Of a stretch of 64,000 nucleotides of DNA, positions 1 to 64,000 are shown piece after piece. Position 1 is the first letter of the stretch; the number at the start of each line of letters is the position of its first letter. This stretch comes from a virus, in IMG/VR virus record IMGVR_UViG_3300033146_003955, positions 1-64,000 of that record. One strand, written 5' to 3'. A program made the translations under genes and the position numbers. Under the pieces are notes generated by a model, which was not told where the DNA came from, ran no database searches, and saw nothing but the letters and a program-made list of their open reading frames with translations.

Positions 1-68
1 AATATTTTGTAAAGAATAAAAAGTATGAATTATATGTAATTATCTTTAAACTAATTAAAGATAATTAT

Positions 69-305
69 ATGAAATTATTAACTGTAGAATTACGCAATTG
101 TAATCAAGACAATCTCATCTCATACAGAAAGCAATGTATAGCCACATCTCACTTTATTAATGAAGACGGGTCACAAATCAAAATAGATTTCGAATATCAT
201 ATTGAAATGGATGCTCTTAATAAAAAAACAATAACAATAATATCTGATAATCCTCATGTTGAAAAACAACTAAAGAAATGGGTAAAGGAGAATGTAAAAT
301 TATGA
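69..305 (+). CDS. Hypothetical protein, apparently leaderless
   Basis: 78-aa ORF; AAGATA at 58-63 five nt before the ATG, no SD; its 5' end is duplicated at 3143-3210. Confidence 0.6.
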   Translation: MKLLTVELRNCNQDNLISYRKQCIATSHFINEDGSQIKIDFEYHIEMDALNKKTITIISDNPHVEKQLKKWVKENVKL

Positions 306-1018
306 AAATAATACAAAAACTTCTAACTAAGAATGTTTGGTCTCGCCCTGGAAGAGTGGAAGACATTAAACCTATAAAAGCTATAGTTTTACATTGGCTA
401 GCTATGCCTCGTGGTACACCTACTGGTGTTTACAAATTCTTTGAAACTAGAAAGAAAGGTAAATCTGGTTATGGTTCTGCTCATTATTGTATTGGTATGG
501 ATGGTGATGGTCTTCAATATATTCCAGACAATGAAATGGCTTATCATGTAGGTAGTAAGGTATATACAGATTTTGGACTCTCACTCTCATCATACCCTAA
601 TAATTGTACTATAGGTATTGAAATGTCACACTTAAACTGGGAGGGCGAATTCACCGATGAAACTTGGGAATCAACTAAAAAATTAACAGCTCTTCTGTTG
701 ATGCAACATAATTTAACAGCGGAAGATATAACAACCCATATGAAAATTGTAGGTTGGAAAGATTGTCCCAGATGGTTTAAGATATTCCCAGAAGAATTAG
801 ATAGATTTAAAGGGGAAGTTAGAAAACTTTTAGTTCAAGGTATTAAGGGTGAAGTAACTGCTACATTTTTAAACGTTAGAGATGGAATAGGCGGTAAAAA
901 GTTAGGCAGTTTAAAAAAAGGAAACAAAATTACATTATTAGGCATCTATAACGGATGGTATAAAGTTGAATTTGGTAAAGAGAAAGGTTGGTGCTATTCT
1001 AAATATATAAAATTATAA
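302..1018 (+). CDS. Endolysin: N-acetylmuramoyl-L-alanine amidase (Amidase_2/PGRP fold) with C-terminal SH3b domain
   Basis: IVLHW, SAHY, AYHVG, TIGIE, H...KDCP Zn-amidase motifs; C-terminal LNVR...GWYKV...GW SH3b; GGAG SD favours ATG 302 over 278. Confidence 0.9.
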   Translation: MKIIQKLLTKNVWSRPGRVEDIKPIKAIVLHWLAMPRGTPTGVYKFFETRKKGKSGYGSAHYCIGMDGDGLQYIPDNEMAYHVGSKVYTDFGLSLSSYPNNCTIGIEMSHLNWEGEFTDETWESTKKLTALLLMQHNLTAEDITTHMKIVGWKDCPRWFKIFPEELDRFKGEVRKLLVQGIKGEVTATFLNVRDGIGGKKLGSLKKGNKITLLGIYNGWYKVEFGKEKGWCYSKYIKL

Positions 1019-1020
1019 TA

Positions 1021-1134
1021 TGGAATAAAGGCAATTGGGAAAAAGGTTATATTTATAATCCAAAAACTGGTAAACATGAATTTAGTAAATTACCACCTAA
1101 CAAATGTAAATGGAGCTTATCATATGAACAATAA
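1021..1134 (+). pseudogene. C-terminal remnant of a third W-x-x-G-x repeat gene
   Basis: Reads WNKGNWEKGYIYNPKTGKHEFSKLPPNKCKWSLSYEQ*, matching the C-termini of the next two genes, with no start codon. Confidence 0.75.
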
Positions 1135-1612
1135 AGATTTAATAAAAACTATATTTACTCATCCTTATATAAACAAAAAATTATGGATATTCAAAGCTGA
1201 TGTAGATTGGAGTAAAACTGAGGTTGAAATAGATAAAGATGATGATAATTATATAAAATGGAAAAATGGTCAATGGAATAATGGTACTTGGAACGATGGA
1301 GTTTGGTATAATGGTTATTGGTATGATGGTACTTGGCAAGATGGTGAATGGTATGATGGTTATTGGATGAATGGTACATGGCAAAATGGTAATTGGCAAA
1401 ATGGTAGTTGGAATAATGGTACATGGCATGATGGAGTTTGGAAATCTGGTAGTTGGTATGATGGTATTTGGGAAAATGGTACTTGGTTAAATGGTACATG
1501 GCATGAAGGAACTTGGTTAAAAAGTAAAATTTATAATCCAAAAACTGGTAAACATGAACTTAGTAATTTACCACCTAATGAATGTAAATGGAGCTTAAGT
1601 TATGGACAATAA
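1124..1612 (+). CDS. Trp-rich pentapeptide (W-x-x-G-x)18 repeat protein, probable beta-solenoid
   Basis: 18 tandem repeats; GGAG SD before ATG 1124; paralog of 1602..2168. Confidence 0.8.
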   Translation: MNNKDLIKTIFTHPYINKKLWIFKADVDWSKTEVEIDKDDDNYIKWKNGQWNNGTWNDGVWYNGYWYDGTWQDGEWYDGYWMNGTWQNGNWQNGSWNNGTWHDGVWKSGSWYDGIWENGTWLNGTWHEGTWLKSKIYNPKTGKHELSNLPPNECKWSLSYGQ

Positions 1613-2168
1613 ACATAAATTAATTATTGATATTTTCGTTCATCCATATATAGATAAAAAATTATGGATATTTAAAGCTAATACTGATTGGAATAAGACT
1701 GAAGTTGAAATAGATAAAGATGATAATAAATATATAGTATGGAATAATGGTATATGGAATAATGGTACATGGCAAGATGGTTATTGGTATTTTGGCACTT
1801 GGCATGGTGGTACATGGTATGATGGTGACTGGGGTGATGGTATTTGGCATAATGGTAATTGGTATGATGGTTATTGGATGAATGGTACATGGCAAGATGG
1901 TACTTGGGAAAATGGTTTTTGGTATAATGGTACATGGAAGAATGGAGTTTGGAAATATGGCACTTGGCAGGATGGTGCATGGTATGATGGTAAATGGATG
2001 AATGGTAGTTGGGAAGATGGCACATGGATGAATGGTAGTTGGCATGATGGAACTTGGATTAATGGTATTTGGATAAAAGGCAATATTTATAATCCCAAAA
2101 CAAACAAATATGAACCTAGCATAGTATCGCCTAATAAGTGCAAATGGAGCTTATCATATGGAAGATAA
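1602..2168 (+). CDS. Trp-rich pentapeptide (W-x-x-G-x)23 repeat protein
   Basis: 23 tandem repeats; near-identical N- and C-terminal caps to the upstream paralog. Confidence 0.8.
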   Translation: MDNKHKLIIDIFVHPYIDKKLWIFKANTDWNKTEVEIDKDDNKYIVWNNGIWNNGTWQDGYWYFGTWHGGTWYDGDWGDGIWHNGNWYDGYWMNGTWQDGTWENGFWYNGTWKNGVWKYGTWQDGAWYDGKWMNGSWEDGTWMNGSWHDGTWINGIWIKGNIYNPKTNKYEPSIVSPNKCKWSLSYGR

Positions 2169-2475
2169 TATATTAAATAAATTTTTTCATTCGTATGATA
2201 AATCTATAGATAGTGATAAATATTTATATAATCAAATTGATTATGTTATATCAGAAGCACCTAAAAAAAATAAAATTATAAAACATTACATTTATATAGT
2301 TTATGATTTAGATGATAATTTATGTGTTGGTCCATATCTAGACGCTATAGATACCTTTTTATCATCAACAAAAATATCTTCTTCAGTATTAGATGATAAA
2401 ATTAAATACTCTTTTATTAAATATATTTTTGATAATGTAGACAAAATAAATAAAGTAATTAATAAATGGAATTAA
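2158..2475 (+). CDS. Hypothetical protein (IxxIF motif FIKYIF)
   Basis: Overlapping start with GGAG SD in the same junction sequence as the repeat genes. Confidence 0.6.
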   Translation: MEDNILNKFFHSYDKSIDSDKYLYNQIDYVISEAPKKNKIIKHYIYIVYDLDDNLCVGPYLDAIDTFLSSTKISSSVLDDKIKYSFIKYIFDNVDKINKVINKWN

Positions 2476-2641
2476 TATAATCATTCTTTTTGGTTGTTTT
2501 AGTAAATTATATAAATGTAAAGATAGAAAATAATCATTATGAAATAATTAAGCCTATAATAGGAATAATGTAAAATAGATTCAATGATTAAATAATTTTG
2601 AAATATATAAAAATTTCGATACAATAATTAATGATATAAAT

Positions 2642-3055
2642 TTGTTAAAAGAGTACGCTTCATTATATCTTATAATTGATTTTATACAGAAAAGCTTTTA
2701 TAATAAATATACAACTTTTGATAAATTATGGAAAGAATTGATAATAAGAGATCCAGAACCAGAGTTTAGAGTTATAATGAGAGATGCAATACCTTACGCT
2801 GAAAAAGGCAATTATAAAAAAGCTCTTGAACTGATGAAAACTCCGGATCACCAAGTACAAAAAATGATTGATATAGGATATACAGATATAGAAATAATAC
2901 ATAAAATATTGTTAAGTTATTATTTTTATAAAATGAAGTTAGAATATAGAAACAATATTGATGTTTTAAAAACGTATAATATTTTAAATAATTATATAAA
3001 TAACAATATAGAATCATTTAACAATTATTTGCGCACTAAGATTAATACTCATTAA
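2642..3055 (+). CDS. Hypothetical protein
   Basis: 137-aa ORF, TTG start, start uncertain. Confidence 0.45.
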   Translation: MLKEYASLYLIIDFIQKSFYNKYTTFDKLWKELIIRDPEPEFRVIMRDAIPYAEKGNYKKALELMKTPDHQVQKMIDIGYTDIEIIHKILLSYYFYKMKLEYRNNIDVLKTYNILNNYINNNIESFNNYLRTKINTH

Positions 3056-3085
3056 AAGTAACAAAATAATTATAATTTTTTTCAT
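3014..3085 (-). pseudogene. Truncated secreted-protein gene (signal peptide only)
   Basis: AAGGAG SD then MKKIIIILLLLMSINLSAQIIVK*; same promoter type as the lipoprotein at 27355. Confidence 0.55.
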
Positions 3086-3104
3086 TTCTACTCCTTGATA
3101 ATAT

Positions 3105-3135
3105 AATTATACCATATTTAATCAATTATCCAAAA
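3105..3135 (-). promoter_or_regulatory. Sigma70-like promoter TTTTGGATA...TGGTATAAT
   Basis: Near-identical elements at 27405-27435 (-) and 59243-59272 (+). Confidence 0.6.
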
Positions 3136-3153
3136 TTATATTAAGATAATAGT

Positions 3154-3222
3154 ATGAAATTATTAACTGTTGAGTTACGTAAATGTGACCAAGACAGCCT
3201 GATCACATATATAAAATTATAA
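3154..3222 (+). pseudogene. Deletion-fusion remnant of ORF 69 and the endolysin 3' end
   Basis: MKLLTVELRKCDQDSLIT joined to YIKL*; 22-nt identity of 3207-3228 with 1003-1024. Confidence 0.7.
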
Positions 3223-3296
3223 TATGGATATACTATCTCTTGAAGATGTAAAAAATATCTAATATACATCTTTGAAGTGTATAATTACTTTACGGA

Positions 3297-3548
3297 GTGA
3301 AAATGAAAGAATATATAGGTAAGTGGATACGTAAAAAGTCTTCGACTACAGTATATTACATATTAGGTGTAATCGGCGGGGAAGTAATAAGTATTATTAA
3401 AGACAACGCTTGGTCATCAAATATAGCTATATATATAAGAGATGTAAAAAGTTTCGATGATGTTATCGTAGAGAACGATATATCAAATAATTTTGACGAA
3501 AAAAAGGTTATAGAGCGTATATTTATAGATGCTGCATTCATATGGTGA
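3297..3548 (+). CDS. Hypothetical protein (KVIERIF motif)
   Basis: ORF with GGAG SD (probable start 3303). Confidence 0.6.
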   Translation: MKMKEYIGKWIRKKSSTTVYYILGVIGGEVISIIKDNAWSSNIAIYIRDVKSFDDVIVENDISNNFDEKKVIERIFIDAAFIW

Positions 3549-3610
3549 ACGCATATTCATTCTATGAAGAGTGTCTTCATCATATGAACGCTGGCGTTCA
3601 CGGGATGAAC
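3537..3610. repeat. Four tandem TTCA-N5-TGAA palindromes followed by an AT-rich tract
   Basis: Units start at 3537, 3556, 3576 and 3597. Confidence 0.7.
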
Positions 3611-3688
3611 CGATAAATATATAATAAATAGATCTTATATAAACATAATACTACTATAGGATTTTACATTATTATAGGAGTTTACATT

Positions 3689-4174
3689 ATGAGAAAAGAA
3701 GAAAAATTAATATCAGACTGCTTTACATATGATCTATATGATTATGTAAATCTTGAAGGTGAGAATATTAAACCTTATCTTGATATGGTTGAAAATTGGT
3801 TTGAAGTAAAACGCATTCTATTAGGCAATCCTATACGTGTTAATGGTAAGAATTATATACCTAAAAGATTTGATCTCCAAATGTTAGAAGTTGATGCAAT
3901 GATAGAATTGCTTGATGGTTCTATGCATTTCACTGGTGCAGTATATCTTAGAGGTTTTGATGATCCTATAGCTTTATTCATTGATACTAAAAATTTTAAA
4001 GTATATGATGTATCTGGAGCAAATATGGGAGGTCATGAAGATCTCCCTGAGGATTTTGAATTGTTAATGATTGATAATGATAAATTAATTGCATCCGTTA
4101 ATACAAAATCTATTCCCACAGGTCCTAATTCAACAGGAACAAAATATGGAAAAAGATACAAAGGAAGTATATAA
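3689..4174 (+). CDS. Hypothetical protein
   Basis: AGGAG SD; 161 aa. Confidence 0.7.
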   Translation: MRKEEKLISDCFTYDLYDYVNLEGENIKPYLDMVENWFEVKRILLGNPIRVNGKNYIPKRFDLQMLEVDAMIELLDGSMHFTGAVYLRGFDDPIALFIDTKNFKVYDVSGANMGGHEDLPEDFELLMIDNDKLIASVNTKSIPTGPNSTGTKYGKRYKGSI

Positions 4175-4473
4175 TGCATTGCGAATTATGGGCTTATGGT
4201 ACAAGATTAGTTGTAACTCCTCAAGATGGCGAATTTGGTTTAGTTATTGGATATGATCCATCTATGGAACAAATACCAGGTATGGATAGAGGTGGACCAT
4301 ATGCAGCTAAAGAATTAACTCTCCAAAGTGTCAATCATGACAGACCAGGTTTCGGTTGGAAGGAATACGGGTGGGATAAACTTCCGTTTAATATACCAAG
4401 CAAATACGCTTCGATTTTATTAACATTCCTATTTGACTATGGTAAATTTGTTGATAAGGTGAATAAAAAATGA
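4174..4473 (+). CDS. Hypothetical protein (ILLTFLF motif)
   Basis: TAATG coupling to the upstream gene. Confidence 0.6.
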   Translation: MHCELWAYGTRLVVTPQDGEFGLVIGYDPSMEQIPGMDRGGPYAAKELTLQSVNHDRPGFGWKEYGWDKLPFNIPSKYASILLTFLFDYGKFVDKVNKK

Positions 4474-4778
4474 TTGAATCCTTCTTTTGGTATAATCAAA
4501 AAACGAAAACATATCACTATACTCAAATAATAGAAGAAGTTGATACCAATATATTTAGAGTTTTAGAATTTATAATTTATGGCGATGTAATATATGAAAA
4601 TCATACAACATACGCAATCAATGCTATTGAGAGGCAAAAGGCCCTAAAGATTGAAAACATTGGATTTATTAAAGCTGTTATAGGTAATTTATTTGGCGAT
4701 GGAAAGTTTAAATATACTATTCTCAATGATACAGATGAAGCGAAAGGTGTGTACTCGGAGACTATATATGAAAGGTAA
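4470..4778 (+). CDS. Hypothetical protein, paralog of next ORF
   Basis: ATGA coupling; shares WY..Y.YT.I...V.E..I....I...HT.Y...LF...KF.Y pattern with the next ORF. Confidence 0.65.
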   Translation: MIESFFWYNQKTKTYHYTQIIEEVDTNIFRVLEFIIYGDVIYENHTTYAINAIERQKALKIENIGFIKAVIGNLFGDGKFKYTILNDTDEAKGVYSETIYER

Positions 4779-5076
4779 TATATACTGGTATGATATGCAA
4801 TTTTCTAATTATATATATACTGAAATTGTAGGTATGGATAGTGATGGATATGAGGTATATGAATATAAAATAAGTAAGGGTAATATACATGCCATACATA
4901 CGATATACAGTGAGAGTATGATAGATAGAGTAATTGATAAATCAGTTGATAGAAGGGGTGGTTTTAGAGATGCTTTTGCCATTCTATTTGATGCGCCAAA
5001 ATTTACTTATATTAAATTTGAAGACCTTGACGGTATATCAAATATAGATGTAGTAATAGATAGGACGGGAGATTAA
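4768..5076 (+). CDS. Hypothetical protein, paralog of previous ORF
   Basis: GGAG SD before ATG 4768 (ORF track start 4693 is probably too long). Confidence 0.65.
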   Translation: MKGNIYWYDMQFSNYIYTEIVGMDSDGYEVYEYKISKGNIHAIHTIYSESMIDRVIDKSVDRRGGFRDAFAILFDAPKFTYIKFEDLDGISNIDVVIDRTGD

Positions 5077-5685
5077 ATGTCAGAATCTCATAATCATGAA
5101 GTACTTAAACTCAAAGCAATTGAATTTTTGTACCAAGTGAAAAAGTGCAAACTCGTTGCAACAGAATTTTCTTTTGGACAGTATATCTACGATGTTATTG
5201 GAACTGACTTCAAACGTATTTATATAATAGAAGCTAAACAGGCTAAAGCGGATTTTAAAAGAGATTGCAATTCTCCGCAAGATATAAGAAAGAATGTTAA
5301 TGATTTTAAGAAACTTTTAAGAGAGAGTGGAGATACTAAATATATAGACCTAATAGCTAAGGAGAAAAGGAAGAGTACTAAATTTTATAATAAAGCTGTA
5401 TTTAAATTAGCTAACGAATGTTATATTATAGCTCCCGATGAATTAGTTGAAGAAGATGAAGTACCCCCGGAATGGGGACTCCTTAATGAAGAGCCAAGAA
5501 CCATAAAGAAATGTACCAATAGGAAGGTAGCAACTAAATGGATCACACGAGTTGTGGGAGAAATAGGGAAAAAACATACAAAATTGTACTTAAAAAGTAT
5601 AGGTGTTGAATTTCATGGAAGGAAGGTAATTTTCCCAGAACACTACCTTTTAGATAAAGATGAACAAATAAAGGAAGAAGAATAG
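5077..5685 (+). CDS. PD-(D/E)xK nuclease-fold protein (MmcB-like)
   Basis: H..LK..A, EF...YDVIG...IIEAKQAKADFKRD, and CYIIAP...E.P..WGLL pattern. Confidence 0.6.
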   Translation: MSESHNHEVLKLKAIEFLYQVKKCKLVATEFSFGQYIYDVIGTDFKRIYIIEAKQAKADFKRDCNSPQDIRKNVNDFKKLLRESGDTKYIDLIAKEKRKSTKFYNKAVFKLANECYIIAPDELVEEDEVPPEWGLLNEEPRTIKKCTNRKVATKWITRVVGEIGKKHTKLYLKSIGVEFHGRKVIFPEHYLLDKDEQIKEEE

Positions 5686-5933
5686 TGGTTGAGATGTTTA
5701 AGATATATAGAATACAGAGTAAAAATTATACAATCCCTATATATACTGAAAATTTTTATATTTATATAATTGAGGTACCAGGGAGTGTAGATTTAGCCTT
5801 GAAAGAGAAGGTTATTAGACGTCCTCCATACACAGATGATGTTAGTATCTATGAGACATCATTTGATAAACTTACAAATGGCCAAAGAATTAAAGTAATA
5901 GAAGCAGTATTCGGGAGTTTAAGATGGAAATGA
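5685..5933 (+). CDS. Hypothetical protein (KVIEAVF motif)
   Basis: Overlapping operon ORF. Confidence 0.55.
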   Translation: MVEMFKIYRIQSKNYTIPIYTENFYIYIIEVPGSVDLALKEKVIRRPPYTDDVSIYETSFDKLTNGQRIKVIEAVFGSLRWK

Positions 5934-6187
5934 GAAAAAGGATAACACAAACATTTGAACAATACGGATATGTTATGGTAGAATCATGTGAACCAGATAA
6001 TTCAGAATTATTAAATGATATTAAAACTTTTAATTTAGAATTTATAAATATGAATAATGGTTTTGATTGCTCTGAATATAAAATACAGGGTCTCCGCATG
6101 GATATTAAAGATATACTGAATATGCATTGGGGTAATAGTGAAGAGTATTTAGAAGAATTTGTAAATATTTCAAAGGGTGAAAAATGA
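5924..6187 (+). CDS. Hypothetical protein
   Basis: Overlapping operon ORF with SD. Confidence 0.55.
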   Translation: MEMRKRITQTFEQYGYVMVESCEPDNSELLNDIKTFNLEFINMNNGFDCSEYKIQGLRMDIKDILNMHWGNSEEYLEEFVNISKGEK

Positions 6188-6435
6188 TAGTTAGAAAACA
6201 AATAAAATATTTATTCTCTCACCCTAAAGAAGCTATGAGAAGTGGTTTATGGTTTTCTGGTGTGGAGAAGGAAGGTGAATTCAAACTCTGGTGGAATAAT
6301 GGTAATCTTAGAATGCACTATTTCTACAAAGATGGTAGAGAGCATGGTCCTTATAAAGAGTGGAATAGGAGTGGTAAATTAAGAGCATACGGTACATATA
6401 ACGAAGGCGAAATAGTTGAGGAGTTTTTAATATGA
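6184..6435 (+). CDS. MORN-variant repeat protein
   Basis: EGEFKLWWNNGNLR / HGPYKEWNRSGKLR repeats. Confidence 0.7.
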   Translation: MIVRKQIKYLFSHPKEAMRSGLWFSGVEKEGEFKLWWNNGNLRMHYFYKDGREHGPYKEWNRSGKLRAYGTYNEGEIVEEFLI

Positions 6436-6686
6436 CATATAGACAAGAGGCTATTGCAGATATATTTGCTTCATATACATTAGGTCTTACCAGAGGTTTT
6501 TGGCTTGATGAAATTGATCATGGAAAATATTTATATTATGGTGGTGGTATATTAAGAAAAGAATGTGAATATGATTACCTAGGTAATTTAGTAGGAGAGT
6601 ATAAAGCTTGGGATAATAAAGGTAGATTAACTATTCATCAAATATATAAAAATGGTAATGCAGTGAGGACATATGACACAGAATAA
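6432..6686 (+). CDS. MORN-variant repeat protein
   Basis: VGEYKAWDNKGRL...YKNG. Confidence 0.6.
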   Translation: MTYRQEAIADIFASYTLGLTRGFWLDEIDHGKYLYYGGGILRKECEYDYLGNLVGEYKAWDNKGRLTIHQIYKNGNAVRTYDTE

Positions 6687-6900
6687 TTTAATGTTTTGGA
6701 ATTGTTATGCGGAAGATGATTTTATAAACATTCCAGTGAGACAGGAGAATAATTATATTATTTATTATATGTTAGATAAACATAATATTCATGTTAGACG
6801 TTCAAATTTAGATGAACCTTGGGATTCTAATGATATTATAGAAGATAATAAAGTTATTACGTATATATTCGAAAGTAAGTTTACAAGTTTTATACAATGA
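6673..6900 (+). CDS. Hypothetical protein (KVITYIF motif)
   Basis: GAGG SD, overlapping ORF. Confidence 0.55.
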   Translation: MTQNNLMFWNCYAEDDFINIPVRQENNYIIYYMLDKHNIHVRRSNLDEPWDSNDIIEDNKVITYIFESKFTSFIQ

Positions 6901-7448
6901 CTCTTCCGGATCGACTTTTATTTGGTCAATTTTTAATAGATAATAAAAAAACATCACCAGCTATTTTAGAAAAAGCGTTAGAAATTCAGAAGATTGAACA
7001 TATGAGTGATACGCCTAGAATGCTTGGTAATATCCTTCTTAATGATTTTAAAACCTTTAAGGATAGGGTGGAACTACAACATTGTTTAAGAGATTTTGAT
7101 ACTTTCCAATTGGAAATGAAAAATATATTTCTTGAGGCTAAAAAGTATGGTGCGGACCCTGTAGACAAATTGCAGCAAGAATATGCAGATCTCTTAGAAG
7201 AGTTGGAAGCTGCACCAACAGCTAAAATACGTGAAGCAATAATAAGAATTGAGAAATTCAGAGTTGATATTAAAAGTGTTAAACGTCTCAAAAAAGAGAA
7301 TGAAACGCTTATAAAAGATAATGAGGCTAAATACTATGAAATAGAAAAGTTAAAATATAAGGTGGAATCATTAAATAATAATCTTAAGAAAAAAGATAAT
7401 AGTATTAAGAAATATGAACGTTTTTTACGAGATAAAGGTTGGGGATAA
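6897..7448 (+). CDS. MshEN-like (c-di-GMP-binding) domain plus coiled coil
   Basis: RLLFGQFLI.....S...LEKALEIQ followed by RMLGNILL......ELQHCL, two tandem MshEN-like motifs. Confidence 0.55.
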   Translation: MTLPDRLLFGQFLIDNKKTSPAILEKALEIQKIEHMSDTPRMLGNILLNDFKTFKDRVELQHCLRDFDTFQLEMKNIFLEAKKYGADPVDKLQQEYADLLEELEAAPTAKIREAIIRIEKFRVDIKSVKRLKKENETLIKDNEAKYYEIEKLKYKVESLNNNLKKKDNSIKKYERFLRDKGWG

Positions 7449-9089
7449 TGGTTAAATATTATAAAACATATTCAGAAGAAGATCAATATCTTTTATATGA
7501 CTTTAATAATGATTACGGTTTCTTTTTTAATAAATGGGGCGTTTTTGGATATACAGAAGGACAAAGTTATTTGTGTGATTTGAATGTTTCTTTTGACGAC
7601 TTTTATATTAATTTTGAGAAATCTATTGAAAGTAAACGGAAATCTAAAGCCCAAAGAAAATTGTTGAAGAGTATAATATGATTTTTGAAATATGTGAGGT
7701 ATATGGAGATTTAGTAATTAAACTGTATAATTTGTTACCGCAAAGTGATGTGCATGGCCATGGTTTTTGGTTTGGTTCAAGTCATATGTGGTCTTATACT
7801 GGTTTAGGTGTCGGCGGCGAAAAGTATAGCGAAGACGAAGTTGATCCTAATTTTCTAAAAGCAGCATTAGTAGAGTTATTCGAGCAAGATGATATGCAGC
7901 GATTGATAAATGATTTTTATGCATTTGAGGCTAAAAAATGAAGTTGAGTAATATAGAAATAGGTGATATAATAATTACTAAATATTCTAAACCACAAAGT
8001 GGTATAGCGGGTCATGCCTATATACATCTTTATAACGAAAAGTTTCTTCATGTGGCTAGTATTGATGCTTATGAAGATTGGCATGAAATGCTTAGTAATT
8101 TTTCTTATGTATGGGATCAGTTAACTACGTCTCATAGTATAGAGAAAGGAACAGTAGAGAAAGTGACTAAGCGAAAATTACATATAGCTGTTATGAAAAT
8201 ATTTGAACCAACGAGAGTTAAATGAAATTAAGAGATTTAAAGCCTGGTACTGTATTTATGTTAACTGTTAACACTTATAACAGGTTAAATAAGTTTGCAC
8301 TTTCTCGTTGTCTATATGAGAGAAATATAGGTACAAAATCTATAGTGTGGATATGGGTGGCTAATAGTAGTCAAAAAGTTCATAGACTTTCACTTGGCAA
8401 CAATACTTTAGTAAAAGAGATATTGAAAGAACATTATGTTCAGAAATTAATTGATATATTATTTAAGTCAGGTTTATACACAGATTATTATGTAAAAGAT
8501 GAAGAAATTGATTTCCGGGAAGGAAGATAGTATATGGTATATGTAAAAATAAAAGACATCCCGGATGGTACGTTCTTTGATTATGACATTGAGAAAGCAA
8601 GAATTAAATTTGGTGCCGTTTGTAGCACTAGAGACATATTTTTTAAAATGGGTGAACATGATAAGAATAATTGTAGAGTAATACACTTTACTCAACGATG
8701 GGGGGTGCAATGGAAGTATCTATGGGTAAACAAACTAAAGTGTATAAATCACGGAGAGATAATCTCTCACATACAGTTATTGAAAGAATATTCATGGATA
8801 AATATAATTATAGCGTGAGTAGAGGACTTCAATGAATTGGAAATATGATACATGGTATAAAGAAAAAACTAAAGCTGTTACAGATTGGAGTTATTCTATA
8901 TTTCTCGACCTCTATGGCAAAGTTTTCATAATAACAGTAAATCCTTACAGTGTTAGAACCTTCCAATATAATAAAGATGAATTCATCCCAGATGATGATA
9001 TTGATCACGAAGTTACAAGTCAACATGATTTGATATGGCTCAATAGAATATCTTCAAGTGGTTTATTTATTGATTGGGAAAAACTATAA
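7439..9089 (+). CDS. Run of six small hypothetical genes (7439-7681, 7678-7941, 7938-8225, 8222-8530, 8534-8818, 8832-9089)
   Basis: ATGA-type overlaps or short gaps; most carry a C-terminal hIxxIF-like helix. Confidence 0.6.
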
Positions 9090-9155
9090 CAATAACATAT
9101 AATCTTACAAGATAACTTTAAATACTCAAATTGCTGCAAAGCAAATCTTAAGGAA

Positions 9156-9596
9156 TTGAGAATGGAGTTCAAAAAAGTACTGAATGAATCGTATCCCAGA
9201 TATACTCTACGCTATAAAAGCGTCAATCCAGGATATGAATTGCATGATAGTAAACCTTACATAATTGCTCTTGATCAGAAGTATAACACTGACGATAAGG
9301 GTTCCTCCATTCTAGCTTTAAACCTAAATTACCACGACGGAAACGTCGAAGACCTGATAGACCAAATAAATGCATTTGATAACGCTTCGGGGTTTAAAGG
9401 TTTTGAAGGGAAATTGAGCGTTAAAAAATTTCTCAAACAGAAAAATGTAGAAGAGTATGAGGTTAGGAAAAGAAAAAAACGTTATAACGAATTAATAGCA
9501 CAATTTCCTTTCCTTAAGAAATATATTAGAAGGTATAAATATAGCGGACCTAAAGGTACTGGTATCCAGAGTAAGAACCGGAGATTTAAGAAATGA
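9156..9596 (+). CDS. Possible T4 gp2-like DNA end protector
   Basis: D..PYII...ILALNLNY and terminal IRRY resemble gp2-family motifs; N-terminal VLNE; AAGATA at 9109. Confidence 0.4.
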   Translation: MRMEFKKVLNESYPRYTLRYKSVNPGYELHDSKPYIIALDQKYNTDDKGSSILALNLNYHDGNVEDLIDQINAFDNASGFKGFEGKLSVKKFLKQKNVEEYEVRKRKKRYNELIAQFPFLKKYIRRYKYSGPKGTGIQSKNRRFKK

Positions 9597-9930
9597 CAAC
9601 GCTGCAAGAGATAAACGATGTAAATATATATATATTCGCTTTTATTCGAAGAATAATTGTCACATCTATTTTGATGCCGGGGAGGTAAGTAGTATAACTA
9701 ATGGTGGTGGGACATTTACTTGGGCAGAGCAATGGATAATAAATATTGATACTTCCACAATTAAAGTTACTCGTGGAAGTAGATGGCCAAATGATAATGG
9801 TAATACATATTCATGGCAAAATATATATGTAGATGATGATTTGATGAAGAGAATGCTAGTTGCAATTGAAAAAAATGATAATAAAAATAGAGAATTTATA
9901 AAAAATATATTTAAGTATGATGGGAAATAG
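9593..9930 (+). pseudogene. Small gene frameshifted at an (AT)6 tract
   Basis: Removing one AT at 9624-9635 gives an intact ~111-aa ORF ending NREFIKNIFKYDGK*. Confidence 0.6.
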
Positions 9931-10236
9931 ATGAAAGTAAGGGGAACAAATTTTCCAATTTTCGGTTTCAAGGTAAGCAAAAAGAATTGGTCATGTATAG
10001 ATTTTATAGATAGATATGGAAAGGATCAATTTGTTGTTTTATTAAGAGTAGCTTATGGTTATAGCGATAAAGGCGTTTTTTATACACCGAATGGACTATC
10101 TAACATCCCAATAAGTAGGTCAACATTTACTAAATATAAAGATGTTAATACATACTTGCATAAAGATGTTCAACACTATATTGTAAGATCAATATTTAAT
10201 GATAAAAGTGAAAAGAAAATAAAGGAATTGAAATGA
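9931..10236 (+). CDS. Hypothetical protein (YIVRSIF motif)
   Basis: Operon ORF. Confidence 0.6.
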   Translation: MKVRGTNFPIFGFKVSKKNWSCIDFIDRYGKDQFVVLLRVAYGYSDKGVFYTPNGLSNIPISRSTFTKYKDVNTYLHKDVQHYIVRSIFNDKSEKKIKELK

Positions 10237-10559
10237 ACATAAATAAATATAAATTACCGAATTTCTTTATTAAAAAGTTGGAAAAATATCGTTCTCACTC
10301 ATCAGACTACATTTATGATGGTAATATATTTTATGTTGATGGCTTTGACGATACGGTTACAGTAAAATTCACTATTAGTATAAACTTCCCAGGTGAGAAG
10401 ACTTTAGCAAGAAATAGTTCAAAAGTTTATAGCAAGGAAACATTTAATAAAATATTTTATCATATAAATAGGTTAGACAATTGGAAGAAATATAGTGTAA
10501 TAGAAACAATATTTAATAAGGAATCAGCAGAAGTCTTAAGGAGTATAAATGATATTTGA
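10233..10559 (+). CDS. Hypothetical protein (SVIETIF motif)
   Basis: AAGGA SD, ATGA overlap. Confidence 0.6.
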   Translation: MNINKYKLPNFFIKKLEKYRSHSSDYIYDGNIFYVDGFDDTVTVKFTISINFPGEKTLARNSSKVYSKETFNKIFYHINRLDNWKKYSVIETIFNKESAEVLRSINDI

Positions 10560-10902
10560 TGGAGTATTAAATTCTATAAACGAAGCTACTCAAGAGACTG
10601 TAACCCTCCTAAATAAAATGGAAGAGTATTTTGATAATGGTGGATTTATGGAACTTTATCCTAAAATGAGGAAGAGAATAGATTCTGTTCGTAGAGAAAA
10701 TTATTTATATAAGAAAAAAAGTGGCAATTGGTTTGCTCTTCTTATAATATTAAAAAGTCGTCTTTATGACGAAGATAAAGAAGATGTAGTAGAAGTGATA
10801 AAAGATTTAGAAATTATAAAAGATAATAAATGCAAGGTTGAAAGAAACAATATTATTATTAAAATATTGTTAAAAGATATAATTGCAGTGAAGGGGGCAT
10901 AA
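10549..10902 (+). CDS. Hypothetical protein
   Basis: AAGGAG SD. Confidence 0.6.
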   Translation: MIFDGVLNSINEATQETVTLLNKMEEYFDNGGFMELYPKMRKRIDSVRRENYLYKKKSGNWFALLIILKSRLYDEDKEDVVEVIKDLEIIKDNKCKVERNNIIIKILLKDIIAVKGA

Positions 10903-10903
10903 A

Positions 10904-13900
10904 TTGGCACGTGTTAAAAAATGGTCTAGTGGAACAATCGGTAATGAATATCCCGACCATAGTGAAAGAGGTAATCCAAATACTAGTGGTTTGACCATAG
11001 AAGGTATTCCAGGCATTGAAGGATATATAGAAGAAGACCGTGTTATTGCTTATGAAGATAATCGTCCTTTAATTAATCTATCACAAAACGATCAAGTTCT
11101 AGAATCCAATCTTGCGTCAGTAGCATCTGAAGTAGATTATGGTGTTTTAAGGGGTGCTAACGAAGAATTTAAAGTTGAAGTATTTAACCAAAAAGGTTTT
11201 TATTCCGACCCAGATGGCGGGGATGATCTAATTGAAATAACACCTCTCAGAATTACAGCAGGACAATCAATCATTGACGGACAAGTTGTTGGTGTTGGTA
11301 ATCAAAAAATTATTTATTTTCTTAAAGATGATGGCTCTTATCTTTTTCCTAAATATGAAGATTACGAAGGTAATACAGTAATATCTGTTACAGATGATTT
11401 GTATAGGGGTGTATATAAACCAGTATATGATATTGTATCAGATGGTTTGCCAACTAATTTTGAAGATTATGAAATTAAAATTACTAATGAATATGATACA
11501 GATCCAACAAGAATACAATATTTTAAAGTTTATAGAAATTGGGAAGATATAATTCCTTTTCCGCCACAATCAAGTAATGTTGAAGGTGAAATAAATTTCA
11601 TTTATGATGAAAATTTTGGTCAAAATTCAGAAGGTCTTTGGCTTGAAGGTATATTGCCAGAAGGCGGTAGTATTGATAATGTTAAGGTCAGTGATGTAGT
11701 TGTTAAAAAAAATATTACAGTAAAAGATAAATTTCTTCCATTAGATAAGTTTATTGAAAATGGCGGAACATATGAACAATATATTATAACAGATGGTATT
11801 TTCTTCGACAATGTGCCTTGGAAAACTGAAATACAAGAAAACAAAGAAGTACAAGATCTTTATGTAACAGATAACGGAGATATATATTTTATTTATAAAT
11901 CTGATGGTACAGGTAATGATTATCTTTATTACCTTCCAAAAGGTTCAATACAAGTATCAAATAAATATTTGTCAAACACAAGTAATCAATATATCACTAA
12001 AATTATAGAAATAAATAATTTTATTTATATATTAGGTACTAATGGTTATTTTGCTACATTTGATTTAATAATTCAACCAGACGATATAAAAAAATATGAT
12101 TATTTTTCTACTATAAGTGAAAATTTTACTGATATAATACAATGGAAATATAAAATCTGGATTTCTACAGATAAAAATCTTTATATTTTAGATGGTGATA
12201 ATTCGGGAGCAGAAGACGCATTTAATCTTTGCGAAATAATTAATGTTGGGACTGAATTAGATACAATATCTAACACTACAAATCTATTAAATAAAATTAA
12301 TAAATTAAATATTGTTGAGGGTAATTTCTTTGTTGACTCATCATTAAAAAATGATATTAAAAATTATATAAAAAATCCATCATTTGAAAAAGGTGGATTA
12401 GGTCTTACTCCAACTTATTGGGACGTCGTGGGAACTGGTACTTTTGTTGTTTCTTCTTCTTTAGATGCCAAATATGGTGAATATAAAGCAGTATTGGAAA
12501 ACACTGACACACTTTTAGAGACTTTTCAAACTTTTGATATTAATTGCGAAACCGACCAAAAGTTTATTTTTTCTGTATATTTAAAATCCGTTAATGATAT
12601 TGATGTTATACTAAAAACTGAAGGGTTTGATCTTGATGGAATATTAATTAATTCTATTTATACAACAGTAACTATTACTGGTGGTGAAGATTGGACTCGA
12701 TTTAATAATATTCCGTACATAGCAGCTGAAGGTATTAAAACGGTAAAAGTTTCAATTATATTAGAATCGGTCGGAACTATTCAGGTTGATGCTGCTCAAT
12801 TTGAATTTGGTGATATATCTAATCAATTTGTAAATGGATTTGAATATCTTATGATTGGTTTTGAAAAAAATTTAAGCGATGTATCAAATCCTCCATTTGC
12901 TTTTATAGATAGCAAAAGAATAGATGCAATAAATTATCCAACTGGAATTTATGGTGAAATAAAAACAATTAATGATATTACTGCTATGGGTAACAATGAA
13001 ATATATTTTATTGATAATAATAGTATTTATTCACTTATTGTTCTCAACGATGAGGATGAATATTCTAGAATATCTATAAAAAATATATCTGATGAATACG
13101 AAGATTTAAATTTAAAAACTAAAATAGAAAAACTTAATACTATTACAACTTTTGATAATAGAATTTTCTTCGGTGGTAATATATTAAATAAAAGTATATC
13201 ATTTCATACAGAGGACTTTACAGAAAACCATGAAATAACTATATTAGACCCAACTGATTCTAGAGTTTTGGGAACAGGTGAATTAGAAATAAATGGTGTA
13301 TATTATAATATAACAAATATATTAGGAGAACCAACATATATAAAACAGCATGAAGAAGTTGCTTCTATGATTGAGTTCCCTAGAATAGAAGAAATCTATG
13401 AAATAGATGAAAACGCTATAAATACTACTGGTGTATACGTGCCAGGAGCAAATTATTTACTTGCTATACAAATTGATAATAACGAACCTATAATAATTAT
13501 TATTGAAATGCCTCCGCAAAATGAAGGCCCTATAAGTGTCCAAGAAATATACAATAAAATAATAGATGCATATACAGATTCAGTTATAGTTTTTAATATA
13601 GCCTATTCAAATAAAAAAGTTGAAGGTTTATATTCTATTGGTAAAAATAGTCTCACTCGTTATATCCGTGGTAATATAAATAAAATATTTAAGCAATTAA
13701 ATATTGATAAACAAAGTCATTATGATAAAGGTTTTTATATTATACGTGAAGATTCAATACTTCGTTCTAAATATGATACTAATGTTAAAAAAATTGGCGA
13801 TGATTATGCGACTCTTCCTACAATTGTAGGAGAAGTTGAAAATATAACTTTACTTCCTATATCGGCAAATATAAATGATGTTATACACGTTTTAGACTTT

Positions 13901-16900
13901 GGCTATTATAAGTGGGACGGTAATAGCTGGATTGATACACAATATATTTATAAATGGACTTTATATGATACAGATTATGAATTAAGAGAGTTTAAAAATA
14001 AATATAATCAACTTATAACTTTTTCTGATGATGCATTAAATAAAAACTGGGTTGATTTGTCTATTACTTCTGGTTACAAACTTACTCCGGGTTCTTTACG
14101 GGTTAAAACAAATGTTGATACTGAAATTGGTTTTTCAGAAAATGAAGATTACTTTGTAGATTATGAAAATGGGAAGATAATACGTTCAACATTAGTTAAT
14201 TATCTAAAAGACTCAAATTTTGAATTTGTGGATATATTGACAGATTGGCAAAAGTATATAAATACATCAAGTTCTGGTGAAATAAATTTAGAGAAAAGAA
14301 TTGAATCTTTTACATCTTTTGAAAACGAAGAAAATGTATTAGGTTCATATGCTTCACTTTTTATTACGTCTTCAAGTACTGACAACGGAGCAATTTATCA
14401 AATAGTAACTCCAACATCATTGAATGTAGGTGACACATATACTTTTTCAGTATCATTAAAAACCAATAAATTTAAAGAAAGTAAAATTAGAATATCAGAA
14501 TGTACTAATAGTAATACCGATGATTTTACTAATACTCTTCCAGGCTCTGAATTAGAATATAGAATATTTGATGAAGATGCTGATCCATATAATACCTGGA
14601 AACGTTACGTAATATCACATACTATAACTGATGTAACATCAACCAAATTACGTGTTGAAATACATACCGACACTGATAGTATTGAACAACTTTTTATAAA
14701 AGAAGCACAACTTGAAAGAAACCAAATTGTTACTCCATATGTTAGAACAAATATAAATTCAAGATTAGACGCTGGTGCTCCGGTTTGGGTTGATTATACA
14801 GAAACAAGAACTTTAACTGTTGGTAGTGATTATTCGTTTGATATTGAAAATAGAAAAGTTATATTATATAACGAACCACTTGAAGATACTCAACTTTATT
14901 TTGATTATAAATACGAAAAAATATTTAATCCAAAAATCTATGGTACATCAATTCCTAAATTTGAAATAACTTATGATGATAGAGATGACTATTTTCTTTA
15001 TTTGTATGAAGGCAGAATATGGGCAATAAATTTAGTATTAGCTCTTCTCTCTCAAGACGAAGATAACCCGCTTATTATTAATTATAATTATCACTATCCA
15101 CGTATTGATAAAATTAAAATAAGAAATATACCTGATATATATGGTAATTATATTTATATAGTTAAAGGTAAACAAGACAGTATAAATCCATATGGTCCTT
15201 ATGACAAAGGAACTCAACGTTTAACTCATGTTCAAGAAGTTGATAGAAATGAAATAGAAAATACGAAATCAAATGAAATGTTATATGAAATAAACGTTTT
15301 AGATAACGATTATAATAATAATGATATTTATGACAGACGTATTTTTATAGAATCTAGAGATCATAGATATTTTAATATATCTCTTTATGATCAAACTGTT
15401 GGGTATATGCCCTTCACAAAAGATTTTATGTCTACGTCAGGTATGAATCCAATCAACAAGCTTAATAATTCTAAAATTGTAGATATTATTAAAAATTTTG
15501 ATATTAAACAATTAGAAGAAATTGGTGCTTGGGGTTCTAATTATCAATTAGTTTTAAGAAATAAATTACAATATCCAGCTACAGCATTATCTATTTTTGT
15601 AGATACAGACGTTTATTCTGATGGTACTAATAAAGGATCTGATACTAATAGTGGTGTAGATAAATTTAATCCTCTTAAAACAATAAAAGAAGCAGTGAGA
15701 AGAATTAAAGAAGAAAGCGCTCCACCAAATATCATTGTAGTAAGTCAAAGTCTTATAATAGAAGATATTGAAATTAATCATATAGAAACAATAAATATAT
15801 TTGCTGAAACATACGCAAGATGGAAAGGTAATATACAAAATATAACTCCTTTAAAGATGCAAGGTTTTATATTTGAAAATCATAATTTTTATGTTGTGCA
15901 TGAATTAGATTTATATTATAATACATTTAAAAATTGTACAGTAAATAATTATATTCCAACTCATATTCATTTTTATAATTGTGAAATTGATAGTGGAAAC
16001 AATACATTTCTTTATATTAAAAATATTTTATTTCCATCACCTTTTTTACATCCTTATCAGAGGAATTTAAATGCAAACGATAACGTAGAAGGAGATCCTA
16101 TTTCTGTAGCAACAGAGGATTTAGAATCTATTTATCCTAATGTAGATTCATATAATAAATTACTTGTTGGTAACCCTTCAGGTGACTATAGATTTGAAAG
16201 ATGTTTAGTTAATGGTTTAAGAGATGATTTTGTTAGATATGATTTAACTGACGAAGAGCCATGGATTAGTAGTTTTACATTTGAAAGATCAACAATAGTA
16301 AAAAATGCAAATATATTTTATACCAATAAATCTTCTCAAAATATAATTTATAATGAGTGTATTTTGTGGGAAAATAAAGAAATACGTGGTACTGAATCTA
16401 AGATATTTGATTCACGTTCAAATATAACACTTCAAAATTGTTTTATAGATTTTAATTCAGACGAAAGTAGTGACACAATAAATTATAATTTCAATGGTGA
16501 TGTTTATGGTAGAGAAACATGTATTGACGGTTCTTTTAACATAGAGCCTGGATTTATAAGTACACAAGCAAGATTTGAAAATTATCGTCTTCGGTCTGAA
16601 GCTATGGGTTATTTAACAGACTCAATAAATATAGGTAAAGCAACAGATGGTCGTGACCTTGGTTGTTACGATGAATTAAGAGAAAGATTAGATGTTGAAG
16701 TACCTAAAAAGTTAAAATCATATTTTGCTTTCATTGATGAAGGTATTCATTACCCTATAATTCTTAATTCAGAAAAAATTACATTTACTCTTGAATTTAA
16801 ACCATCAAATTCATTTAATACTCCATCTGTATTATTTGATACTCGTTCGTCTGCTGACGATAAAGATTATATAATGGTTGTATATAACAATAATTCTGGC

Positions 16901-19900
16901 GATAAAATTACTGATATAGAGCCAGATCCTACAGCAGAAATAACAGATCCATATACATTTAAAATTATATTAGTAAATGAAGAAACTAAATATGTTGTTG
17001 TATCCCCTATTAATATGTATTCTGATGCAGATTATCAAGTATGGAATACTATATCTTTTACAGCAAATTATGAAAAAACTTTCAATGAAAAATCTACATT
17101 TGATGAAAAAGATAAGTATCAAAATATTATAACATTTTTTCATAATGAAGAATTAGCTGTAGAATCTTTTTTAAAAAATGACTTAAGTTATGATGACCAT
17201 AATACTATACTTGAAGGTTATAATAACGATAATACAAATGCTTGGAATTATAATAATATAAGTAAATTTATAACAATAAGTTCTTCATTTGATAATAAAT
17301 ATATTTTAACTGGTTATTATTCAGAATTAAGAATTGATAATAAATTTATAAATCGTAAAGAGCTTGAAGCTTGGAATAATAAAGTTGTACCGTTTAATGA
17401 TCCAATAACTTATATTGATCAGAACAATCTTGCACGGACATTTGATTCATCTATTATAAATGAACTGTGGACACTCAAAACAAAATTTGATGTTGGTGCT
17501 AAAGGCCACCATTTTAATGAACTTACTAATAAACGATTTACATATGATGAAGGTGAATTAATTTGGGTATTAACTGGACCTACTGAAAATTATCTTAATA
17601 ATGCTGATTTAAATGAATCTATATTTGCGTCAGTAGTAACTGATATACCACCAAATAACGATACAGAAGACCTTTTCCCAATTGTATTTGACCATGAAAT
17701 GATTATAAAAACTTCTGGTAATACTAATTTTGATTCAACTACTGGTATTGTTGTAGACTTTCTAGACGGTGGAACACAATTTTACTCCCATGAAGAATTA
17801 TATGTTTTTTTACAAAATGTATTAAATGATCCAGTAAATGTTGCTTCCAAAATTCAAATTGAACTATTAACCGATAAAAGATTTAGAATATCAACAAATG
17901 ATTATTCAGCGGAATCAATATCTATAGAATTTAAAAACGATGGTGACGCAGAAGAATTTGGTTTTATAACTCCTTTTACAGGTAATCCTCCAGACCCTGA
18001 TGACGATTATATAGTTACACAGGGTATAGGTTATGATGGTGTTGGGGTTTCTACCATTATTACAGGTTTTAAAAATATTAATTCTATAGTTATAACAACA
18101 GGGATTGTTGACACGTTATCTATGGAACATAATGCTTGGTTAGAATATGGAGAACAATATACTAATCTATCCCCGACATCATTAGGTATAAGCAGAATAA
18201 TAACATCTAATAATGATGATACTATTGAAGCCAACGATAATAATGAAGATAAGTATATTACTATTTTAACTCATAGAAAATCTTCATATGAAATATTAAG
18301 CTTATACGATGAGACAAGTATAGAACCTATAGAATATACTTATTCAATATACATGTATAGAAGAAGTAACGAATTTAGCCAAGATGATGTTAAAGTCGTA
18401 ATTATAGGAGATACGTTAATTGAAGGTATCATTGAACCAGATTACCAAGTAGAATATGAATTTGATACTATAGAAAATATATATGGTTACTGGTGGAAAG
18501 CCACAAAAAGAATCAGAATATTATCTGATCAGTCTCCAGACATAGGGATAATAGTTAAAGGTGAATTAAGTTTTTATATAGATGCTTTCCAATTAGAAAA
18601 AGGTACATTTGCTTCTCCTTTTGTTGTAGACAATAACTCAAATCATGGTATGCTTGAATTGGACAAAGCACTTCTTAAACCAGATAGAGGTGTTATATTT
18701 TTTAGATTTAAACCACTTTTTGACTATTATACCACAGAAAAAAAGGTATTGTTAGAAATGCTCTCTTCGGAAGAAGTGAACGGTGTAGATGTTATAGATA
18801 AAACAAAAGGATTTAGAATTTGGTATAAATATAATGAAGAAATACAAAAAGGAACTATACAATTTAGAACTGTAAAAATAGAAGACGACGGAGATTTACC
18901 TGATGATGCTGCCTGGGAAGTTGTTGTATTAGAACAATTTTTCACTAATTGGCATACTATTATATTATCATATGATTTTAATACTAAAAGATTTTTATAC
19001 TTTTTTGATTATTTTAAAAATGCGGTAGATACTGGTGTAAATCAATATGAATTTTTTACAAATTTAAATATTGGTAGTGATATAAGAGGTTACGAAACTA
19101 ATGGTGCTACGATACCTGAATTTTCAGCTTCAGCAGATATTATGGTGAAAGACGTATTAATAACTAACTATACAACATCTGATCAAGAATTAAAAAATTG
19201 GATTAATGCTCATGAATTTTATAAAGAAACGTTATTTAATAATTTACTTGATTCCTACCAACATGATATGCTCGATGTTATCAAAAGCATAGAAAATATT
19301 TCAGTTAATACTTATGACATAGAACAAAATATAAATCTTTTAAATTCTAGAATAACTTCACTAGACAGTATAGTTGATTCTGCTACAGATATTCAACTCT
19401 TAAAAGTTAGGCAAGATGAGTTAAGAGATGAAGTGTTTGGGTCGACATCAAGTATATTAACAAATATAACAGATTTAGATACAGCGAGAGCCGCACATAA
19501 TATTAGAATAAGTACAAATAGTGATAGTATAGCTGCTAATAATATTTTAATAATTGAAAATACAAATCTTATTGCGCAAGAAGTATCTGATAGAATAAAT
19601 TTAATAAATGATCTTATTGTTAAATTAGCATCAACCAATTTAGGTGATGGTGCCTCAACAATTGGTGTACATGATCCAAATAATAAATTTACTTCCACTG
19701 ATGTCGAGGCGGTATTGTTAGAGATAGAGGATCGTGTTTCTACTAATGAAAACGGTATAGCAAACATCAATAATGGTGTATTAGGTCTTCAAACGGAAAT
19801 CAATCAGATGCAGGAAGGTGATGGTTCTACTTATGAGTGGACTGCCGCTAAAGCAATAAATAATGGTTGGAATATTGGTTCTATAAGAACTGATATTAAT

Positions 19901-21406
19901 CAAGAATTAATAGATAGAGCTAATGCAGATACTCTTATCCGAAATGATTTAACTCTTTATACCGATAATGCTATTGATGATTTAGCTGGTACTGGTAGAA
20001 TAGCACAAACAATAAAAAGTAATTGGGACCTCATTCAAACAAATATAATTGCAATTTCAGATTTAACAACTGCATCTGGTACTTTGTTGGCAGAACAAAA
20101 TAAAATCAAAGATGGTCTAGATGGTACAACTTGGGTTGACACAATGAATCTCTTTGCTCATAATAATAGACTTGATGCGACTGAAAGCGCAACTGGTACT
20201 AACACTACTAATATAGGTATTAACGCAACTGATATAAGTACTAATGCGGATGATATAGATTTGTTAGAAGGCAGAGCAACAACATTGGAAACTAACTTAG
20301 GGCAGGAAGTGATTGACAGAGGAAACGCTGACACACTTATTCGAAGTGACCTTGCTTCATCAGCGAACGCTCTCGGTGCTTCGCTTATAGGTATTGAAGA
20401 TGTTGCCGGTAGTTATGTTGCTATAAATGTTGAAGATGCTCTCGCTGAAATTGATTCCAAGCTTCAAGCACTTGTTGGTTCCCTTTCTTGGAAAGCTTCG
20501 GTGGCCGATGTTGTCTCTCTTCCTACAGTTGATAATAACTTAGGTGATGCAAGAACTGTTATGGATGATGGCGACGGTAAAGCTGCACAATATATATGGG
20601 ATGGCTCTTCTTGGATTAAAGTAGCAGATATAGATTGGGGTTCATCCTCAGATATAAGTCATGACCCAGTAAATTCAGGTCTTTTAGCAACAACAGTTAA
20701 AGGTGCTATTGATGAGTTGTATGCTCGTTCTGCCGCACCTAACAATTCAGAAGTAGAAGTTACAACAGTAGATTGGATTCCAGATTCTGGTAATTATTAT
20801 GTAGATATATTACATGAACTTGGAACAACAAATATATCTATAAGAGCTGTTGATGCATCTGGCATGGAAGTTGGTGTTGAAGAGTATGAAAGATTAAATA
20901 ACGATACAGTAAGAGTGTGGGTACCAGCTCCAACGGATACAACATTTACCATCTTCGGCGCAAACAATTCATACTCAAAATTAATTGGCTCTTGGACTCT
21001 CTCTGGTGGAATGTATTTAAAGGATATCGTTCATAACTTCGGTACGCAACAAATCATGATATCAGCATTTAACATCATGACTGGTGAACTAATAGGAATG
21101 AATAGTGTTGAAATAATTGATGATAATGCTATACGTATTATGACGGATAATAATTCAGATGTTATTAACGTATTCATTTTAAACAAAACAAGTGATGCTA
21201 AAACTAAAGATTTAGAATACTGGGTACCAAATAACGGTATGTATGAATGTATTTTACCGCTCGCAGTTGATTATGACGCTGTATACTCCTTTTTTGACCC
21301 AATAACAAACAAAACGGTTGGTGTTGACACGGTTAAGTTTGAAAGTGGAATGTTGAAAATTGTAAAAACTAACAATACACCATTAAGAATGGTAGTGCTG
21401 AGATAA
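10904..21406 (+). CDS. Giant 3500-aa virion structural protein (tail/baseplate/fibre-like)
   Basis: Repeated N-h-h-x-N-x-x-F-E...Q(F/L)E CBM-like modules, LamG-like and beta-helix-like segments, long heptad coiled coil, LP..GD..Y.WDG..W module, repeated C-terminal beta modules; TTG start with GGGGG SD. Confidence 0.7.
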   Translation: MARVKKWSSGTIGNEYPDHSERGNPNTSGLTIEGIPGIEGYIEEDRVIAYEDNRPLINLSQNDQVLESNLASVASEVDYGVLRGANEEFKVEVFNQKGFYSDPDGGDDLIEITPLRITAGQSIIDGQVVGVGNQKIIYFLKDDGSYLFPKYEDYEGNTVISVTDDLYRGVYKPVYDIVSDGLPTNFEDYEIKITNEYDTDPTRIQYFKVYRNWEDIIPFPPQSSNVEGEINFIYDENFGQNSEGLWLEGILPEGGSIDNVKVSDVVVKKNITVKDKFLPLDKFIENGGTYEQYIITDGIFFDNVPWKTEIQENKEVQDLYVTDNGDIYFIYKSDGTGNDYLYYLPKGSIQVSNKYLSNTSNQYITKIIEINNFIYILGTNGYFATFDLIIQPDDIKKYDYFSTISENFTDIIQWKYKIWISTDKNLYILDGDNSGAEDAFNLCEIINVGTELDTISNTTNLLNKINKLNIVEGNFFVDSSLKNDIKNYIKNPSFEKGGLGLTPTYWDVVGTGTFVVSSSLDAKYGEYKAVLENTDTLLETFQTFDINCETDQKFIFSVYLKSVNDIDVILKTEGFDLDGILINSIYTTVTITGGEDWTRFNNIPYIAAEGIKTVKVSIILESVGTIQVDAAQFEFGDISNQFVNGFEYLMIGFEKNLSDVSNPPFAFIDSKRIDAINYPTGIYGEIKTINDITAMGNNEIYFIDNNSIYSLIVLNDEDEYSRISIKNISDEYEDLNLKTKIEKLNTITTFDNRIFFGGNILNKSISFHTEDFTENHEITILDPTDSRVLGTGELEINGVYYNITNILGEPTYIKQHEEVASMIEFPRIEEIYEIDENAINTTGVYVPGANYLLAIQIDNNEPIIIIIEMPPQNEGPISVQEIYNKIIDAYTDSVIVFNIAYSNKKVEGLYSIGKNSLTRYIRGNINKIFKQLNIDKQSHYDKGFYIIREDSILRSKYDTNVKKIGDDYATLPTIVGEVENITLLPISANINDVIHVLDFGYYKWDGNSWIDTQYIYKWTLYDTDYELREFKNKYNQLITFSDDALNKNWVDLSITSGYKLTPGSLRVKTNVDTEIGFSENEDYFVDYENGKIIRSTLVNYLKDSNFEFVDILTDWQKYINTSSSGEINLEKRIESFTSFENEENVLGSYASLFITSSSTDNGAIYQIVTPTSLNVGDTYTFSVSLKTNKFKESKIRISECTNSNTDDFTNTLPGSELEYRIFDEDADPYNTWKRYVISHTITDVTSTKLRVEIHTDTDSIEQLFIKEAQLERNQIVTPYVRTNINSRLDAGAPVWVDYTETRTLTVGSDYSFDIENRKVILYNEPLEDTQLYFDYKYEKIFNPKIYGTSIPKFEITYDDRDDYFLYLYEGRIWAINLVLALLSQDEDNPLIINYNYHYPRIDKIKIRNIPDIYGNYIYIVKGKQDSINPYGPYDKGTQRLTHVQEVDRNEIENTKSNEMLYEINVLDNDYNNNDIYDRRIFIESRDHRYFNISLYDQTVGYMPFTKDFMSTSGMNPINKLNNSKIVDIIKNFDIKQLEEIGAWGSNYQLVLRNKLQYPATALSIFVDTDVYSDGTNKGSDTNSGVDKFNPLKTIKEAVRRIKEESAPPNIIVVSQSLIIEDIEINHIETINIFAETYARWKGNIQNITPLKMQGFIFENHNFYVVHELDLYYNTFKNCTVNNYIPTHIHFYNCEIDSGNNTFLYIKNILFPSPFLHPYQRNLNANDNVEGDPISVATEDLESIYPNVDSYNKLLVGNPSGDYRFERCLVNGLRDDFVRYDLTDEEPWISSFTFERSTIVKNANIFYTNKSSQNIIYNECILWENKEIRGTESKIFDSRSNITLQNCFIDFNSDESSDTINYNFNGDVYGRETCIDGSFNIEPGFISTQARFENYRLRSEAMGYLTDSINIGKATDGRDLGCYDELRERLDVEVPKKLKSYFAFIDEGIHYPIILNSEKITFTLEFKPSNSFNTPSVLFDTRSSADDKDYIMVVYNNNSGDKITDIEPDPTAEITDPYTFKIILVNEETKYVVVSPINMYSDADYQVWNTISFTANYEKTFNEKSTFDEKDKYQNIITFFHNEELAVESFLKNDLSYDDHNTILEGYNNDNTNAWNYNNISKFITISSSFDNKYILTGYYSELRIDNKFINRKELEAWNNKVVPFNDPITYIDQNNLARTFDSSIINELWTLKTKFDVGAKGHHFNELTNKRFTYDEGELIWVLTGPTENYLNNADLNESIFASVVTDIPPNNDTEDLFPIVFDHEMIIKTSGNTNFDSTTGIVVDFLDGGTQFYSHEELYVFLQNVLNDPVNVASKIQIELLTDKRFRISTNDYSAESISIEFKNDGDAEEFGFITPFTGNPPDPDDDYIVTQGIGYDGVGVSTIITGFKNINSIVITTGIVDTLSMEHNAWLEYGEQYTNLSPTSLGISRIITSNNDDTIEANDNNEDKYITILTHRKSSYEILSLYDETSIEPIEYTYSIYMYRRSNEFSQDDVKVVIIGDTLIEGIIEPDYQVEYEFDTIENIYGYWWKATKRIRILSDQSPDIGIIVKGELSFYIDAFQLEKGTFASPFVVDNNSNHGMLELDKALLKPDRGVIFFRFKPLFDYYTTEKKVLLEMLSSEEVNGVDVIDKTKGFRIWYKYNEEIQKGTIQFRTVKIEDDGDLPDDAAWEVVVLEQFFTNWHTIILSYDFNTKRFLYFFDYFKNAVDTGVNQYEFFTNLNIGSDIRGYETNGATIPEFSASADIMVKDVLITNYTTSDQELKNWINAHEFYKETLFNNLLDSYQHDMLDVIKSIENISVNTYDIEQNINLLNSRITSLDSIVDSATDIQLLKVRQDELRDEVFGSTSSILTNITDLDTARAAHNIRISTNSDSIAANNILIIENTNLIAQEVSDRINLINDLIVKLASTNLGDGASTIGVHDPNNKFTSTDVEAVLLEIEDRVSTNENGIANINNGVLGLQTEINQMQEGDGSTYEWTAAKAINNGWNIGSIRTDINQELIDRANADTLIRNDLTLYTDNAIDDLAGTGRIAQTIKSNWDLIQTNIIAISDLTTASGTLLAEQNKIKDGLDGTTWVDTMNLFAHNNRLDATESATGTNTTNIGINATDISTNADDIDLLEGRATTLETNLGQEVIDRGNADTLIRSDLASSANALGASLIGIEDVAGSYVAINVEDALAEIDSKLQALVGSLSWKASVADVVSLPTVDNNLGDARTVMDDGDGKAAQYIWDGSSWIKVADIDWGSSSDISHDPVNSGLLATTVKGAIDELYARSAAPNNSEVEVTTVDWIPDSGNYYVDILHELGTTNISIRAVDASGMEVGVEEYERLNNDTVRVWVPAPTDTTFTIFGANNSYSKLIGSWTLSGGMYLKDIVHNFGTQQIMISAFNIMTGELIGMNSVEIIDDNAIRIMTDNNSDVINVFILNKTSDAKTKDLEYWVPNNGMYECILPLAVDYDAVYSFFDPITNKTVGVDTVKFESGMLKIVKTNNTPLRMVVLR

Positions 21407-21651
21407 TGATATTATTTATGAACAGTAAAGTATTTGGCAGTAATAGATGGTTATTTGGTAAAGGTAATGTAGTTGAAAAGAACGGAGATGTTTATCAAAT
21501 AGATATTGATTGGATAATTGGCAACAGTGAAGCTGCTGAAAATACTCAAGGTCAATTTCATAAAGAATATGTATATGAAGAAAAAGACTTCGACAAAGAA
21601 AAAATAGTAATTGATTTATTATTTACTAGTAAAGAGATTTATAAATTTTAA
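21406..21651 (+). CDS. Small hypothetical protein (KIVIDLLF motif)
   Basis: TAATG coupling to the giant gene. Confidence 0.55.
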   Translation: MILFMNSKVFGSNRWLFGKGNVVEKNGDVYQIDIDWIIGNSEAAENTQGQFHKEYVYEEKDFDKEKIVIDLLFTSKEIYKF

Positions 21652-21696
21652 TGAGTTTTAACTCAATGGATATATTCCAATAAAAGGAGATTAAGT

Positions 21697-23568
21697 ATGG
21701 ATTGGCAAGGAAAAATAAACTTTCACAAACCTATTACGATTAACGACAAACCACATGGTGTTGAACATGAAAATACATTACCTGCATGGACAAGTGGTGA
21801 TAATGGCAGGGTAGTACACGCAGAAGATACCGGGATTTTATGGTTTGGTACTTCAACCGAGTGGGTAGAATTAACACCAGGTGGTATTGGTACTCATGAT
21901 CATGATGACCGGTATTATACAGAAACAGAAATAGATGGTTTTTTTGACGGTGAAAACGGTGGAAAGAAAACTATTAATTATACTAACGTACAAAACAAAC
22001 CTACAACATTTCCACCTGAGGCTCATAATCATAATGACTTATATTATACTGAGACTGAAGTTGATAGTTTAATAAGCGCGATAGATATTGATGCAGCTAC
22101 TTTTGAGAAATTAGATAGTGGAGGCGATGTCGGATCTGGAGCTGATCAATTAGCGCCAGGAAATCACATTCATACAGCTGCAGCAATAACTTATGACAAT
22201 ACAGTTTCAAGTCTTACAGCTACTGATGTTAAAAGTGCTATAGATGAATTAAGTGTTGAAAAGGGCGTTGAGTTTACGGATACACTGTTTGTAGCAAAAA
22301 ATGGTAATGATTCAAATGATGGATCAATGGATAATCCTTTTTTAACAGTACAGGCAGCAGTAACAGCTGCTGGAGCTCTAGGTACTTATGCCGTTGTATT
22401 TGTTTACCCAGGTACGTATGAGGAGGATTTAACTCTTTTGCCATACGTTTGTATATATGCCTTCGGAAAAGAACCTACAAGAATTGGCACAAATTCTGGA
22501 ACACATACACTTATATTTTCTGGTAATGGTAGAACTTTTTATAGTGGTGTTAATTTTAGATTAAATACGTTTAATATTACACATGCTCCAGGTGCTGGTG
22601 GCTCGATATCGGTGTGGTTTGAAGATTGCTCTGCCGGTGAAATTACTGTAAATGGTTTAGGTTGGAATGATTATATACAATTTAGAGGTTCAATATACTT
22701 ATATGATAAATTAACAGTTCACTCAGCTCATCTTACATGGTTTAATGGCGAGAGCCAAGTAACACTTGGTAGTGGTGATATACAAATTGAAGTTGATGAT
22801 GACGGAGCCGAAGCTTGGGACACATTATCAGGTCAAGCATGTACATGCACATTGAGAGATATTGAAATTGAAAATAAATTATTATTTGAAGGTAAAGTCA
22901 CTGCTTCGCTTTATAACTGCGGGGTATATAATACTATAACAGCTAACGGTGCGGATACAATTGTTAATTATGATAATAGTTCTACACCTGCAAACAGAGC
23001 AGATTTAATAGCATTAAACTCAGCAACATTTATGAGATTGGATGAAGCTTATGCAATAGATTATAATAACACATCGTCAGGAATAGCGGCTGATAATATA
23101 CAAGATGCTATTGACGAAGTACAGGCCAATATTACTGCAGTAAATGCTGAAGCCGCTACATTTGAAGCTTTAGACGCAGTAGGTGACATTGGTACTCTCG
23201 CAGATCAAGTTGCACGTGGTGACCACAATCATGATACAGATTATTATACAAAATTAGAATTTAGTGCTGGACAATTGGATGGCAGATACTATACAGAGAC
23301 TGAAATAAATAATATTTTAACTAGTTATTCTTTAGACAGCCATGTACATACTGCATTAGATATAACTTATGATAATTCAACTTCTGGGCTGGCAGCAATT
23401 AATGTCGAAAATGCTATTGATGAAGTACATGTCAATAGGAATATTCTTCCTTTAACGTCTGGAGTTCCGTTAACGTCACCAGCTATAGGTACTACGGAAT
23501 TTGATGAAAGTACGAATACATTATATATATACAATGGAACAACATGGGTTTTTACAACATTAGTATAA
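21697..23568 (+). CDS. Tail fibre/spike-like protein with H-x-H-D-D-R-Y-Y repeats and central beta-helix
   Basis: AAGGAG SD; HDHDDRYYTETE repeats; FVAKNGNDSNDGS..PFLTVQAA pectin-lyase-type N-cap. Confidence 0.7.
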   Translation: MDWQGKINFHKPITINDKPHGVEHENTLPAWTSGDNGRVVHAEDTGILWFGTSTEWVELTPGGIGTHDHDDRYYTETEIDGFFDGENGGKKTINYTNVQNKPTTFPPEAHNHNDLYYTETEVDSLISAIDIDAATFEKLDSGGDVGSGADQLAPGNHIHTAAAITYDNTVSSLTATDVKSAIDELSVEKGVEFTDTLFVAKNGNDSNDGSMDNPFLTVQAAVTAAGALGTYAVVFVYPGTYEEDLTLLPYVCIYAFGKEPTRIGTNSGTHTLIFSGNGRTFYSGVNFRLNTFNITHAPGAGGSISVWFEDCSAGEITVNGLGWNDYIQFRGSIYLYDKLTVHSAHLTWFNGESQVTLGSGDIQIEVDDDGAEAWDTLSGQACTCTLRDIEIENKLLFEGKVTASLYNCGVYNTITANGADTIVNYDNSSTPANRADLIALNSATFMRLDEAYAIDYNNTSSGIAADNIQDAIDEVQANITAVNAEAATFEALDAVGDIGTLADQVARGDHNHDTDYYTKLEFSAGQLDGRYYTETEINNILTSYSLDSHVHTALDITYDNSTSGLAAINVENAIDEVHVNRNILPLTSGVPLTSPAIGTTEFDESTNTLYIYNGTTWVFTTLV

Positions 23569-23580
23569 AGGAGAAAATAA

Positions 23581-26500
23581 ATGCCTAGAAATAGTAGTGA
23601 GTCTTCAATAAGAACACTGTGGGAAAATAATCCCGACACACCTTTAACAGCAGCGAATCTTTCACGGCTTCAAGATTTGACTGCTTCCTATCTCAACTCT
23701 GATGATCCGGTTTTATTTCCTGGTATCCATGTTGAAGGAAGTATTTTGTACGCAAACCCAGAAAATTCTTCACAATTAGTATTGAAGAGAGGTACAATAA
23801 TTCAAATAATAAATGAAGCTACTGATATGAGCGGTGATGCTATTATTCCTATTAATCAACAATATAGAGTATTTGATGTTGGTTTAGAAGATATTTATCT
23901 TACTTATTCTTTAACCGATGAAACTGAACAAAGCGGTACTACATGGGGTGGAGGGTTAAATGATTGGTTTGTTTATCTTTGCGATACAGATGACAGTACT
24001 ATATATAGTAAAACAGTCCCAAGTGATTATGGCGGTGGTGCACAAATTCTTATATCTAAAAGAAATACTTATCCTCTTGGTGATGTACCTGGTAGAGTTG
24101 GAACAGGAATAGCTGAAAGATATACAGAAAAAGATGTTCGTTTAATTGGTGGTTTTAAAACTAATGGTGACGTTATTATAACAGATTCAGTGTGGGATAT
24201 AGCTGGTAAAAGTCAAATAGCTAAAGCAAAAGCCTTTTATATATTAGATGAATATAATGTAAATGGCACAGTTTATAGACAGATTGAACTTCAGGACGTG
24301 AATACAACTGTACCAAATACCTTTAATTCTTCTCTAACTATTAATGGCAATTTAGATGTTTCAGATATAACTGGTAGGGATATAGCTGTTCAAAATATAA
24401 CATCTGTCGGAACGATAAATCAAACTGGTAATGTTAACATTGTTGGAGATACTAGCATTGACGGTGATACTGACATAACTAATGATTTTGATGTGCAAGG
24501 CGTTTCGACTTTAAATATTGTCAATGTCGATGGTATATTTAACATAGATGATAATTTTGTGGTTAACCCATTACTTTCAACAATTGAATCAAATTTTCCC
24601 TTCACACAAGAAGAAGTTTTTAATCTTAATGCTGATTTTTCACATATAGGTAATATTATACAACAAGGTAATGTAAGTTTAGGCAATCCCATAAGCGGTG
24701 ATAGTAATATCAATTTATTTGGAAATTTAACACACGATGGAACTGCAATATATAGTGGTTCATTTACTGTTAATAACGGAGACGAACTTAATCCTTACGA
24801 ATATTTTATAGTAAATCCTGATACGCAAACGATTGCATTAAACGCTTTAAGCGGCACTACAATTACAGGGCCATTGACGCTTGATGGTGAATTAGCTATG
24901 AATGCTGGTAATCAGCCCATTATTTTTAATACAACCGGCAGCATATCTTCTTCTGTTGGAACTGGAATTCCAAGAGGAGTTTGGGAACATTTAGGTGATT
25001 TTACAGTAAACAACGGTGTATTTACTGTACAACAAAACGATGGAAATCCTAGTATAGTAATAACTCCCGTGGGAGGAGCAACTCAACCAAATACTATAGA
25101 TATAACTGGTATAGTAACGACAACTATTCCGCAAAATGAAATTTTCTTAATACAGGATCATAATAATTTACCTATACTTGGTGCAGAGCAAAATTCGCCA
25201 ACTGAAAGAAGAGTGACAATAAATGATGTTCTTGAAATTAGTAATACAGGAACTGCAGATAATGCACTCTATGTAAATGGTAACTCGGACTTTCAAGGCG
25301 ATGTAACTATAAGTGGTATTTTAGATGCAAATATAAGTGGTGGGGCTACAACATCTGGCCAATGGTCAAATCCTTTAACTCTTAATTTTGTTGGAACTCA
25401 TATCGCTTCAGTTGGTGCTGTTGAGTTTGATGGAAGTGAAGGTTCTATTGATGTAACTCTTGAGGTGTATGATAATAGTCATAACCATACGAATTATCTT
25501 GAAGCTAGTAATTTCGATAGTACTATAAACGGAGGTGATGTAGTTGTTCATTGGGATCGGTTATCTAATCTTCCTTCTACTTGGACTCCTGCCGAGCATG
25601 ATAACGGAGCACATAGTGAAACTTATCTCACATGGGCTGATATAACGTTTTTAAATTTTAATAATTTAACCCTAATGGGTCCTGGAAGTGATCAATTCGC
25701 TATAGGTGATCACACTCATTCTGGAGTTTACTTAGAGGAAGTTGACGCAACAGACGTAAGTTTTGGTGCAAGTGATGTTGATACTGAACTTAATCGTTTA
25801 GACGGTGAACTTGCAAACTATATTCCTATTGACGGCGGTTCTGTATCAGTAGATACTGTACCAACTTTTACTGGTGGAATTTTAACAACTGGTATTGGTG
25901 AGAATATGAACAGAACAAATTATATATTTAGTAATATGTTGGCTACTAAAGCTGGTACCTATGATCCTCTTGCCATGGTAGGCATTCTATTTGGTGATGC
26001 AATAACCACTACTAATTCAACAGTTTTAGAGATTGGAACAAATCATATTCCTTATATAAGAGATTTAAGTACCAACCCATCAACTCAATATAGAATAGTA
26101 ACTTCTGATGGTACTGGTAATGTTGCTCCTTATGCTGCACGTTTTTCATCCCCAGTAAGTCTCAACTTTTTATCCTCGTCTAATGGTGTAAGTGGTGCGA
26201 CAATCACTGGCTCCGGTGGCGGTAGTGGTGCCATAGGTAATGGAGATGATTCAACGTTAGATATAGCACTTAATTTAGATATTGGAACTTCATCTACTCA
26301 AATAGCTGCTGGTGATCATGATCATACTTCTATAAGTGGTAGTGCTGCTAAGTTAACTTATTTAAGAAATATTTCACTGTCTGGTGATGTTACTGGTAAC
26401 GTTAATTTTAATGGCGCAAATGACGTAGTTATAGCTACTACTATTGATGGTACTAAACATACCCATAATACTCAATATCAAGCTAAAGAAGATGGATTTG

Positions 26501-26622
26501 TTTATGGGAGGGTATTTGCTGCAATGCCAAGTTCACCTAATAACGGTGATATATATATAGATCATTTTAGTGCGGCAGCATCTATGTATATAGGCGATTC
26601 TTGGAAACAAATAACAAACTAA
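23581..26622 (+). CDS. Tail fibre-like protein (WENNPDTP family)
   Basis: N-terminal WENNPDTP; GGFKT...SVWD; bactofilin-like beta repeats; ISLSGDVTG...F.G fibre motif; HxH motifs. Confidence 0.65.
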   Translation: MPRNSSESSIRTLWENNPDTPLTAANLSRLQDLTASYLNSDDPVLFPGIHVEGSILYANPENSSQLVLKRGTIIQIINEATDMSGDAIIPINQQYRVFDVGLEDIYLTYSLTDETEQSGTTWGGGLNDWFVYLCDTDDSTIYSKTVPSDYGGGAQILISKRNTYPLGDVPGRVGTGIAERYTEKDVRLIGGFKTNGDVIITDSVWDIAGKSQIAKAKAFYILDEYNVNGTVYRQIELQDVNTTVPNTFNSSLTINGNLDVSDITGRDIAVQNITSVGTINQTGNVNIVGDTSIDGDTDITNDFDVQGVSTLNIVNVDGIFNIDDNFVVNPLLSTIESNFPFTQEEVFNLNADFSHIGNIIQQGNVSLGNPISGDSNINLFGNLTHDGTAIYSGSFTVNNGDELNPYEYFIVNPDTQTIALNALSGTTITGPLTLDGELAMNAGNQPIIFNTTGSISSSVGTGIPRGVWEHLGDFTVNNGVFTVQQNDGNPSIVITPVGGATQPNTIDITGIVTTTIPQNEIFLIQDHNNLPILGAEQNSPTERRVTINDVLEISNTGTADNALYVNGNSDFQGDVTISGILDANISGGATTSGQWSNPLTLNFVGTHIASVGAVEFDGSEGSIDVTLEVYDNSHNHTNYLEASNFDSTINGGDVVVHWDRLSNLPSTWTPAEHDNGAHSETYLTWADITFLNFNNLTLMGPGSDQFAIGDHTHSGVYLEEVDATDVSFGASDVDTELNRLDGELANYIPIDGGSVSVDTVPTFTGGILTTGIGENMNRTNYIFSNMLATKAGTYDPLAMVGILFGDAITTTNSTVLEIGTNHIPYIRDLSTNPSTQYRIVTSDGTGNVAPYAARFSSPVSLNFLSSSNGVSGATITGSGGGSGAIGNGDDSTLDIALNLDIGTSSTQIAAGDHDHTSISGSAAKLTYLRNISLSGDVTGNVNFNGANDVVIATTIDGTKHTHNTQYQAKEDGFVYGRVFAAMPSSPNNGDIYIDHFSAAASMYIGDSWKQITN

Positions 26623-26649
26623 AGAAAGGAACTAGTTCCTTTCTTTAGT
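26618..26649. terminator. Bidirectional terminator, perfect 32-bp palindrome
   Basis: ACTAAAGAAAGGAACTAGTTCCTTTCTTTAGT between convergent genes. Confidence 0.75.
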
Positions 26650-26659
26650 AATAATATTT

Positions 26660-27355
26660 TTATTGGCGATTAAAAACTGATGTCGCAATTGTCAATATAT
26701 CCTCAGAAATATTAAAGCTATAAGTTTTATCAGCATATGCTTGATTTTCAAGGGTAACTATATTATTCGCTGTATTCCAAAAATTATATAATTCACTGTT
26801 ATCTATTTCATAAGTGCCATTGGCATAAAATTCAATGCTAAATGTACTTTGCCATTCTCCAACCAATCTGAAATCATGCTCTGCATCTATACCAAAAGTA
26901 ACAACTATCTCTTCTACATTTCCAATAGTATCTGTAGCTGTTACAATAACATATCCATAGCCATTAACAGGTTCGGTTACTAAACCGTTAGGAGCATTAT
27001 CAGACCATGTGACATCAAAATTAGAAGTGAGCTGAACAGTTGACGTATATAATACAGTTCCTTCTGTATAACCAGAAATAGTCAAATTTTCAGCTGTAAC
27101 AGTTATGGTATCTTTATAATTGTTATAGTCTGTAGCTATTACTTCAATTGAGCCAGCTTCTGTAATAGTTACTAAGCCGTTGGGAGCATTATTAGACCAT
27201 GTGACGGGAACATTAGCAGTAAGTTGAACTTTTGTTCCAACAGTTAAAACAGTTTCTTCTATATAACCAGAAATAATAACGTCTTCAGGAGGTTCCATAG
27301 CACAACTCATAAATATCACCATCACCAAAATAACTAAACTTATAATTTTTTTCAT
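26660..27355 (-). CDS. Lipoprotein with two Ig-like repeats
   Basis: MKKII + hydrophobic core + IFMS-C lipobox; duplicated ISGY.E.TVL...VQLT.N..VTWS.NAPNGLVT; GAGGTG SD. Confidence 0.75.
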   Translation of the reverse strand: MKKIISLVILVMVIFMSCAMEPPEDVIISGYIEETVLTVGTKVQLTANVPVTWSNNAPNGLVTITEAGSIEVIATDYNNYKDTITVTAENLTISGYTEGTVLYTSTVQLTSNFDVTWSDNAPNGLVTEPVNGYGYVIVTATDTIGNVEEIVVTFGIDAEHDFRLVGEWQSTFSIEFYANGTYEIDNSELYNFWNTANNIVTLENQAYADKTYSFNISEDILTIATSVFNRQ

Positions 27356-27404
27356 CTTATCACCTCTTATTCTTATTAAGCACCATCCGTGCTTTGTTAT
27401 GTTT

Positions 27405-27435
27405 AATTATACCATATTCATGATCTTATCCAAAA
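27405..27435 (-). promoter_or_regulatory. Sigma70-like promoter of the lipoprotein
   Basis: TTTTGGATAAGATCATGAATATGGTATAAT on the minus strand. Confidence 0.6.
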
Positions 27436-27584
27436 TCATCTACCCTATACTCAAAAGTGCGCGAGCCGATAGCAATATATAATTTCTGTAATATAAACAT
27501 AAAATATTTAAACATTATTTTTAAATATGTCTGAAATGTAACGATTTATGTTAAACGTAAAAGATATAAATGGAGGAAACATAT

Positions 27585-29537
27585 ATGTCTAATAATAGTA
27601 AATCCACATTGATGTGGGAAAATAATCCAGATACACCACTTAACGCTCAAAATTTAAGTGAGACACTGGACTTCCAATCTCAGAGTAAATTTATAGAATA
27701 TACAGATTTATTATCAGATTATGAGTCTTGGGCTGATTATACAATAAATTATACATGGCCAGATCCCCTTACAGTAGGGACTGAGTATTTAAATAAATTA
27801 ACATACAATTATCAGGATGCCTCGGTTAGACGTCTTATATATAATTCAGATTTAAATGTTAATGAATGGGAAGAAGATTTACCCACTCCATTCCATAAAA
27901 TATTAAAAATTAAAGCTAAGACTAAAATATCTATGGATTATATCGATGTTGTTTTACAAAAAAGTAGAACATTAAACTTTGATTTCGGAGACGAGGACCA
28001 GATTTTTTCGATAGATGACTTAATTTTTCAAGATGGTGAAACACAAGATTTTGTAGCGAATGAAAATTATTTTTTATATATATTTACTCGATATTCAGAT
28101 AACGATTCTGCATATATAAAAATTTTAAAAGCATCTGAAGAAGAATTAGAATATTGGAAGAGTGATTATCCCGTTGAAAATTCTCCAACAGGGGATAATA
28201 TAATTGCTTATAGAAAATTAGGTGGATTTAAAACTTCTGCAACAGCTGAAATTGATGTTTCTTCTTTATGGGACCTCTCAACATATCATAAAGAAATGAT
28301 AGCTGATAAAATTAAGGTGTTAGACGGCGATGAAGTACGGGCACTCTCTGCTTCAGATTTTAATGTTATGGATTCTCAAAATTTGTTCTCAGGTCAAGAA
28401 TTAACAGTAGAAGAAGCGCTTTTTCAAACTAAAGCATTGATAAACAACCTTAATAATAAATTTTATACAAATAGAAAAATTGGTGTAAATGTACAGTTTA
28501 CACATGTTAAATCTGATATAAATGGATATAAATTAAATGAATTAAATGATGTAAGTATAAAAATAACACCTGGAATTATAGATGTTCTTGAAACACAAAT
28601 AACTATAGACGACGCCATTTTTCTAGCTGATCCTGATGTTGGTTTTATAATTAATGATGGTGCTAGTCTTGTATATAATGCTCGTCTTATATCTGAAGAC
28701 GATGGGAGTGGTGAGGTATTATACCCTGGTGTATGGTCTATATTTATAGATTTTAATGGCCAGTTCCATATAAAGCATGAAATTGAAGAAGGCGGTAGAG
28801 CTAGATGGAAATCTAATTATTTTGGTTGGTTTGATAGTTCAACCAAAAGAAGTATTGGTAAGTTTAGAGTTGTAGCTGATGGTGGCAACTATATACAAAA
28901 ATTTTCTGTTACAGATACTTTTGATATAAATGCAGCAACTAATTCAATTCATATTCATTATGGCACCTTGTGTCCAGATGGACTTTTACCTTGTGATGGT
29001 AAATGGCATGATGTTAATGGAATAGACCCTAGCACTTACCTGTTTGAAGAATTGCCTCTTGCAGCTAACTGGGGAGATTCATGGTATGAAGAAACTCCTA
29101 ATTATATAGGAAGAACAATAAAAGGTATGACTTCTTTTGATGGAGTTGGCGGACCTTATAATCCCTTAACAAATGCAGGAGGGGCAGATGATTATACTAC
29201 TCTTGGTGGTTCGAATGCTCATACGCATGAACATCCACATTCTCATGATCCCGGAGTATTAAATATTCTTGAATCAGGGGCGCATCCTGGAGCACATGAT
29301 GTTGATTTTAATAGTGGCGTTGAGTACGTTAATGTTAATACTACAACTGAGGGCGGTGTACATGTAGCTATAGAAAATCATGAGCATAATATAACAATTA
29401 CAGGTGGTAATCATTCTCACCAGGATGATAGCTTTTCTGGTAATACTGATTCCTTGAGTGGTAGTGCCGCAACGACTGATGCTGAATCTTCTTGGGCGCC
29501 TTATAGAGAAGCAATGATTTGTATTAAGAAAGTATAG
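27585..29537 (+). CDS. Short-tail-fibre-like protein (WENNPDTP family) with collar/tip-like C-terminus
   Basis: GGAGG SD before ATG 27585; CPDGLLPCDG collar-like motif; HxH-rich tip; terminal APY......IK. Confidence 0.65.
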   Translation: MSNNSKSTLMWENNPDTPLNAQNLSETLDFQSQSKFIEYTDLLSDYESWADYTINYTWPDPLTVGTEYLNKLTYNYQDASVRRLIYNSDLNVNEWEEDLPTPFHKILKIKAKTKISMDYIDVVLQKSRTLNFDFGDEDQIFSIDDLIFQDGETQDFVANENYFLYIFTRYSDNDSAYIKILKASEEELEYWKSDYPVENSPTGDNIIAYRKLGGFKTSATAEIDVSSLWDLSTYHKEMIADKIKVLDGDEVRALSASDFNVMDSQNLFSGQELTVEEALFQTKALINNLNNKFYTNRKIGVNVQFTHVKSDINGYKLNELNDVSIKITPGIIDVLETQITIDDAIFLADPDVGFIINDGASLVYNARLISEDDGSGEVLYPGVWSIFIDFNGQFHIKHEIEEGGRARWKSNYFGWFDSSTKRSIGKFRVVADGGNYIQKFSVTDTFDINAATNSIHIHYGTLCPDGLLPCDGKWHDVNGIDPSTYLFEELPLAANWGDSWYEETPNYIGRTIKGMTSFDGVGGPYNPLTNAGGADDYTTLGGSNAHTHEHPHSHDPGVLNILESGAHPGAHDVDFNSGVEYVNVNTTTEGGVHVAIENHEHNITITGGNHSHQDDSFSGNTDSLSGSAATTDAESSWAPYREAMICIKKV

Positions 29538-29545
29538 GAGTAAAT

Positions 29546-29857
29546 ATGGTTTATATACAAATGGCTAGGCCAATAAGAAATTTTAATATAGTAAGAATTA
29601 AAGAAATACATTTTTTTGATACAAATGAAATAAATATAAAAAAAGCTTTTGGTTTTAAATATCAAATATGTAAAATGGAAAAAGATAAATATATTAAATA
29701 TGAAGAAAAACATGTTTCTATATCTGATAAAAAAATAGTGAATAAAATATTAACGGGTAGTTCAGATTTAGGAGCATACGATTATATATGTCGACAATTA
29801 TTACAATATTTAATAGATGAATCAATAGAGATTGGAACATTAGAGCTTAAAAAATAA
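29546..29857 (+). CDS. Hypothetical protein
   Basis: AGGAG SD. Confidence 0.55.
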   Translation: MVYIQMARPIRNFNIVRIKEIHFFDTNEINIKKAFGFKYQICKMEKDKYIKYEEKHVSISDKKIVNKILTGSSDLGAYDYICRQLLQYLIDESIEIGTLELKK

Positions 29858-29868
29858 GAGGTTTTAAA

Positions 29869-32800
29869 ATGAATAAAAAATTCAAATTGATGTGGGAAAA
29901 TAATCCAGATACACCAATAGACGCGTCTTCGTTATCTAAATTTGTGGATTCGTATTCAGAGAAAGGTGGTATATTATATAATGATATTCCTGAACTTATA
30001 CCCAATGGTACTTATAGTGATGGAAGATTAAAACTTAGAACAAATTCTAAAATAATAATGAAAAGTCCTCAAACACGTGCAATATTTTTTACTCTTAATG
30101 ATTCAGTAGTAAGTCATAATTCTCAATTTGGTTCTATAACTCCAGATAATGTAGTCTTCCTAAAAGATTCACTTGACGAAAGTATGTCTGCGTATATTGG
30201 TGAAGGTACTACGAATATGTTTTCAAATCCTGGATTTGAAAACGGGTTAAATGATTGGATAGTTCCACTTGAACAAGACCAGGGAAATCCTCCTCCAGGT
30301 TATAATGATATAATATGGGGTTCTGAATATGGAGCTAAAGTTGAAGTTATAACTCCTGGTTTTGAATCTAATAATTGTTTATATATGTTTAATGGGGCTT
30401 TTGGAGCGACACAAATTTCTAGAACATTTGATCTGACTGGATACACACGAGTGTCATTATCTTTTTATTACAAGTCAGAAGGAAATTTAAATATTCTTAT
30501 CAAAAGTGGTAGTCTTTACTGGAAAAACGGTATGTGGAATCCAACATCCTCTTATTATTATACTCTTCCATCAACTGAAGGCGAATGGAAAAGATATGAA
30601 ATTAAAAATATAACGACTGCATCTATAGCTGCATTTGCATATATAGTTGAAATGACAATATATTCTGATAATCAATACGCCGAAAATTATATTGATTCAT
30701 TTCAACTTGAAGATCATGATTTTGCTTCTCCATATGTTGATGGTATACGAACAGATGCATTGCTTAAATATACATCTAATATTATTAATATAAATAAAGG
30801 ATTAATAGACATCGCGGTTTTTCCAAAAAATAAAGCAGATTTTACCATCTTTTCTGCCGAAAGTAATTTGCCAGAAAATGCAATAGAGTTAAATTATATT
30901 GAAGCATCAGATGAATTTCGTTTTCGAATATATGATATAGTAGAAGAAGATTACATAGAAATAATATCAGCTGCTCGTCTTAATGAAAGAATAGATAATT
31001 GGATGAGAATTATTTGTTCTTGGAATAAAGATGAAGGGTTAAAAATAATAACAACTTCTGCACCAACTATACAAGCCAAATTAACAACCTTTACTCCAAT
31101 GGAAATAAGTAGAATACAAAATTTTGCTATTGCTTCTAACCGTGAAAACGAAATATTTAATGGATATATTGATGGATTTAAAATAAATGTTACTTCGAAA
31201 AAAGACGTCGATATTTATAAAGATTTTCAAGCTACAACTGTTTCTGTCGATAAAGACATATTTAAAATGTTCGAAGTTAAAGAAGAGGCTATAATAATAG
31301 ATGCATCAATGCTAGACACTGGTGCGGAGTTTCAAATAAATACAGATTATTTTTTATGGATTGTAGATGATTATAACCAAGATACTGGTTCTGTTGTTAT
31401 ATCTACAAGTGAAAATAGCCCAATTGATATATTGCCAGAAGATGCAAGATTGTTTGCAGGTTTCAAAACAGATCAAGCGGCAATGCCAATAATGTCTTCT
31501 CTTTGGGATACAACTACAAAAGAAGATGTTCGTATTAATACTGAAAGATTTATTGTAGCCGGCACAAACACGGACGTATATAATTTTGATATAAGAACAA
31601 TACCATATGCTGAAGAAAATGATATACGTTCTACTATTCCAATACATTTTTCAGATAATCTTTATGGTCGTCATATAACTGATAATGTTACTAATACTGT
31701 TAGTGGTTCACACAATGTTCAATACTTTGAGGTTAACACAGAAGGCTGGTTGGGTTTAGATAATATAAAAATTGATGGTAATACCATATCAACAAGAAAT
31801 TACGTTGAAGGGTCTGGTAACATATATAGTAATGATTTAGAATTAACAGTATATGATATAAACGAGGCGACTAGAGTATGGATACATGCATCTGAAATTG
31901 ATATAGATTCTGGTAATAGTGATATTAAACTTGATTCTCTAAGAATAGATGAAAATATTTTATATTCTAAAGATTTTACAGATTTGTATATAAATGCAAA
32001 TTATGTTGCTACTACTCATAGTAATGATATATATATGATTGCAAGAGATATTCACATTGAGCCTACTAATGATTTGGCGTTTAACGTAAATGCCGATTTT
32101 ATAGTTACTGCTGGAAGACATATAACTTTAACTTCAACTACTGGAATTATTACTCTTGATGATCTTCATATTGACAATCATCATTTATACAATCAAACTG
32201 ATATACACATCTACTCTGAAGACGATAATGTAGATATTGATTCCGGTACTAGTGGAACTATTCAACTTGATGATATAATAATAAAAGATAATTATATATA
32301 TAGAGATACAGGTGATATTCATATTGAAACACCAGACAGCATTTACATTGGTAAAGACGGTGAAGATGCTGACAATGTTTATATAAGATCTGAAAACTTT
32401 ATAGTTGAAAGTAATAACGTTATGTTTACAAATGTTGATTTAGGCGATTTTATAGTATTCGATAATATCAAAATTAGACAAAATGAAGTATATACAACTG
32501 GTGCAACTAGTTTACGGTTACGCTCTGAATCAAATATAGCGTTACAAACAGAAAATATTATCGAGTTCGAAGATTCGGCCGTTGCTCTTTTTATATCTAA
32601 AATAGAATCAACTTTTACTAAAGATTTAAATGTTAAAAATGTTATATTTACGGATACTGAGATCGCAGATACTATTTCACTTTTTACAGCAACAACTGGA
32701 GGAGTATCAACTCTTCATATGAGAACTAATCAGTTGAATGATGAAATTATAATTGAAAATGGTACAGACGGTACGTTAATAATAAATCAAAATGGTTTGA

Positions 32801-34020
32801 CTATAAATGGTAATTTAACAGTAACCGGTACTCAATCAACTGTTAATTCCGTAAATACAGATATTGCAGATTCTACTTTCACGATTAAAACTGCAGCGTC
32901 TCCTATAGACGGAGATGCTTCTTATGAAGTTCAAAGAGCGGTAAATAATGCTAAACTTCTGTGGAATGAAAGTGAAGATTATTGGAAGTTAGATATGGGA
33001 GACGGAATTCAACATAATATTATTTTTGATGGATATAATGAACAATTTGAAGATAATATAAATATAGTGACTTCAGCTCCAGCAGGTTTTAAACTTGAAA
33101 ATGACCATGCAATTGCAGGTATAGAACTTCTTAATCCTGATTTAACAAATACAAATCCTGGGGAAGGTATATTAAATTTAGGTCTTCATATGAATAAAGC
33201 AGAAGGCTTCATACAAAACAAATTAGGTTACGAAGCAGAATCTGTAGGAGCGTGGATATCAATCAATACAAAATTGAGTGAAAGAAGTTTTAAGTGGATG
33301 TGGGAAGACGTTAACTCATCAGTTGAAAAAGAGATGGCATCACTTAAATTAAATAATCAAAGTGTTGCACAAGGATTATCTACTCAATCAGATTTAGGAT
33401 ACTTTAAAACACCGTGGATTAGAACTTCTGCTGTTGAAGTATATGGAGAAGGGGGAGTTGCAAGTACCGGTTTGTTTATGGGTTCAGGTGCAACGACTCC
33501 TCACGGATATGTATTATCTGATGATGAAATTGTGCTATCTGTTAATGGTGAAAATAGTTTTCATATAGTTCCTTCCGGTGACGTGACAATATTACATGAA
33601 TTATATGCCGAAAAAGTACACAACGCAGTTTGGGGTGATATTGCTGAGTGCTGGATTAAATTAAATGGTTATGAATTTGATTATCATCAAGTTGTAGTAC
33701 GAACAGAAAATGGTGTAAGGCCTTCTAATAAAAGAGCAGAAAAAGCAACTATTGGTGTAATTTCAGACACATACGGTTATTTACTGAAGTCGGACGAATT
33801 TAACCCTAAAGATTTTAAGGGTTCTAAATCTGTTCCTATAGCTTTATCTGGTACTGTAAAATGTATTTTAAGTGGTAGAGCAAAAATTGGCGATGAAGTC
33901 GTATCATATAAAAACGGTAAAGTAATTAAAGCCAACTGGTTTGAACATATATTTATGAGAGACAGAATAATAGGTATAATTGATAATCTACAAAACGGTT
34001 GTATAGTAAAGGTAAAGTAA
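29869..34020 (+). CDS. Tail fibre/spike (WENNPDTP family) with CBM/LamG-like domains and C-terminal autocleaving chaperone-like domain
   Basis: NMFSNPGFE module; DNIKIDGNTIS repeats; NAVWGDIAECW...IGVIS...VPIAL.G...GD C-terminus typical of Peptidase_G2/IMC-type domains. Confidence 0.65.
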   Translation: MNKKFKLMWENNPDTPIDASSLSKFVDSYSEKGGILYNDIPELIPNGTYSDGRLKLRTNSKIIMKSPQTRAIFFTLNDSVVSHNSQFGSITPDNVVFLKDSLDESMSAYIGEGTTNMFSNPGFENGLNDWIVPLEQDQGNPPPGYNDIIWGSEYGAKVEVITPGFESNNCLYMFNGAFGATQISRTFDLTGYTRVSLSFYYKSEGNLNILIKSGSLYWKNGMWNPTSSYYYTLPSTEGEWKRYEIKNITTASIAAFAYIVEMTIYSDNQYAENYIDSFQLEDHDFASPYVDGIRTDALLKYTSNIININKGLIDIAVFPKNKADFTIFSAESNLPENAIELNYIEASDEFRFRIYDIVEEDYIEIISAARLNERIDNWMRIICSWNKDEGLKIITTSAPTIQAKLTTFTPMEISRIQNFAIASNRENEIFNGYIDGFKINVTSKKDVDIYKDFQATTVSVDKDIFKMFEVKEEAIIIDASMLDTGAEFQINTDYFLWIVDDYNQDTGSVVISTSENSPIDILPEDARLFAGFKTDQAAMPIMSSLWDTTTKEDVRINTERFIVAGTNTDVYNFDIRTIPYAEENDIRSTIPIHFSDNLYGRHITDNVTNTVSGSHNVQYFEVNTEGWLGLDNIKIDGNTISTRNYVEGSGNIYSNDLELTVYDINEATRVWIHASEIDIDSGNSDIKLDSLRIDENILYSKDFTDLYINANYVATTHSNDIYMIARDIHIEPTNDLAFNVNADFIVTAGRHITLTSTTGIITLDDLHIDNHHLYNQTDIHIYSEDDNVDIDSGTSGTIQLDDIIIKDNYIYRDTGDIHIETPDSIYIGKDGEDADNVYIRSENFIVESNNVMFTNVDLGDFIVFDNIKIRQNEVYTTGATSLRLRSESNIALQTENIIEFEDSAVALFISKIESTFTKDLNVKNVIFTDTEIADTISLFTATTGGVSTLHMRTNQLNDEIIIENGTDGTLIINQNGLTINGNLTVTGTQSTVNSVNTDIADSTFTIKTAASPIDGDASYEVQRAVNNAKLLWNESEDYWKLDMGDGIQHNIIFDGYNEQFEDNINIVTSAPAGFKLENDHAIAGIELLNPDLTNTNPGEGILNLGLHMNKAEGFIQNKLGYEAESVGAWISINTKLSERSFKWMWEDVNSSVEKEMASLKLNNQSVAQGLSTQSDLGYFKTPWIRTSAVEVYGEGGVASTGLFMGSGATTPHGYVLSDDEIVLSVNGENSFHIVPSGDVTILHELYAEKVHNAVWGDIAECWIKLNGYEFDYHQVVVRTENGVRPSNKRAEKATIGVISDTYGYLLKSDEFNPKDFKGSKSVPIALSGTVKCILSGRAKIGDEVVSYKNGKVIKANWFEHIFMRDRIIGIIDNLQNGCIVKVK

Positions 34021-34553
34021 TGATTGAGCATAATAAATTAAAATTTTTTAAAGTAGGTTGGCAAAAGACCTTGCATATTATAGGTGCTGGTCCATCTTTA
34101 AGAGGTTTTGACTTTAACTCTTTGAAACAAGAAGCCGTTATGACACTTAATAGTTCAATTTACCATCTTCCAATTAAACCAGATTACCATGTATATTGTG
34201 AACCTGTTGCAAAGGAAAGAGAACATTACTCAAAAATGAATGCATTTCAAAGAGTGAAAAAATTTTCAATACATGACTATCCAGAATGGTCTCATATAGC
34301 TCCGTTTCCGGGAATTGAAAATTTAGCTTTTCAAATTGCAATACTTTTAGGTAAGGAAATGAATTATAAGGAAATACATCTCTACGGTTATGATTTCTCA
34401 TTTATAGATGGTTGGATATATTGGTGGGACGAACAGCAAAGAAATATGGAAGATGTACAAGATAAATTGATAATATTGAATAAACAAAAAATAATATTTG
34501 ATAATTTTATTAAAAATATTTCAAATATTATTATACATACTAAAGAGGAATGA
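34020..34553 (+). CDS. MptE/DUF115-like (Maf/sialyltransferase-related) Rossmann-type protein
   Basis: IIGAGPSL, LN, PDY, IHLYGYDF motifs; TAATG coupling at 34020. Confidence 0.6.
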   Translation: MIEHNKLKFFKVGWQKTLHIIGAGPSLRGFDFNSLKQEAVMTLNSSIYHLPIKPDYHVYCEPVAKEREHYSKMNAFQRVKKFSIHDYPEWSHIAPFPGIENLAFQIAILLGKEMNYKEIHLYGYDFSFIDGWIYWWDEQQRNMEDVQDKLIILNKQKIIFDNFIKNISNIIIHTKEE

Positions 34554-35257
34554 AGATGAGCGATTACGATTTAGCAATAAAAGATTTTCTTAAAACCACT
34601 CGTGCAATGGAGACTAATATTGTTACTGTAATTTCTGATTCTAATAGAAATATTGAAGTAATATTAAAAGAGCTATTGATATATTTAGATGCTACATCTA
34701 AAAATTTAGAGAAAATATTAGTTTTTACAGATGATGAAAAAGCAAATAAAAATAAAAGTATTGAAATTGAAATAAAAATGATATCTGATAAAGTAAAACT
34801 TTACCATGATAAATTGTTAGATTTAGAAATTGAAAATACGAAAAAGATTTTATCCTTAGTTAAACAAGTTGGACTTAGTAATAACAAAATAATGAAACAG
34901 ATAATTGTTATTACTAATAAAATAGGAAAATCTTTGCAATCACAAGATATTGTATTAAATACAACGATAGAAAATATGAATGAAATTAAAACTTTGTTAA
35001 AAATTATAACTAATGAAGTTAAAGATACCAAAGATAATTTAAAAGCTAGTCAAGGTGATTTTGTTTCAGTTATAGATAATTTATTGGATTCAAATACAAG
35101 AGCAACAATAGCGAAAGAAACTGTTCATATACAAGAAATTAAAACTGATGAAGAAAAATTTAAAGCCAAGATTTCTCTTACAGCAAAAATTGCAGGTTTA
35201 TTATTAGGTTCAGGTTCTGTTATTTATTTAATAATAGATATAATGTTAGGAGGCTGA
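34550..35257 (+). CDS. Coiled-coil protein with C-terminal transmembrane helix
   Basis: Heptad-rich; IAGLLLGSGSVIYLIIDIMLGG terminus. Confidence 0.6.
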   Translation: MKMSDYDLAIKDFLKTTRAMETNIVTVISDSNRNIEVILKELLIYLDATSKNLEKILVFTDDEKANKNKSIEIEIKMISDKVKLYHDKLLDLEIENTKKILSLVKQVGLSNNKIMKQIIVITNKIGKSLQSQDIVLNTTIENMNEIKTLLKIITNEVKDTKDNLKASQGDFVSVIDNLLDSNTRATIAKETVHIQEIKTDEEKFKAKISLTAKIAGLLLGSGSVIYLIIDIMLGG

Positions 35258-35258
35258 T

Positions 35259-35831
35259 ATGGCTTTTGATAAAAGAATAACGGAATCATTTAATAATATG
35301 AAAAATAGAATATATAAAAGTGGAAATTTTCACGATAAATATAATTTTGATGAACTTGTAACAATTTTAAATAATGAAAACCTTAGTAAAGATGAGTTAG
35401 AAATTCTTAAACTTTTTAAAAAGTATATAAGTAATATAAAAGATATAGTTGAAGATATTGGTACTAAAATATGTGATTTACAAAAATTAGATTTTTATAA
35501 TAAAATTCGTGTTGAGGAGTTTATTAGAGAAATTATTTTGCTAATAGACGGGTTCATAGACGCTTTAAATGCAATTGGAGATGTAATTGAGTTCGAAGAT
35601 AACCGTATAAATATGATAACATCTCTTGCTAGATTAAAATCATTAAGACAAAGTTTAATACAGAAAATGGTTGAATACAATAGAATAACTGCTGGGATAA
35701 ATTTTTCTAATGATCAATCGAACATGATACAAGTTCTAATTGTAGATATTATTGACTCTATAATTATAGAAACTTTTAAATTAAGAATATTAAAACTTTA
35801 CGAAATATTAAGCAAGAAGGTTGTTGAGTGA
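35259..35831 (+). CDS. Helical hypothetical protein
   Basis: AGGAGG SD. Confidence 0.6.
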   Translation: MAFDKRITESFNNMKNRIYKSGNFHDKYNFDELVTILNNENLSKDELEILKLFKKYISNIKDIVEDIGTKICDLQKLDFYNKIRVEEFIREIILLIDGFIDALNAIGDVIEFEDNRINMITSLARLKSLRQSLIQKMVEYNRITAGINFSNDQSNMIQVLIVDIIDSIIIETFKLRILKLYEILSKKVVE

Positions 35832-38800
35832 TAAAAAATATTGTTATAACGAAACAGGGCGATGAGGCTGAAAATTCAAATAATACTCTATTTATGTCTC
35901 CATCTTCTTGGATTGAAGGCGGTGCTAATCTCATCCTTTTTAAAAATGACAAAATACTCATTAACGGTACAGATTATTCAGTTAACGATTTTCAAAATAT
36001 TGAATTAGCAGCAAGTGCCAAGGCAGCAGATAATATAAAGTTTGTGATTACCCAGTTGGATGATCCTTCGGAACTTTTATCTTATGATGATAGAGTACAG
36101 CAATTAGACAGATTAAATAAAAAAACAGCAGGAAAAGCTCAAACATCAATAGAAAAAAGAGTAACTGAAGAAACAATACCATCTAAATTTATAATTCACT
36201 CTGATGATGTTTGGACTACTACTATTTCTTCAGATATTTCTACTGCTCTTCAAGAACAAGCAATAAATTTCCATACCAAATTATTCTTAAAAGAAGACAC
36301 AACAGTAGCTAATCAAAAAGGGTGGTATGCTACAACAGATAATACACTTGAAGGTAGAATAACAAATTGGGTTCCTGGAGATTTTGGTAAATCTTATATT
36401 GTAAGACTATATGACTTTAATGACAATGAAATACCATCATCAGATGGTATGAATTGGTACTGGGATTATCAATCTGGTTATTTAACAATACAAAATGATT
36501 TTGATTTCCCAACACCATTTAAGATAACAGGTGCTTCTTATAATGGTCGTTTTGGTATAGGTTCACTTAAAAATTGGAAAGAACCAGTTTTTTCAATTGC
36601 GGATCTTCCTCTTTACCACAATGATGATGGCGATGTCCGTCTTATTTTAACTGAAAACAAATTATATAGGTTTGATAGTCTTCTACCAGGATGGGAACCT
36701 CTTTCCTATGGTTCTCAAGCGTTTAAAGACCCCGTATTAAGTAATATGGATCTTCCGGATGTAAATAATATGCGTGGCGATATACGTCTTGTTATGGAGG
36801 AATCTAATCTTTACGTTTTTGACGATGCTATGGGTTTAAACGGTGGATGGGTTTTGTTAACTGGTCATGGTTTTAATCCATCTAACTTCTATGATAAAGA
36901 GCAAACAGATGCTCTTCTCAATTTAAAATCTAATACAGGTCACACTCATGATACTATTTACTTAAGAGATGAGGAAGTTAAAAATTTAGTTAGATGGAGA
37001 CCATCGAGAGCTGATTTTAATGATTTACCTCCTTATACAGAAAATAGAGATGGTGATGTAATTCTTACGCGAGATGATAATACTATTTATAGATGGTATG
37101 ATGATAATCCTAATCTGTCCCAAGGCCATTGGGAAGCTATTTTCCAATCTAATTTTTCTTGGAAAACACCAGTTACCATGGCTATAGATTTACCTACTGT
37201 AGGTAACGCGCCTGGTGAATGCAGATTGGTGACTGAAGAGCAGAAAATATATTTTTGGGACGGAGTAAACTGGTACGCAATAGTAGCTGATGCGGCACCA
37301 CACTATCATGATGATAGATATTTACTTAAAACGTCTCTCAACTGGAAACAACCTGTTAACAGTGAAGGGGATTTACCATCAATAAATAATAATGATGGTG
37401 ATATTCGCCTTACACTTGATACATCTATAATCTATAGATGGCATAACGCAACTTCTGAGTGGTTACAGGTAATAGCAGACATATCATGGCTTCCTCCAAT
37501 TACAACATTCGCTCAACTTCCATTAACAGCTAAAGATAATGATGTGGTATACATTAAAGAATATAATAAACTTTATGTATATGATGTTGACACATGGAAA
37601 CAAATAGAATCTGTAGGTTCAGGTCATGATCATGATGATTTATATTATTCAAAATCTGAAATAGATAATATTATAAATGTTATAACAGTTGATTTTGACA
37701 ATCATACACATGATGGTATAAACACACAAAAAATTAATTACAATAATCTCCTTAATATACCGACTTTCTATTGGAAAAATCCAGTAGTATTTGAATCTGA
37801 ACTTCCTATTGTTGATAATGAGATAGGAGATGCAAGAATAGTTGTTGATGCAAAATCCATATATGTGTGGGACGGTAATCAGTGGCAACTTGTATCTAAT
37901 GGTACTATTGTTGCAGAACATGACCACGATGACAGATACTATACCGAAGCAGAAGTAACTGCTCTAATTGATGCAGCTACTACAAATATCTTAATTCAAT
38001 TAAATGATAAATCTGATGTAACACATACACATGATGATAGGTATTATACTGAACTTGAAATGGATATTGCTCTTGCAGATAAAGCTGATAGAATACATTC
38101 TCACCCCTATGCTTCAGATACGCATCTTCACGATGATAGGTATTACAAAAAAATAGATTTACAAACAGCAGGTGGTGGAACAGTTCATTGGGACAATATA
38201 ACTAATAAACCTCTTTCGATAACTGATTCATGGCAAACACCAGTTCAATCAGAATCAAATCTTCCACTTATAAATAATAACACTGGTGATTTACGTCTTG
38301 TATTAGATACTTCTGACGTATGGAGATATGACGGTTCAGACTGGATTATTGTAGGACATTGGGCCGGTCCTTCTATTGATCATTGGGAAGCTCCAGTAGA
38401 ATTGGCATCTGAATTACCTTATGGCGGCAATTCAGATGGAGATATTCGTCTTGTAATGGATGAAGGTACTTTATATAGATGGGTACTTTTAACTTCAACA
38501 TGGGAACCTATGATTGGTGGTACAGCAGAATGTGATTGTCCTCCTCCAGGTAATGATGATGGTACTGGAATTGGTACCATGGAGATTCAAGTTTACATAA
38601 ATGGTTTACAAGGTTTCGAAGATGAAGATTGGGAACGTCCCACTTCAACATCTATACGAATATTAGCTGATGTTGGCCCATTAGATATAATATCAATATT
38701 AGTTATAGGTGACGAGGTAACAAGATATAATTTTAGAGGTGAGGCTGAAGGCCAAATTGAAATTAACCTCTCTACAACTTTTTATAGACAAGAATTAGAA

Positions 38801-40897
38801 CTTTCAGTTCAAACTTCTTTATTTACTATTCCAAACCCCTATCATCCAGGTCAAAAAGATTTAATTCTTTGGGTTAACGGTGTATTACAGAGAGTTGGTG
38901 AAGATTATACTGAATTATCATCTACACAATTTCTTTTCACACGAATGTTAGATATAGGCGACCGTATTTTAATTATAATTTTAGGTTCAACTAGTGGAAG
39001 TGAAAGTTATAGCAGAGAAGATTACGTAGTTAGCGAACTTAATCAAACAATGAGTATGATAAATGAATATGCTATGGGTACCCAACAGCTCTTGGTTTAT
39101 TACAACGGTCAGCTTCAGCTTGAAGGTGATGATTATACCGAACTTGATACGACAACTATAAGATTTGAAAATAGATTGTTGGAACTTGATGATTTTGTAA
39201 CATTTATTATTCTTAAAGGTTTAGCGGTTGGCGGTACTGGCGGCAGTATTATTAATTACGCATCTGACTTATTACTTGGTTGGCCAACAGATAATTCATG
39301 GTCTGATGGCTATGTAGAACTAGTTCCTACCATGAATGTCGCTGATGCCATCGACGAATTAAATGAAGCTGTTTTAGAATTAATACCATCAGAATTAATA
39401 TCATTAGAAGATATAAATCTTGAATCTGAAGGAATAGATTTAGTATCTGGTTTTGTTGCAGATGGTAATGCATATATTGAAGGACAACCTGGAGACTATT
39501 TCAATTATTTAACTAAAAATAGAGAATTCTATCTTTTGACACCTTTTGATAATTCTTTTGCTAAAGCTGATCAAGGTACACTTCGTCTTTTTGTTAATGG
39601 AATTGAAGTTGATAATTTTAGTCTAGAAGACGCATTTGTGGATAGTGATAGAAATGGGAATCAAACAGCTGCACATTATGGTCAAGTAAATGCTGGCGCT
39701 AACGCCAATGTTGGTGTTGCAGGTACTGGAGGTGCTATAAGAAATTCATCCAATGGTTTTATTCAAATAATGTCTATAAATAAATATAATTATAAAAAAA
39801 TACAAAAAGGATTTGTTAGATTTAAATTTTTTAATGGTCTTCTTCGACATGGATATAATTATATTTATGTTATTCATCAATATGGGAGTGTTGTTAACAC
39901 CACTAAACAATTTAAATTTTTTATGGATACTCAGCATGCATTTCCCGAATTTTCTGGGACTCAAACTTTTTTTCCTCAAAATATACAATCAAATAAATTT
40001 ACTTCTGGCGTTAAATATTATTCTATTGGAGACTCATTTAAAACTACATTAAGTTTTATCAATATGAGCTATACTGTATATTCAGCGGAGCCATTAATGT
40101 TAGATATGCCAGGACTAAAACCTACGCATATAGAATATAATGATTCACGTCTTTTAGGAGTAAGTAATCCACCACATAGAAACGACGGTAATGTAGAATA
40201 TCGTGGTGTATTTGTTTTGAACGAATTTAATGAATATTCTATTGATGCAACATTAACAGTAAAAACTAATACGCCATTTGGCCCAGGAAATGAATATGTA
40301 TTTATTACTAAAAATCGTTTAGTAAACACATATACTAACGGTTCATCTAATTTGGTTGAATTTTTTAGAGATGAAATTTTTCGTCTCTATGAAGGGGAAT
40401 ACGATACCGTTCCTGTACAACGAAATCATATTTGGAATTCTGTTCTCCCATTAGAAGAAAATCAAGCTCTTTTATTTGATAGAGGCTTGAGATATGCTAA
40501 TATGAGTTTTATAGATTATATGCCAGCACAAACTGTAGATTATTCTAACTTTACAGGACCACAAACTTATTACCGCGCATTTTACAAAATGCAACCGAAA
40601 AATAATGGTTATTTTATTATAGATGGAATCATTAAAAATGATTTGTTAGATAATAAGATAATAATAGATATTAAGCTTCCAACACAAACTGGTTGGCTTT
40701 CTTTAAATACATATTATGAAGTATCTAGTTTTAATGGCGAAGATGGTGATGGATGTTTAATTGATATTGTTGACAATAAATTTTATTATTCATCAGGAAT
40801 CTTTTCTACAGTTTATAGTGGTTTTTTGTTGATATTTAAAGTTACACTTCCAGATGAAACAGCACCGACTATGACGTATTTAGAATTAAGATGGTAA
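35828..40897 (+). CDS. 1689-aa virion fibre-like protein with nine ~45-aa W-x-x-P-V...LP...GD.R...Y.W...W repeats and HxHDDRYY repeats
   Basis: Repeats counted from the translation; also V(Y/W)xNGxLQ..G.DY.E beta modules. Confidence 0.7.
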   Translation: MIKNIVITKQGDEAENSNNTLFMSPSSWIEGGANLILFKNDKILINGTDYSVNDFQNIELAASAKAADNIKFVITQLDDPSELLSYDDRVQQLDRLNKKTAGKAQTSIEKRVTEETIPSKFIIHSDDVWTTTISSDISTALQEQAINFHTKLFLKEDTTVANQKGWYATTDNTLEGRITNWVPGDFGKSYIVRLYDFNDNEIPSSDGMNWYWDYQSGYLTIQNDFDFPTPFKITGASYNGRFGIGSLKNWKEPVFSIADLPLYHNDDGDVRLILTENKLYRFDSLLPGWEPLSYGSQAFKDPVLSNMDLPDVNNMRGDIRLVMEESNLYVFDDAMGLNGGWVLLTGHGFNPSNFYDKEQTDALLNLKSNTGHTHDTIYLRDEEVKNLVRWRPSRADFNDLPPYTENRDGDVILTRDDNTIYRWYDDNPNLSQGHWEAIFQSNFSWKTPVTMAIDLPTVGNAPGECRLVTEEQKIYFWDGVNWYAIVADAAPHYHDDRYLLKTSLNWKQPVNSEGDLPSINNNDGDIRLTLDTSIIYRWHNATSEWLQVIADISWLPPITTFAQLPLTAKDNDVVYIKEYNKLYVYDVDTWKQIESVGSGHDHDDLYYSKSEIDNIINVITVDFDNHTHDGINTQKINYNNLLNIPTFYWKNPVVFESELPIVDNEIGDARIVVDAKSIYVWDGNQWQLVSNGTIVAEHDHDDRYYTEAEVTALIDAATTNILIQLNDKSDVTHTHDDRYYTELEMDIALADKADRIHSHPYASDTHLHDDRYYKKIDLQTAGGGTVHWDNITNKPLSITDSWQTPVQSESNLPLINNNTGDLRLVLDTSDVWRYDGSDWIIVGHWAGPSIDHWEAPVELASELPYGGNSDGDIRLVMDEGTLYRWVLLTSTWEPMIGGTAECDCPPPGNDDGTGIGTMEIQVYINGLQGFEDEDWERPTSTSIRILADVGPLDIISILVIGDEVTRYNFRGEAEGQIEINLSTTFYRQELELSVQTSLFTIPNPYHPGQKDLILWVNGVLQRVGEDYTELSSTQFLFTRMLDIGDRILIIILGSTSGSESYSREDYVVSELNQTMSMINEYAMGTQQLLVYYNGQLQLEGDDYTELDTTTIRFENRLLELDDFVTFIILKGLAVGGTGGSIINYASDLLLGWPTDNSWSDGYVELVPTMNVADAIDELNEAVLELIPSELISLEDINLESEGIDLVSGFVADGNAYIEGQPGDYFNYLTKNREFYLLTPFDNSFAKADQGTLRLFVNGIEVDNFSLEDAFVDSDRNGNQTAAHYGQVNAGANANVGVAGTGGAIRNSSNGFIQIMSINKYNYKKIQKGFVRFKFFNGLLRHGYNYIYVIHQYGSVVNTTKQFKFFMDTQHAFPEFSGTQTFFPQNIQSNKFTSGVKYYSIGDSFKTTLSFINMSYTVYSAEPLMLDMPGLKPTHIEYNDSRLLGVSNPPHRNDGNVEYRGVFVLNEFNEYSIDATLTVKTNTPFGPGNEYVFITKNRLVNTYTNGSSNLVEFFRDEIFRLYEGEYDTVPVQRNHIWNSVLPLEENQALLFDRGLRYANMSFIDYMPAQTVDYSNFTGPQTYYRAFYKMQPKNNGYFIIDGIIKNDLLDNKIIIDIKLPTQTGWLSLNTYYEVSSFNGEDGDGCLIDIVDNKFYYSSGIFSTVYSGFLLIFKVTLPDETAPTMTYLELRW

Positions 40898-40907
40898 GGA
40901 GTTTACA

Positions 40908-41993
40908 TTGAGACTTAAAAAATTAACAAATAAATTTGAATTAAGCAAAAATTACGAAAATGAACAGAAAATGGTTTTATCTTCTATAATATCTCGTTTA
41001 AATAGAGTAGGTGATTTTTTTGATGTTATTATAAAATTAGAAAAATTTATAATAGAAGAAGTTCGTGATGAGTATACTGAATTAACAAATGTAAGAGCAG
41101 ATAAAGATAAAATTGTTATGAATGATAGTTTATTTGATTATACAAATAAACACTTTCTTCCAGCTGTTGATAATTTAAATAATAAGATTGAACTTTCAGT
41201 TCAAAGCTGGAACTATGTAGAAAGAGAATATACAACAGGTAAAATATATGGATTTGTAAGTGCTATAAAAAATTTTTATAAAGAATTAAACATGTTGGAA
41301 GGTCAAGATGATGAAAATGATTTACATCCTTCATCAACAACAGAAGCAATAAAAGATTTAATTAATGATTTCGATAGATTTAAAATATACAAGGCAATAA
41401 TGAGTGAAAACATAATTAATAGAATAGAAATTTTGTTATCAATGCAGGTAGATATATTAGAGTCTAATAGTGAGAGTAAAAAATTAACTTTAGACGATTT
41501 GTAAGGAGAAAAATATGGCAACGAAAAAGCAGGATGACGCAGTAAGGGCAATAGATAATTTATTACATAATTTAAATCGTCCTAAATTTATACCTCGAGA
41601 AGATATCGTTTACTTTTATAATGAAATAGAAACCAATTATAATAGTAATATAGATAGTATTGAAACTATTCTTTTTGAAGAAATTAAAGATGAAGAAAAA
41701 TTCGATAAATTAAAAAAAATTAGTAATTTGTTAGAAATTAATATATTCTAATGTCTATACAAAATTTACAAAATATAATTAAAGCTCGAGAAATACAACA
41801 GGGTCGTCCTATGACGGAAGAGGAACGACCCTCGCAAGTTGATGAAACAACAGAAATATTAAGATTAATGTTTGCTTATTTAAAAAAAACATTCGGCGAG
41901 ATAAACTCGAATATAACGCAAATGAATCAAGAAATTAATATAATTAAAATTCAACAACAGAAGATTATTGATATATATACTAAAGATAATTAG
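40908..41993 (+). CDS. Three helical hypothetical genes (40908-41504, 41515-41751, 41751-41993)
   Basis: AAGGAG SDs, TAATG coupling. Confidence 0.55.
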
Positions 41994-41998
41994 TAATT

Positions 41999-43084
41999 AT
42001 GAATGATGAAGAATATAAATTAGATAAAGTATATAAGGCAGCTCTCAATCGAGAATTCACGTCCACGAGTAAAGAGTGGTATGAAGAAACTCCTAGCAAA
42101 GAAGTACCTGTAAAATTATCTAATGTTTGGATTGATGATATACCTTCAGTACCTCCGCCTATAACAACTGAAGTTGTGGAGATGGTACAAGATTTAATAT
42201 TGACAGAGGATAGAACAGTTTTAGAACATAAAACATGGTTTACATGTGAAACACCCGGTCTCCTCAATACACGTCTACAAGATTTTATTCAACCTTCTAA
42301 GGGTTATGATATTAAGTATCATGTTAAATTGTATGATAATTCTGGTAAACAAGTTTATATCGGTGAAGAACTAGAATGGGAATTTGATTATTTAAGCGGT
42401 ATTGTTTTTTTTAAAGAAGATCCTCTTAATAAATATGTTCAACCCTTCCATTTATATGGATACAGATATGTTGGTCGTTATGGTTCACTAGACGATTTAA
42501 GTGGTGGTTCTGCTTCCGGTGAAACTGGTGCTACGACACTTGACGAAGCTTATGATGGCGGAAGAACAATTGAAGCTGACGAAGGACCCATACGAATAAC
42601 TGCGTCCAATGGTTCGTCATCTTTACAGGTCGATCCTATAAATTATACACCTGTTAATAATTTAGCTCCTGGACAAATAGTAAATAGGGAAGGTATATTA
42701 TACATCTACGATGAGTCAAGAGCTACCTGGATTTCTATGATTAGACAAGCTATAGCTTTTGGTGCTAAGAGAGCTGATGGTGTATTTATGAATCTATCAA
42801 ACTTCACATCTAATATGTCTGGCTGGCCAGCTTTAAGAAAAGGTATGATTGTCGGCATAACAGCTCAAGCTTCCGGTGGCTATTCGAGGAAACATATTGA
42901 CATAAAAATTAAAGGTGACGAAAATAATCTTTTCGGCTTCGACCTCTTTGACCATTACTACTCGAACGGAAATATGGATATCTCATTTAACGAAAACGAT
43001 TTACTTCAGATATTAGTATCCTCACAATATGAAATGACTTACGGATTAATTATAAACTTAGAAATTGCATGGAGACTTTCTTAA
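41999..43084 (+). CDS. Virion structural protein, N-terminal domain paralogous to that of 35828..40897
   Basis: Shared VW...L.ED.TV...W...Y.V.LYD......W..DY.SG pattern; TTLDEAYDGG motif. Confidence 0.6.
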   Translation: MNDEEYKLDKVYKAALNREFTSTSKEWYEETPSKEVPVKLSNVWIDDIPSVPPPITTEVVEMVQDLILTEDRTVLEHKTWFTCETPGLLNTRLQDFIQPSKGYDIKYHVKLYDNSGKQVYIGEELEWEFDYLSGIVFFKEDPLNKYVQPFHLYGYRYVGRYGSLDDLSGGSASGETGATTLDEAYDGGRTIEADEGPIRITASNGSSSLQVDPINYTPVNNLAPGQIVNREGILYIYDESRATWISMIRQAIAFGAKRADGVFMNLSNFTSNMSGWPALRKGMIVGITAQASGGYSRKHIDIKIKGDENNLFGFDLFDHYYSNGNMDISFNENDLLQILVSSQYEMTYGLIINLEIAWRLS

Positions 43085-43088
43085 TAAA

Positions 43089-43106
43089 GCATATTTAATT
43101 ATATAT
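43089..43106 (+). promoter_or_regulatory. Putative phage promoter GCATAnTT (class representative)
   Basis: Recurs intergenically at 44542, 46097, 47955, 50399, 52992, 53469, 54113, 56045, 57733 and 58482. Confidence 0.6.
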
Positions 43107-43155
43107 AAAATTGATTCTTTAATACTATATTAAAAAATAATATAAGGAGAAGCTA

Positions 43156-44493
43156 ATGAAAAAAATTTTATTTATAACGTTATTGATTTTAATATCAGTA
43201 ACAGCTCTATTCTCACAATCAGTGTTAACTGTTGCTGAAGGGAGAGGCGGAACAGGAGTTGCAAATCCCGGTCACTATCCTTCCTTCTTTATGAATCCAG
43301 CAGGGTTTGCACTTGATAGTGGTCTAACTATATTAGGTGTAAATGGCTGGGCTTATTCAGATCAAGCAACTATGGATTTAATTAGAAATCCGGAAACAGC
43401 TTCAGCAAATACAGATGCAGTAATAACAGATAATACAGCTGAAATCGAAGCTTGGTTTGATGACAAAAGCGATGAAGAACTTACTGCTATTATTCAAGAT
43501 GCAGGTTATACAGAACAAGATATTGCGAACTCAGACACAAATGGAAATCATTTAGACGATACATTAGAATTTTTTAACTCTTTAACAGATGACGAAATTA
43601 TCTCAATTATAGGTTTAGTTATAGCTGAGGATGACTTTCCACTCTCAGCTGAAGAATTAGGTCTCCCATCAGGAGCAATGAGATTAGGTACTTCAGCTGG
43701 TTTTGCTTTTACAGCTGGCGGTTTGGGTTTAGGTTTCTTTACAATAGCAGACTTCAATATTGAAGGCGATAACATCCTTGCTATTGAAGGTGCTGCTGAA
43801 GCTAAACTTCAACTTAATTTAGGTTACGCCCATGAATTTAATTTTGGCCTCTTTAAAGTTATACCTGGAATACAAGCTAGGCCGTTCACTTCTTTATTTG
43901 CACCAATTGATGTATCACTTATGACTGCCGTTATGAATGGTAATGATATGGTTAATACAATAATGTCTCTTAGTACAAGGCAGGGAAATGCTATAGCATT
44001 AGATGTTGGAGTTATTGTAGACATCTGGTGGTTTGATATTGGCTTTTCAGTATTTGACTTTTTTGGTACAAAAATAACATATCGTAATACTACGATGGGT
44101 GAAGCTCTAGATGATATATTTGCATCTGGTACTGATGGTGAATATATTATAGATCCAACTTACAACCTTGGTCTTGCGTTTAACCCTAGTATTCCAATAA
44201 TTAAAAGAATAATTGATCCAACTCTTTATATAGATTTTCAAAATTTGGGTGGAGTTATCGATGCTATGAATGATGATCCTGAAGCTGCTAAAGATTTAGT
44301 TTCTATAGGCTTGGATATGAAACTTTTAAATTTCTTAAATTTAAGAGCTGGGTATGCTGGTGGTTATTATACTCTCGGTACAGGATTTGATATATTGATA
44401 TTTGAAGCTAACATAGCTGCTAAGTTTGATGCATTAAATTACAATGATGTTTCTAATTTTGGTATTATGGCTGACTTAGTTATAAGATTCTAA
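43156..44493 (+). CDS. Outer-membrane beta-barrel protein (TraF/FadL-like), host-derived
   Basis: Sec signal ending ALFSQ; G.GG.G...FFMNPAG N-terminal motif; amphipathic strands LRAGYAGGYYTLG.G; C-terminal Phe. Confidence 0.65.
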   Translation: MKKILFITLLILISVTALFSQSVLTVAEGRGGTGVANPGHYPSFFMNPAGFALDSGLTILGVNGWAYSDQATMDLIRNPETASANTDAVITDNTAEIEAWFDDKSDEELTAIIQDAGYTEQDIANSDTNGNHLDDTLEFFNSLTDDEIISIIGLVIAEDDFPLSAEELGLPSGAMRLGTSAGFAFTAGGLGLGFFTIADFNIEGDNILAIEGAAEAKLQLNLGYAHEFNFGLFKVIPGIQARPFTSLFAPIDVSLMTAVMNGNDMVNTIMSLSTRQGNAIALDVGVIVDIWWFDIGFSVFDFFGTKITYRNTTMGEALDDIFASGTDGEYIIDPTYNLGLAFNPSIPIIKRIIDPTLYIDFQNLGGVIDAMNDDPEAAKDLVSIGLDMKLLNFLNLRAGYAGGYYTLGTGFDILIFEANIAAKFDALNYNDVSNFGIMADLVIRF

Positions 44494-44511
44494 GTATAAG
44501 AAAAATTTATT

Positions 44512-44539
44512 AAAAGGAGCTGAAAAGCTCCTTTTTTTT
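44512..44539 (+). terminator. Rho-independent terminator
   Basis: GGAGCT-GAAA-AGCTCC + T8. Confidence 0.85.
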
Positions 44540-44555
44540 GTGCATATTTACATAT

Positions 44556-44741
44556 ATGGAAGAAAAAATTAGAGTGTATAAAGAAGTCATGTTATGGTTT
44601 ACACGTGATGAACATATACAGGAGTTGACCCTTCCTAAAAAGGAAGGTGAGGTTGAAGTGGAATATGTTAATGCCATTACCAGAGCTCAAAGACCAATAC
44701 TTCCAGAACACTGCGGCAGAAAAATAGATTTATATACATAG
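44556..44741 (+). CDS. Small hypothetical protein, leaderless
   Basis: ATG 14 nt from the G of GCATATTT. Confidence 0.5.
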   Translation: MEEKIRVYKEVMLWFTRDEHIQELTLPKKEGEVEVEYVNAITRAQRPILPEHCGRKIDLYT

Positions 44742-44749
44742 GAGATAAG

Positions 44750-45589
44750 ATGTACATAGAAAAATTAGACTTAGACATTAAAGATTTTACAGCAGCGGAT
44801 ATTGTTGATATGGATATAGTAGTGGAAAATGCTACTACTGAATCGCAAAAAATATATGATAATCCGTCTACTCGGAAGGGTAGAACTTTTGATGAAATAT
44901 ATAGAGTTTCATTACAGTCACATATAGCTGAGAAACACCTTATAGAGAAATATGATTTTGATGATGACCCTAGACCGTATATGGATGTTATTTATAATGG
45001 TCAAACTATTGATGTTAAAACATCTATTAATGGTATCATGAATTATAAACAGAAACATCTTGAAACGTTGGCTGAAAAAAATTTATGGCCTAATGTAGTT
45101 ATTACTGATTATGTCATGGGGTTTGATGTTAAGAATGAAATATATGAATATAAATTTTATGAGAAAGTGCCTACGGTAACATTCACCGTAATTGATAATG
45201 TAAAAGCTAGCGTTGTTGGCAATGATATAAAAGGCTTCTATAACCAGTTGAAATTTAATGATGATTATAACGAAAAACAGAATAAAAAATATAGTCATAT
45301 GAACACAAAAGAACGACATCTAGCTATGTTGACAAGTTTTGGTATTAAAGTTTCATATGATTATGGGTCTGTTTCTACTCCTGCCCCTATTTCTACTCCT
45401 GTCCCTATTTCTAGTACGTCATCTAAACAAGTTTTTAAAAAACGACCAAAATTTGTCGTAATAAACAAATCTCTAACTAAAAAAATTAATTATACTCCAG
45501 AAATACTTTATAATGGGCTTATTAAAAATGGTAAAACTGTTGGTCAAGCAATTAGTATTATGCGTGATTACGGTATAAAAGTTGTATAA
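44750..45589 (+). CDS. Hypothetical protein with possible PD-(D/E)xK nuclease N-domain
   Basis: AE...DV....TIDVKTS; AGGAG SD; PT-rich linker. Confidence 0.45.
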   Translation: MYIEKLDLDIKDFTAADIVDMDIVVENATTESQKIYDNPSTRKGRTFDEIYRVSLQSHIAEKHLIEKYDFDDDPRPYMDVIYNGQTIDVKTSINGIMNYKQKHLETLAEKNLWPNVVITDYVMGFDVKNEIYEYKFYEKVPTVTFTVIDNVKASVVGNDIKGFYNQLKFNDDYNEKQNKKYSHMNTKERHLAMLTSFGIKVSYDYGSVSTPAPISTPVPISSTSSKQVFKKRPKFVVINKSLTKKINYTPEILYNGLIKNGKTVGQAISIMRDYGIKVV

Positions 45590-46097
45590 GCCTAAACCAT
45601 TTATAAAGCCATGGAAGGTACCAAATACTAATAATGTTAGTTCTAATATAGAACGTCTTCTTATTGATATAATAAAAAAATACCCTTATGATATTCCACA
45701 TGAACAGCTTGTTGCAGAGTTTGGTTTTGAACTGAAGATGTTGGATAAAGAAAAAAGCAAGGTTGGCGGTTCATACGATTTTAGAAATAAAGTTATAAAT
45801 ATAGTCGATTATTGGGAAGAATATAATGAGAGTACCTTCTGCCATGAATTCTCCCACCTTCTCCAAGATGTAGCAGATGAAAGTGATTTCTATAAAGATT
45901 ATAATAGAGGCAATACTCTTTTCTCACAAACAGTGAGACAGGAACAAGATGCTTGCAATATAAGCCTTCTTGTTTGGGAGTGGCTATACCCGGGGAAACC
46001 TTATTCTAAGTACTTAGTACCTTATTATGAAGCAGAAAGTATAAAATGGTTGGGCGAATATTATGCTCCTTATTTTGAAAATGATCTCCTAGCTTAG
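45582..46097 (+). CDS. HExxH zinc metallopeptidase-like protein (ImmA/IrrE-like)
   Basis: GGSY, TFCHEFSH, downstream E.DA. Confidence 0.6.
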   Translation: MYKPKPFIKPWKVPNTNNVSSNIERLLIDIIKKYPYDIPHEQLVAEFGFELKMLDKEKSKVGGSYDFRNKVINIVDYWEEYNESTFCHEFSHLLQDVADESDFYKDYNRGNTLFSQTVRQEQDACNISLLVWEWLYPGKPYSKYLVPYYEAESIKWLGEYYAPYFENDLLA

Positions 46098-46122
46098 CAT
46101 ACTTAAATAGAGAGGTGATAAA

Positions 46123-46746
46123 ATGGTGAAAAATTATAAATCAAATAAATTTGTTCATAAAATTGAAATGAATTTAGCGAATATATCTGTTAAACCTACA
46201 GATAAATTTCAATTAATAAAGGCATACTATGATATTAATTGTTTTGATTGTGAATTATGCGGACATAAAAATGTTATGAATGCTTTTGAAGTAAAAAATC
46301 TCAAAACAAATAAAATAATTAAGGTAGGTTCTGAGTGTATACAACATTTTTCTGATAAAGGTGTCGATATAGATATTGCGCAAGGCCTTATGCGGAGAGT
46401 AATATCTGCATCCAATAAAGCTCGTCGTGATTTAAAGCGAAAGTTAGGTTATGAAGCTTTCTACTCCCTTCCAGAAAAAGAAAAAGCTACTGTAAAACCC
46501 TGGGATATTAGAGATAAAGCTGATGAACTTGGTAAAGAAGCTTATAAAAAATTGGATAGAAAGGTTAAACAGGAATTGGTCGTGAATGAATATCTTATTC
46601 TTCAAACTAAAGAACTTTTAGCTAATGTTGCTTATAACAATTCCATTCTTACAGAAGAGGATATTGAATTAATTTTTCAATTAGATATGCAAGAGGACAT
46701 GGACAAAGCACTTGTGACGAAGGAGAGAATGACTAAACGCAACTAA
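46123..46746 (+). CDS. Zn-finger protein
   Basis: CELCGH...VGSECI. Confidence 0.6.
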   Translation: MVKNYKSNKFVHKIEMNLANISVKPTDKFQLIKAYYDINCFDCELCGHKNVMNAFEVKNLKTNKIIKVGSECIQHFSDKGVDIDIAQGLMRRVISASNKARRDLKRKLGYEAFYSLPEKEKATVKPWDIRDKADELGKEAYKKLDRKVKQELVVNEYLILQTKELLANVAYNNSILTEEDIELIFQLDMQEDMDKALVTKERMTKRN

Positions 46747-46757
46747 AGGAGTACTAC

Positions 46758-47390
46758 ATGGATTTGTACCAACTGTATAAAAGCATTAAAGTAGATATTG
46801 ATATAAAATTAGATGAGTTTAGCAGGTTATGGGATGAAGGGACGGATGATGATATTTTCAAGGAAATGGTTTTCTGTATGTGTACTCCACAGACTAGTGC
46901 TCGTAAGGGGTGGGAAGCTGCTACGCAATTAGAAGAATTAAATTACTTCTATAACGGTCATTTTGAGGAAATTGCTTGCACTATAAAAGATGCTGGCATA
47001 CGTTTTCATAAAAATAAGGCTAAGTACGTTCTCTCAAATAGAAATAAATTTATACCCTCTACTAAATCAATTATTCTTAAATATATAAATGGAAATATAT
47101 TAAATGCCAGAAATAATTTGGTAGATGATGTGACGGGGTGGGGTATGAAGGAAGCATCTCATTTCTTAAGAAATATAGGTTTCGGTTCTGAGGTATGCAT
47201 TCTTGATCGTCATGTTATGAGGCGGTTAAAAGAGTATGGTGTTATTACAGCAATTCCTAAAGTCTTAACTAAAAATGCTTATCTGGAGATTGAAGTTGAT
47301 ATGAAGCATTTTGCTTTGGAACAGGAGATACCTGTTGATGCTTTAGATTTTGTTTTCTGGTATCAATCTAAGGGCGAATTTTTTAAATAG
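46758..47390 (+). CDS. ogg: 8-oxoguanine DNA glycosylase/AP lyase (OGG2/Thermotoga-archaeal type)
   Basis: FCMCTPQTSA, RFHKNKAKY, HhH G.GMKEASHFLRNIG, ILDRH, C-terminal Lys. Confidence 0.88.
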   Translation: MDLYQLYKSIKVDIDIKLDEFSRLWDEGTDDDIFKEMVFCMCTPQTSARKGWEAATQLEELNYFYNGHFEEIACTIKDAGIRFHKNKAKYVLSNRNKFIPSTKSIILKYINGNILNARNNLVDDVTGWGMKEASHFLRNIGFGSEVCILDRHVMRRLKEYGVITAIPKVLTKNAYLEIEVDMKHFALEQEIPVDALDFVFWYQSKGEFFK

Positions 47391-47505
47391 AATAGTTAAA
47401 GTGATATCAGTTGGTAAAAAAGGTAGTTGGTAACCAATATGTCACTATGCTCTTGAGTGAAAGATTGGAAATTTGAAATAAAAAATATAAAGTTGAGGAG
47501 TTGAT

Positions 47506-47745
47506 GTGATTATTAGAGAAAAACAGAAGGTAGAAAGAACAATAGCGCTTAAGATTAAATGTGATATTTGTGGGAAGGAGTATAGTCTTCTTACAGATGA
47601 TAATTTGGAAGCTCAAGAATTTGTATATATAGAATTTGAAGCTGGATACGGTACAATCTTTGAAGATGGTGAAAATTATGAATTGCATATGTGCCAGCAT
47701 TGTCTGAAAGAGAAATTGGGTAAATATTTAAGGAGAGTAGAATGA
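47506..47745 (+). CDS. Small Zn-ribbon protein
   Basis: CDICG...CQHC; GAGGAG SD. Confidence 0.65.
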   Translation: MIIREKQKVERTIALKIKCDICGKEYSLLTDDNLEAQEFVYIEFEAGYGTIFEDGENYELHMCQHCLKEKLGKYLRRVE

Positions 47746-47948
47746 TTAGAATATGGATTTTTTTAGGACTTGCAGTTTTAGTTTTAGGAATAGTAACGGT
47801 CGCAAGGAGGATGTGGAAGAGAGCATCTGTAGAGCAGAAGCTTGAAGATGATACTATTGATATGGAGAATTACAATAGAATTAAAGACATCGATTTAAAT
47901 GAAGTTAAAAAACGTAAAGAGAAAGTAAAAAAGTACAAAAATTCATAA
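47742..47948 (+). CDS. Small single-pass membrane protein
   Basis: N-terminal hydrophobic helix, directly upstream of the SPFH gene. Confidence 0.65.
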   Translation: MIRIWIFLGLAVLVLGIVTVARRMWKRASVEQKLEDDTIDMENYNRIKDIDLNEVKKRKEKVKKYKNS

Positions 47949-47993
47949 AAAGGTGCATAATTAAATATACAAAGAAATATTTAGGAGTGAAGA

Positions 47994-50358
47994 GTGAAGA
48001 AAATTATTATCCTGGCTGGAGCAATTATTGCGATTATACTTGTGATATCAATTGGTGGAAGTATTTTCTCCACCGTAGACGGTGGAGAAGTTATTGTTAA
48101 ACAGGCGGCAGTTACTGGTGATTTAACCATCTATACCGATGAAGGTTTATTTATGAGGATGTTTGGTAAGTTGACTAGATATTACAGAACTTATGATACC
48201 TATCTTTCTAAAGACCCTCTTGATGGTGGTAAAGGTATGGAAACTATGCCAACTACTGTAAGATTTGGAGATGGTGGTACAGCAGAAATTGGTTCCGTAA
48301 CTCAGTGGAGATTACCTCTTATTGATGAGCCTGTAACTAAAATACATAGAAACTTTCGTTCATCTATTGCCCTTCAGGCTCAGGTACGACAGTGGATTAT
48401 AGATGTTGAAAAGCAGACTGCTTCTATTTTTAAAGCAGATGAAACATACTCAACAAGACGTGGTGAGTTTGCACAGCTTATATCTGACCAAATTGTAAAT
48501 GGTCTTTATCAGACTGAAACTGTTCAAGTTGAAGTTGCAACTAATGAAGTTGATGAAGATGGTATAGTAATTATGTCTATGTCTAATAGAACAGTTATTA
48601 AAAGAGACAAAGACGGTACACCTTTTATTGTAAAAATTGGTATATTTAAAGAGTACGGCCTTGAATTGGTAAACCATACTTTAAAAGATATCGATCAACT
48701 TCAGGGTCGCGTTGCATAGAAATATGTGAATGAAAAGCTGTTTATATGCTGGAACCCCCTAAAGCCTTAATGCCGAAACAGTAATTGGAAACGATAAGCT
48801 GAGAGGAGCGAGAGCAGAAAAAAGTTTAAGGATTTTATCGGAGTTAAAAAATACTGATAAAGTATAATGGGAAATCAGCAGAGAAATTACCGTAAAAACC
48901 TGTAATAAAATAAAATTTCATGTAAGATAATTATATGAAAAGAATAGACTACGACGATACAGTTAGACAATTGATCTTTGATAGCTATAGAGAAGGGAAA
49001 TCAACAAGAGTTATAGCAGAAAATGTTGGTGTAAGTTTTCAAACAATAAACCGTTTTTTAAAAAGAGAAGGTGTAGTTTTGAGAACAACAAAAGAAACTT
49101 CGAGACGATATAGTTTTAACACTTCATTTTTTAATAAAATTGATAATGAAGAAAAAGCGTATTGGTTGGGTTTTATTTATGCTGATGGTTATTTAATTGA
49201 AAATCAACATAATGGTTTAGGTATAACTTTAGGAATAAAAGATAAAAATCATTTAGTAAAATTTAATGAAAGTTTATCATCAAATCATCCTGTAAAAGAA
49301 TACAGAGGAAAATCGGCTTATTCAAAATCTGGTTTTGTGAATTTCTGCAGAGTACATTTAATGGGTGAAGAAGTAAAAAATCAAGTAAAAAAACTTGGTG
49401 TCATTCCTAATAAAACTAAATTTTTAACGTTTCCAAATGATACAATAATTTCGAGTAATTTAATAAGTCATTTTATTCGTGGTTATTTTGACGGAGATGG
49501 TTGTATACATTTAGATAAATCAAATTGCTTCAGAGTAATTCTTGCTGGACAAAAAGTATTCCTTGATGTTATAGTTGAAAAACTTAACATTAAAGAATAT
49601 ACTATGAAAGAGCGTCAAGGTTGTTTCGAGTTGCAAATAAATAAACAAAAAAATATGAATGATTTTTTGTCTAAAATCTATTCAAACTCTACTATTTATT
49701 TAGATAGAAAATATAATTTATTTATTACAGGTTTACGGTAAACTCTCAACGACTACCATACGGCTATCCGAAAGGATAATGGTATAGTCTACTCCCTATT
49801 TTAAATATCTCGAAAGAGAGGGTATAAAGGTATGATGAAACTATTGATGCTCTTATTTCACAGAAGAAAAAAGCAGAACAGGAAAAAGCGGTAGCTATTA
49901 CAAATGCTGAAAAAGCTCGACAGGATGCTATTACAGCAGTTGAAAAAGGTAAAGCTGATGTAGCCCAAGCTGAAGCTGAGGAATTAGTAAGTAAAATCCG
50001 CGCAACCACTACAGCACAGAAAAATAAAGAAGTTGCAGAGTTGAAAGGACAGCAGGAGCTTGAAGTTGCTCGTCTTGGTAGATTAGCTGCTGCTGAAAAT
50101 GCAGCTAAAGAACTAGAACTTAAGAAAGCAGATGCTGAAGGTGCTGCATTGTTGGTGAAAGCTGGACTTACTCCACTTGATGCTGCCAATATTCAGAAAG
50201 AAACAGCTATTGGAGTTGCAAGAGAGTTAGCTAAGATGAATGTTCCCCAGATATTTATAGCTGGTGGTAGTGACGGTGGTACTACGGCTGACCCATTTAC
50301 AGCGGTTGGTCTTCAGGCTATGTTAGACATAACAGCAAGTATGGCAAAGACAAAATAA
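47994..50358 (+). CDS. SPFH/band-7 (prohibitin/flotillin-like) membrane protein; join(47994..48695,49831..50358), 409 aa
   Basis: TM helix, VRFGDGG SPFH core; exons join in frame as ...LKDID|YDETIDALI...; AEA-rich coiled coil in exon 2. Confidence 0.85.
48696..49830 (+). ncRNA. Group I self-splicing intron
   Basis: P1 CGAU|C pairs with GGUCG giving U.G at the splice site; P (AUGCUGGAA), Q (AAUCAGCAG), R (CUCAACGACUA) and S (GGUAUAGUCU) elements; terminal G at 49830. Confidence 0.9.
48935..49741 (+). CDS. Intron-encoded LAGLIDADG homing endonuclease with N-terminal HTH
   Basis: AYWLGFIYADG and FIRGYFDGDG motifs; enclosed by stem UACCGUAAA..ACCUGUAAUAAA / UUUAUUACAGGUUUACGGUA. Confidence 0.92.
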   Translation: MKRIDYDDTVRQLIFDSYREGKSTRVIAENVGVSFQTINRFLKREGVVLRTTKETSRRYSFNTSFFNKIDNEEKAYWLGFIYADGYLIENQHNGLGITLGIKDKNHLVKFNESLSSNHPVKEYRGKSAYSKSGFVNFCRVHLMGEEVKNQVKKLGVIPNKTKFLTFPNDTIISSNLISHFIRGYFDGDGCIHLDKSNCFRVILAGQKVFLDVIVEKLNIKEYTMKERQGCFELQINKQKNMNDFLSKIYSNSTIYLDRKYNLFITGLR

Positions 50359-50365
50359 ATAAAAT

Positions 50366-50387
50366 GAGGTCTTCGGACCTCTTTTTT
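50366..50387 (+). terminator. Rho-independent terminator
   Basis: GAGGTC-TTCG-GACCTC + T6. Confidence 0.85.
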
Positions 50388-50550
50388 ATCCATTGATCGC
50401 ATATTTAATAATATAAAAAACGTATAAAACATCTAATTACATTTAAGTACAAAAATAAAACTTTTAATAAAAAAACTTAACCACACATTTAGAAAACATT
50501 CCTAAAGATACCACTGTATCGACAATAATATATTCAAGGGGGCTACAAGA

Positions 50551-52806
50551 GTGAGTCAGTGGAAATGGAAACAAAAATTATCTGAAGAAATATTTCATGA
50601 TAAATATATGATTAATGATGAAAAAAGTGAACAAGATGTATTTAGCGGAGTTGCTAAAGAAGTTGCTTCGGCCGAAAAAACAAAACAAAAAGTAAATGAG
50701 TGGCAACAAAAATTTTATGATGAAATTTCTACAGGAAGATTAATACCAGCAGGAAGGATTTTAGCTAATGCTAGACCAAATACCAAAATGCCATATTATA
50801 ACAATTGCTATACTATAGATATAGAAGATACTATAGAAGGTATAGGGCAATCACAACAAGAAGATTTAATAATTTCTGCTACCGGTGGAGGAGTAGGAAT
50901 TAATTTTTCTAAATTAAGACCTAAAGGTGCTTCACTATCTAAAGGTGGTAAAAGTTCTGGTGTTATATCTTTTATGAAGGGTTTCAATCAATATGCTAAG
51001 GTCATTGAAACTGGGGGATCGCGAAGAGCCGCTCATATTGGTATATTAAATATTGATCATCCAGAAATTGAAGATTTTATAGTCGCCAAGCAGGGTGATA
51101 TAAATAAAGCTTTAACACAATTCAATATTAGTGTTGGAATTACGGATGAATTCATTAATTGCGTGAAAGGTGACAAAGATTGGGATTTGAAATTTAATGG
51201 TAAAGTTTATAAAACAGTCAAAGCAAAAGATTTATATGAATTAATGACCAAAAATGCATTTGAACATAATGAACCTGGAATTCTAAATTTAGATATTATT
51301 AATAAATATAATAATGGTTATTATGATTTTAATATAGAATCTGTTAACCCATGTGGTGAAATTGTTATGCCTCCATATAGTCTATGTTGCTTATCATCTG
51401 TAAATTTAACAAAATTTATTTCTAATCCATTTACAGACCAGGCAAAATTTGACTTCGATTTATATAAAGAGACGATTAATATTGGTATAAGATTTTTAGA
51501 TAATGTATTAGATGTAACCAAATACCCGTTAGAGAAAATTGAAACTTTATCAAAGAAATGGAGAAGAGTAGGGCTAGGATTCACAGGCTTAGGCAATGTA
51601 TTTACTATGTTGAAAATTAAATATGGAAGTGAAGAATCTAAAAAATTATCACATTTATTGGGAAAAACTTTAAGAGATTATTCTTATAAGGCTTCAATTG
51701 AGTTAGCTAAAGAAAAAGGTATGTTTGATAAATGTGATACCAATAAAATAGTAAAATCAAATTTTATTAAACAATTACCTAAAGATATCGTTAAAGATAT
51801 TAAAAAATATGGATTAAGAAACATAGCATTAAACACAACCGCTCCAACAGGTGCAACATCATTATCGTTAGGAAATAATTGTTCTAGTGGAATAGAACCA
51901 ACATTTTCACTATATTACGATCGTTCTATTAGGACAGGAGTTGGAGATGAAATTAAAACAGAAAAAGTATATGATTACGCATGGTTACAATATTTAGAAT
52001 ATATGAAAAAAAATAATTTTGCTATTTCTGATACACCAGATTATTTTGTTACGACATTTGATGTAAATGAATATGATGCAATAGATATACAGGCGATATT
52101 TCAAAAATATATAGATCATAGTATAAGTAAAACATTAAACTTACCGACAGATATAACATATGAAAATTATAATAAATTATTTATGTATGCATACGATAGC
52201 GAATTAAAGGGTTTTACTACATTTAACAGTTCAGGCAGTGTACGCGGTATATTAAACACAGAAGAAAAAAAAGAATATATTAAAAGAACTGAAGCTCCTA
52301 CAAGACCAGATGAACTTGAATGTGATATTCATGAAATTACAGTACAAGGCAAAAAATTTATCATCCTTGTAGGTAAATTATATGGATCACTTTATGAAAT
52401 ATTTCTCGACTCAAATGATGATGGTACAATTGATGTTAATAATCACAAGACAGGTACTATTAAGAAAAACGGTAAAGGAAAGTATTCTTTAATAATTAAA
52501 AACGGAGTTGATAGAGTAGTTGTAGAAAACCTAGCCACATCTTTTGACGCAACATATGGAGTTTTAGCTCGTTTCATCTCTATGGGTTTAAGGCATGGTA
52601 CTCCTCTTCAATTTATAGTAGATCAATTAAATAGATCAAAACATTTCTTGGGATTTGAAAGAGCCGTAAGTAGAGTATTAAAGAAATATATTAAAGATGG
52701 TGAAATTGTTGAAACAAATGAAATATGCCCGGAATGCGGTAACAAAGAATTAAGATATCAAGAGGGATGTTTAGCATGCACATGTGGATGGAGTAAATGT
52801 TCGTAA
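50551..52806 (+). CDS. nrdJ: Class II (adenosylcobalamin-dependent) ribonucleotide reductase
   Basis: PAGRIL, NNCY, GGGVG, NPCGE, CCLSS, APTG, SGIEP, SISKT; no ATP cone; C-terminal CPECG...CTC Zn ribbon; no beta subunit adjacent. Confidence 0.9.
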   Translation: MSQWKWKQKLSEEIFHDKYMINDEKSEQDVFSGVAKEVASAEKTKQKVNEWQQKFYDEISTGRLIPAGRILANARPNTKMPYYNNCYTIDIEDTIEGIGQSQQEDLIISATGGGVGINFSKLRPKGASLSKGGKSSGVISFMKGFNQYAKVIETGGSRRAAHIGILNIDHPEIEDFIVAKQGDINKALTQFNISVGITDEFINCVKGDKDWDLKFNGKVYKTVKAKDLYELMTKNAFEHNEPGILNLDIINKYNNGYYDFNIESVNPCGEIVMPPYSLCCLSSVNLTKFISNPFTDQAKFDFDLYKETINIGIRFLDNVLDVTKYPLEKIETLSKKWRRVGLGFTGLGNVFTMLKIKYGSEESKKLSHLLGKTLRDYSYKASIELAKEKGMFDKCDTNKIVKSNFIKQLPKDIVKDIKKYGLRNIALNTTAPTGATSLSLGNNCSSGIEPTFSLYYDRSIRTGVGDEIKTEKVYDYAWLQYLEYMKKNNFAISDTPDYFVTTFDVNEYDAIDIQAIFQKYIDHSISKTLNLPTDITYENYNKLFMYAYDSELKGFTTFNSSGSVRGILNTEEKKEYIKRTEAPTRPDELECDIHEITVQGKKFIILVGKLYGSLYEIFLDSNDDGTIDVNNHKTGTIKKNGKGKYSLIIKNGVDRVVVENLATSFDATYGVLARFISMGLRHGTPLQFIVDQLNRSKHFLGFERAVSRVLKKYIKDGEIVETNEICPECGNKELRYQEGCLACTCGWSKCS

Positions 52807-52812
52807 GTTAAT

Positions 52813-52842
52813 AAAGAACCTCTATATATATAGAGGTTCTTT
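52813..52842. terminator. Terminator, perfect 30-bp palindrome
   Basis: AAAGAACCTCTATATATATAGAGGTTCTTT after nrdJ. Confidence 0.75.
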
Positions 52843-53010
52843 TGTTTTACATAAAGACAATTATATAGAATTTAAGGTTTAATAAAACGGAATACTATAA
52901 AATCAAATGATTGGTTAAGTATGAAGTCATGATTAAGATAATAAATAATTAAAACAACTTTTATAAATACGGTAATTCTTAATACTTTAAAGCATAATTA
53001 ATTATATAGT

Positions 53011-53084
53011 AAGGAGGACAATAATGTTGTAGATTAATTCATTATGAACTTATAATTTAATACAAATAAATTAAATTATAGGAG
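53011..53084 (+). promoter_or_regulatory. Leader: AAGGAGG + ATG-TTG-TAG mini-ORF and hairpin overlapping the next SD
   Basis: Directly visible; see findings. Confidence 0.55.
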
Positions 53085-53093
53085 ACTATAAAA

Positions 53094-53468
53094 ATGGTAA
53101 AAATAAGTATTAAAGCAATGGCAACATTATTACGAGAAAAGAAAGAAGAACGCAAAGCAACTCAACGAGCATATTCAAAAATATATTTTAATGGCGAATT
53201 TAATTCAAAAACTTGGCTCAAACAACCTGAGAAATATCTTCAAATTAAACCAATCTTAAATAAAATGGTAGATACTCAATACCAACCTCAAACTATGAAG
53301 GAAGATTTCCGTACTCAGCACATTGTTGATTCAATGTGTAAGGGTAGAAGCATCTCCCAGATTGAGTCTAAGACTCGAGGTACTGAAGATTATAGAATAA
53401 TAAGAGAGAGGTGTTGTAGAGATGCTGTCTCCATCTTAGAAGATATGGGAAAAGAGTGGATTGATTAA
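53094..53468 (+). CDS. Basic hypothetical phage protein
   Basis: AGGAG SD; FR..HI..S..KGR...QIE motif. Confidence 0.7.
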   Translation: MVKISIKAMATLLREKKEERKATQRAYSKIYFNGEFNSKTWLKQPEKYLQIKPILNKMVDTQYQPQTMKEDFRTQHIVDSMCKGRSISQIESKTRGTEDYRIIRERCCRDAVSILEDMGKEWID

Positions 53469-53502
53469 GCATATTTAAAAGTACTTAAAGGTACCTTTTT
53501 AT

Positions 53503-53574
53503 GTCCTATTCGTCTAGTGGTAAGGCACTGGTCTCTAAAACCAGTCAACAACAGTTCGATTCTGTTATGGGACA
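53503..53574 (+). tRNA. Amber suppressor tRNA, anticodon CUA
   Basis: Full cloverleaf: acceptor GTCCTAT/ATGGGAC, D stem GTCT/AGGC, anticodon stem CTGGT/ACCAG with loop CT-CTA-AA (53535-53537), T arm AACAG-TTCGATT-CTGTT; CCA not encoded. Confidence 0.85.
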
Positions 53575-53580
53575 CTACAT

Positions 53581-53741
53581 GGGGATTAGTATATAAGCTA
53601 GTACAGTCGTTAATCGAGTGTAACAGTATCTGGAAACCACTGCAGGGGCGGTACAGAAAAGCTATACACAGTATAGGAGTTGCAACTCTTGTACTTAAAG
53701 TGATTAAAGAAAGGAGAGAGGTTCATAGCCTCTTGTCCCCC
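53581..53741 (+). ncRNA. tRNA-like RNA with a large insertion replacing the anticodon loop
   Basis: GGGGAT/GTCCCC acceptor, GTAT/GTAC D stem, AGAGG-TTCATAG-CCTCT T arm, internal helices. Confidence 0.5.
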
Positions 53742-53764
53742 TTATTTTATAAAAGGAAAATATA

Positions 53765-54118
53765 ATGAGACAGATTAAAAGAGTACCGGAAAATGGCTTT
53801 ATTTATATAATTGCAAAACGTGATAAACATGATGTTTTAAGAGTTCATAGTACGGAAGGTTTATATGCACGACATAACAGTTTCGGTGAAAAAGAGGGAC
53901 TAGTTTATTTATATAATAAAAAAGAATTACTTAAAATTAAAACGAAGAAGGACGATTTTGTTATTAAGATAACATCTAAAGCTATAAAACAAATGTATGA
54001 AATAACACGTAAGAAAAGTTGGGATATATATTCTTATTATATTAAAGATAGAGTTGATCCTCTTTATAGGACGGCATTAAAATATGGAAATGGTAAACAT
54101 TCAAAGCATGTTGCATAA
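53765..54118 (+). CDS. Hypothetical protein
   Basis: AAGGA SD. Confidence 0.6.
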   Translation: MRQIKRVPENGFIYIIAKRDKHDVLRVHSTEGLYARHNSFGEKEGLVYLYNKKELLKIKTKKDDFVIKITSKAIKQMYEITRKKSWDIYSYYIKDRVDPLYRTALKYGNGKHSKHVA

Positions 54119-54184
54119 TTTATATTATGCAGAAAAGGCTAAAGCTTTATTATTAAGACCATATTGTTTCCATTGGAGTTCCAA

Positions 54185-54463
54185 ATGAATGAGGAAGTGA
54201 AAGCTAAACATCTCCTTTTAGGAAGCAAATGTAGTAATTGTATATATTGTGGTGCTGAGCCTAATAAAATTAGTTGTGTTCTCTCTCAATCATCTATAGG
54301 TAAAAATCGTATTTTTATACATGAAAATTTTTGTAGTTTTTATCTCTCAGACAAACTTATGAAAAATGAAAATTTCCATAGCAAGGTATATTCTAATTTA
54401 AAAAATTTTGGAAATTTGGAGAATGTTGTTAAGGAAATGGAGACATATCGTGGAATTAGCTAA
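54185..54463 (+). CDS. Cys-cluster protein with N-terminal AKxLL motif
   Basis: MNEEVKAKHLLLGSKCSNCIYC; GGAG SD. Confidence 0.65.
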   Translation: MNEEVKAKHLLLGSKCSNCIYCGAEPNKISCVLSQSSIGKNRIFIHENFCSFYLSDKLMKNENFHSKVYSNLKNFGNLENVVKEMETYRGIS

Positions 54464-54725
54464 ACAACTTTTATTAGGGAGGGATTGTAAGAACTGTATA
54501 TATTATACTACTCGTGAAAAGCTTGTGAGCGATCGTTGTATGTTGGAACATTATCCTGGAAGGGGAGACGATTATCCAGGTCATAATTTGTGCACCTCAT
54601 ATGCTTCTTGCACTATACAGAATAATAATGATTTTATGCGTGCTATAATGCTTCGCAAGAATTACGTCACATTTGATGATATGAAATACTTTGTAGAAAA
54701 AGTAGAAGAATATAAAGATGAATGA
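54450..54725 (+). CDS. Cys-cluster protein, paralog of previous
   Basis: VELAKQLLLGRDCKNCIYY; GGAG SD before GTG 54450. Confidence 0.65.
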   Translation: MELAKQLLLGRDCKNCIYYTTREKLVSDRCMLEHYPGRGDDYPGHNLCTSYASCTIQNNNDFMRAIMLRKNYVTFDDMKYFVEKVEEYKDE

Positions 54726-54736
54726 TTTAAAAATAT

Positions 54737-54916
54737 ATGAAGTATAGAAACGAAGTAAGATCTACAATATATGTAAGGCCGCTACATAATCCTAAACGAG
54801 GGAAATGTGATTTATGTTCTACTTATACTTGGACACATAATACAGAGTTTGAAGGTGAGGAATTATATCTTTGTAATAAATGTAAAGAGGATTTGTTTTA
54901 TCATGAAAGTAGGTGA
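54737..54916 (+). CDS. Small Zn-finger protein (missing from ORF track)
   Basis: MKYRNEV...CDLC...LCNKCKEDLFYHESR*. Confidence 0.55.
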   Translation: MKYRNEVRSTIYVRPLHNPKRGKCDLCSTYTWTHNTEFEGEELYLCNKCKEDLFYHESR

Positions 54917-55151
54917 TTGGCTTTTTGAGGCACATGATATAGGAGGAGATGAAATAAATATATTAATGGAAATTATATATATTGATAAAGATGAACTTGA
55001 AGTTATGTGGTATGATACGAAAGAAAGTTGGCCAGAAATAGATAAAGAAGTAATAGCAAGAGATGAAATAGAACGTTATTTAGACACAGGCGATATTGTA
55101 ATAATAAATGAAATAGAAGCAGCTAAATATTTATTAGCGGGGATAAAATGA
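54903..55151 (+). CDS. Hypothetical protein with C-terminal AKxLL motif
   Basis: GAGGA SD; MKVGDW...EIEAAKYLLAGIK. Confidence 0.6.
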   Translation: MKVGDWLFEAHDIGGDEINILMEIIYIDKDELEVMWYDTKESWPEIDKEVIARDEIERYLDTGDIVIINEIEAAKYLLAGIK

Positions 55152-55657
55152 CAAGCGGAAAATTAATTGAATTATTGAAAGAAGTAGATCCAGAAGGTAA
55201 ATATCATATAAGAGCAAGTGGTGGTGCAGTTTTAGATGTTGAGAGGAAACCTGGTTATTGGGACGGGATGTATAGATATTTTGATGAGGATGGTAATTTT
55301 GTAATTTCCACTGAAGGTGATAAAATTGATATTGATTCTATAGACCTAGAAACATGGATTTGGAATAGTAAAGGAAATGAAGATAAGGTTAAATTTGATC
55401 TAACTTACTTAGATGATGGTGAACACGAGAGAGATATTAAAGATAAAATCAAAGAATATGTAAAAGATAGAGACAGGTTAAGTGATCAATTTATGAAATC
55501 TTCTGTTTATGACATAATGTTGAAGATAAAAGGAGGCTGGAAAATTATTCAGAGGGGTGAAAAATGGTCTGGTACTTACTATGTTAAAGGTGTGAGAAAG
55601 AAGAAATTAACTGTGGGTGAAATAAGAACGCTAAAGGATTCGAAGCTCTTTAAATAA
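55148..55657 (+). CDS. Hypothetical phage protein
   Basis: MT..KLIELLKEVDP...PGYWDG. Confidence 0.65.
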   Translation: MTSGKLIELLKEVDPEGKYHIRASGGAVLDVERKPGYWDGMYRYFDEDGNFVISTEGDKIDIDSIDLETWIWNSKGNEDKVKFDLTYLDDGEHERDIKDKIKEYVKDRDRLSDQFMKSSVYDIMLKIKGGWKIIQRGEKWSGTYYVKGVRKKKLTVGEIRTLKDSKLFK

Positions 55658-55723
55658 AAAAAAGGTAGATGGAAATTAATAGTTAAAATGTAATTAAATA
55701 CCTCCTCCCCCTAAAGATAGTAT

Positions 55724-55981
55724 ATGATATATTTCACACCGGAGTTGTATACTTTCTATTCATATGGAATTAATTATGAAACTCGTTACTATTATCACTT
55801 TGATGAGAGTATTGACGTTTGGTATTATTTAATTTATGAAAATGGTCGTATAATTAGAAGCCATGAATTTGATAAATTTCTTCGTCTTCGTTATGATGAT
55901 CACGATAAAATTGATTATGACCCCTCCAATAAAATATGTCATGAATTTTTTCAATTTGTATTTAGATTCGAAGGATTATAA
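55724..55981 (+). CDS. Hypothetical protein, leaderless, with IxxIF-like motif
   Basis: AAGATA 4 nt before ATG; HEFFQFVF. Confidence 0.55.
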   Translation: MIYFTPELYTFYSYGINYETRYYYHFDESIDVWYYLIYENGRIIRSHEFDKFLRLRYDDHDKIDYDPSNKICHEFFQFVFRFEGL

Positions 55982-56080
55982 TGGCAAATAGAAATGGAAG
56001 AAGGTGATCAAATAAGGAATAAGTAGAAAACAAACTTAATAAAAGCATAATTAAATATATAACTAAAAGTAGGAGTAAAT

Positions 56081-56377
56081 ATGAAATTAAAAGTATTCGG
56101 CGATAGAATTGTTTTTAGAGCCCTTCCAGATGACCAAGTCATAGAAGAGAAATCAGCAGGTGGTATCATTATACCCCAAGCAGTCAGAGAAAATATGAAA
56201 GCTCAAAGACGTAACTACAAAGGTGAAGTAGTTATGGCGGGTGATAAATGCGAATTTGTTAAGGAAGGCGATATAGTTAGCTATGATGAATACGGTGTTG
56301 CATCCTTTTGGCATTTAGGTGAAGAATTGATAATTGTTCGTGAGAAGGATTTAATTGGAAAATATGACGAAGATTAA
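56081..56377 (+). CDS. groES: Co-chaperonin GroES
   Basis: MKLKVFGDRIV...EKSAGGIIIP...GEVVMAG...VKEGDIV...IVREKDLIG. Confidence 0.88.
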   Translation: MKLKVFGDRIVFRALPDDQVIEEKSAGGIIIPQAVRENMKAQRRNYKGEVVMAGDKCEFVKEGDIVSYDEYGVASFWHLGEELIIVREKDLIGKYDED

Positions 56378-57456
56378 TGCCTTCTAAATTAACAACCAAA
56401 GAATTTATAAATAAAGCTAAACAAATACATGGCAACAAATATGATTATTCTTTGGTTGATTATAAAAATAATAAAACTAAAGTTAAAATAATATGTTCTA
56501 AGCATGGTATATTTGAACAGGTTGCATCGAATCATATGAACGGTTCGATTTGTCCAATTTGTGCAAATCGTGTTCAATACACAACTAAAGAATTTATAGA
56601 GAAAGCTAAACAAATACATGGTAACAAATATGATTACTCTTTGGTTGTATATAAAGGTAATAAAGGTAAAGTTAAAATAATATGTCCAGAACATGGTATA
56701 TTTGAACAAACGCCTAATAACCATTTAAGTAAAAAAGTTGAATGTCCAAAATGCAAAAATACTAAATATACAACTGAAGAATTTGTAGAGAAAGCTAAAC
56801 AAATACATGGCGAAAAGTATGATTATTCATTAGTTAATTATAAAAATATAAAAACTAAAATTAAAATAATATGCCCTAAACATGGTATATTCGAACAATT
56901 TCCGGTACATCATATTAGAGGCACAAAATGCGCTAAATGTGCAAATTCTAATTTGTATATGACTACCAATGATTTTATAAAAGAAGTCAAAAAAATACAT
57001 GGCGAAAAGTATGATTATTCTTTAGTTGATTATAAAGGTTATATATCAAAAATTAAAATTATATGTATAAAACATGGTATGTTTGAACAAGACACTTATT
57101 CGCATTTACACGGAAGTGGTTGTCCCAAATGTAAAGAAAGTCAAGGTGAAACTAAAGTTCGTTTATTTTTAGAAAAGAAAAATATAAATTATATACAAGA
57201 ATATAAATTTAAAAATTGTGTTTCGAAAGAATCATTAAGATTTGATTTTTATCTTCCTACTGAAAATATCTTAATAGAATATGATGGAGAACAACATTTT
57301 AAAGCTATGAATTATTTTGGTGGCATTGAAGCCTTTAATAGATTAAAAATACGAGATGAAATAAAAAACCAATATTGTATTGATAATGATATACAATTGA
57401 TAAGAATTAAATATGATGAAAGCGTAGAAGATAGATTAAATGAAAGTAATCTTTGA
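56377..57456 (+). CDS. Putative homing endonuclease: four Zn-binding repeats plus C-terminal PD-(D/E)xK/Vsr-like domain
   Basis: 4x TT.EFI.KAK.IHG.KYDYSLV.Y......IIC..HG.FEQ...H....C..C; FDFYLP...IEYDG.QHF. Confidence 0.8.
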   Translation: MPSKLTTKEFINKAKQIHGNKYDYSLVDYKNNKTKVKIICSKHGIFEQVASNHMNGSICPICANRVQYTTKEFIEKAKQIHGNKYDYSLVVYKGNKGKVKIICPEHGIFEQTPNNHLSKKVECPKCKNTKYTTEEFVEKAKQIHGEKYDYSLVNYKNIKTKIKIICPKHGIFEQFPVHHIRGTKCAKCANSNLYMTTNDFIKEVKKIHGEKYDYSLVDYKGYISKIKIICIKHGMFEQDTYSHLHGSGCPKCKESQGETKVRLFLEKKNINYIQEYKFKNCVSKESLRFDFYLPTENILIEYDGEQHFKAMNYFGGIEAFNRLKIRDEIKNQYCIDNDIQLIRIKYDESVEDRLNESNL

Positions 57457-57742
57457 GAAAGTACCAAGATGTGATAAATGTCCATATTTTCATATGCATG
57501 ATGTTCCGTACGATGTAGAAATTGATGCGGAACAATGGTATGAATGTGGTTTAACAGATAAAATACTTATCTATTTTGAAAAGTTAGACGAATGGCAAAG
57601 AGAACATGAAATGAAATACCCTTTCACAATTCCAATTTGGTGTCCGCTTGAAAATTGGGACCTTTTTCATTACGCAATAGATGCTACAAAAGAGCAGCAA
57701 ATGATGTTATTTGCGGAAGAATCTAAAGATAAGCATAATTGA
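57440..57742 (+). CDS. Cys-containing hypothetical protein
   Basis: CDKCPY...C...IPIWCPL. Confidence 0.6.
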   Translation: MKVIFEKVPRCDKCPYFHMHDVPYDVEIDAEQWYECGLTDKILIYFEKLDEWQREHEMKYPFTIPIWCPLENWDLFHYAIDATKEQQMMLFAEESKDKHN

Positions 57743-57790
57743 TGATGTTCCTTTTGCGAGGAATATATTTTTATATAGGAGGAGCCTAGA

Positions 57791-58432
57791 ATGCAAAACG
57801 TGTTAGACAGCAGAGTGTTAGTACTCAACAAAAATTATAGTCCAATAAGAACTACCTCAGTTAGAGAAGCCTTTACAAAAATCTTCTCAGAAGCTGCTGA
57901 AGTTATAACAGTGGAAGACGGAGTTTATATGAACTACGACTTTGGCTCATGGTCAGAGTTATCAGAGTTTAAGCAGCTCTATGATGCGGACGATACTGAA
58001 CTAGAATTTGTTGATTGGATTAATACCCCGAATACTAAACTTGTGGTTCCTCGTGTGATTAGACTTACTAAATATGATAAAATGCCTAAGTATCAATTAC
58101 GTCTAACTCGTAAGAATATTTATGAGAGAGACGGATATACTTGCCAATACTGTGGAAATAAATATGCGACTGAAGATTTAAATCTCGACCATGTTACACC
58201 TCGCTCTAAAGGCGGAAAGAATACTTGGACAAATCTTGTTTGTTCTTGTATCTCCTGCAACAGGAAGAAGAAGGCACATACTCTTAAAGAGGCTGGTATG
58301 AAGTTACGTAAGAAACCAGTTAAACCACATGAAAATTTCGCCTTCCGTGTGGGTTCTAAAGCTAAAAAGTATAAAGATTGGGAACATTTCCTATCAGACG
58401 CATATTTTAATGTTACATTAGACGAAAGTTAG
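57791..58432 (+). CDS. HNH endonuclease (McrA/HNH_5-like)
   Basis: VLVLN..Y.P, RD.YTCQYCG, LDHVTPRSKGG...W.NLV..C..CN..K. Confidence 0.9.
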   Translation: MQNVLDSRVLVLNKNYSPIRTTSVREAFTKIFSEAAEVITVEDGVYMNYDFGSWSELSEFKQLYDADDTELEFVDWINTPNTKLVVPRVIRLTKYDKMPKYQLRLTRKNIYERDGYTCQYCGNKYATEDLNLDHVTPRSKGGKNTWTNLVCSCISCNRKKKAHTLKEAGMKLRKKPVKPHENFAFRVGSKAKKYKDWEHFLSDAYFNVTLDES

Positions 58433-58440
58433 ATAAAATT

Positions 58441-58469
58441 AAGGAGTGAATAAAATCACTCCTTTTTTT
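58441..58469 (+). terminator. Rho-independent terminator
   Basis: AAGGAGTGA...TCACTCCTT + T run. Confidence 0.8.
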
Positions 58470-58495
58470 ATTTATATTGTAGCATAGTTGTTTAT

Positions 58496-58924
58496 ATGAC
58501 AGATGAAAAAGAAAAACAATTGACAGAACGATTTTCATTCCTTAGAACTAGTGGTGATCCGACGAAGGATTTAATGGTTCTCGGTTTCGCATGTAATGAC
58601 GGTTGGTTTCAGACCATCTGGGACCTTTGCGAAGATTTAGATAAGATGAATAAAGAAAGGATGAAAAACATCTCCCAAGATGAGATTGCTAAAGCCATTT
58701 TAGACCACGGGTACAATCCATATGAATTTAAAGTTGTACAAGTTAAAGAGAAATTTGGCTCTCTTAGATTTTATACCAACGTCGCTAATGATAAGATGTA
58801 TAAAAGAATTCGAGAAGCTGAGGATGCCACGACTGAAATATGTGAGGATTGCGGTGCACCTGGTTCTATAAGAAATAATGGTTGGATTAAATGCCAATGC
58901 GATAAATGTTTTGAGAATAAATGA
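58496..58924 (+). CDS. Conserved phage Zn-ribbon protein
   Basis: DGWF, QVKEKFGSLRFY, CEDCG...C..C; leaderless, ATG 14 nt from the G of GCATA. Confidence 0.7.
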   Translation: MTDEKEKQLTERFSFLRTSGDPTKDLMVLGFACNDGWFQTIWDLCEDLDKMNKERMKNISQDEIAKAILDHGYNPYEFKVVQVKEKFGSLRFYTNVANDKMYKRIREAEDATTEICEDCGAPGSIRNNGWIKCQCDKCFENK

Positions 58925-59241
58925 ATATGGAAGAAAACCAATTGGCCAAAGATCTCTTAACTGGTAGATCATCTATTACGTATGTAAAAAAGAATTATAG
59001 TATGAAATTTATGATGCGTGCATCTACTAAGAAAAAGGATTTATATTTCTTTAAAACTCTTTTTAGATATCTAACCCAAAAAAAATATTCGTCGCTATAT
59101 ACATGTAGAAAAATATATAATTTTAACTTTCCTTCAGATGAAAGTAGTTTCGTAATGATGGAAATAAAATTTGACAGGACATCTCCTTGCACTACTGCGG
59201 ACGATCGGTGGGAATCATATAAAAAATTAATGAAAAATTAA
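58921..59241 (+). CDS. Hypothetical protein with N-terminal AKxLL motif
   Basis: EENQLAKDLLTG. Confidence 0.55.
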   Translation: MNMEENQLAKDLLTGRSSITYVKKNYSMKFMMRASTKKKDLYFFKTLFRYLTQKKYSSLYTCRKIYNFNFPSDESSFVMMEIKFDRTSPCTTADDRWESYKKLMKN

Positions 59242-59242
59242 A

Positions 59243-59272
59243 TTTTGGATATGTACATAAATGTAGTATAAT
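59243..59272 (+). promoter_or_regulatory. Sigma70-like promoter of the ligase operon
   Basis: TTTTGGAT-N16-TATAAT. Confidence 0.6.
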
Positions 59273-59289
59273 AACATTAGGAGAATAAT

Positions 59290-60579
59290 ATGTTAAATGA
59301 TTTATACAATTTAGTAAAAGAATTAAATACTACAAACTCAAGTAATAAGAAGAAAGAGATATTAATAAAGTATCCTCAATGTAAAGAACTTCTTATATGG
59401 GTTTATTCATATAAAACGCTTTTTAATGTCACATCTAAGAATGTAAAAAAAAGGAGTGATTTAAAAGATGCAACTGCTTTTGAAGACATTATAGAACTTT
59501 TAACGGCCCTTAATAATAGAGATATTACAGGCCATGCTGCCATTTCAGCAGTTAATGCCTTCATAGAACATAACTCAGAATTTGAAGATCTCATTTATTT
59601 AATTATAGATAAGAATTTAAAAACACGTACAGACACCTCACTTATCAATAAAGTATGGCCGGGTCTTATACCTACATTTGACGTACAGTTAGCAATTGAT
59701 TATGAGAAGCAGAAACATAAAGTTGATTATGTAAAAGATGAATGGAGATCGAGTCGAAAATTAGATGGCGTAAGGTGTATAGTAAAATGTAACGATAGAG
59801 GAATACCGTCATTTTTTTCGAGGGAAGGTAGAGAGTTCACGACGCTTAATAATATTAAAGAAGATATTATGCATCTTCCTTTAGCATTAAGGAAAAATAA
59901 AGTTTTTGACGGTGAGATTTGTATAGTAGACGAGAATGGTAATGAAAATTATAAATCTATTATGAATGTTATTAAAAAGAAAAATTTTACCATTCCCAAT
60001 CCTCGTCTCATCCTCTTTGATTATTTGAAAATGGATGAATTTCTAACTAAAAAAGGGAAAATAATATTTTCTAAGAGATATGAAGCCCTCAAACTTCTTC
60101 CCTTCAATCCTAGATTTATAGTAGTTACAGACCAGATTCTTATTAAAGATGAAGACCATTTCCAAGAGTTGAGGGATGAAGCAACTGATAATGGGTGGGA
60201 AGGCTTAATAATAAGAAAGGATGTTGTTTACAAGGGAAAGAGAAGTAATGATATGCTTAAAGTTAAGAAATTCCACGATGCTGAATATACAGTTGTTGGT
60301 ATTGAAACTGGACTTTTTAGAATAATTGATAAAGTTACTAAACTTGAGAGAGAAGAAGATATGCTTACTAGGGTTAATATTCTCCATAAAGGCAATGTTG
60401 TTGGTGTTGGAAGTGGTTTTTCTATTAGTGAAAGGCAACGTTATTTTCTCCATCCTGAAGAAATTATCGGAAAGGAAATAACTGTACGCTATTTTGAAAC
60501 AACAAAAGACAAGAATGGAAAGGAAAGTTTAAGATTTCCAACTGTTAAGTTTATATTTGAAAATGGAAGAGATGTATGA
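59290..60579 (+). CDS. lig: ATP-dependent DNA ligase
   Basis: Motif I KLDGVR, FDGEI, FD, EGLIIR, KVKK, OB-fold VGSGFS, SLRFP. Confidence 0.93.
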   Translation: MLNDLYNLVKELNTTNSSNKKKEILIKYPQCKELLIWVYSYKTLFNVTSKNVKKRSDLKDATAFEDIIELLTALNNRDITGHAAISAVNAFIEHNSEFEDLIYLIIDKNLKTRTDTSLINKVWPGLIPTFDVQLAIDYEKQKHKVDYVKDEWRSSRKLDGVRCIVKCNDRGIPSFFSREGREFTTLNNIKEDIMHLPLALRKNKVFDGEICIVDENGNENYKSIMNVIKKKNFTIPNPRLILFDYLKMDEFLTKKGKIIFSKRYEALKLLPFNPRFIVVTDQILIKDEDHFQELRDEATDNGWEGLIIRKDVVYKGKRSNDMLKVKKFHDAEYTVVGIETGLFRIIDKVTKLEREEDMLTRVNILHKGNVVGVGSGFSISERQRYFLHPEEIIGKEITVRYFETTKDKNGKESLRFPTVKFIFENGRDV

Positions 60580-60749
60580 TAATTGAAATGGGGTCTATGC
60601 CGATAAACTGGCGGAGAGCAGATATAGTTTTAGTTCATAAAGATAAAGAAATTTATGAAGTAGGAAAGGATAGGCAAAATATATTTGCAAACCTGCCTAG
60701 CACTCTTCACGTAAGTGAAATAGCTAAAATGTTATTAGTGAGAACATAA
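60576..60749 (+). CDS. 57-aa protein (missing from ORF track), ADh...K-x-R family with AKxLL
   Basis: ATGA and TAATG overlaps at both ends; RRADIVLV...VGKDRQ...SEIAKMLL. Confidence 0.6.
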   Translation: MIIEMGSMPINWRRADIVLVHKDKEIYEVGKDRQNIFANLPSTLHVSEIAKMLLVRT

Positions 60750-61045
60750 TGGATTTAAGCCAATATAAAAGTATTTTTATTACTAAATATAAAATTAATT
60801 ATACTGGAGCAAAAATACCTGATGACAAAGGTTCTGCTCTTAATACATATAGAGCTGATTTAATTTTAATTGATACTGGTAATAACGTTTTTAAAGTTGT
60901 TAAAGATAGATACGAAGCAGCAAATAACACAATAATAATAACTGATAATGAGATGGCAAAATTACAATTATTAGATAATATATTACAACCAATAAAAGGA
61001 ATTAAATTAAAACGAAAGCCAAGATGGTTATTGCAGTTAATATGA
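60749..61045 (+). CDS. Hypothetical protein, ADh...K-x-R family
   Basis: RADLILI...VVKDRY...NEMAKLQLL. Confidence 0.6.
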   Translation: MDLSQYKSIFITKYKINYTGAKIPDDKGSALNTYRADLILIDTGNNVFKVVKDRYEAANNTIIITDNEMAKLQLLDNILQPIKGIKLKRKPRWLLQLI

Positions 61046-61221
61046 TTAAGTTTATAAATATTTTAGCATCTATACTTGCAACAGTAATATTGTTACTGCT
61101 GATAGCAGACTCTCCAATAGCAGGTATAATGTTATTATTTTTTATATTATTGTCTTCAGATAAAGTTACAGATTTAATTAAATTTATAAGGTTAAATATA
61201 AAGAGTATGAGGACGAAATAA
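61024..61221 (+). CDS. Small two-TM membrane protein
   Basis: Two hydrophobic helices; probable start 61042. Confidence 0.55.
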   Translation: MVIAVNMIKFINILASILATVILLLLIADSPIAGIMLLFFILLSSDKVTDLIKFIRLNIKSMRTK

Positions 61222-61224
61222 GTA

Positions 61225-61833
61225 ATGACTAAAGAAGATTTTAAGAAGAAACTTAAAGGAAGAGAATTAGATTTCGCCACTTTCGTTGCTGAGGCTATAA
61301 TTATGGACCCAACTATCGAGGATTTAGAATTTGAAATAGCAAAAGATAGGTTGGAAAGATATACGAAAGAAGAATTGATAAAGAAGTTAAAGGATATGAA
61401 TAATATAACAACTTCCTTATATACAGCTATACATAGTTGGAGTAATCATAATTGTAATCATGAAAGATGGAAGGATAATGCAATAGATATTTATGAAAGA
61501 GCAATTAAACATGGTCTTATATATGATCGTTTCGGCCTTTATAACGACAAAGAGGTGGGAGTAGATTTGAGGGAGTATAAGAAAATAACTGTTCATGAGC
61601 CTACAGGGAAGATTAATCTTGATTGGACTTATATAACTAATGGGGAGGGTTATACAACTCTTGAAAATGATATGTATCCTGATTTAGAGCTGGTTAGAAC
61701 TTATAATGATCCTAATAAATTTTATATTCTTCAAAATAACAAAGGACCAAGAGGGTGTTTAACAACCATAGATGAGAGTAAAATAATGGCTATAGCAGCT
61801 AAAAATAAGTTGGTTGAAGATGAAACTGAGTGA
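61225..61833 (+). CDS. Hypothetical protein with C-terminal ADh...K-x-R-like domain
   Basis: PDLELV...NKFYILQNNKGPRG. Confidence 0.6.
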   Translation: MTKEDFKKKLKGRELDFATFVAEAIIMDPTIEDLEFEIAKDRLERYTKEELIKKLKDMNNITTSLYTAIHSWSNHNCNHERWKDNAIDIYERAIKHGLIYDRFGLYNDKEVGVDLREYKKITVHEPTGKINLDWTYITNGEGYTTLENDMYPDLELVRTYNDPNKFYILQNNKGPRGCLTTIDESKIMAIAAKNKLVEDETE

Positions 61834-61871
61834 ATACAGGAATATTATTATAATAAAGCATATAGCTGATA

Positions 61872-62135
61872 ATGCTTGACTTAACATCATATAAAAATAT
61901 AGTAATAGCACGGCCTCGTAGGAATTTTGAAGAATTTAATGACGATGATAAAGATTTTAAATATTGTCCCCAAGTTTCAAATGAAGTATGGACTAAAACA
62001 GATCTTTTATTAGTACAAACTGAATATGATAATAAATATTACATTTATAAAAATAGATATGGAGATAAGGGTTGGAAAACGACTCTTACTGAAGAACAAG
62101 CTGCAAAAATATTTCTTACTACAAAACTTATTTAA
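61872..62135 (+). CDS. Hypothetical protein, ADh...K-x-R family
   Basis: TDLLLV...YYIYKNRYG...EEQAAKIFL. Confidence 0.6.
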   Translation: MLDLTSYKNIVIARPRRNFEEFNDDDKDFKYCPQVSNEVWTKTDLLLVQTEYDNKYYIYKNRYGDKGWKTTLTEEQAAKIFLTTKLI

Positions 62136-62202
62136 TTTTTATTAAAAATACTAATTTTATTAAAAATATATAAGATACTCTTAAGAAAACCGGGAGGGTT
62201 AT

Positions 62203-62367
62203 ATGTCTGAAAATCTTGAAAGATATGTCTTCATGTTTAAAGAATTACAACAACATGATTTAGAAGACCGACTTAGAAATAATTATGAAGATGAAATAAA
62301 TGAGTTGTATTATAATTTAAATGATGATGAATTAGAATATATAGCATATCATGAATTAGAAGTGTAA
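62203..62367 (+). CDS. Small acidic protein (missing from ORF track)
   Basis: GGAGG SD; MSENLERY...YHELEV*. Confidence 0.5.
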   Translation: MSENLERYVFMFKELQQHDLEDRLRNNYEDEINELYYNLNDDELEYIAYHELEV

Positions 62368-63438
62368 ATGAGAAAATTAACAACTAAAGAATTTATACAA
62401 AAAGCTAAATTAAAACATGGTAATAAATATGATTATTCTTTAGTTGATTACATAAATAATAAAATTAAAATAAAAATAATATGCCCTAAACATGGTATAT
62501 TTGAACAAACACCGAACAATCATTTAAATGGTACATTATGTTACAAATGTGTAAATATAGTAAAAACAACTAAAGAATTTATACAAAAAGCTAAGTTGAA
62601 ACATGATAATAAGTATGATTATTCTTTAGTAAAATATAAAGATTCAAAAACCAAAGTTAAAATAATATGTCTAGAACATGGTACATTTGAACAAACACCA
62701 AACAATCATTTAAATGGTAAAAATTGTTTAATTTGTGCTGGCCATGAAAAATTAACAACTAAAGAATTTATACAAAAAGCTAAGTTGAAACATGGTAATA
62801 AATATGATTATTCTTTAGTTGATTATATCAATAGTCAAACTAAAGTTGAAATAATATGTTTAGAACATGGTATATTTAAACAATTGCCTAATAGCCATTT
62901 AAATGGCATAGGATGTCCTACCTGCGGTGGTACTAAAAAATTAACAACTAAAGAATTTATACAAAAAGCTAAATTAAAACATGATAATAAGTATGATTAT
63001 TCTTTAGTTGATTATATCAATAGTCAAACCAAAGTTAAAATAATATGTTTAGAGCATGGTATATTTGAACAAACACCAAATAGCCATTTAAATGGCGTAG
63101 GTTGTCCTATCTGTAAATCATCCAAAGGTGAGCAACAAATAATAAATTATCTAAAAAGAAATAATATAAAATATATAAAAGAATATAAATTTAATAATTG
63201 TAAAAACATGAGACCATTACCATTTGATTTTTATCTCCCTGATAAAAATATATTAATAGAATATGATGGAATACAACATTTTAAACCTTTTACTTTTTTT
63301 GGAGGTGTTAATGGTTTAAATTATAGAATACGTAATGATAATATAAAGACTGAATATTGTAAAAATTATAATATAAAATTAATAAGAATAAAATATAACG
63401 ATGTTGTGAATAAAAAATTAAAAATTGATATTTTTTAG
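62368..63438 (+). CDS. Putative homing endonuclease, paralog of 56377..57456
   Basis: Four near-identical ~62-aa Zn repeats plus FDFYLP...IEYDGIQHF. Confidence 0.8.
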   Translation: MRKLTTKEFIQKAKLKHGNKYDYSLVDYINNKIKIKIICPKHGIFEQTPNNHLNGTLCYKCVNIVKTTKEFIQKAKLKHDNKYDYSLVKYKDSKTKVKIICLEHGTFEQTPNNHLNGKNCLICAGHEKLTTKEFIQKAKLKHGNKYDYSLVDYINSQTKVEIICLEHGIFKQLPNSHLNGIGCPTCGGTKKLTTKEFIQKAKLKHDNKYDYSLVDYINSQTKVKIICLEHGIFEQTPNSHLNGVGCPICKSSKGEQQIINYLKRNNIKYIKEYKFNNCKNMRPLPFDFYLPDKNILIEYDGIQHFKPFTFFGGVNGLNYRIRNDNIKTEYCKNYNIKLIRIKYNDVVNKKLKIDIF

Positions 63439-63491
63439 CAAAAGTGTAAAGATATAATAAGTAAATAAACTATATCTTACGGAGGATTATT

Positions 63492-63932
63492 ATGGATTTT
63501 GGAAATTTCCTAAACGAATTGAATGAAGACAATAAACTTGTACGAAGAGTATCAAGTAAACAACTTAGAGAAGCAAACGGTGAATCTGCTTCAGCACTCA
63601 AAGAAGATGCTAAATGGTATTATGTACCTACAAAAGAATACGGTGGATTTCGACATATTGTTGTTGAGCATGGAAATGGATGGGGCGTATATTATTTAGA
63701 TCAAATTGCTGGTGCTGGTCAAGATGCTGCTGATGTATCTGGTTGGGGAGATGAATACGAAATGAGCAGAAACGAAGAAAAAGATTTAAACAATCTTAGA
63801 AACTTCCTTCTTAATGAAGCACAAGGTGAAGATAACGGAGTTGACCTTACTGGTTTCATCGTAAGAAGAAAAGTTGAAGGTGACTTTGCAACAGTTCTTA
63901 AAGAATGTGTAGAAATCGTTAAAAAAGGTTAA
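63492..63932 (+). CDS. Acidic protein, candidate head/prohead-core component
   Basis: GGAGG SD; AAGATA at 63449; multiple L-x-E sites (FLNE, LNE, LRE, LKE). Confidence 0.55.
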   Translation: MDFGNFLNELNEDNKLVRRVSSKQLREANGESASALKEDAKWYYVPTKEYGGFRHIVVEHGNGWGVYYLDQIAGAGQDAADVSGWGDEYEMSRNEEKDLNNLRNFLLNEAQGEDNGVDLTGFIVRRKVEGDFATVLKECVEIVKKG

Positions 63933-63954
63933 TTCAAGAAAGGAGTATTTTATT

Positions 63955-64000
63955 ATGGATCTTAATGAAGAATTGAGAAGAAATCATAAAAAAATGCACT
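63955..64000 (+). CDS. Partial CDS running off the window
   Basis: AAGGAG SD, MDLNEELRRNHKKMH... Confidence 0.55.
   Translation, partial: MDLNEELRRNHKKMH

Follow-up and report, generated by a model that had tools for sequence, protein, structure and literature searches.

The capsid targeting sequence of phage T4 is an N-terminal peptide of ~10 residues that is cut by the prohead protease after Glu. The tail of E. coli MinD has F-L-K-R-L-F near its C-terminus and is a membrane-targeting amphipathic helix, and clamp-binding peptides are known as the PIP box (Q-x-x-h-x-x-a-a) and the bacterial QL[SD]LF. Poxvirus ankyrin proteins carry a C-terminal PRANC/F-box-like domain through which they contact one host machine, and the paralogs of poxvirus-type multigene families are often found in tandem arrays near genome ends. 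In large phages, much of the coding capacity is taken up by small ORFan proteins beyond homology annotation, and a peptide that is kept amid change elsewhere is a rare handle on them. We examined a window of 64,000 nucleotides (the whole stretch of viral DNA analyzed here), including a cluster of 26 genes (1076-10559) for which a sequence-only reading had reported a terminal h-I-x-x-I-F helix in about 18 otherwise unrelated small proteins. All listed copies were present in the genes named, the coordinates listed for them being gene starts; the positions of the motif itself are given in Table 1. Such a motif was not described in the literature searched, including a jumbo-phage comparative paper (PMC7824862).

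All counts were based on gene calls from our own simple codon-score caller, and the strict pattern tested was [ILVMAF][ILVM]xx[ILV]F. In the cluster, 15 strict matches were found compared with 2.3±1.4 expected from per-protein shuffles, and 11 matches (0.6±0.7 expected) were located in the last 32 residues; the motif was thus both more frequent and more terminal than in shuffled controls. Because the pattern was first drawn from the window, the window's own statistics are circular, and the independent evidence is limited to fixed-pattern counts in genomes, the T4 control and a cross-trained PSSM. We pooled the contig of this phage (G000, ~80% complete) with two distantly related whole phage genomes (G002 and G003), a conserved neighboring enzyme being 45–48% identical among the three, and considered proteins of at most 130 aa with the last 32 aa as the C-terminal zone. 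C-terminal matches exceeded expectation in G000 (18 vs 2.4), G002 (46 vs 8.2) and G003 (13 vs 3.2), which gave 77 vs 13.5 after pooling (z=18), and about 15% (~1/7) of small proteins of this phage and its distant relatives had the motif near the C-terminus. When a PSSM trained on G002 and G003 only was applied to the C-termini of G000, 12 matches scored at least 8 bits (0.36 expected), scores below 6 bits being treated as chance level. The motif was absent from the T4 control genome (1 match vs 3.5 expected). In contrast, N-terminal strict matches in the three genomes were not enriched (17 vs 14.4 expected; PSSM matches, 1 vs 0.49). Of the shared terminal motif reported earlier, the C-terminal class was therefore upheld and the N-terminal class was not.

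Table 1. Motif copies and the anchor protein (all on the + strand).
Feature	Position	Strand	Gene	Length (aa)	PSSM (bits)	Remarks
LIKTIF, N-terminal	1139..1156	+	1076-1612	178	16.9	W-repeat
LIIDIF, N-terminal	1620..1637	+	1602-2168	188	9.8	W-repeat
FIKYIF, C-terminal	2413..2430	+	2158-2475	105	15.6	14 residues before end
VIERIF, C-terminal	3507..3524	+	3297-3548	83	10.5
LLTFLF, C-terminal	4417..4434	+	4174-4473	99
VIGNLF	4677..4694	+	4470-4778	102		27 residues before end
AFAILF variant	4972..4989	+	4768-5076	102		Fails strict pattern; position homologous to 4470-4778 copy
Conserved protein, non-carrier	5077..5685	+		202		Inside cluster; anchor for finding relatives
VIEAVF, C-terminal	5895..5912	+	5685-5933	82	8.6
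QIKYLF, N-terminal	6199..6216	+	6184-6435	83		MORN; leader helix
AIADIF, N-terminal	6450..6467	+	6432-6686	84	7.1	MORN-like
VITYIF, C-terminal	6853..6870	+	6673-6900	75	9.4
ALVELF, C-terminal	7864..7881	+	7678-7941	87
AVMKIF, C-terminal	8187..8204	+	7938-8225	95		Small beta-barrel and last helix (AF2 model)
LIDILF, C-terminal	8447..8464	+	8222-8530	102
VIERIF	8776..8793	+	8534-8835			3' frame 8698-8835; 5' part of gene 8534-~8700
FIKNIF	9895..9912	+	ATG start 9593			In 3' frame of gene
IVRSIF, C-terminal	10180..10197	+	9931-10236	101	10.6
VIETIF, C-terminal	10497..10514	+	10233-10559	108	14.2
VIDLLF, C-terminal	21607..21624	+	21406-21651			Outside cluster
FFQFVF, C-terminal	55946..55963	+	55724-55981		8.1	Strict pattern not satisfied

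The genome is AT-rich, Ile, Phe and Lys are frequent in it and the pattern is loose, features which would suit an origin of the motif in composition, in a signal at the DNA level or in miscalled ORFs. We assign this explanation a negligible probability. Besides the shuffles and T4, it was contradicted by the reversed motif, which showed no excess at C-termini (18 vs 13.8 expected), and by replacement of the final Phe with L, I, V, M, Y or W, which brought the counts near expectation; Phe accounted for ~85% of the excess summed across the hh..hX patterns tested. Out-of-frame and non-gene ORFs likewise showed no excess (179 matches vs 161±12), and synonymous codons within the motif followed genome usage (p 0.14–0.97). 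Since codon usage in the motif is ordinary and wrong-frame ORFs are not enriched, selection acts on the peptide. A promoter or recombination site was ruled out by the same codon usage and by the variable distance between motif and stop, and an intergenic k-mer search for promoters gave nothing useful. The motif is specific, directional, selected at the protein level and spread through the clade.

Information at positions not fixed by the pattern was found at -2 (K/R/H/Q, 1.1 bits), +2 (K, 0.73 bits) and +6 (polar, 0.55 bits), whereas positions farther upstream of -2 had ≤0.24 bits each; the helix consensus was [K/R/H/Q]-x-h-I-[K/E/D]-x-[I/L/V]-F-[polar]. Per-site conservation across orthologs was read from one pair, in which the sole homolog of the 10233-10559 protein (83% identity) had AVKAIF at the motif. 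Five adjoining residues differed between the two (S-VIET to Y-AVKA), four of them within the six-residue motif, and the pattern and its Ile-Phe were kept despite this change. C-terminal matches were usually 0–14 residues from the stop (median 6).

A short terminal peptide common to many otherwise different small phage proteins is reminiscent of the T4 capsid targeting sequence, and T4-like capsid loading had been proposed in the sequence-only reading. A virion sorting signal of this type, or a degron by which a protease of the phage or host removes the proteins at a set time, would also be in line with a MoxR/peptidase/vWA operon located just past the window, whose vWA protein begins with ILKKLF. 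However, unlike the N-terminal T4 peptide, the copies here are mostly C-terminal and occur in as many as ~15% of small proteins, and their cleavage context is inconstant, a regular prohead-protease site (h-x-Glu) being absent and residue +6 being E in 17/77, K in 13/77 and N in 13/77 matches. Capsid targeting is thus unsupported, and we consider a sorting signal or degron quite improbable. In addition, anywhere from 0 to 24 residues separate the motif from the end, so it is not a carboxylate-anchored degron.

The 93 carriers formed 87 BLAST families and were ORFans. Their bodies were no more similar to each other than to those of non-carriers (Smith-Waterman z 0.21 vs 0.20, p=0.46). Deep searches for three carrier families returned 0–2 homologs, and window carriers had one homolog at most among billions of proteins. 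The 2158-2475 protein had no relatives among 1.84 billion representatives, and its ESM Atlas model was too poor for use (pTM 0.28). Because carriers are otherwise unalignable, the motif must be under selection. Two carrier genes contained a frame change, at a G6 run (8700-8705) in 8534-8835 and near a TA run (9624-9635) in the gene starting at 9593. Eight of 10 larger proteins with a terminal motif had no Pfam family; an 8-oxoguanine glycosylase (46758-47390), with ALDFVF directly after the domain match and kept in three genomes, was judged to contain no tag.

The description of the carriers as otherwise unrelated is correct with regard to sequence, except for three paralog pairs (1076/1602, 60% identity; 4470/4768, E 2e-6; and 6184/6432), but their bodies are commonly beta-rich, significantly so in each of the genomes (p=0.002, 3e-7 and 0.015). 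Carriers also had a narrower spread of lengths (Levene p=0.0009) and adjoined each other more often than by chance (13 vs 3.7 in G002; 4 vs 1.5 in G000); adjacency and beta-rich bodies fit local duplication of one structural class. AlphaFold2 was run on the two usable alignments (7938-8225 and MORN 6184-6435), and the motif is predicted to be helical in both models. In 7938-8225, the only C-terminal carrier modeled in this way (pLDDT 84), strands up to residue 70 are followed by a helix (78-88) holding the motif. As this helix was modeled as confidently as the barrel (pLDDT 86-89), the model suggests that the helix lies against the body of its own protein and is perhaps unavailable for docking. 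Similarity to Sm/SH3-like barrels covered residues 1-73, the best match being 1n9r_A (Z 5.3, rmsd 2.8 Å, 63 residues, model range 3-73), and Foldseek gave no match to this model at E≤0.001. Orthologs had AMKYIL in G002 and AIKHIF, at the very end, in G003.

These observations bear on a purely structural explanation, in which all C-terminal carriers derive from one beta-barrel-plus-helix miniprotein and the helix closes its own barrel with no outside reader. The barrel and confident last helix of 7938-8225 favor it, as do the low-confidence Atlas model of 8222-8530, which resembled the SH3-like barrels of FeoA and ribosomal L2 (TM 0.52–0.56), one further full-length hhalign candidate for the 7938 family (probability 51%), the beta-rich, similarly sized and adjoining bodies, and a hydrophobic residue that is frequent at -8. 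A shared fold is compatible with the absent sequence signal, and the earlier argument that different folds rule out paralogy was not supported, as the C-terminal carriers are a beta-rich, often adjoining class in which at least 7938 and 8222 resemble small beta-barrels. Nevertheless, if the bodies have drifted to randomness, the surface that receives the helix has changed as well, yet swaps of Phe for Leu, Ile, Met or Tyr showed no excess and polar residues at -2, +2 and +6 were conserved. Moreover, the alignment with Sm-like barrels excludes the helix, and the same motif occurs at the N-terminus of MORN and W-repeat proteins. On balance, we regard the structural explanation as a serious but somewhat doubtful one.

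Credible N-terminal copies were limited to the W-repeat pair and MORN 6184/6432; KLISDCF (3689) and KRITQTF (5924) scored below 6 bits and were rejected as chance. Searches of the 26 cluster proteins against Pfam and PHROGs gave only MORN_2 (PF07661) for 6184-6435 (30.1 bits, gathering cut-off 29.6, E 3.7e-7) and weak matches for 5077 and 1076. In the model of 6184-6435, the leader forms a helix (residues 2-12, mean pLDDT 92), and the sheet can be aligned with MORN domains starting at residue 15-20 (Z 5.1–5.3), with the leader helix outside the alignment. Q6 and F11 of the leader were invariant across 18 paralogs. The leader alignment and the W-repeat protein remained unaligned at their leaders in hhalign (probability 6%), and as judged from sequence the two are alike at the motif level only. 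The cluster also contains a conserved protein (Table 1), which had 41 homologs with invariant D39, E52 and K54, the closer ones 67–89% identical, and served to find related loci (L001-L014). Megablast of positions 1-12000 against cultured phages gave no match, and a related-locus search with the N-terminal part of a 3500-aa protein found nothing.

The explanation we favor, with a probability a little short of even, is a helix that serves as an invariable contact element on a large set of beta-rich accessory miniproteins, which diverge fast and are duplicated locally; from this we infer a constant partner. In this view, a short alpha-helix at the terminus presents the motif as its hydrophobic face; carrier genes would spread by duplicating locally and their bodies would diverge past recognition, while selection would keep the helix because it touches something unchanging. 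The contact may be a single protein of phage or host shared by the carriers, or the equivalent helix of a sister subunit, which would amount to self-association. The suggestion of a binding peptide for one hub protein amounts to such a contact and fits a selected motif on unalignable proteins.

A membrane could be an alternative target. The MinD tail shows the same pattern (h-h-+-x-h-F) in an amphipathic helix near the C-terminus, much like the modeled helix 78-88 and the position of the motif here, and basic residues are frequent at -2, -1 and +2, so that miniproteins might be held at the inner membrane. However, the motif is not consistently cationic: net charge over -5..+10 is near zero (means 0.2–0.7) and negative in 23/76, +2 is mostly Glu or Asp in G000, and +6 and +7 are often acidic. 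The hydrophobic face has just four residues, and the helix was modeled confidently beside the barrel, which it directly follows. A MinD-type helix is accordingly very unlikely. Clamp-binding peptides share the terminal location and hydrophobic-Phe ending, and their spacing overlays Q-x-x-I-x-x-I-F, but Gln was found at -2 in just 10/77 matches, K/R/H being dominant there. PolA, PolB, DnaN (PF00712) and gp45-type clamps (PF02916) had no match in the ~80% complete G000, PF02916 being silent in all control genomes too and its negative result therefore carrying little weight, and a clamp with 15% of small proteins as its clients is implausible. Poxvirus PRANC families are similar in having many fast-diverging paralogs with a constant small C-terminal element; they differ in that this element is a domain whose partner is known, whereas here it comprises ~9 residues on unalignable bodies. 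A reader, if there is one, would make the system the phage equivalent of those adaptor families of large eukaryotic viruses that combine variable bodies with a constant handle. Should the helix be purely structural, a very large class of hyper-diverged miniproteins would be defined and the reading of the motif as a portable tag corrected.

The motif groups ~15% of the clade's small proteins into one functional class, offers a concrete bait for a partner search and separates this class from that of a second tag, AKxLL, in the same genomes. AKxLL occurs on the same kind of carrier and is likewise spaced i, i+3, i+4 (A-K-x-L-L, compared with I-K-x-I-F), but is equally common at both ends (27 copies at each, 0.3–0.4 expected), whereas hIxxIF is almost only C-terminal. 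MORN paralogs have either QIKxLF or EAKxLL as leader at the same place. It is conceivable, though unlikely, that isomorphic terminal helices constitute a two-label system marking two spatially segregated sets of fast-evolving miniproteins for two different receptors, in which a leader swap would redirect a protein such as MORN. The two motifs were nearly exclusive, with one protein containing both, and were located in different genome regions; hIxxIF bodies were more beta-rich than AKxLL bodies (p=0.006).

The contig of an uncultured phage whose first 64 kb form the window (G000; one contig of 158,812 bp, 31% G+C, approximately 80% complete) was annotated throughout with our own simple codon-score gene caller, which gave 205–210 genes and 92–94% coding. 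All motif copies listed in the sequence-only reading were found in the genes to which they had been assigned. Using the pattern [ILVMAF][ILVM]xx[ILV]F (hIxxIF), we found 15 matches in the small-gene cluster, one per protein, compared with 2.3±1.4 in per-protein shuffles; 11 of these were within the last 32 residues (0.6±0.7 in shuffles). In G000 proteins longer than 200 aa, taken from the same protein set, the motif was depleted (9 vs 24). Because the pattern was derived from the window, independent genomes were sought for testing. Relatives were located via homologs of the conserved 202-aa protein 5077–5685, and two related phage contigs, G002 (388 kb) and G003 (178 kb), were taken whole. With the pattern fixed before counting, C-terminal matches in proteins of ≤130 aa numbered 46 in G002 (8.2±2.7 in controls) and 13 in G003 (3.2±1.7). 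The corresponding count for G000 was 18 vs 2.4, and for the three contigs pooled 77 vs 13.5 (z=18). A PSSM trained on G002 and G003 only detected 12 C-terminal G000 sites of at least 8 bits, where 0.36 were expected. Small genes beside 5077–5685 homologs in distant relatives also end in VIEAIF, VIRSIF, VIKIIF, FIKTIF, ILKEIF and similar sequences.

The reversed motif, which has equal composition and periodicity, gave 18 matches vs 13.8, and the excess disappeared when the final Phe was swapped for Leu, Ile, Val, Met, Tyr or Trp. No excess was seen in wrong-frame ORFs (179 vs 161±12), and identical analysis of the T4 control genome gave 1 vs 3.5. Codon choice among synonyms at motif positions matched that of the genome (p=0.35, 0.97, 0.55 and 0.14); selection therefore operates at the level of the peptide and not of the DNA. 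Terminal enrichment beyond shuffled controls, as previously proposed, held for C-termini but not for N-termini, where the strict motif (17 vs 14.4) and the PSSM (1 vs 0.49) showed no enrichment. The six claimed N-terminal copies were all present, but KLISDCF and KRITQTF scored below 6 bits, which we treated as chance level. Outside the window, a MoxR/peptidase/vWA operon ends with a 533-aa protein (G000 67890–69491) that starts with an N-terminal copy, MSSILKKLFEE, and a 463-aa G002 protein starts MQLIKQLFSE.

The proteins having the motif (carriers) had been described as otherwise unrelated. By sequence this was borne out: the 93 carriers encoded in all of the DNA retrieved formed 87 BLAST families, including 79 singletons, and carrier bodies stripped of the helix resembled one another no more closely than they resembled non-carriers (mean Smith-Waterman z 0.21 vs 0.20, p=0.46). 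Window carriers were ORFans: 2158–2475 had zero relatives among 1.84 billion representatives, 10233–10559 had a single relative in a deep homolog search, and the 7938 family (gene 7938–8225) had only G002 and G003 orthologs. In the sole 83%-identical ortholog, a change from S-VIET to Y-AVKA alters five adjacent residues, of which four belong to the six-residue motif, and the pattern and Ile-Phe are retained despite these changes. In fold, however, the carriers are not a random draw. Taken genome by genome, their bodies were clearly more beta-prone than the remaining small proteins (p=0.002, 3e-7 and 0.015; pooled 6e-11), with Tyr, Pro, Asn, Ile, Ser and Val elevated and Ala, Glu and Gln reduced, and their lengths had a narrower spread. 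Adjacent carrier pairs were frequent (13 vs 3.7 by chance in G002; 4 vs 1.5 in G000), and the window contains the paralog pairs 1076/1602, 4470/4768 and 6184/6432. The clustered positions of the carriers, their similar sizes and their beta-rich bodies point to one structural class that duplicated locally, rather than a tag attached to arbitrary folds.

The consensus of 77 aligned instances was [K/R/H/Q](-2)-x-h(0)-I(1)-[K, or E/D in G000](2)-x-[I/L/V](4)-F(5)-[E/K/N](6), ending 0–24 residues (median 6) before the protein end. Among pattern-free positions, -2, +2 and +6 carried 1.1, 0.73 and 0.55 bits, respectively, and those upstream of -2 at most 0.24 bits (highest at -8, for a hydrophobic residue), so that conservation spans about nine residues. 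AlphaFold2 models were made for two proteins, 7938–8225 (three-member alignment) and MORN protein 6184–6435 (18-paralog alignment). The former (mean pLDDT 84) is predicted to have six strands through residue 70, then a final helix (78–88) that holds AVMKI and is closed by Phe89 (pLDDT 86–89), with a disordered tail beyond. Its modeled barrel (residues 1–73) is weakly Sm/SH3-like (Z 5.3, rmsd 2.8 Å, 63 residues), and the motif helix falls outside this alignment. The Atlas's own low-confidence model of 8222–8530 (pTM 0.57) may likewise resemble FeoA and ribosomal L2 SH3-like barrels (TM 0.52–0.56).

We tentatively favor the motif as a putative constant contact helix on a fast-diverging class of miniproteins. 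Local duplication of one structural class would produce carriers, whose bodies would diverge rapidly with the contact helix held constant. A purely structural role is a serious rival, though a somewhat less likely one: the Phe and polar positions were kept as bodies drifted to randomness, making packing on a changing body a hard explanation and pointing to a constant contact. A membrane anchor is disfavored by the near-neutral or negative charge, and the suggested analogy to capsid targeting fails, at the sequence level, on position and cleavage context. The G000 contig had no clamp or DNA polymerase family match, but the gp45-clamp search matched no control genome either. A literature search turned up no earlier account of the motif.

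A second terminal peptide, AKxLL, was also strongly enriched (27 copies at N-termini and 27 at C-termini, vs 0.3–0.4 expected). It has the same spacing as hIxxIF. The two are almost mutually exclusive. In G000, hIxxIF genes lie at 2–21 and 118–126 kb, plus one at 153 kb, and AKxLL genes at 55–92, 129–132 and 153–156 kb. In a 35-member MORN family, one subfamily begins MKYIAREQIKxLFxNPQ and the other MTIDQEAKxLLLREE; either leader can therefore be borne by the same repeat body. Tandem MORN arrays in G002 include approximately 22 genes with the QIKxLF leader and 7 with EAKxLL. In the 6184–6435 model (pLDDT 92), the leader is predicted to form helix 2–12, followed by a Pro turn, a second helix and the MORN sheet; all 18 paralogs share Q6 and F11, and MORN structures match the model only from residue 15–20 onward.

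Carrier gene 8534–8835 lies in two frames, switching at a G6 run (8700–8705): the 5' part spans 8534–8818, and the 3' part (8698–8835) contains TVIERIF and ends with the usual ATGA overlap onto the next gene. The split reflects either a sequencing error in the homopolymer or a genuine frameshift. The gene at ATG 9593 overlaps the stop of 9156–9596 and stops after 31 codons; the next frame, open to 9930, contains EFIKNIF, with the frame change near a TA run (9624–9635). Relatives have at this position (9593–9930) a different protein ending VIKIIF. Neither G002 nor G003 has relatives of the G-x-W proteins, whose sole PHROG match was weak. Downstream of the cluster is a gene for a 3500-aa protein. 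The cluster's one well-conserved protein, 5077–5685 (41 homologs), is flanked by motif-bearing miniproteins in every relative. Its PHROG matches include a 'DNA repair protein' family, and its invariant residues Asp39, Glu52 and Lys54 form a D...E-x-K pattern that is suggestive of a candidate PD-(D/E)xK nuclease.

Features of the window and of the contig beyond it
Feature	Coordinates	Strand	Description
Endolysin gene	278–1018		Ahead of cluster
Cluster	1076–10559	+	26 densely packed genes; stop/start codons overlap in most
G-x-W proteins	1076–2168		Two paralogs built almost wholly of five-residue G-x-W repeats (NGTWQ DGEWY ...)
Gene remnant	3154–3222		22 codons (MKLLTVELRKCDQDSLITYIKL-stop), copy of gene 69–305 N-terminus, within 3056–3296 spacer
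MORN paralogs, window and G000 beyond it	6184–6686 (window); 73020–73412, 80557–80898, 80882–81313 (beyond)		Across the set, alternative leaders QIKxLF or EAKxLL
8-oxoguanine DNA glycosylase	46758–47390		Ogg-HhH, E 5e-55; also in G002 and G003

What the first reader, a model, noticed from the sequence alone, without database searches (positions are those of the whole stretch)
52992..53574. Candidate amber-readthrough switch: Met-Leu-UAG leader and SD-occluding hairpin upstream of a suppressor tRNA
Seen: after a GCATAATT element (52992) a perfect SD AAGGAGG (53011) precedes ATG TTG TAG (53024-53032). The same frame next meets TGA (53045) and then TAA (53072). A hairpin CTTATAATTTAA/TTAAATTATAGG (53049-53082) overlaps the AGGAG SD of the 124-aa gene at 53094, which is followed by tRNA(CUA). 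Inference: a ribosome ending at UAG leaves the hairpin intact, while one that reads through to UGA would cover its 5' arm and free the SD. Gene 53094 would then report amber suppression or RF1 shortage, analogous in logic to prfB autoregulation by RF2 but using translational attenuation.
Basis: partly seen in the sequence, partly recalled or inferred. Interest (0 to 1): 0.8.

Follow-up and report, generated by a model that had tools for sequence, protein, structure and literature searches.

The report
Stop-codon-readthrough sensor beside phage suppressor tRNA
A large phage that uses the normal genetic code has a tiny leader gene with an early UAG stop, and the next gene's ribosome-binding site probably opens only when the phage's own UAG-reading tRNA reads through that stop; dozens of distant phages keep this design and I found no published description of it.

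Summary

- **Family.** The 124-aa gene (53094-53468) belongs to a small helical protein family with no Pfam match or informative fold match.
- **Leader conservation.** In all 17 evaluable lineages (down to about 25% identity) the gene follows the same leader. It reads SD, ATG, 1-3 codons, UAG, 4-8 sense codons (29 in one lineage), then UAA or UGA. In 15 of the 17, that second stop sits at the 5' foot of a hairpin that pairs with the gene's SD and often its AUG.
- **tRNA linkage.** A tRNA(CUA) lies on the same strand in every locus.
- **Arrest motif.** Thirteen lineages end the readthrough peptide in Pro-Pro-stop, one has RGPP one codon before the stop, and one has an internal PP. One of the thirteen ends in RAPP. 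The Pro codons vary synonymously, so the frame beyond UAG is translated.
- **Blind scan.** A pattern scan of viral contigs found 48 in-frame leaders. Thirty had a tRNA(CUA) nearby, against none of 5 out-of-frame matches.
- **Second target.** The gene at 53765 has CAG at codon 3 here, but UAG in three relatives.

The window's copy (M-L-UAG-I-N-S-L-UGA) lacks the Pro-Pro motif. No experiment exists, and I found no paper on this design. This scan had already noted the design on other DNA, in at least 29 genomes.

The parts
52990..53009 (+). Promoter-like motif AAGCATAATTAATTATATAG.
   Evidence: The same motif (AGCATAWTTAAWTATATA-like) recurs about 20-30 nt before SD sequences of many genes in this genome, for example at 43087, 56043, 83099, 114922 and 155154(-). 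It also precedes the leader in L006, L007, L012, L015, L017 and L024. Promoter function is inferred, not shown.
53011..53017 (+). SD1 (AAGGAGG) of the leader mini-ORF
   Evidence: It lies 6 nt before ATG 53024. An SD is present before the leader ATG in all 17 lineages.
53024..53032 (+). Leader mini-ORF ATG TTG TAG (Met-Leu-amber)
   Evidence: The first stop is TAG in 17/17 lineages, while codon 2 varies (TTG, CTG, TCA, ACC, AAG-AAA, AAG-AAA-TTG). TAG is followed by A in 14 of 16 leaders.
53033..53047 (+). Readthrough extension ATT AAT TCA TTA TGA (Ile-Asn-Ser-Leu-stop)
   Evidence: The TGA is kept in relative L001 despite three adjacent substitutions. In relatives this segment ends in Pro-Pro-TAA/TGA. 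The window's copy lacks Pro-Pro.
53044..53055 (+). Overlapping ATGA start/stop and the 3-codon ORF ATG AAC TTA TAA, which ends inside the hairpin's 5' arm. A role is possible but inferred.
   Evidence: L001 has GTGA ATC TTA TAA at the same place, so start potential and stop are both kept. This is inference only, and the feature is absent from other lineages.
53049..53061 (+). 5' arm of the SD-occluding hairpin. It begins 2 nt after the UGA.
   Evidence: The A53060-to-G change in L001 keeps a G-U pair.
53070..53082 (+). 3' arm of the hairpin. It covers AGG of SD2.
   Evidence: dG -9.6 kcal/mol, z -3.9.
53080..53084 (+). SD2 (AGGAG) of the 124-aa gene
   Evidence: It lies 9 nt before ATG 53094. 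Modelled unpaired probability is 0.26 free, 0.26 with a ribosome at UAG and 0.54 with a ribosome at UGA. For AUG2 the values are 0.11, 0.12 and 0.78.
53094..53468 (+). Regulated gene: a 124-aa helical protein of an unnamed family with the conserved motif FR-x-KHIV-x-S-x-x-RGR-x-I-x-QIE
   Evidence: no Pfam or PHROG hit; family of at least 32 members; AF2 pLDDT 88; a helical hairpin plus two helices; no informative match.
53469..53499 (+). Second GCATA motif directly after the stop codon, then a short hairpin just before the tRNA
   Evidence: TAAGCATA follows the gene's stop in the window, L006, L007, L008 and L015. A hairpin of differing sequence precedes the tRNA in each. Its role (promoter, processing or terminator) was not tested.
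53503..53575 (+). Amber suppressor tRNA(CUA). No CCA is encoded.
   Evidence: It is 100% identical in L001. A tRNA(CUA) is on the same strand in every family locus.
53581..53745 (+). Conserved structured RNA with tRNA-like ends: acceptor-like GGGGAUU/UGUCCCC and a T-arm-like AGAGG-UUCAUAG-CCUCU
   Evidence: dG -49.7, z -2.75; 93% identical in L001; conserved core and covarying pairs in L015 and L017. There is no Rfam family. It is part of the module, and its function is unknown.
53765..54118 (+). 117-aa gene. Codon 3 is CAG here (53771-53773) but TAG in relatives.
   Evidence: The homologues begin M-R-amber (L001/L002), M-K-amber (L012-14) and M-T-amber (L017/19), with no alternative start.

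Best explanation
This is a translational attenuator whose input is UAG readthrough.

**Proposed mechanism (inferred, not shown)**
- Transcription probably starts just upstream of SD1, at a phage promoter-like motif.
- Ribosomes load on the strong SD1 and translate Met-Leu.
- If RF1 wins at UAG (53030), a dipeptide is released 17 nt before the hairpin. The hairpin stays closed, and SD2 and AUG2 of the 124-aa gene stay masked.
- If the phage's tRNA(CUA) decodes the UAG, the ribosome runs four more codons to UGA (53045). Its leading edge then melts the 5' arm (53049-53061), frees SD2 and AUG2, and the 124-aa protein is made.
- In most relatives the readthrough peptide ends in Pro-Pro-stop, in two cases RAPP or RGPP. 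That should hold the ribosome at the hairpin foot, as in ermC- or secM-type attenuation.
- The window's copy has lost Pro-Pro. It may rely on plain termination, plus possible re-initiation at the overlapping AUGA into a 3-codon ORF that ends inside the 5' arm.

**Shown here:** the anatomy, its conservation, its linkage to the tRNA, and amino-acid-level selection beyond the UAG.

**Still inferred:** the switch itself, the amino acid inserted (one CAG/TAG exchange suggests Gln), and the protein's role. The protein would be a helper or regulator made only when suppression is on.
For: 1. Sequence elements and the hairpin are verified.
2. All 17 evaluable lineages of the gene family keep SD-ATG-(1-3 codons)-TAG, followed by 4-8 codons (29 in L036) and then TAA or TGA. 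These include 10 clusters below 50% identity and 7 more from viral contigs.
3. The first stop is TAG in 17/17 and the second stop is never TAG. Genome-wide stop usage for ORFs of at least 70 codons is 56% TAA, 29% TGA and 15% TAG.
4. Thirteen lineages end the readthrough peptide in Pro-Pro-stop, L030 has RGPP one codon before the stop, and L036 has an internal PP. The Pro-Pro is always in frame with ATG1, and the Pro codons vary synonymously.
5. In 15/17 lineages the MFE pairs SD2 and/or AUG2 with a 5' arm starting -4 to +5 nt from the second stop. Across the 15 lineages with a short leader the stems differ in sequence yet are far more stable than shuffles (mean z -2.95, Stouffer -11.4).
6. 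In the ribosome-masking model, SD2 unpaired probability is 0.17 free, 0.17 at UAG and 0.64 at stop 2.
7. A tRNA(CUA) is on the same strand in all loci.
8. A blind pattern scan gave 48 of 53 matches in frame. Thirty of the 48 have a tRNA(CUA), against 0 of 5 out-of-frame matches. At least 15 of 30 downstream ORFs are in the same protein family and start 47-66 nt after stop 2.
9. Real suppression is implied by the second family. The gene 53765 homologues have TAG at codon 3 in three lineages, have no alternative start, and keep conserved N-termini. The window has CAG there.
10. Background from papers: RAPP/RGPP arrest (PMC10951233, PMC12992588); slower termination after poly-Pro and the effect of the base 3' of UAG on RF1 (PMC6412442).
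Against:
- The window's own leader lacks the Pro-Pro arrest motif. Its hairpin is AU-rich and modest (-9.6 kcal/mol) and covers only 3 of 5 SD2 bases. The model predicts only partial opening, from 0.26 to 0.54.
- Two lineages deviate. In L030 the MFE hairpin does not pair SD2. L036 has a 31-codon leader ending 22 nt before AUG2, which implies coupling rather than a hairpin.
- The only close relative is about 88% identical, so window-specific conservation rests on about 13 substitutions.
- The host, the tRNA's aminoacylation identity and the protein's function are all unknown.
- 15% of this phage's own genes end in TAG, so strong suppression would carry a cost.
Confidence: 0.72

Rival explanations
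1. Timer rather than sensor. Once the tRNA(CUA) is expressed, the UAG is read efficiently. The leader is then an ordinary short upstream ORF that delays the 124-aa gene until the tRNA accumulates, with no graded read-out or feedback.
For: The same anatomy supports this reading. The tRNA gene lies in the same module, with promoter-like motifs before both the leader and the tRNA. The relatives' UAG at codon 3 of a second gene looks like simple gating.
Against: The sequence cannot separate this from the main model. The phage still ends 15% of its genes in TAG, which argues that suppression is partial and its level matters.
Confidence: 0.12
2. The leader reports host RF1 activity rather than the phage tRNA. 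For example, RF1 could be inactivated by the phage or depleted. Near-cognate host tRNAs would then provide the readthrough.
For: The readthrough rate depends on competition between RF1 and tRNA, as reviewed in PMC6412442.
Against: A tRNA(CUA) is linked to the leader in every family locus and in 30 of 48 blind hits. That linkage points to the tRNA as the relevant partner. No RF-related gene was seen in the module.
Confidence: 0.08
3. The UAG acts only as a normal stop. The Met-Leu mini-ORF would be a decoy or stand-by ribosome site, or a protein-binding RNA motif, and the hairpin an ordinary 5'-UTR structure unrelated to readthrough.
For: Two-codon ORFs and AU-rich hairpins are easy to find in a 31% GC genome. 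The window's copy has no arrest motif.
Against: Codon 2 and the flanks vary while TAG is invariant. Pro-Pro is conserved in frame beyond the UAG with synonymous codon changes. The second stop is fixed at the hairpin foot. The background frequency of the pattern is about 1 in 171. Forty-eight of 53 blind matches are in frame.
Confidence: 0.05
4. The phage is a code-15 (TAG = Gln) phage, and the leader is simply an eight-codon gene.
For: It carries a suppressor tRNA, and there is one CAG/TAG exchange with a relative.
Against: Coding density is already high under the standard code and gains little with TAG read as sense. Thirty-two ORFs of at least 70 codons end in TAG, with the next gene's SD and start following normally. 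No convincing in-frame TAG was found in long genes.
Confidence: 0.03

Closest known systems
ermC/ermB-type leader-peptide translational attenuation (ErmCL)
   Same: A short SD-led leader ORF precedes the gene. A hairpin sequesters the SD of the downstream gene. A ribosome held at a defined leader codon melts the 5' arm and exposes the SD (mechanism as summarised in PMC5118997).
   Different: There the input is a macrolide bound in the exit tunnel. Here it is whether an early UAG is decoded or terminated. There is no antibiotic and no resistance gene, and the leader is much shorter (7-12 codons in all).
RAPP/RGPP-type ribosome arrest peptides (ApdA, ApdP, ApcA; SecM with RAGP)
   Same: Relatives of this leader end in x-(K/R)-P-P-stop. 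L024 has RAPP and L030 has RGPP. Stalling at Pro-Pro near the C-terminus of a small upstream ORF regulates the downstream gene (PMC7897499, PMC10951233, PMC12992588).
   Different: Known examples monitor protein export or insertion and sit before sec/yidC genes. Here the arrest motif is reachable only through a UAG. The peptides are far shorter than the characterised ones. The window's copy (INSL) has no such motif.
prfB (RF2) autoregulation
   Same: The logic is the same: an early in-frame stop codon reports the efficiency of termination at that codon and sets expression accordingly.
   Different: prfB uses a +1 frameshift inside the regulated gene, and the regulated product is the release factor itself. 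Here there is no frameshift, the stop is in a separate leader, the output is SD unmasking, and the partner is a suppressor tRNA. This comparison comes from general knowledge and was not tested here.
Engineered UAG-in-leader switches for unnatural amino acids
   Same: A TAG placed in a leader peptide makes downstream expression depend on an amber suppressor tRNA (reviewed in PMC6412442, section 6 and Figure 8).
   Different: Those switches are synthetic and act on transcription through the tna/trp leaders. This one is natural, phage-borne and acts on translation.
Stop-codon recoding and 'code change modules' in phages (Borges et al., preprint 10.1101/2021.08.26.457843)
   Same: A phage-encoded suppressor tRNA is proposed to gate expression of genes that carry in-frame stops.
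   Different: That work concerns genome-wide recoding of late and lysis genes. It does not mention a leader or attenuator: the word 'leader' occurs 0 times in its text. This phage keeps the standard code.

Membership tests
Leader-peptide translational attenuation (ermC-like class) | A short upstream ORF with its own SD | tested here: met
   AAGGAGG-N6-ATG at 53011-53026. It is present in 17/17 lineages.
Leader-peptide translational attenuation (ermC-like class) | A hairpin that sequesters the SD and/or start codon of the downstream gene | tested here: met
   In the window the stem at 53049-61 / 70-82 covers AGG of SD2. This holds in 15/17 lineages, with mean z -2.95 against shuffles.
Leader-peptide translational attenuation (ermC-like class) | The ribosome pause site is placed so that the paused ribosome disrupts the hairpin | tested here: met
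   The second stop lies -4 to +5 nt from the 5' arm. The masking model gives SD2 unpaired probability 0.17 rising to 0.64. This is a computation only.
Leader-peptide translational attenuation (ermC-like class) | Signal-dependent induction of the downstream gene | not testable with these tools
   This needs reporter or toeprint assays.
RAPP/RGPP arrest peptides | An R-(A/G)-P-P motif at the arrest site | tested here: not met
   The window's peptide is M-L-(amber)-I-N-S-L. The motif is met in relatives L024 (RAPP) and L030 (RGPP), and most others have K/R-P-P or x-P-P.
RAPP/RGPP arrest peptides | Located upstream of protein-localisation genes (sec/yidC) | tested here: not met
   The downstream gene is an unnamed 124-aa helical protein with no Pfam hit.
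prfB-type autoregulation | An in-frame stop inside the regulated gene, bypassed by a +1 frameshift with an internal SD | tested here: not met
   The stop is in a separate leader. The regulated ORF (53094-53468) is intact, lies in a different frame from the leader (70 nt between the two ATGs), and starts 61 nt downstream of the leader's TAG.
Code-15 (TAG = Gln) recoded phage | Many in-frame TAG codons in long (structural or lysis) genes, and TAG rarely used as a stop | tested here: not met
   Thirty-two ORFs end in TAG, and no convincing in-frame TAG was found.
Transcription attenuators (trp/his leader type) | A terminator hairpin followed by a U-run, plus an alternative antiterminator | tested here: not met
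   There is no U-run after the stem, and the 3' arm carries the SD. Rfam found nothing here.

The most novel reading that the evidence does not exclude
Standard-code phages carry a self-contained 'amber module'. It comprises a suppressor tRNA, a leader that measures whether UAG is being read through, a helper or regulator protein made only when it is, further genes gated by UAG at codon 3, and a tRNA-like RNA. This would be a natural sensor of the cell's decoding state. It would give 'orphan' phage suppressor tRNAs their first defined targets. It could also be the regulatory stepping stone from the standard code to full stop-codon recoding.
Probability: 0.55. Interest if true: 0.9.

Novelty: new variant of a known kind. 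Interest (0 to 1): 0.85.

Why it matters
- **An open question becomes testable.** Many phages that use the standard code carry suppressor tRNAs with no known target. One genome announcement, for example, states that possible target genes were not identified (PMC9022506). This design supplies a defined, conserved target and a testable circuit.
- **A new input for a known mechanism.** It would be the first natural attenuator whose input is nonsense suppression, something so far only engineered (PMC6412442).
- **A wider role for Pro-Pro arrest motifs.** It extends them from monitoring protein export to monitoring decoding.
- **A lead on code evolution.** It suggests how early in-frame stop codons can become regulatory before a phage changes its genetic code.
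- **Practical use.** The element is a compact, portable part for reporting amber suppression, and a marker for finding phage genes that manage suppression. The 124-aa family is the first candidate.

Tried and rejected
- **Sigma-70 promoter inside the leader.** TTGTAG (53027), an 18-nt spacer and TATAAT (53051) could be read as a promoter. I rejected this because the -10 element is absent in L006, L007 and L008, while ATG-YTG-TAG is kept.
- **Code-15 recoding.** Rejected.
- **Other amber leaders in this genome.** The only other regex hit (minus strand, gene start 124792) lies out of frame inside an upstream coding region, so it is chance. The in-frame TAG at 129117 (minus strand, 178 + 290 codons) was left unresolved.
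- **Close relatives.** None were found in the phage collection or in viral contigs using the single protein. The metagenome scan gave only duplicates. The genome-contig scan failed because the alignment had no conserved stretch.
- **Known RNA families.** Rfam has nothing for the leader or for the RNA after the tRNA.
- **tmRNA reading of 53581-53745.** ARAGORN finds no tmRNA. With introns allowed and a relaxed score it calls a 'tRNA-Leu(UAA) with an 84-nt intron', which has a weak anticodon stem and which I doubt. A tag-like reading frame starting at GCA was considered. However, the two substitutions against L001 in that stretch keep an RNA helix rather than a peptide.
- **Protein function.** Pfam, PHROGs, Foldseek against the PDB, VIA-align wide and the ESM Atlas gave nothing informative. 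There were only generic helical-hairpin matches, and insignificant rows for RF2 domain 1 and the seryl-tRNA synthetase arm.
- **Hairpin alignment.** A MAFFT alignment of the hairpins was not structurally coherent, so covariation was assessed by per-lineage folds and shuffles instead.
- **Pth2.** No Pth2 gene is present in this genome.
Full report
**Context.** The window is the first 64 kb of a single 158,812-bp phage record. It is 31% GC and CheckV estimates it at about 80% complete. Genes are densely packed under the standard code, and reading TAG as sense adds almost nothing. Of the ORFs of at least 70 codons on the coding strands, 32 end in TAG (15%), 62 in TGA and 122 in TAA. The next gene's SD and start follow normally after the TAG stops. 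The only tRNA in the genome is tRNA(CUA) at 53503-53575. It encodes no CCA. The finding lies in the 250-bp spacer after a ribonucleotide reductase gene (50551-52806) and its terminator.

**Observation.**
- RNAfold gives a 13-bp stem (53049-53061 / 53070-53082) with an 8-nt loop, at -9.6 kcal/mol.
- The stem's z-score is -3.9 against dinucleotide shuffles of the 5' part, and -2.5 for the whole leader.
- The stem covers AGG of the AGGAG SD.
- The GCATAATT element is the core of a longer motif (AGCATAWTTAAWTATATA-like). This motif recurs about 20-30 nt before the SDs of many genes in this genome and before the leader in relatives. It is most simply read as a phage promoter, which would place the leader at the 5' end of its transcript. 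That reading is inferred.

**Closest relative.** Two short metagenomic contigs (L001, L002) are about 88% identical across a block that starts at the leader and ends after the gene at 53765. The flanks drop to 65-68% identity. Thirteen differences fall in the leader.
- None disrupts SD1, ATG TTG TAG, the TGA, SD2 or the 3' arm.
- The one change in the 5' arm (A53060 to G) keeps a G-U pair.
- The TGA survives three adjacent substitutions.

In these relatives the gene after the tRNA begins ATG AGA TAG, where the window has ATG AGA CAG. There is no alternative start for 58 codons, and the N-terminus is conserved.

**The decisive test: distant homologues.** A full HMMER search found ten clusters at 30-47% identity. 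A profile search brought the family to 32 aligned members. I fetched the DNA for nine clusters and seven further lineages from viral contigs.
- All 17 evaluable lineages have an SD, ATG, 1-3 sense codons, TAG, then 4-8 sense codons (29 in L036) and TAA or TGA. One contig (L029) is cut 38 nt upstream of the gene and could not be evaluated.
- The first stop is always TAG and the second never is.
- Codon 2 and the surrounding sequence vary.
- The readthrough peptides are INSL, INSS, IFINGP, IAKPP, TLPP, ILKPP, IRKPP, ITNRPP, ISRAPP, IRPPP, ARDRGPPV, MLKPP, IADKPP, VYNKPP, IAKKPP and one long form with an internal SPP.
- Pro-Pro is always in frame with the leader ATG, and its codons vary synonymously: CCA CCA, CCA CCC, CCG CCC, CCT CCC, CCG CCT, CCT CCG and CCA CCT. 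That is the signature of selection on a translated peptide. Ribosomes therefore do pass the UAG.
- The base after UAG is A in 14 of 16 leaders. The 3' base is reported to affect RF1 recognition (PMC6412442).

**Hairpin.** In 15 of 17 lineages the MFE structure pairs SD2, and often AUG2, with a 5' arm that begins -4 to +5 nt from the second stop. The stems differ in sequence between lineages, for example CTTCTCCTAT/ATAGGAGAAG in L024 and CTCTTGTGATT/AATCACAGGAG in L027. Across the 15 short-leader lineages they are nevertheless much more stable than shuffles, with mean z -2.95 and Stouffer -11.4.

I also forced the bases under a ribosome (-15 to +12 of the P site) to be unpaired and recomputed pairing.

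| State | SD2 core unpaired, mean of 15 lineages | Window SD2 | Window AUG2 |
|---|---|---|---|
| Free RNA | 0.17 | 0.26 | 0.11 |
| Ribosome at UAG | 0.17 | 0.26 | 0.12 |
| Ribosome at second stop | 0.64 | 0.54 | 0.78 |

Two lineages are exceptions. In L030 the hairpin abuts the SD but does not cover it. In L036 the long leader ends 22 nt before AUG2, which suggests direct coupling instead of a hairpin.

**Linkage to the tRNA and specificity.**
- A tRNA(CUA) lies on the same strand in every family locus, with 0-3 genes in between. Its body sequence differs between lineages.
- Among 185 SD-led ORF starts in this genome and the loci, the SD-ATG-(1-4 codons)-TAG pattern within 135 nt upstream occurs only before family genes, apart from one chance case inside a coding region.
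- A blind scan of viral contigs used the pattern GGAG-N4-9-ATG-NNN-TAGAT-N4-13-CCNCCN-TRA and returned 53 loci. In 48 the Pro-Pro-stop is in frame.
- Thirty of those 48 carry a tRNA(CUA) on the same strand in the fetched stretch, against 0 of the 5 out-of-frame matches.
- The downstream ORF starts 47-66 nt after the second stop in all but one of the 30 loci where one was detected, and at least 15 of 30 belong to the same protein family.

**A second amber target.** Homologues of the 117-aa gene at 53765 begin M-R-amber (L001/L002), M-K-amber (L012-14) and M-T-amber (L017/19), and gene callers had truncated or missed them. The window has Gln (CAG) at that codon. A UAG at codon 3 is therefore a recurring gate in this module. 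It is cheap when it fails, because only a dipeptide is released. The CAG/TAG exchange hints that the tRNA inserts Gln, but this is a single event.

**Mechanism.**
- RF1 termination at UAG leaves the hairpin closed.
- Decoding by tRNA(CUA) carries the ribosome to the hairpin foot, where Pro-Pro-stop (RAPP or RGPP in two lineages) should hold it. SD2 and AUG2 are then exposed.
- Stalling at RAPP/RGPP and its resistance to EF-P are documented (PMC10951233, PMC12992588). Slow termination after poly-Pro is noted in PMC6412442.
- The unmasking logic is that of erm leaders (PMC5118997).

The window and L001 lack Pro-Pro, and L006 keeps a single Pro. In this sub-lineage the second stop overlaps a start codon (ATGA here, GTGA in L001). 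That start opens a three-codon ORF ending at TAA 53053, inside the 5' arm. It could carry the ribosome further into the stem, but this is my inference only.

**The regulated protein.** It has no Pfam or PHROG family. With the family alignment AlphaFold gives a confident model (pLDDT 88): a long helical hairpin followed by two helices. Fold searches return only generic helical matches. The most conserved segment, FR-x-KHIV-x-S-x-x-RGR-x-I-x-QIE, is basic. Its role is open: it could help suppression, regulate it, or be a regulator of later genes.

**Novelty.** I found no description in five full-text searches or in the main paper on phage recoding, which does not mention a leader. The class of mechanism is known, namely leader-peptide translational attenuation and arrest peptides. 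The input, nonsense suppression by a phage tRNA, is known only from engineered switches (PMC6412442). Earlier notes of this scan describe the same design in at least 29 other genomes, often with RGPP leaders and Pth2-like genes. I used them only as leads. They supplied the RAPP/RGPP naming, which I then checked in my own loci and in the papers. This genome has no Pth2, although locus L024 does.

**Verdict.** The mechanism is still untested experimentally. The window's copy is a Pro-Pro-less variant of a widespread and apparently undescribed phage control element.

Noticed in passing
window 53581-53745: A conserved, GC-richer structured RNA lies directly after the tRNA(CUA). It has tRNA-like ends: an acceptor-like helix GGGGAUU/UGUCCCC, a T-arm-like AGAGG-UUCAUAG-CCUCU, and no CCA. 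About 130 nt lie between them. Its core (..UUCGAG..CAGUA.CUGGAAACCA.UGCAG.GG.GG..) and its ends are conserved, with covarying pairs, in L015 and L017 and partly in L007. It matches no Rfam family and ARAGORN does not call it a tmRNA. There is no G3-U70 pair.
   Followed up: partly
window 53765-54118; L001:867-1220, L012:5477-5827, L017:5164-5478: A 117-aa gene family of unknown function carries UAG at codon 3 in three lineages, where the window has CAG. Gene callers truncated or missed these genes in the relatives.
   Followed up: yes
window 52990, 43087, 46095, 56043; genome 73416, 83099, 114922, 116781(-), 138898(-), 155154(-): A recurrent motif, AGCATAWTTAAWTATATA-like, lies about 20-30 nt upstream of SD sequences. 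It is probably a phage-specific promoter. Its core GCATA also follows the stop codon of the 124-aa gene, just before the tRNA, in several lineages.
   Followed up: partly
window 53477-53499, and the equivalent positions in L006, L007, L008, L015, L017, L024 and L029: A hairpin of differing sequence lies 2-6 nt before the 5' end of the tRNA(CUA) in several lineages, for example GTCCATAAAG/CTTTATGGAC in L007 and GAGGGCGGC/GCTGCCCTC in L024. It could be a processing signal, a leaky terminator or a stabiliser.
   Followed up: no
L012-L019, L024, L027 (the hairpin loops of their leaders): The loop of the SD-occluding hairpin carries a conserved (A)UUCCCACC in several otherwise divergent lineages. 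The window's loop (UACAAAUA) lacks it. I could not identify a pairing partner or binding factor.
   Followed up: no
window 52903-52991: The spacer upstream of the leader aligns at 68% identity with the 3' end of an 80-aa ORF that is intact in relative L002 (68-310). That ORF ends in TAG at the position of the window's GCATAATT. The window seems to hold a decayed remnant of that gene.
   Followed up: partly
genome 128242-129651, minus strand (outside the window): Two ORFs of 178 and 290 codons lie in the same frame, separated only by a TAG at 129117. No SD-led start was detected after the TAG. This could be a genuine in-frame amber or two adjacent genes.
   Followed up: partly
window 10892-21406, 29851-34020, 35828-40897: There are very long ORFs of 3504, 1389 and 1689 codons on the + strand. 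I did not examine them.
   Followed up: no

What the first reader, a model, noticed from the sequence alone, without database searches (positions are those of the whole stretch)
54185..62135. A second tag, E-x-A-K-x-L-L, marks small proteins of the replication-region cluster
Seen: EVKAKHLLLG (54185), ELAKQLLLG (54450), EAAKYLLAG (54903), EIAKAILDH (58496), QLAKDLLTG (58921), EIAKMLLV (60576), EMAKLQLL (60749), EIAKDRLE and IAAKNKLV (61225), EQAAKIFL (61872). It sits at N-termini, C-termini, or in 58496 between the conserved GW and QVKEKFG blocks as if grafted into a loop. I did not see it on the 1-10 kb small ORFs, which carry IxxIF instead. Inference: a second address peptide for a different hub or compartment. 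Together with IxxIF this suggests a two-tag system that lets many accessory proteins be recruited by adding a short helix.
Basis: partly seen in the sequence, partly recalled or inferred. Interest (0 to 1): 0.78.

Follow-up and report, generated by a model that had tools for sequence, protein, structure and literature searches.

The report
Portable AKxLL end-helix on phage miniproteins
A short helix (Ala-Lys-x-Leu-Leu) sits at the very start or end of about 20 small proteins of this large uncultured phage and its distant relatives, far more often than chance allows, so it is probably a shared recognition handle, although what recognises it is unknown.

Summary
Only five fit a strict motif (AK.LL); the others are degenerate paralogue variants or probably chance. 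The strict motif is real. It occurs 21 times in the 158.8-kb genome against 1.24 in shuffles, is encoded at peptide level, and lies within 20 residues of a protein end in 19 of 21 cases. It replicates in a distantly related 40.6% G+C phage (32 against 1.23).

Much of it is the invariant N-terminal helix of an undescribed family of small four-cysteine proteins. That family has 603 cluster representatives, 9 copies here and 38 profile matches in the relative. The Ala lies exactly 9 residues before the first CxxC in 135 of 135 representatives.

After removing that family, unrelated small proteins still carry it (25 against 2.3 in two phages). It sits mostly at either terminus, with strict residue specificity and the same flanks.

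I read it as a portable recognition helix for one unknown partner (about 0.5). The closest analogue is the T4 capsid targeting sequence.

The "two-tag" idea is weak: IxxIF is not enriched genome-wide.

The scan has reported the same motif before in other phage genomes.

The parts
54084..54188 (+). 34-aa ORF holding a decayed copy of the four-Cys family N-terminus (AKALLLRPYC, motif at 54138). It keeps the Ala-to-Cys spacing of 9 but has lost CxxC.
54185..54463 (+). Four-Cys family member (92 aa). N-terminal AKHLL at 54203-54217, followed by GSKCSNC.
   Evidence: profile E 2.6e-27
54450..54725 (+). Four-Cys family member, a tandem paralogue of the previous gene. AKQLL at 54459-54473. The likely start is GTG 54450; an alternative ATG lies at 54423.
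   Evidence: E 1.3e-8 to 54185; E 3.9e-29
54903..55151 (+). 82-aa Cys-free protein with C-terminal AKYLL at 55122-55136, 4 residues before the stop. It matches no family and has no homologues other than near-identical copies.
58496..58924 (+). 142-aa GW...QVKEKFG...CxxC protein. A lineage-specific insertion of about 17-20 aa carries a degenerate motif (DEIAKAILDHG, 58682-58714). The insertion is kept in the G001 orthologue as DEKAKIFLEGG and is absent from four distant homologues.
58921..59241 (+). 106-aa protein with N-terminal LAKDLLTGR (58945-58959) and no CxxC. It is either unrelated cargo or a decayed family member.
60576..60749 (+). 57-aa protein with C-terminal EIAKMLL (60723-60737), 3 residues before the stop.
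60749..61045 (+). Paralogue of the 60576 protein. Its homologous helix is degenerate (EMAKLQLL, 60956).
61872..62135 (+). Paralogue of the 60576 protein. Its homologous C-terminal helix is degenerate (QAAKIFL, 62103).
61225..61833 (+). 202-aa ORF with two loose sites (AKDRL at 61339, AKNKL at 61798). I do not count these as instances of the motif.

Best explanation
AKxLL, in extended form [DE]-x-x-h-A-K-x-L-L-x-G, is a short amphipathic helix under residue-specific selection. It serves as a shared protein-protein recognition element in a lineage of large uncultured phages, at least one of which has a T4-type head.

It is the invariant N-terminal helix of a large undescribed family of small four-cysteine metal-binding proteins. 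The same peptide has also been placed on the extreme N- or C-terminus, and in one case in an inserted loop, of unrelated small accessory proteins.

Shown: the enrichment, the peptide-level encoding, the terminal position, the residue specificity, the shared flanks, and recurrence on non-homologous cargo in two distant phages.

Inferred: all carriers dock through this helix to one common partner. My leading guess for the partner is the scaffolded prohead, that is, loading of small proteins for co-injection as with the T4 capsid targeting sequence. An unfoldase or protease reading it as a terminal degron, or another hub, are alternatives. The partner was not identified.
For: Enrichment and replication: 21 against 1.24 in G000 and 32 against 1.23 in G001 at 40.6% G+C.

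Peptide level, not DNA: the Leu and Ala codons vary roughly as in the genome. The degenerate DNA pattern occurs 21 times in the sense coding frame, against 3, 0 and 2 in the other frames and antisense.

Terminal placement: the Ala is at index 6 in 80 of 150 family representatives. Among non-Cys carriers, 18 of 25 lie within 12 aa of an end, against a null of 6.3.

Specificity in non-Cys proteins: AK.LL 25 against 2.3 expected, while AR.LL is 1/1.0, SK.LL 2/2.7, AK.LI 1/2.3, AK.LM 0/0.7 and LL.KA 0.

Flanks that were not searched for match the Cys family: Gly at +6 in 9/25 (p = 1e-5) and an acidic residue at -4 in 10/25 (compare).

Size restriction: proteins of 175 aa or less have 22 against 0.73 expected; larger proteins have 3 against 1.5.

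Cargo: non-Cys carriers of G000 and G001 are not homologous to each other, and the two phages share only 14 of 220 proteins. C-terminal copies are kept between orthologues of two further contigs. There is a lineage-specific insertion in the 58496 family.

Capsid link: G001 has a T4-type capsid protein (E 8.7e-71) next to a scaffold-like gene. PMC3012670 describes T-even internal proteins as diverse proteins sharing only a CTS.
Against: No receptor was found, and no complex could be modelled with these tools.

In the four-Cys family the helix lies exactly 9 residues before CxxC in 135/135 members, with no linker. That fits a structural cap of the metal site. A solved class I cytochrome c has the same AKxhh-x4-CxxC arrangement.

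N-terminal carriers without Cys could be decayed family members.

The internal copy in the 150493 protein is simply a conserved helix of that family.

Unlike the T4 CTS, the motif also occurs at C-termini. A protease-site Glu at +5 is present in only 48 of 135 members.

G000 itself has no Gp23 match.
Confidence: 0.5

Rival explanations
1. It is an ordinary structural helix. In other proteins it is just a terminal capping helix, for example an N-cap of the MORN solenoid, and there is no common partner.
For: The spacing to CxxC is fixed in 135/135 members. A, K, L, L are as invariant as the Cys ligands. Cytochrome c555 shows the same helix-CxxC arrangement, and HiPIPs share the Cys pattern. AF2 predicts helix 3-11 with pLDDT like the rest of the domain. 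The internal copy in 150493 is conserved in its paralogue.
Against: A generic structural helix in unrelated folds should tolerate K to R, A to S or G, and L to I, M, V or F. None of these variants is enriched in non-Cys proteins. This reading also does not explain the strong terminal bias, the shared Gly at +6 and acidic -4, or the insertion into the 58496 family.
Confidence: 0.25
2. It spread by module shuffling without a function of its own. The N-terminal coding segment of the amplified four-Cys genes spread to neighbouring genes by recombination or fusion within arrays and persists by descent.
For: Carriers lie in the same small-ORF blocks as the arrays. A decayed copy lies at 54084-54188. 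80557 keeps a Cys at +9 in front of MORN repeats.
Against: Codons and flanks differ between copies, so the spread is not recent. C-terminal copies cannot arise simply from an N-terminal module, and they are conserved between orthologues. Only the four motif residues are kept.
Confidence: 0.12
3. It is a terminal degron: the peptide is read by a host or phage AAA+ unfoldase or protease to time the turnover of early accessory proteins.
For: Native ClpX substrates carry recognition motifs at the N- or C-terminus (PMC5415555, citing Flynn et al. 2003). The motif is strictly terminal and sits on small proteins. From memory, not checked here: the lambda O and Dps N-terminal ClpX signals contain T-A-K followed by an aliphatic residue.
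Against: Using one identical motif at both ends is not how the known ClpX signal classes work. Nothing here links the carriers to a protease. The test of MoxR co-occurrence was inconclusive.
Confidence: 0.1
4. It is a chance or compositional effect of an AT-rich genome, or a DNA/RNA signal at gene junctions.
For: GCT AAA ... TTA are the commonest codons. Many copies lie near gene boundaries.
Against: The maximum in shuffles was 4 against 21 observed. The effect replicates at 40.6% G+C. It is specific to frame and strand, and the synonymous codons vary.
Confidence: 0.01

Closest known systems
T4 capsid targeting sequence (CTS) of internal proteins IPI/IPII/IPIII and Alt
   Same: A short conserved terminal peptide is the only thing shared by a diverse, fast-evolving set of small phage proteins (PMC3012670). 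At least one tag-bearing phage has a T4-type capsid protein and a scaffold-like gene.
   Different: The CTS is N-terminal only and, to my knowledge, ends in a prohead-protease site. AKxLL occurs at either end and in a loop, and has Glu at +5 in only about a third of family members. In the four-Cys family it is fused without a linker to a metal knuckle. Encapsidation was not shown.
High-potential iron-sulfur proteins (HiPIP, PF01355)
   Same: The family profile aligns all four Cys and the Trp (KTCxNC...C...CxxW) with three solved HiPIPs, with similar Cys spacings.
   Different: E-values are only 0.017-0.07. Pfam's HiPIP model finds nothing in either phage at E<=10 or in 25 members at E<=1. The HiPIP N-terminal half is replaced by the AKxLL helix. 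The metal is unknown.
Lineage-specific expansion (about 35 copies) of a zinc ribbon in Bacillus phage G (Iyer et al. 2021, PMC7824862)
   Same: A small Cys4 domain is amplified to tens of copies in a large phage (compared).
   Different: No sequence match to any record of the phage collection (tblastn, E<=1). No shared terminal helix is reported there.
N-terminal helix plus CxxCH of class I cytochromes c (Aquifex c555, PDB 9l08)
   Same: VAKAIFQQKGCGSC against IAKNLLEGKTCDNC: the same Ala-to-Cys spacing of 9 and the same hydrophobic pattern.
   Different: There is no His after the second Cys; position +13 is variable. The family is therefore not a haem-binding site. The resemblance is only in the local helix-knuckle arrangement.
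ClpX N- and C-terminal recognition signals
   Same: Short motifs that must lie at a free terminus (PMC5415555).
   Different: The sequence classes differ, and no link to a protease was shown.

Membership tests
T4-type capsid targeting sequence | A short conserved N-terminal peptide shared by otherwise unrelated small phage proteins | tested here: met
   N-terminal copies occur on the four-Cys family, MORN proteins, 58921, 92199, 129115 and G001 8877/48517/61531/61733. The motif also occurs at C-termini, which the CTS does not.
T4-type capsid targeting sequence | The peptide ends in a prohead-protease cleavage site (L/I-x-E) | tested here: not met
   Glu at +5 (LLE) occurs in 48 of 135 family members and 4 of 25 non-Cys copies. 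C-terminal copies cannot be removed this way.
T4-type capsid targeting sequence | The phage builds a T4-type prohead on a scaffolding core | tested here: inconclusive
   G001 has a Gp23 match (E 8.7e-71) next to an acidic coiled-coil gene. G000, which is 80% complete, has no Gp23 match at E<=10.
T4-type capsid targeting sequence | Carriers are found inside virions | not testable with these tools
   This needs virion proteomics or reporter encapsidation.
HiPIP (PF01355) | Four Cys ligands in the CxxC...C...CxxW pattern, alignable to solved HiPIPs | tested here: met
   Profile A9 aligns with 3h31, 1hlq and 1hpi, with all four Cys and the Trp in register, at E 0.017-0.07.
HiPIP (PF01355) | Reaches the curated Pfam threshold | tested here: not met
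   No HiPIP hit in 25 members at E<=1, nor in G000 or G001 at E<=10.
HiPIP (PF01355) | Binds a [4Fe-4S] cluster | not testable with these tools
   This needs purified protein and spectroscopy or metal analysis.
Class I cytochrome c | CxxCH haem-attachment motif | tested here: not met
   The residue after the second Cys is variable (K/I/Y/S/N). The aromatic residue or His comes one position later.
Phage G-type zinc-ribbon expansion | A small Cys4 domain in tens of tandem copies per genome | tested here: met
   Nine copies in G000, 38 profile matches in the 114-kb G001 fragment, and arrays in L041 and L042.
Phage G-type zinc-ribbon expansion | Sequence homology to the phage G domain | tested here: inconclusive
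   tblastn of one member against 50,697 phage records gave no match at E<=1. A short query has low power.
ClpX-type terminal degron | The recognition motif lies at a free N- or C-terminus | tested here: met
   19 of 21 copies and 18 of 25 non-Cys copies are terminal.
ClpX-type terminal degron | The tag confers protease-dependent instability | not testable with these tools
   This needs reporter half-life assays.

The most novel reading that the evidence does not exclude
AKxLL is an undescribed, uncleaved address peptide that works at either end of a protein. One receptor, such as the scaffolded prohead interior or an ATP-driven remodeller, would use it to collect 20-50 unrelated small accessory proteins per phage. 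These include a hypervariable library of four-Cys miniproteins. The system would be shared across a wide lineage of uncultured large T4-like phages.
Probability: 0.4. Interest if true: 0.85.

Novelty: new variant of a known kind. Interest (0 to 1): 0.7.

Why it matters
If one receptor reads this peptide, it defines a simple address code for a large share of the unknown small genes of big uncultured phages. It would also give a handle for finding what those genes do together, for example a co-injected anti-defence arsenal like the T4 internal proteins. It could be used as a ready-made tag for loading foreign proteins into such phages.

Independently of the tag question, the four-Cys family is a large protein family absent from Pfam and PHROGs. 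It has 603 representatives at 50% identity and up to tens of copies per genome. Its only invariant residues are A, K, L, L and four Cys.

Tried and rejected
- Composition or chance: rejected by shuffles and by replication at a different G+C.
- A DNA or RNA signal at gene junctions: rejected by frame and strand specificity and by synonymous codon variation.
- Known families: Pfam and PHROGs found nothing for the carriers except MORN_2 on three proteins.
- Close relatives: megablast of the region, the ligase in IMG/VR, and word-indexed searches for 131653 and 54903 returned nothing or only near-identical copies.
- Structure: two AF2 models of the 61-aa member (25-row and 105-row alignments) stayed at pLDDT about 65. 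Foldseek and VIA-align found no credible fold. The tools do not show contacts, so I could not tell whether the helix packs on the domain.
- HiPIP membership by Pfam: not met.
- Motif strings in the literature: no paper found.
- The Gp23 hits on P0007, P0014 and P0019: I first took these for the capsid propeptide. They correspond to the conserved segment after the propeptide region.
Full report
WHAT IS IN THE WINDOW. The window is the first 64 kb of a 158,812-bp virus record with 31% G+C, estimated about 80% complete. No cultured phage is close: megablast found nothing, and the ligase is at most 33% identical to those of Bacillus phages. Five fit a strict pattern, AK.LL, at 54203, 54459, 55122, 58945 and 60723. 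The remainder are looser.

IS IT MORE THAN CHANCE? I used a crude but unbiased ORF set of 220 ORFs and 49,429 aa.
- AK.LL occurs 21 times, against 1.24 +/- 1.15 in 300 within-protein shuffles, with a maximum of 4.
- The signal is in the peptide, not the DNA. Ala and Leu codons vary roughly as they do genome-wide. The degenerate DNA pattern occurs 21 times in the sense coding frame, against 3 and 0 in the other two frames and 2 antisense.
- Nineteen of 21 copies lie within 20 residues of a protein end, against a null of 9.6 (no simulation of 5,000 reached 19). The N-terminal copies put the Ala at about residue 6-9. The C-terminal copies end 2-4 residues before the stop.
- The copies fall in 12 BLAST clusters.

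THE LARGEST SINGLE CONTRIBUTOR IS ONE UNDESCRIBED FAMILY. Nine genes of this genome, two of them in the window (54185 and 54450), share the layout M-x5-AKxLLxG-x2-CxxC...C...CxxW.
- A distantly related IMG/VR contig (G001, 114 kb, 40.6% G+C, about 49% complete) gives 38 profile matches arranged in tandem arrays.
- A profile search of 1.84 billion representatives found 603 members at E<=1e-3. Almost all are 50-150 aa and match from residue 1.
- In the best 150, 133 have strict AK.LL, and the Ala is at index 6 in 80. The Ala-to-first-Cys distance is exactly 9 in 135 of 135.
- The only invariant or nearly invariant columns are M1, A, K, L, L and the four Cys. Mean column identity is 14-17%.
- Pfam, PHROGs, the ESM Atlas and a literature search give the family no name.
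- The family profile weakly matches three solved HiPIPs, with all four Cys and the Trp in register (E 0.017-0.07). Its N-terminal part matches the N-terminal helix plus CxxC of a class I cytochrome c with the same spacing.
- Pfam's HiPIP model finds nothing in either phage, and there is no His for haem attachment.
In this family the helix and the first metal knuckle therefore form one rigid unit, and a structural role as a cap of the metal site is a sufficient explanation. AF2 predicts helix 3-11, three strands and a C-terminal helix, but only at pLDDT about 65, and no fold match was found.

THE MOTIF IS ALSO ON UNRELATED CARGO. After removing the four-Cys family, G000 keeps 13 copies and G001 keeps 12 under the same filter (the stricter split left 13), against about 1.1-1.2 expected in each.
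- N-terminal carriers include three MORN-repeat proteins, 58921, 92199 and 129115. The last of these carries a second copy at its C-terminus.
- C-terminal carriers include 54903, 60576, 153412 and 155733, and in G001 40184, 51527, 63240, 98122 and 100022.
- The two phages share only 14 of 220 proteins, and none of their non-Cys carriers are homologous to each other. The peptide has therefore been combined with different cargo repeatedly.
- Two further contigs (L041 and L042, 40-42% G+C) show the same arrays plus Cys-free proteins with C-terminal copies. These copies are kept between orthologues with small changes: EYAKFLLSE in both, AKALL/AKAML and AKVLL/AKFMM.

SPECIFICITY. This test avoids ascertainment bias. 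In 82,028 aa of non-Cys proteins from both phages, AK.LL occurs 25 times against 2.3 expected. Conservative variants are at background: AR.LL 1/1.0, SK.LL 2/2.7, GK.LL 1/2.6, AK.LI 1/2.3, AK.LM 0/0.7, AK.LF 0/1.4. AK.IL is at most mildly raised (6/2.3). The reversed pattern occurs 0 times. Positions that were not part of the search agree with the four-Cys family: Gly at +6 in 9 of 25 (p = 1e-5) and an acidic residue at -4 in 10 of 25 (p = 1e-3). Eighteen of 25 lie within 12 residues of an end, against a null of 6.3. The enrichment is confined to proteins of 175 aa or less (22 against 0.73), with none in larger proteins (3 against 1.5). A generic amphipathic helix in unrelated folds would tolerate K/R and L/I/M swaps, so this argues for recognition of the exact residues.

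THE INDIVIDUAL WINDOW INSTANCES.
- 54185 and 54450 are tandem four-Cys paralogues. A decayed third copy (AKALLLRPYC) lies just upstream in a 34-aa ORF.
- 54903 is a Cys-free 82-aa protein with a C-terminal copy and no relatives beyond near-identical ones.
- 58921 has the N-terminal copy without Cys.
- 60576, 60749 and 61872 are paralogues whose homologous C-terminal helix reads AKMLL, AKLQLL and AKIFL.
- In the 58496 protein, four distant homologues lack 11-22 residues exactly where this phage has ...DEIAKAILDHG. The G001 orthologue (51% identical) keeps the insertion as DEKAKIFLEGG.
- The two sites in 61225 have no support.
- The internal copy in the 150493 protein, outside the window, is a conserved helix of that family.

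THE TWO-TAG IDEA. I..IF occurs 25 times against 18.3 +/- 4.1 in shuffles, and I..[IL]F 38 times against 33.8 +/- 5.7, so there is no genome-wide enrichment. Seven copies do cluster in the first 10.5 kb, mostly near termini, which I did not test further. In the MORN family the 'IxxIF' N-terminus of 6184 (QIKYLFSH) aligns with EAKFLLTH of 80557. The two may therefore be variants of one h-h-x-x-h-h helix, not two separate addresses.

MECHANISM. The properties shown are those of a terminal recognition peptide. The closest described analogue is the T4 capsid targeting sequence. [quoted passage not shown]
- G001 has a T4-type capsid protein next to an acidic coiled-coil scaffold-like gene.
- Three family members on related contigs carry, after the four-Cys domain, a 38-residue copy of the conserved capsid-protein segment (Pfam Gp23 positions 6-44; 30.8 and 26.1 bits against a cut-off of 24.4).
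These facts make prohead loading my leading guess, but they are circumstantial. Against it: G000 has no Gp23 match, the motif also works from the C-terminus, and a cleavage-type Glu is not conserved. A terminal degron is the main alternative use, since ClpX substrates carry signals at either end (PMC5415555). A purely structural helix remains a serious rival, because of the rigid coupling in the four-Cys family.

RELATION TO EARLIER NOTES. After I had reached these conclusions, I found that the scan had reported the same motif in other phage genomes and in other windows of this genome, with similar readings. My minimal check was inconclusive.

VERDICT. The partner and function are unknown. I rate the interest as fairly high.

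Noticed in passing
L041:10001-10432 and L042:10001-10474 (proteins P0014, P0019; also P0007): Four-Cys family members that continue with a ~38-residue copy of the conserved T4-type capsid-protein segment (…LLPLVRRVYPSMIAKELISVQP…). They match Pfam Gp23 positions 6-44, two of them above the curated cut-off. The segment is nearly identical to residues ~60-96 of the G001 capsid protein. It could be a capsid-incorporation or decoy module.
   Followed up: partly
window 6184-6686 and L001:9020-9412, 16557-17313: Five MORN_2 paralogues. Two begin with the 'IxxIF'-type helix and three with AKxLL, at the same aligned position.
   Followed up: partly
window 56377-57456 and 62368-63438 (further copies at genome 81836, 93180, 139321, 146671): Multiple paralogous genes made of repeated ...HG(N/D)KYDYSLV...KIICxxHGxFEQ...CPxC units followed by a nuclease-like C-terminus. 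They look like free-standing homing endonucleases scattered through the genome.
   Followed up: no
window 56081-56377: A GroES/gp31-like co-chaperonin gene sits among the tag-bearing small ORFs.
   Followed up: no
window 63492-63932 and genome 63955, 66572, 67400, 84117, 96482, 125432: A different N-terminal motif of the type (D)F(L/F)NELNE recurs on several proteins, including the MoxR/peptidase/VWA operon noted by another follow-up.
   Followed up: no
L001:8130-9020 (genome 72130-73020): A 296-aa protein with a CxxxCxxC radical-SAM-type motif near its N-terminus lies immediately upstream of the AKxLL-tagged MORN gene 73020.
   Followed up: no
L004, around genome 138622 (- strand): A tiny uncalled ORF begins MIVEEAKILLLRDEYYEYY... 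It has an N-terminal motif and may be a truncated MORN-type gene.
   Followed up: no
L049:443-2913: The G001 head module has a highly acidic coiled-coil scaffold-like gene followed by a Gp23-type capsid protein. The capsid N-terminus reads ...EREKLLVKWQPFLEG..., a faint resemblance to the tag (KLL / FLEG).
   Followed up: no
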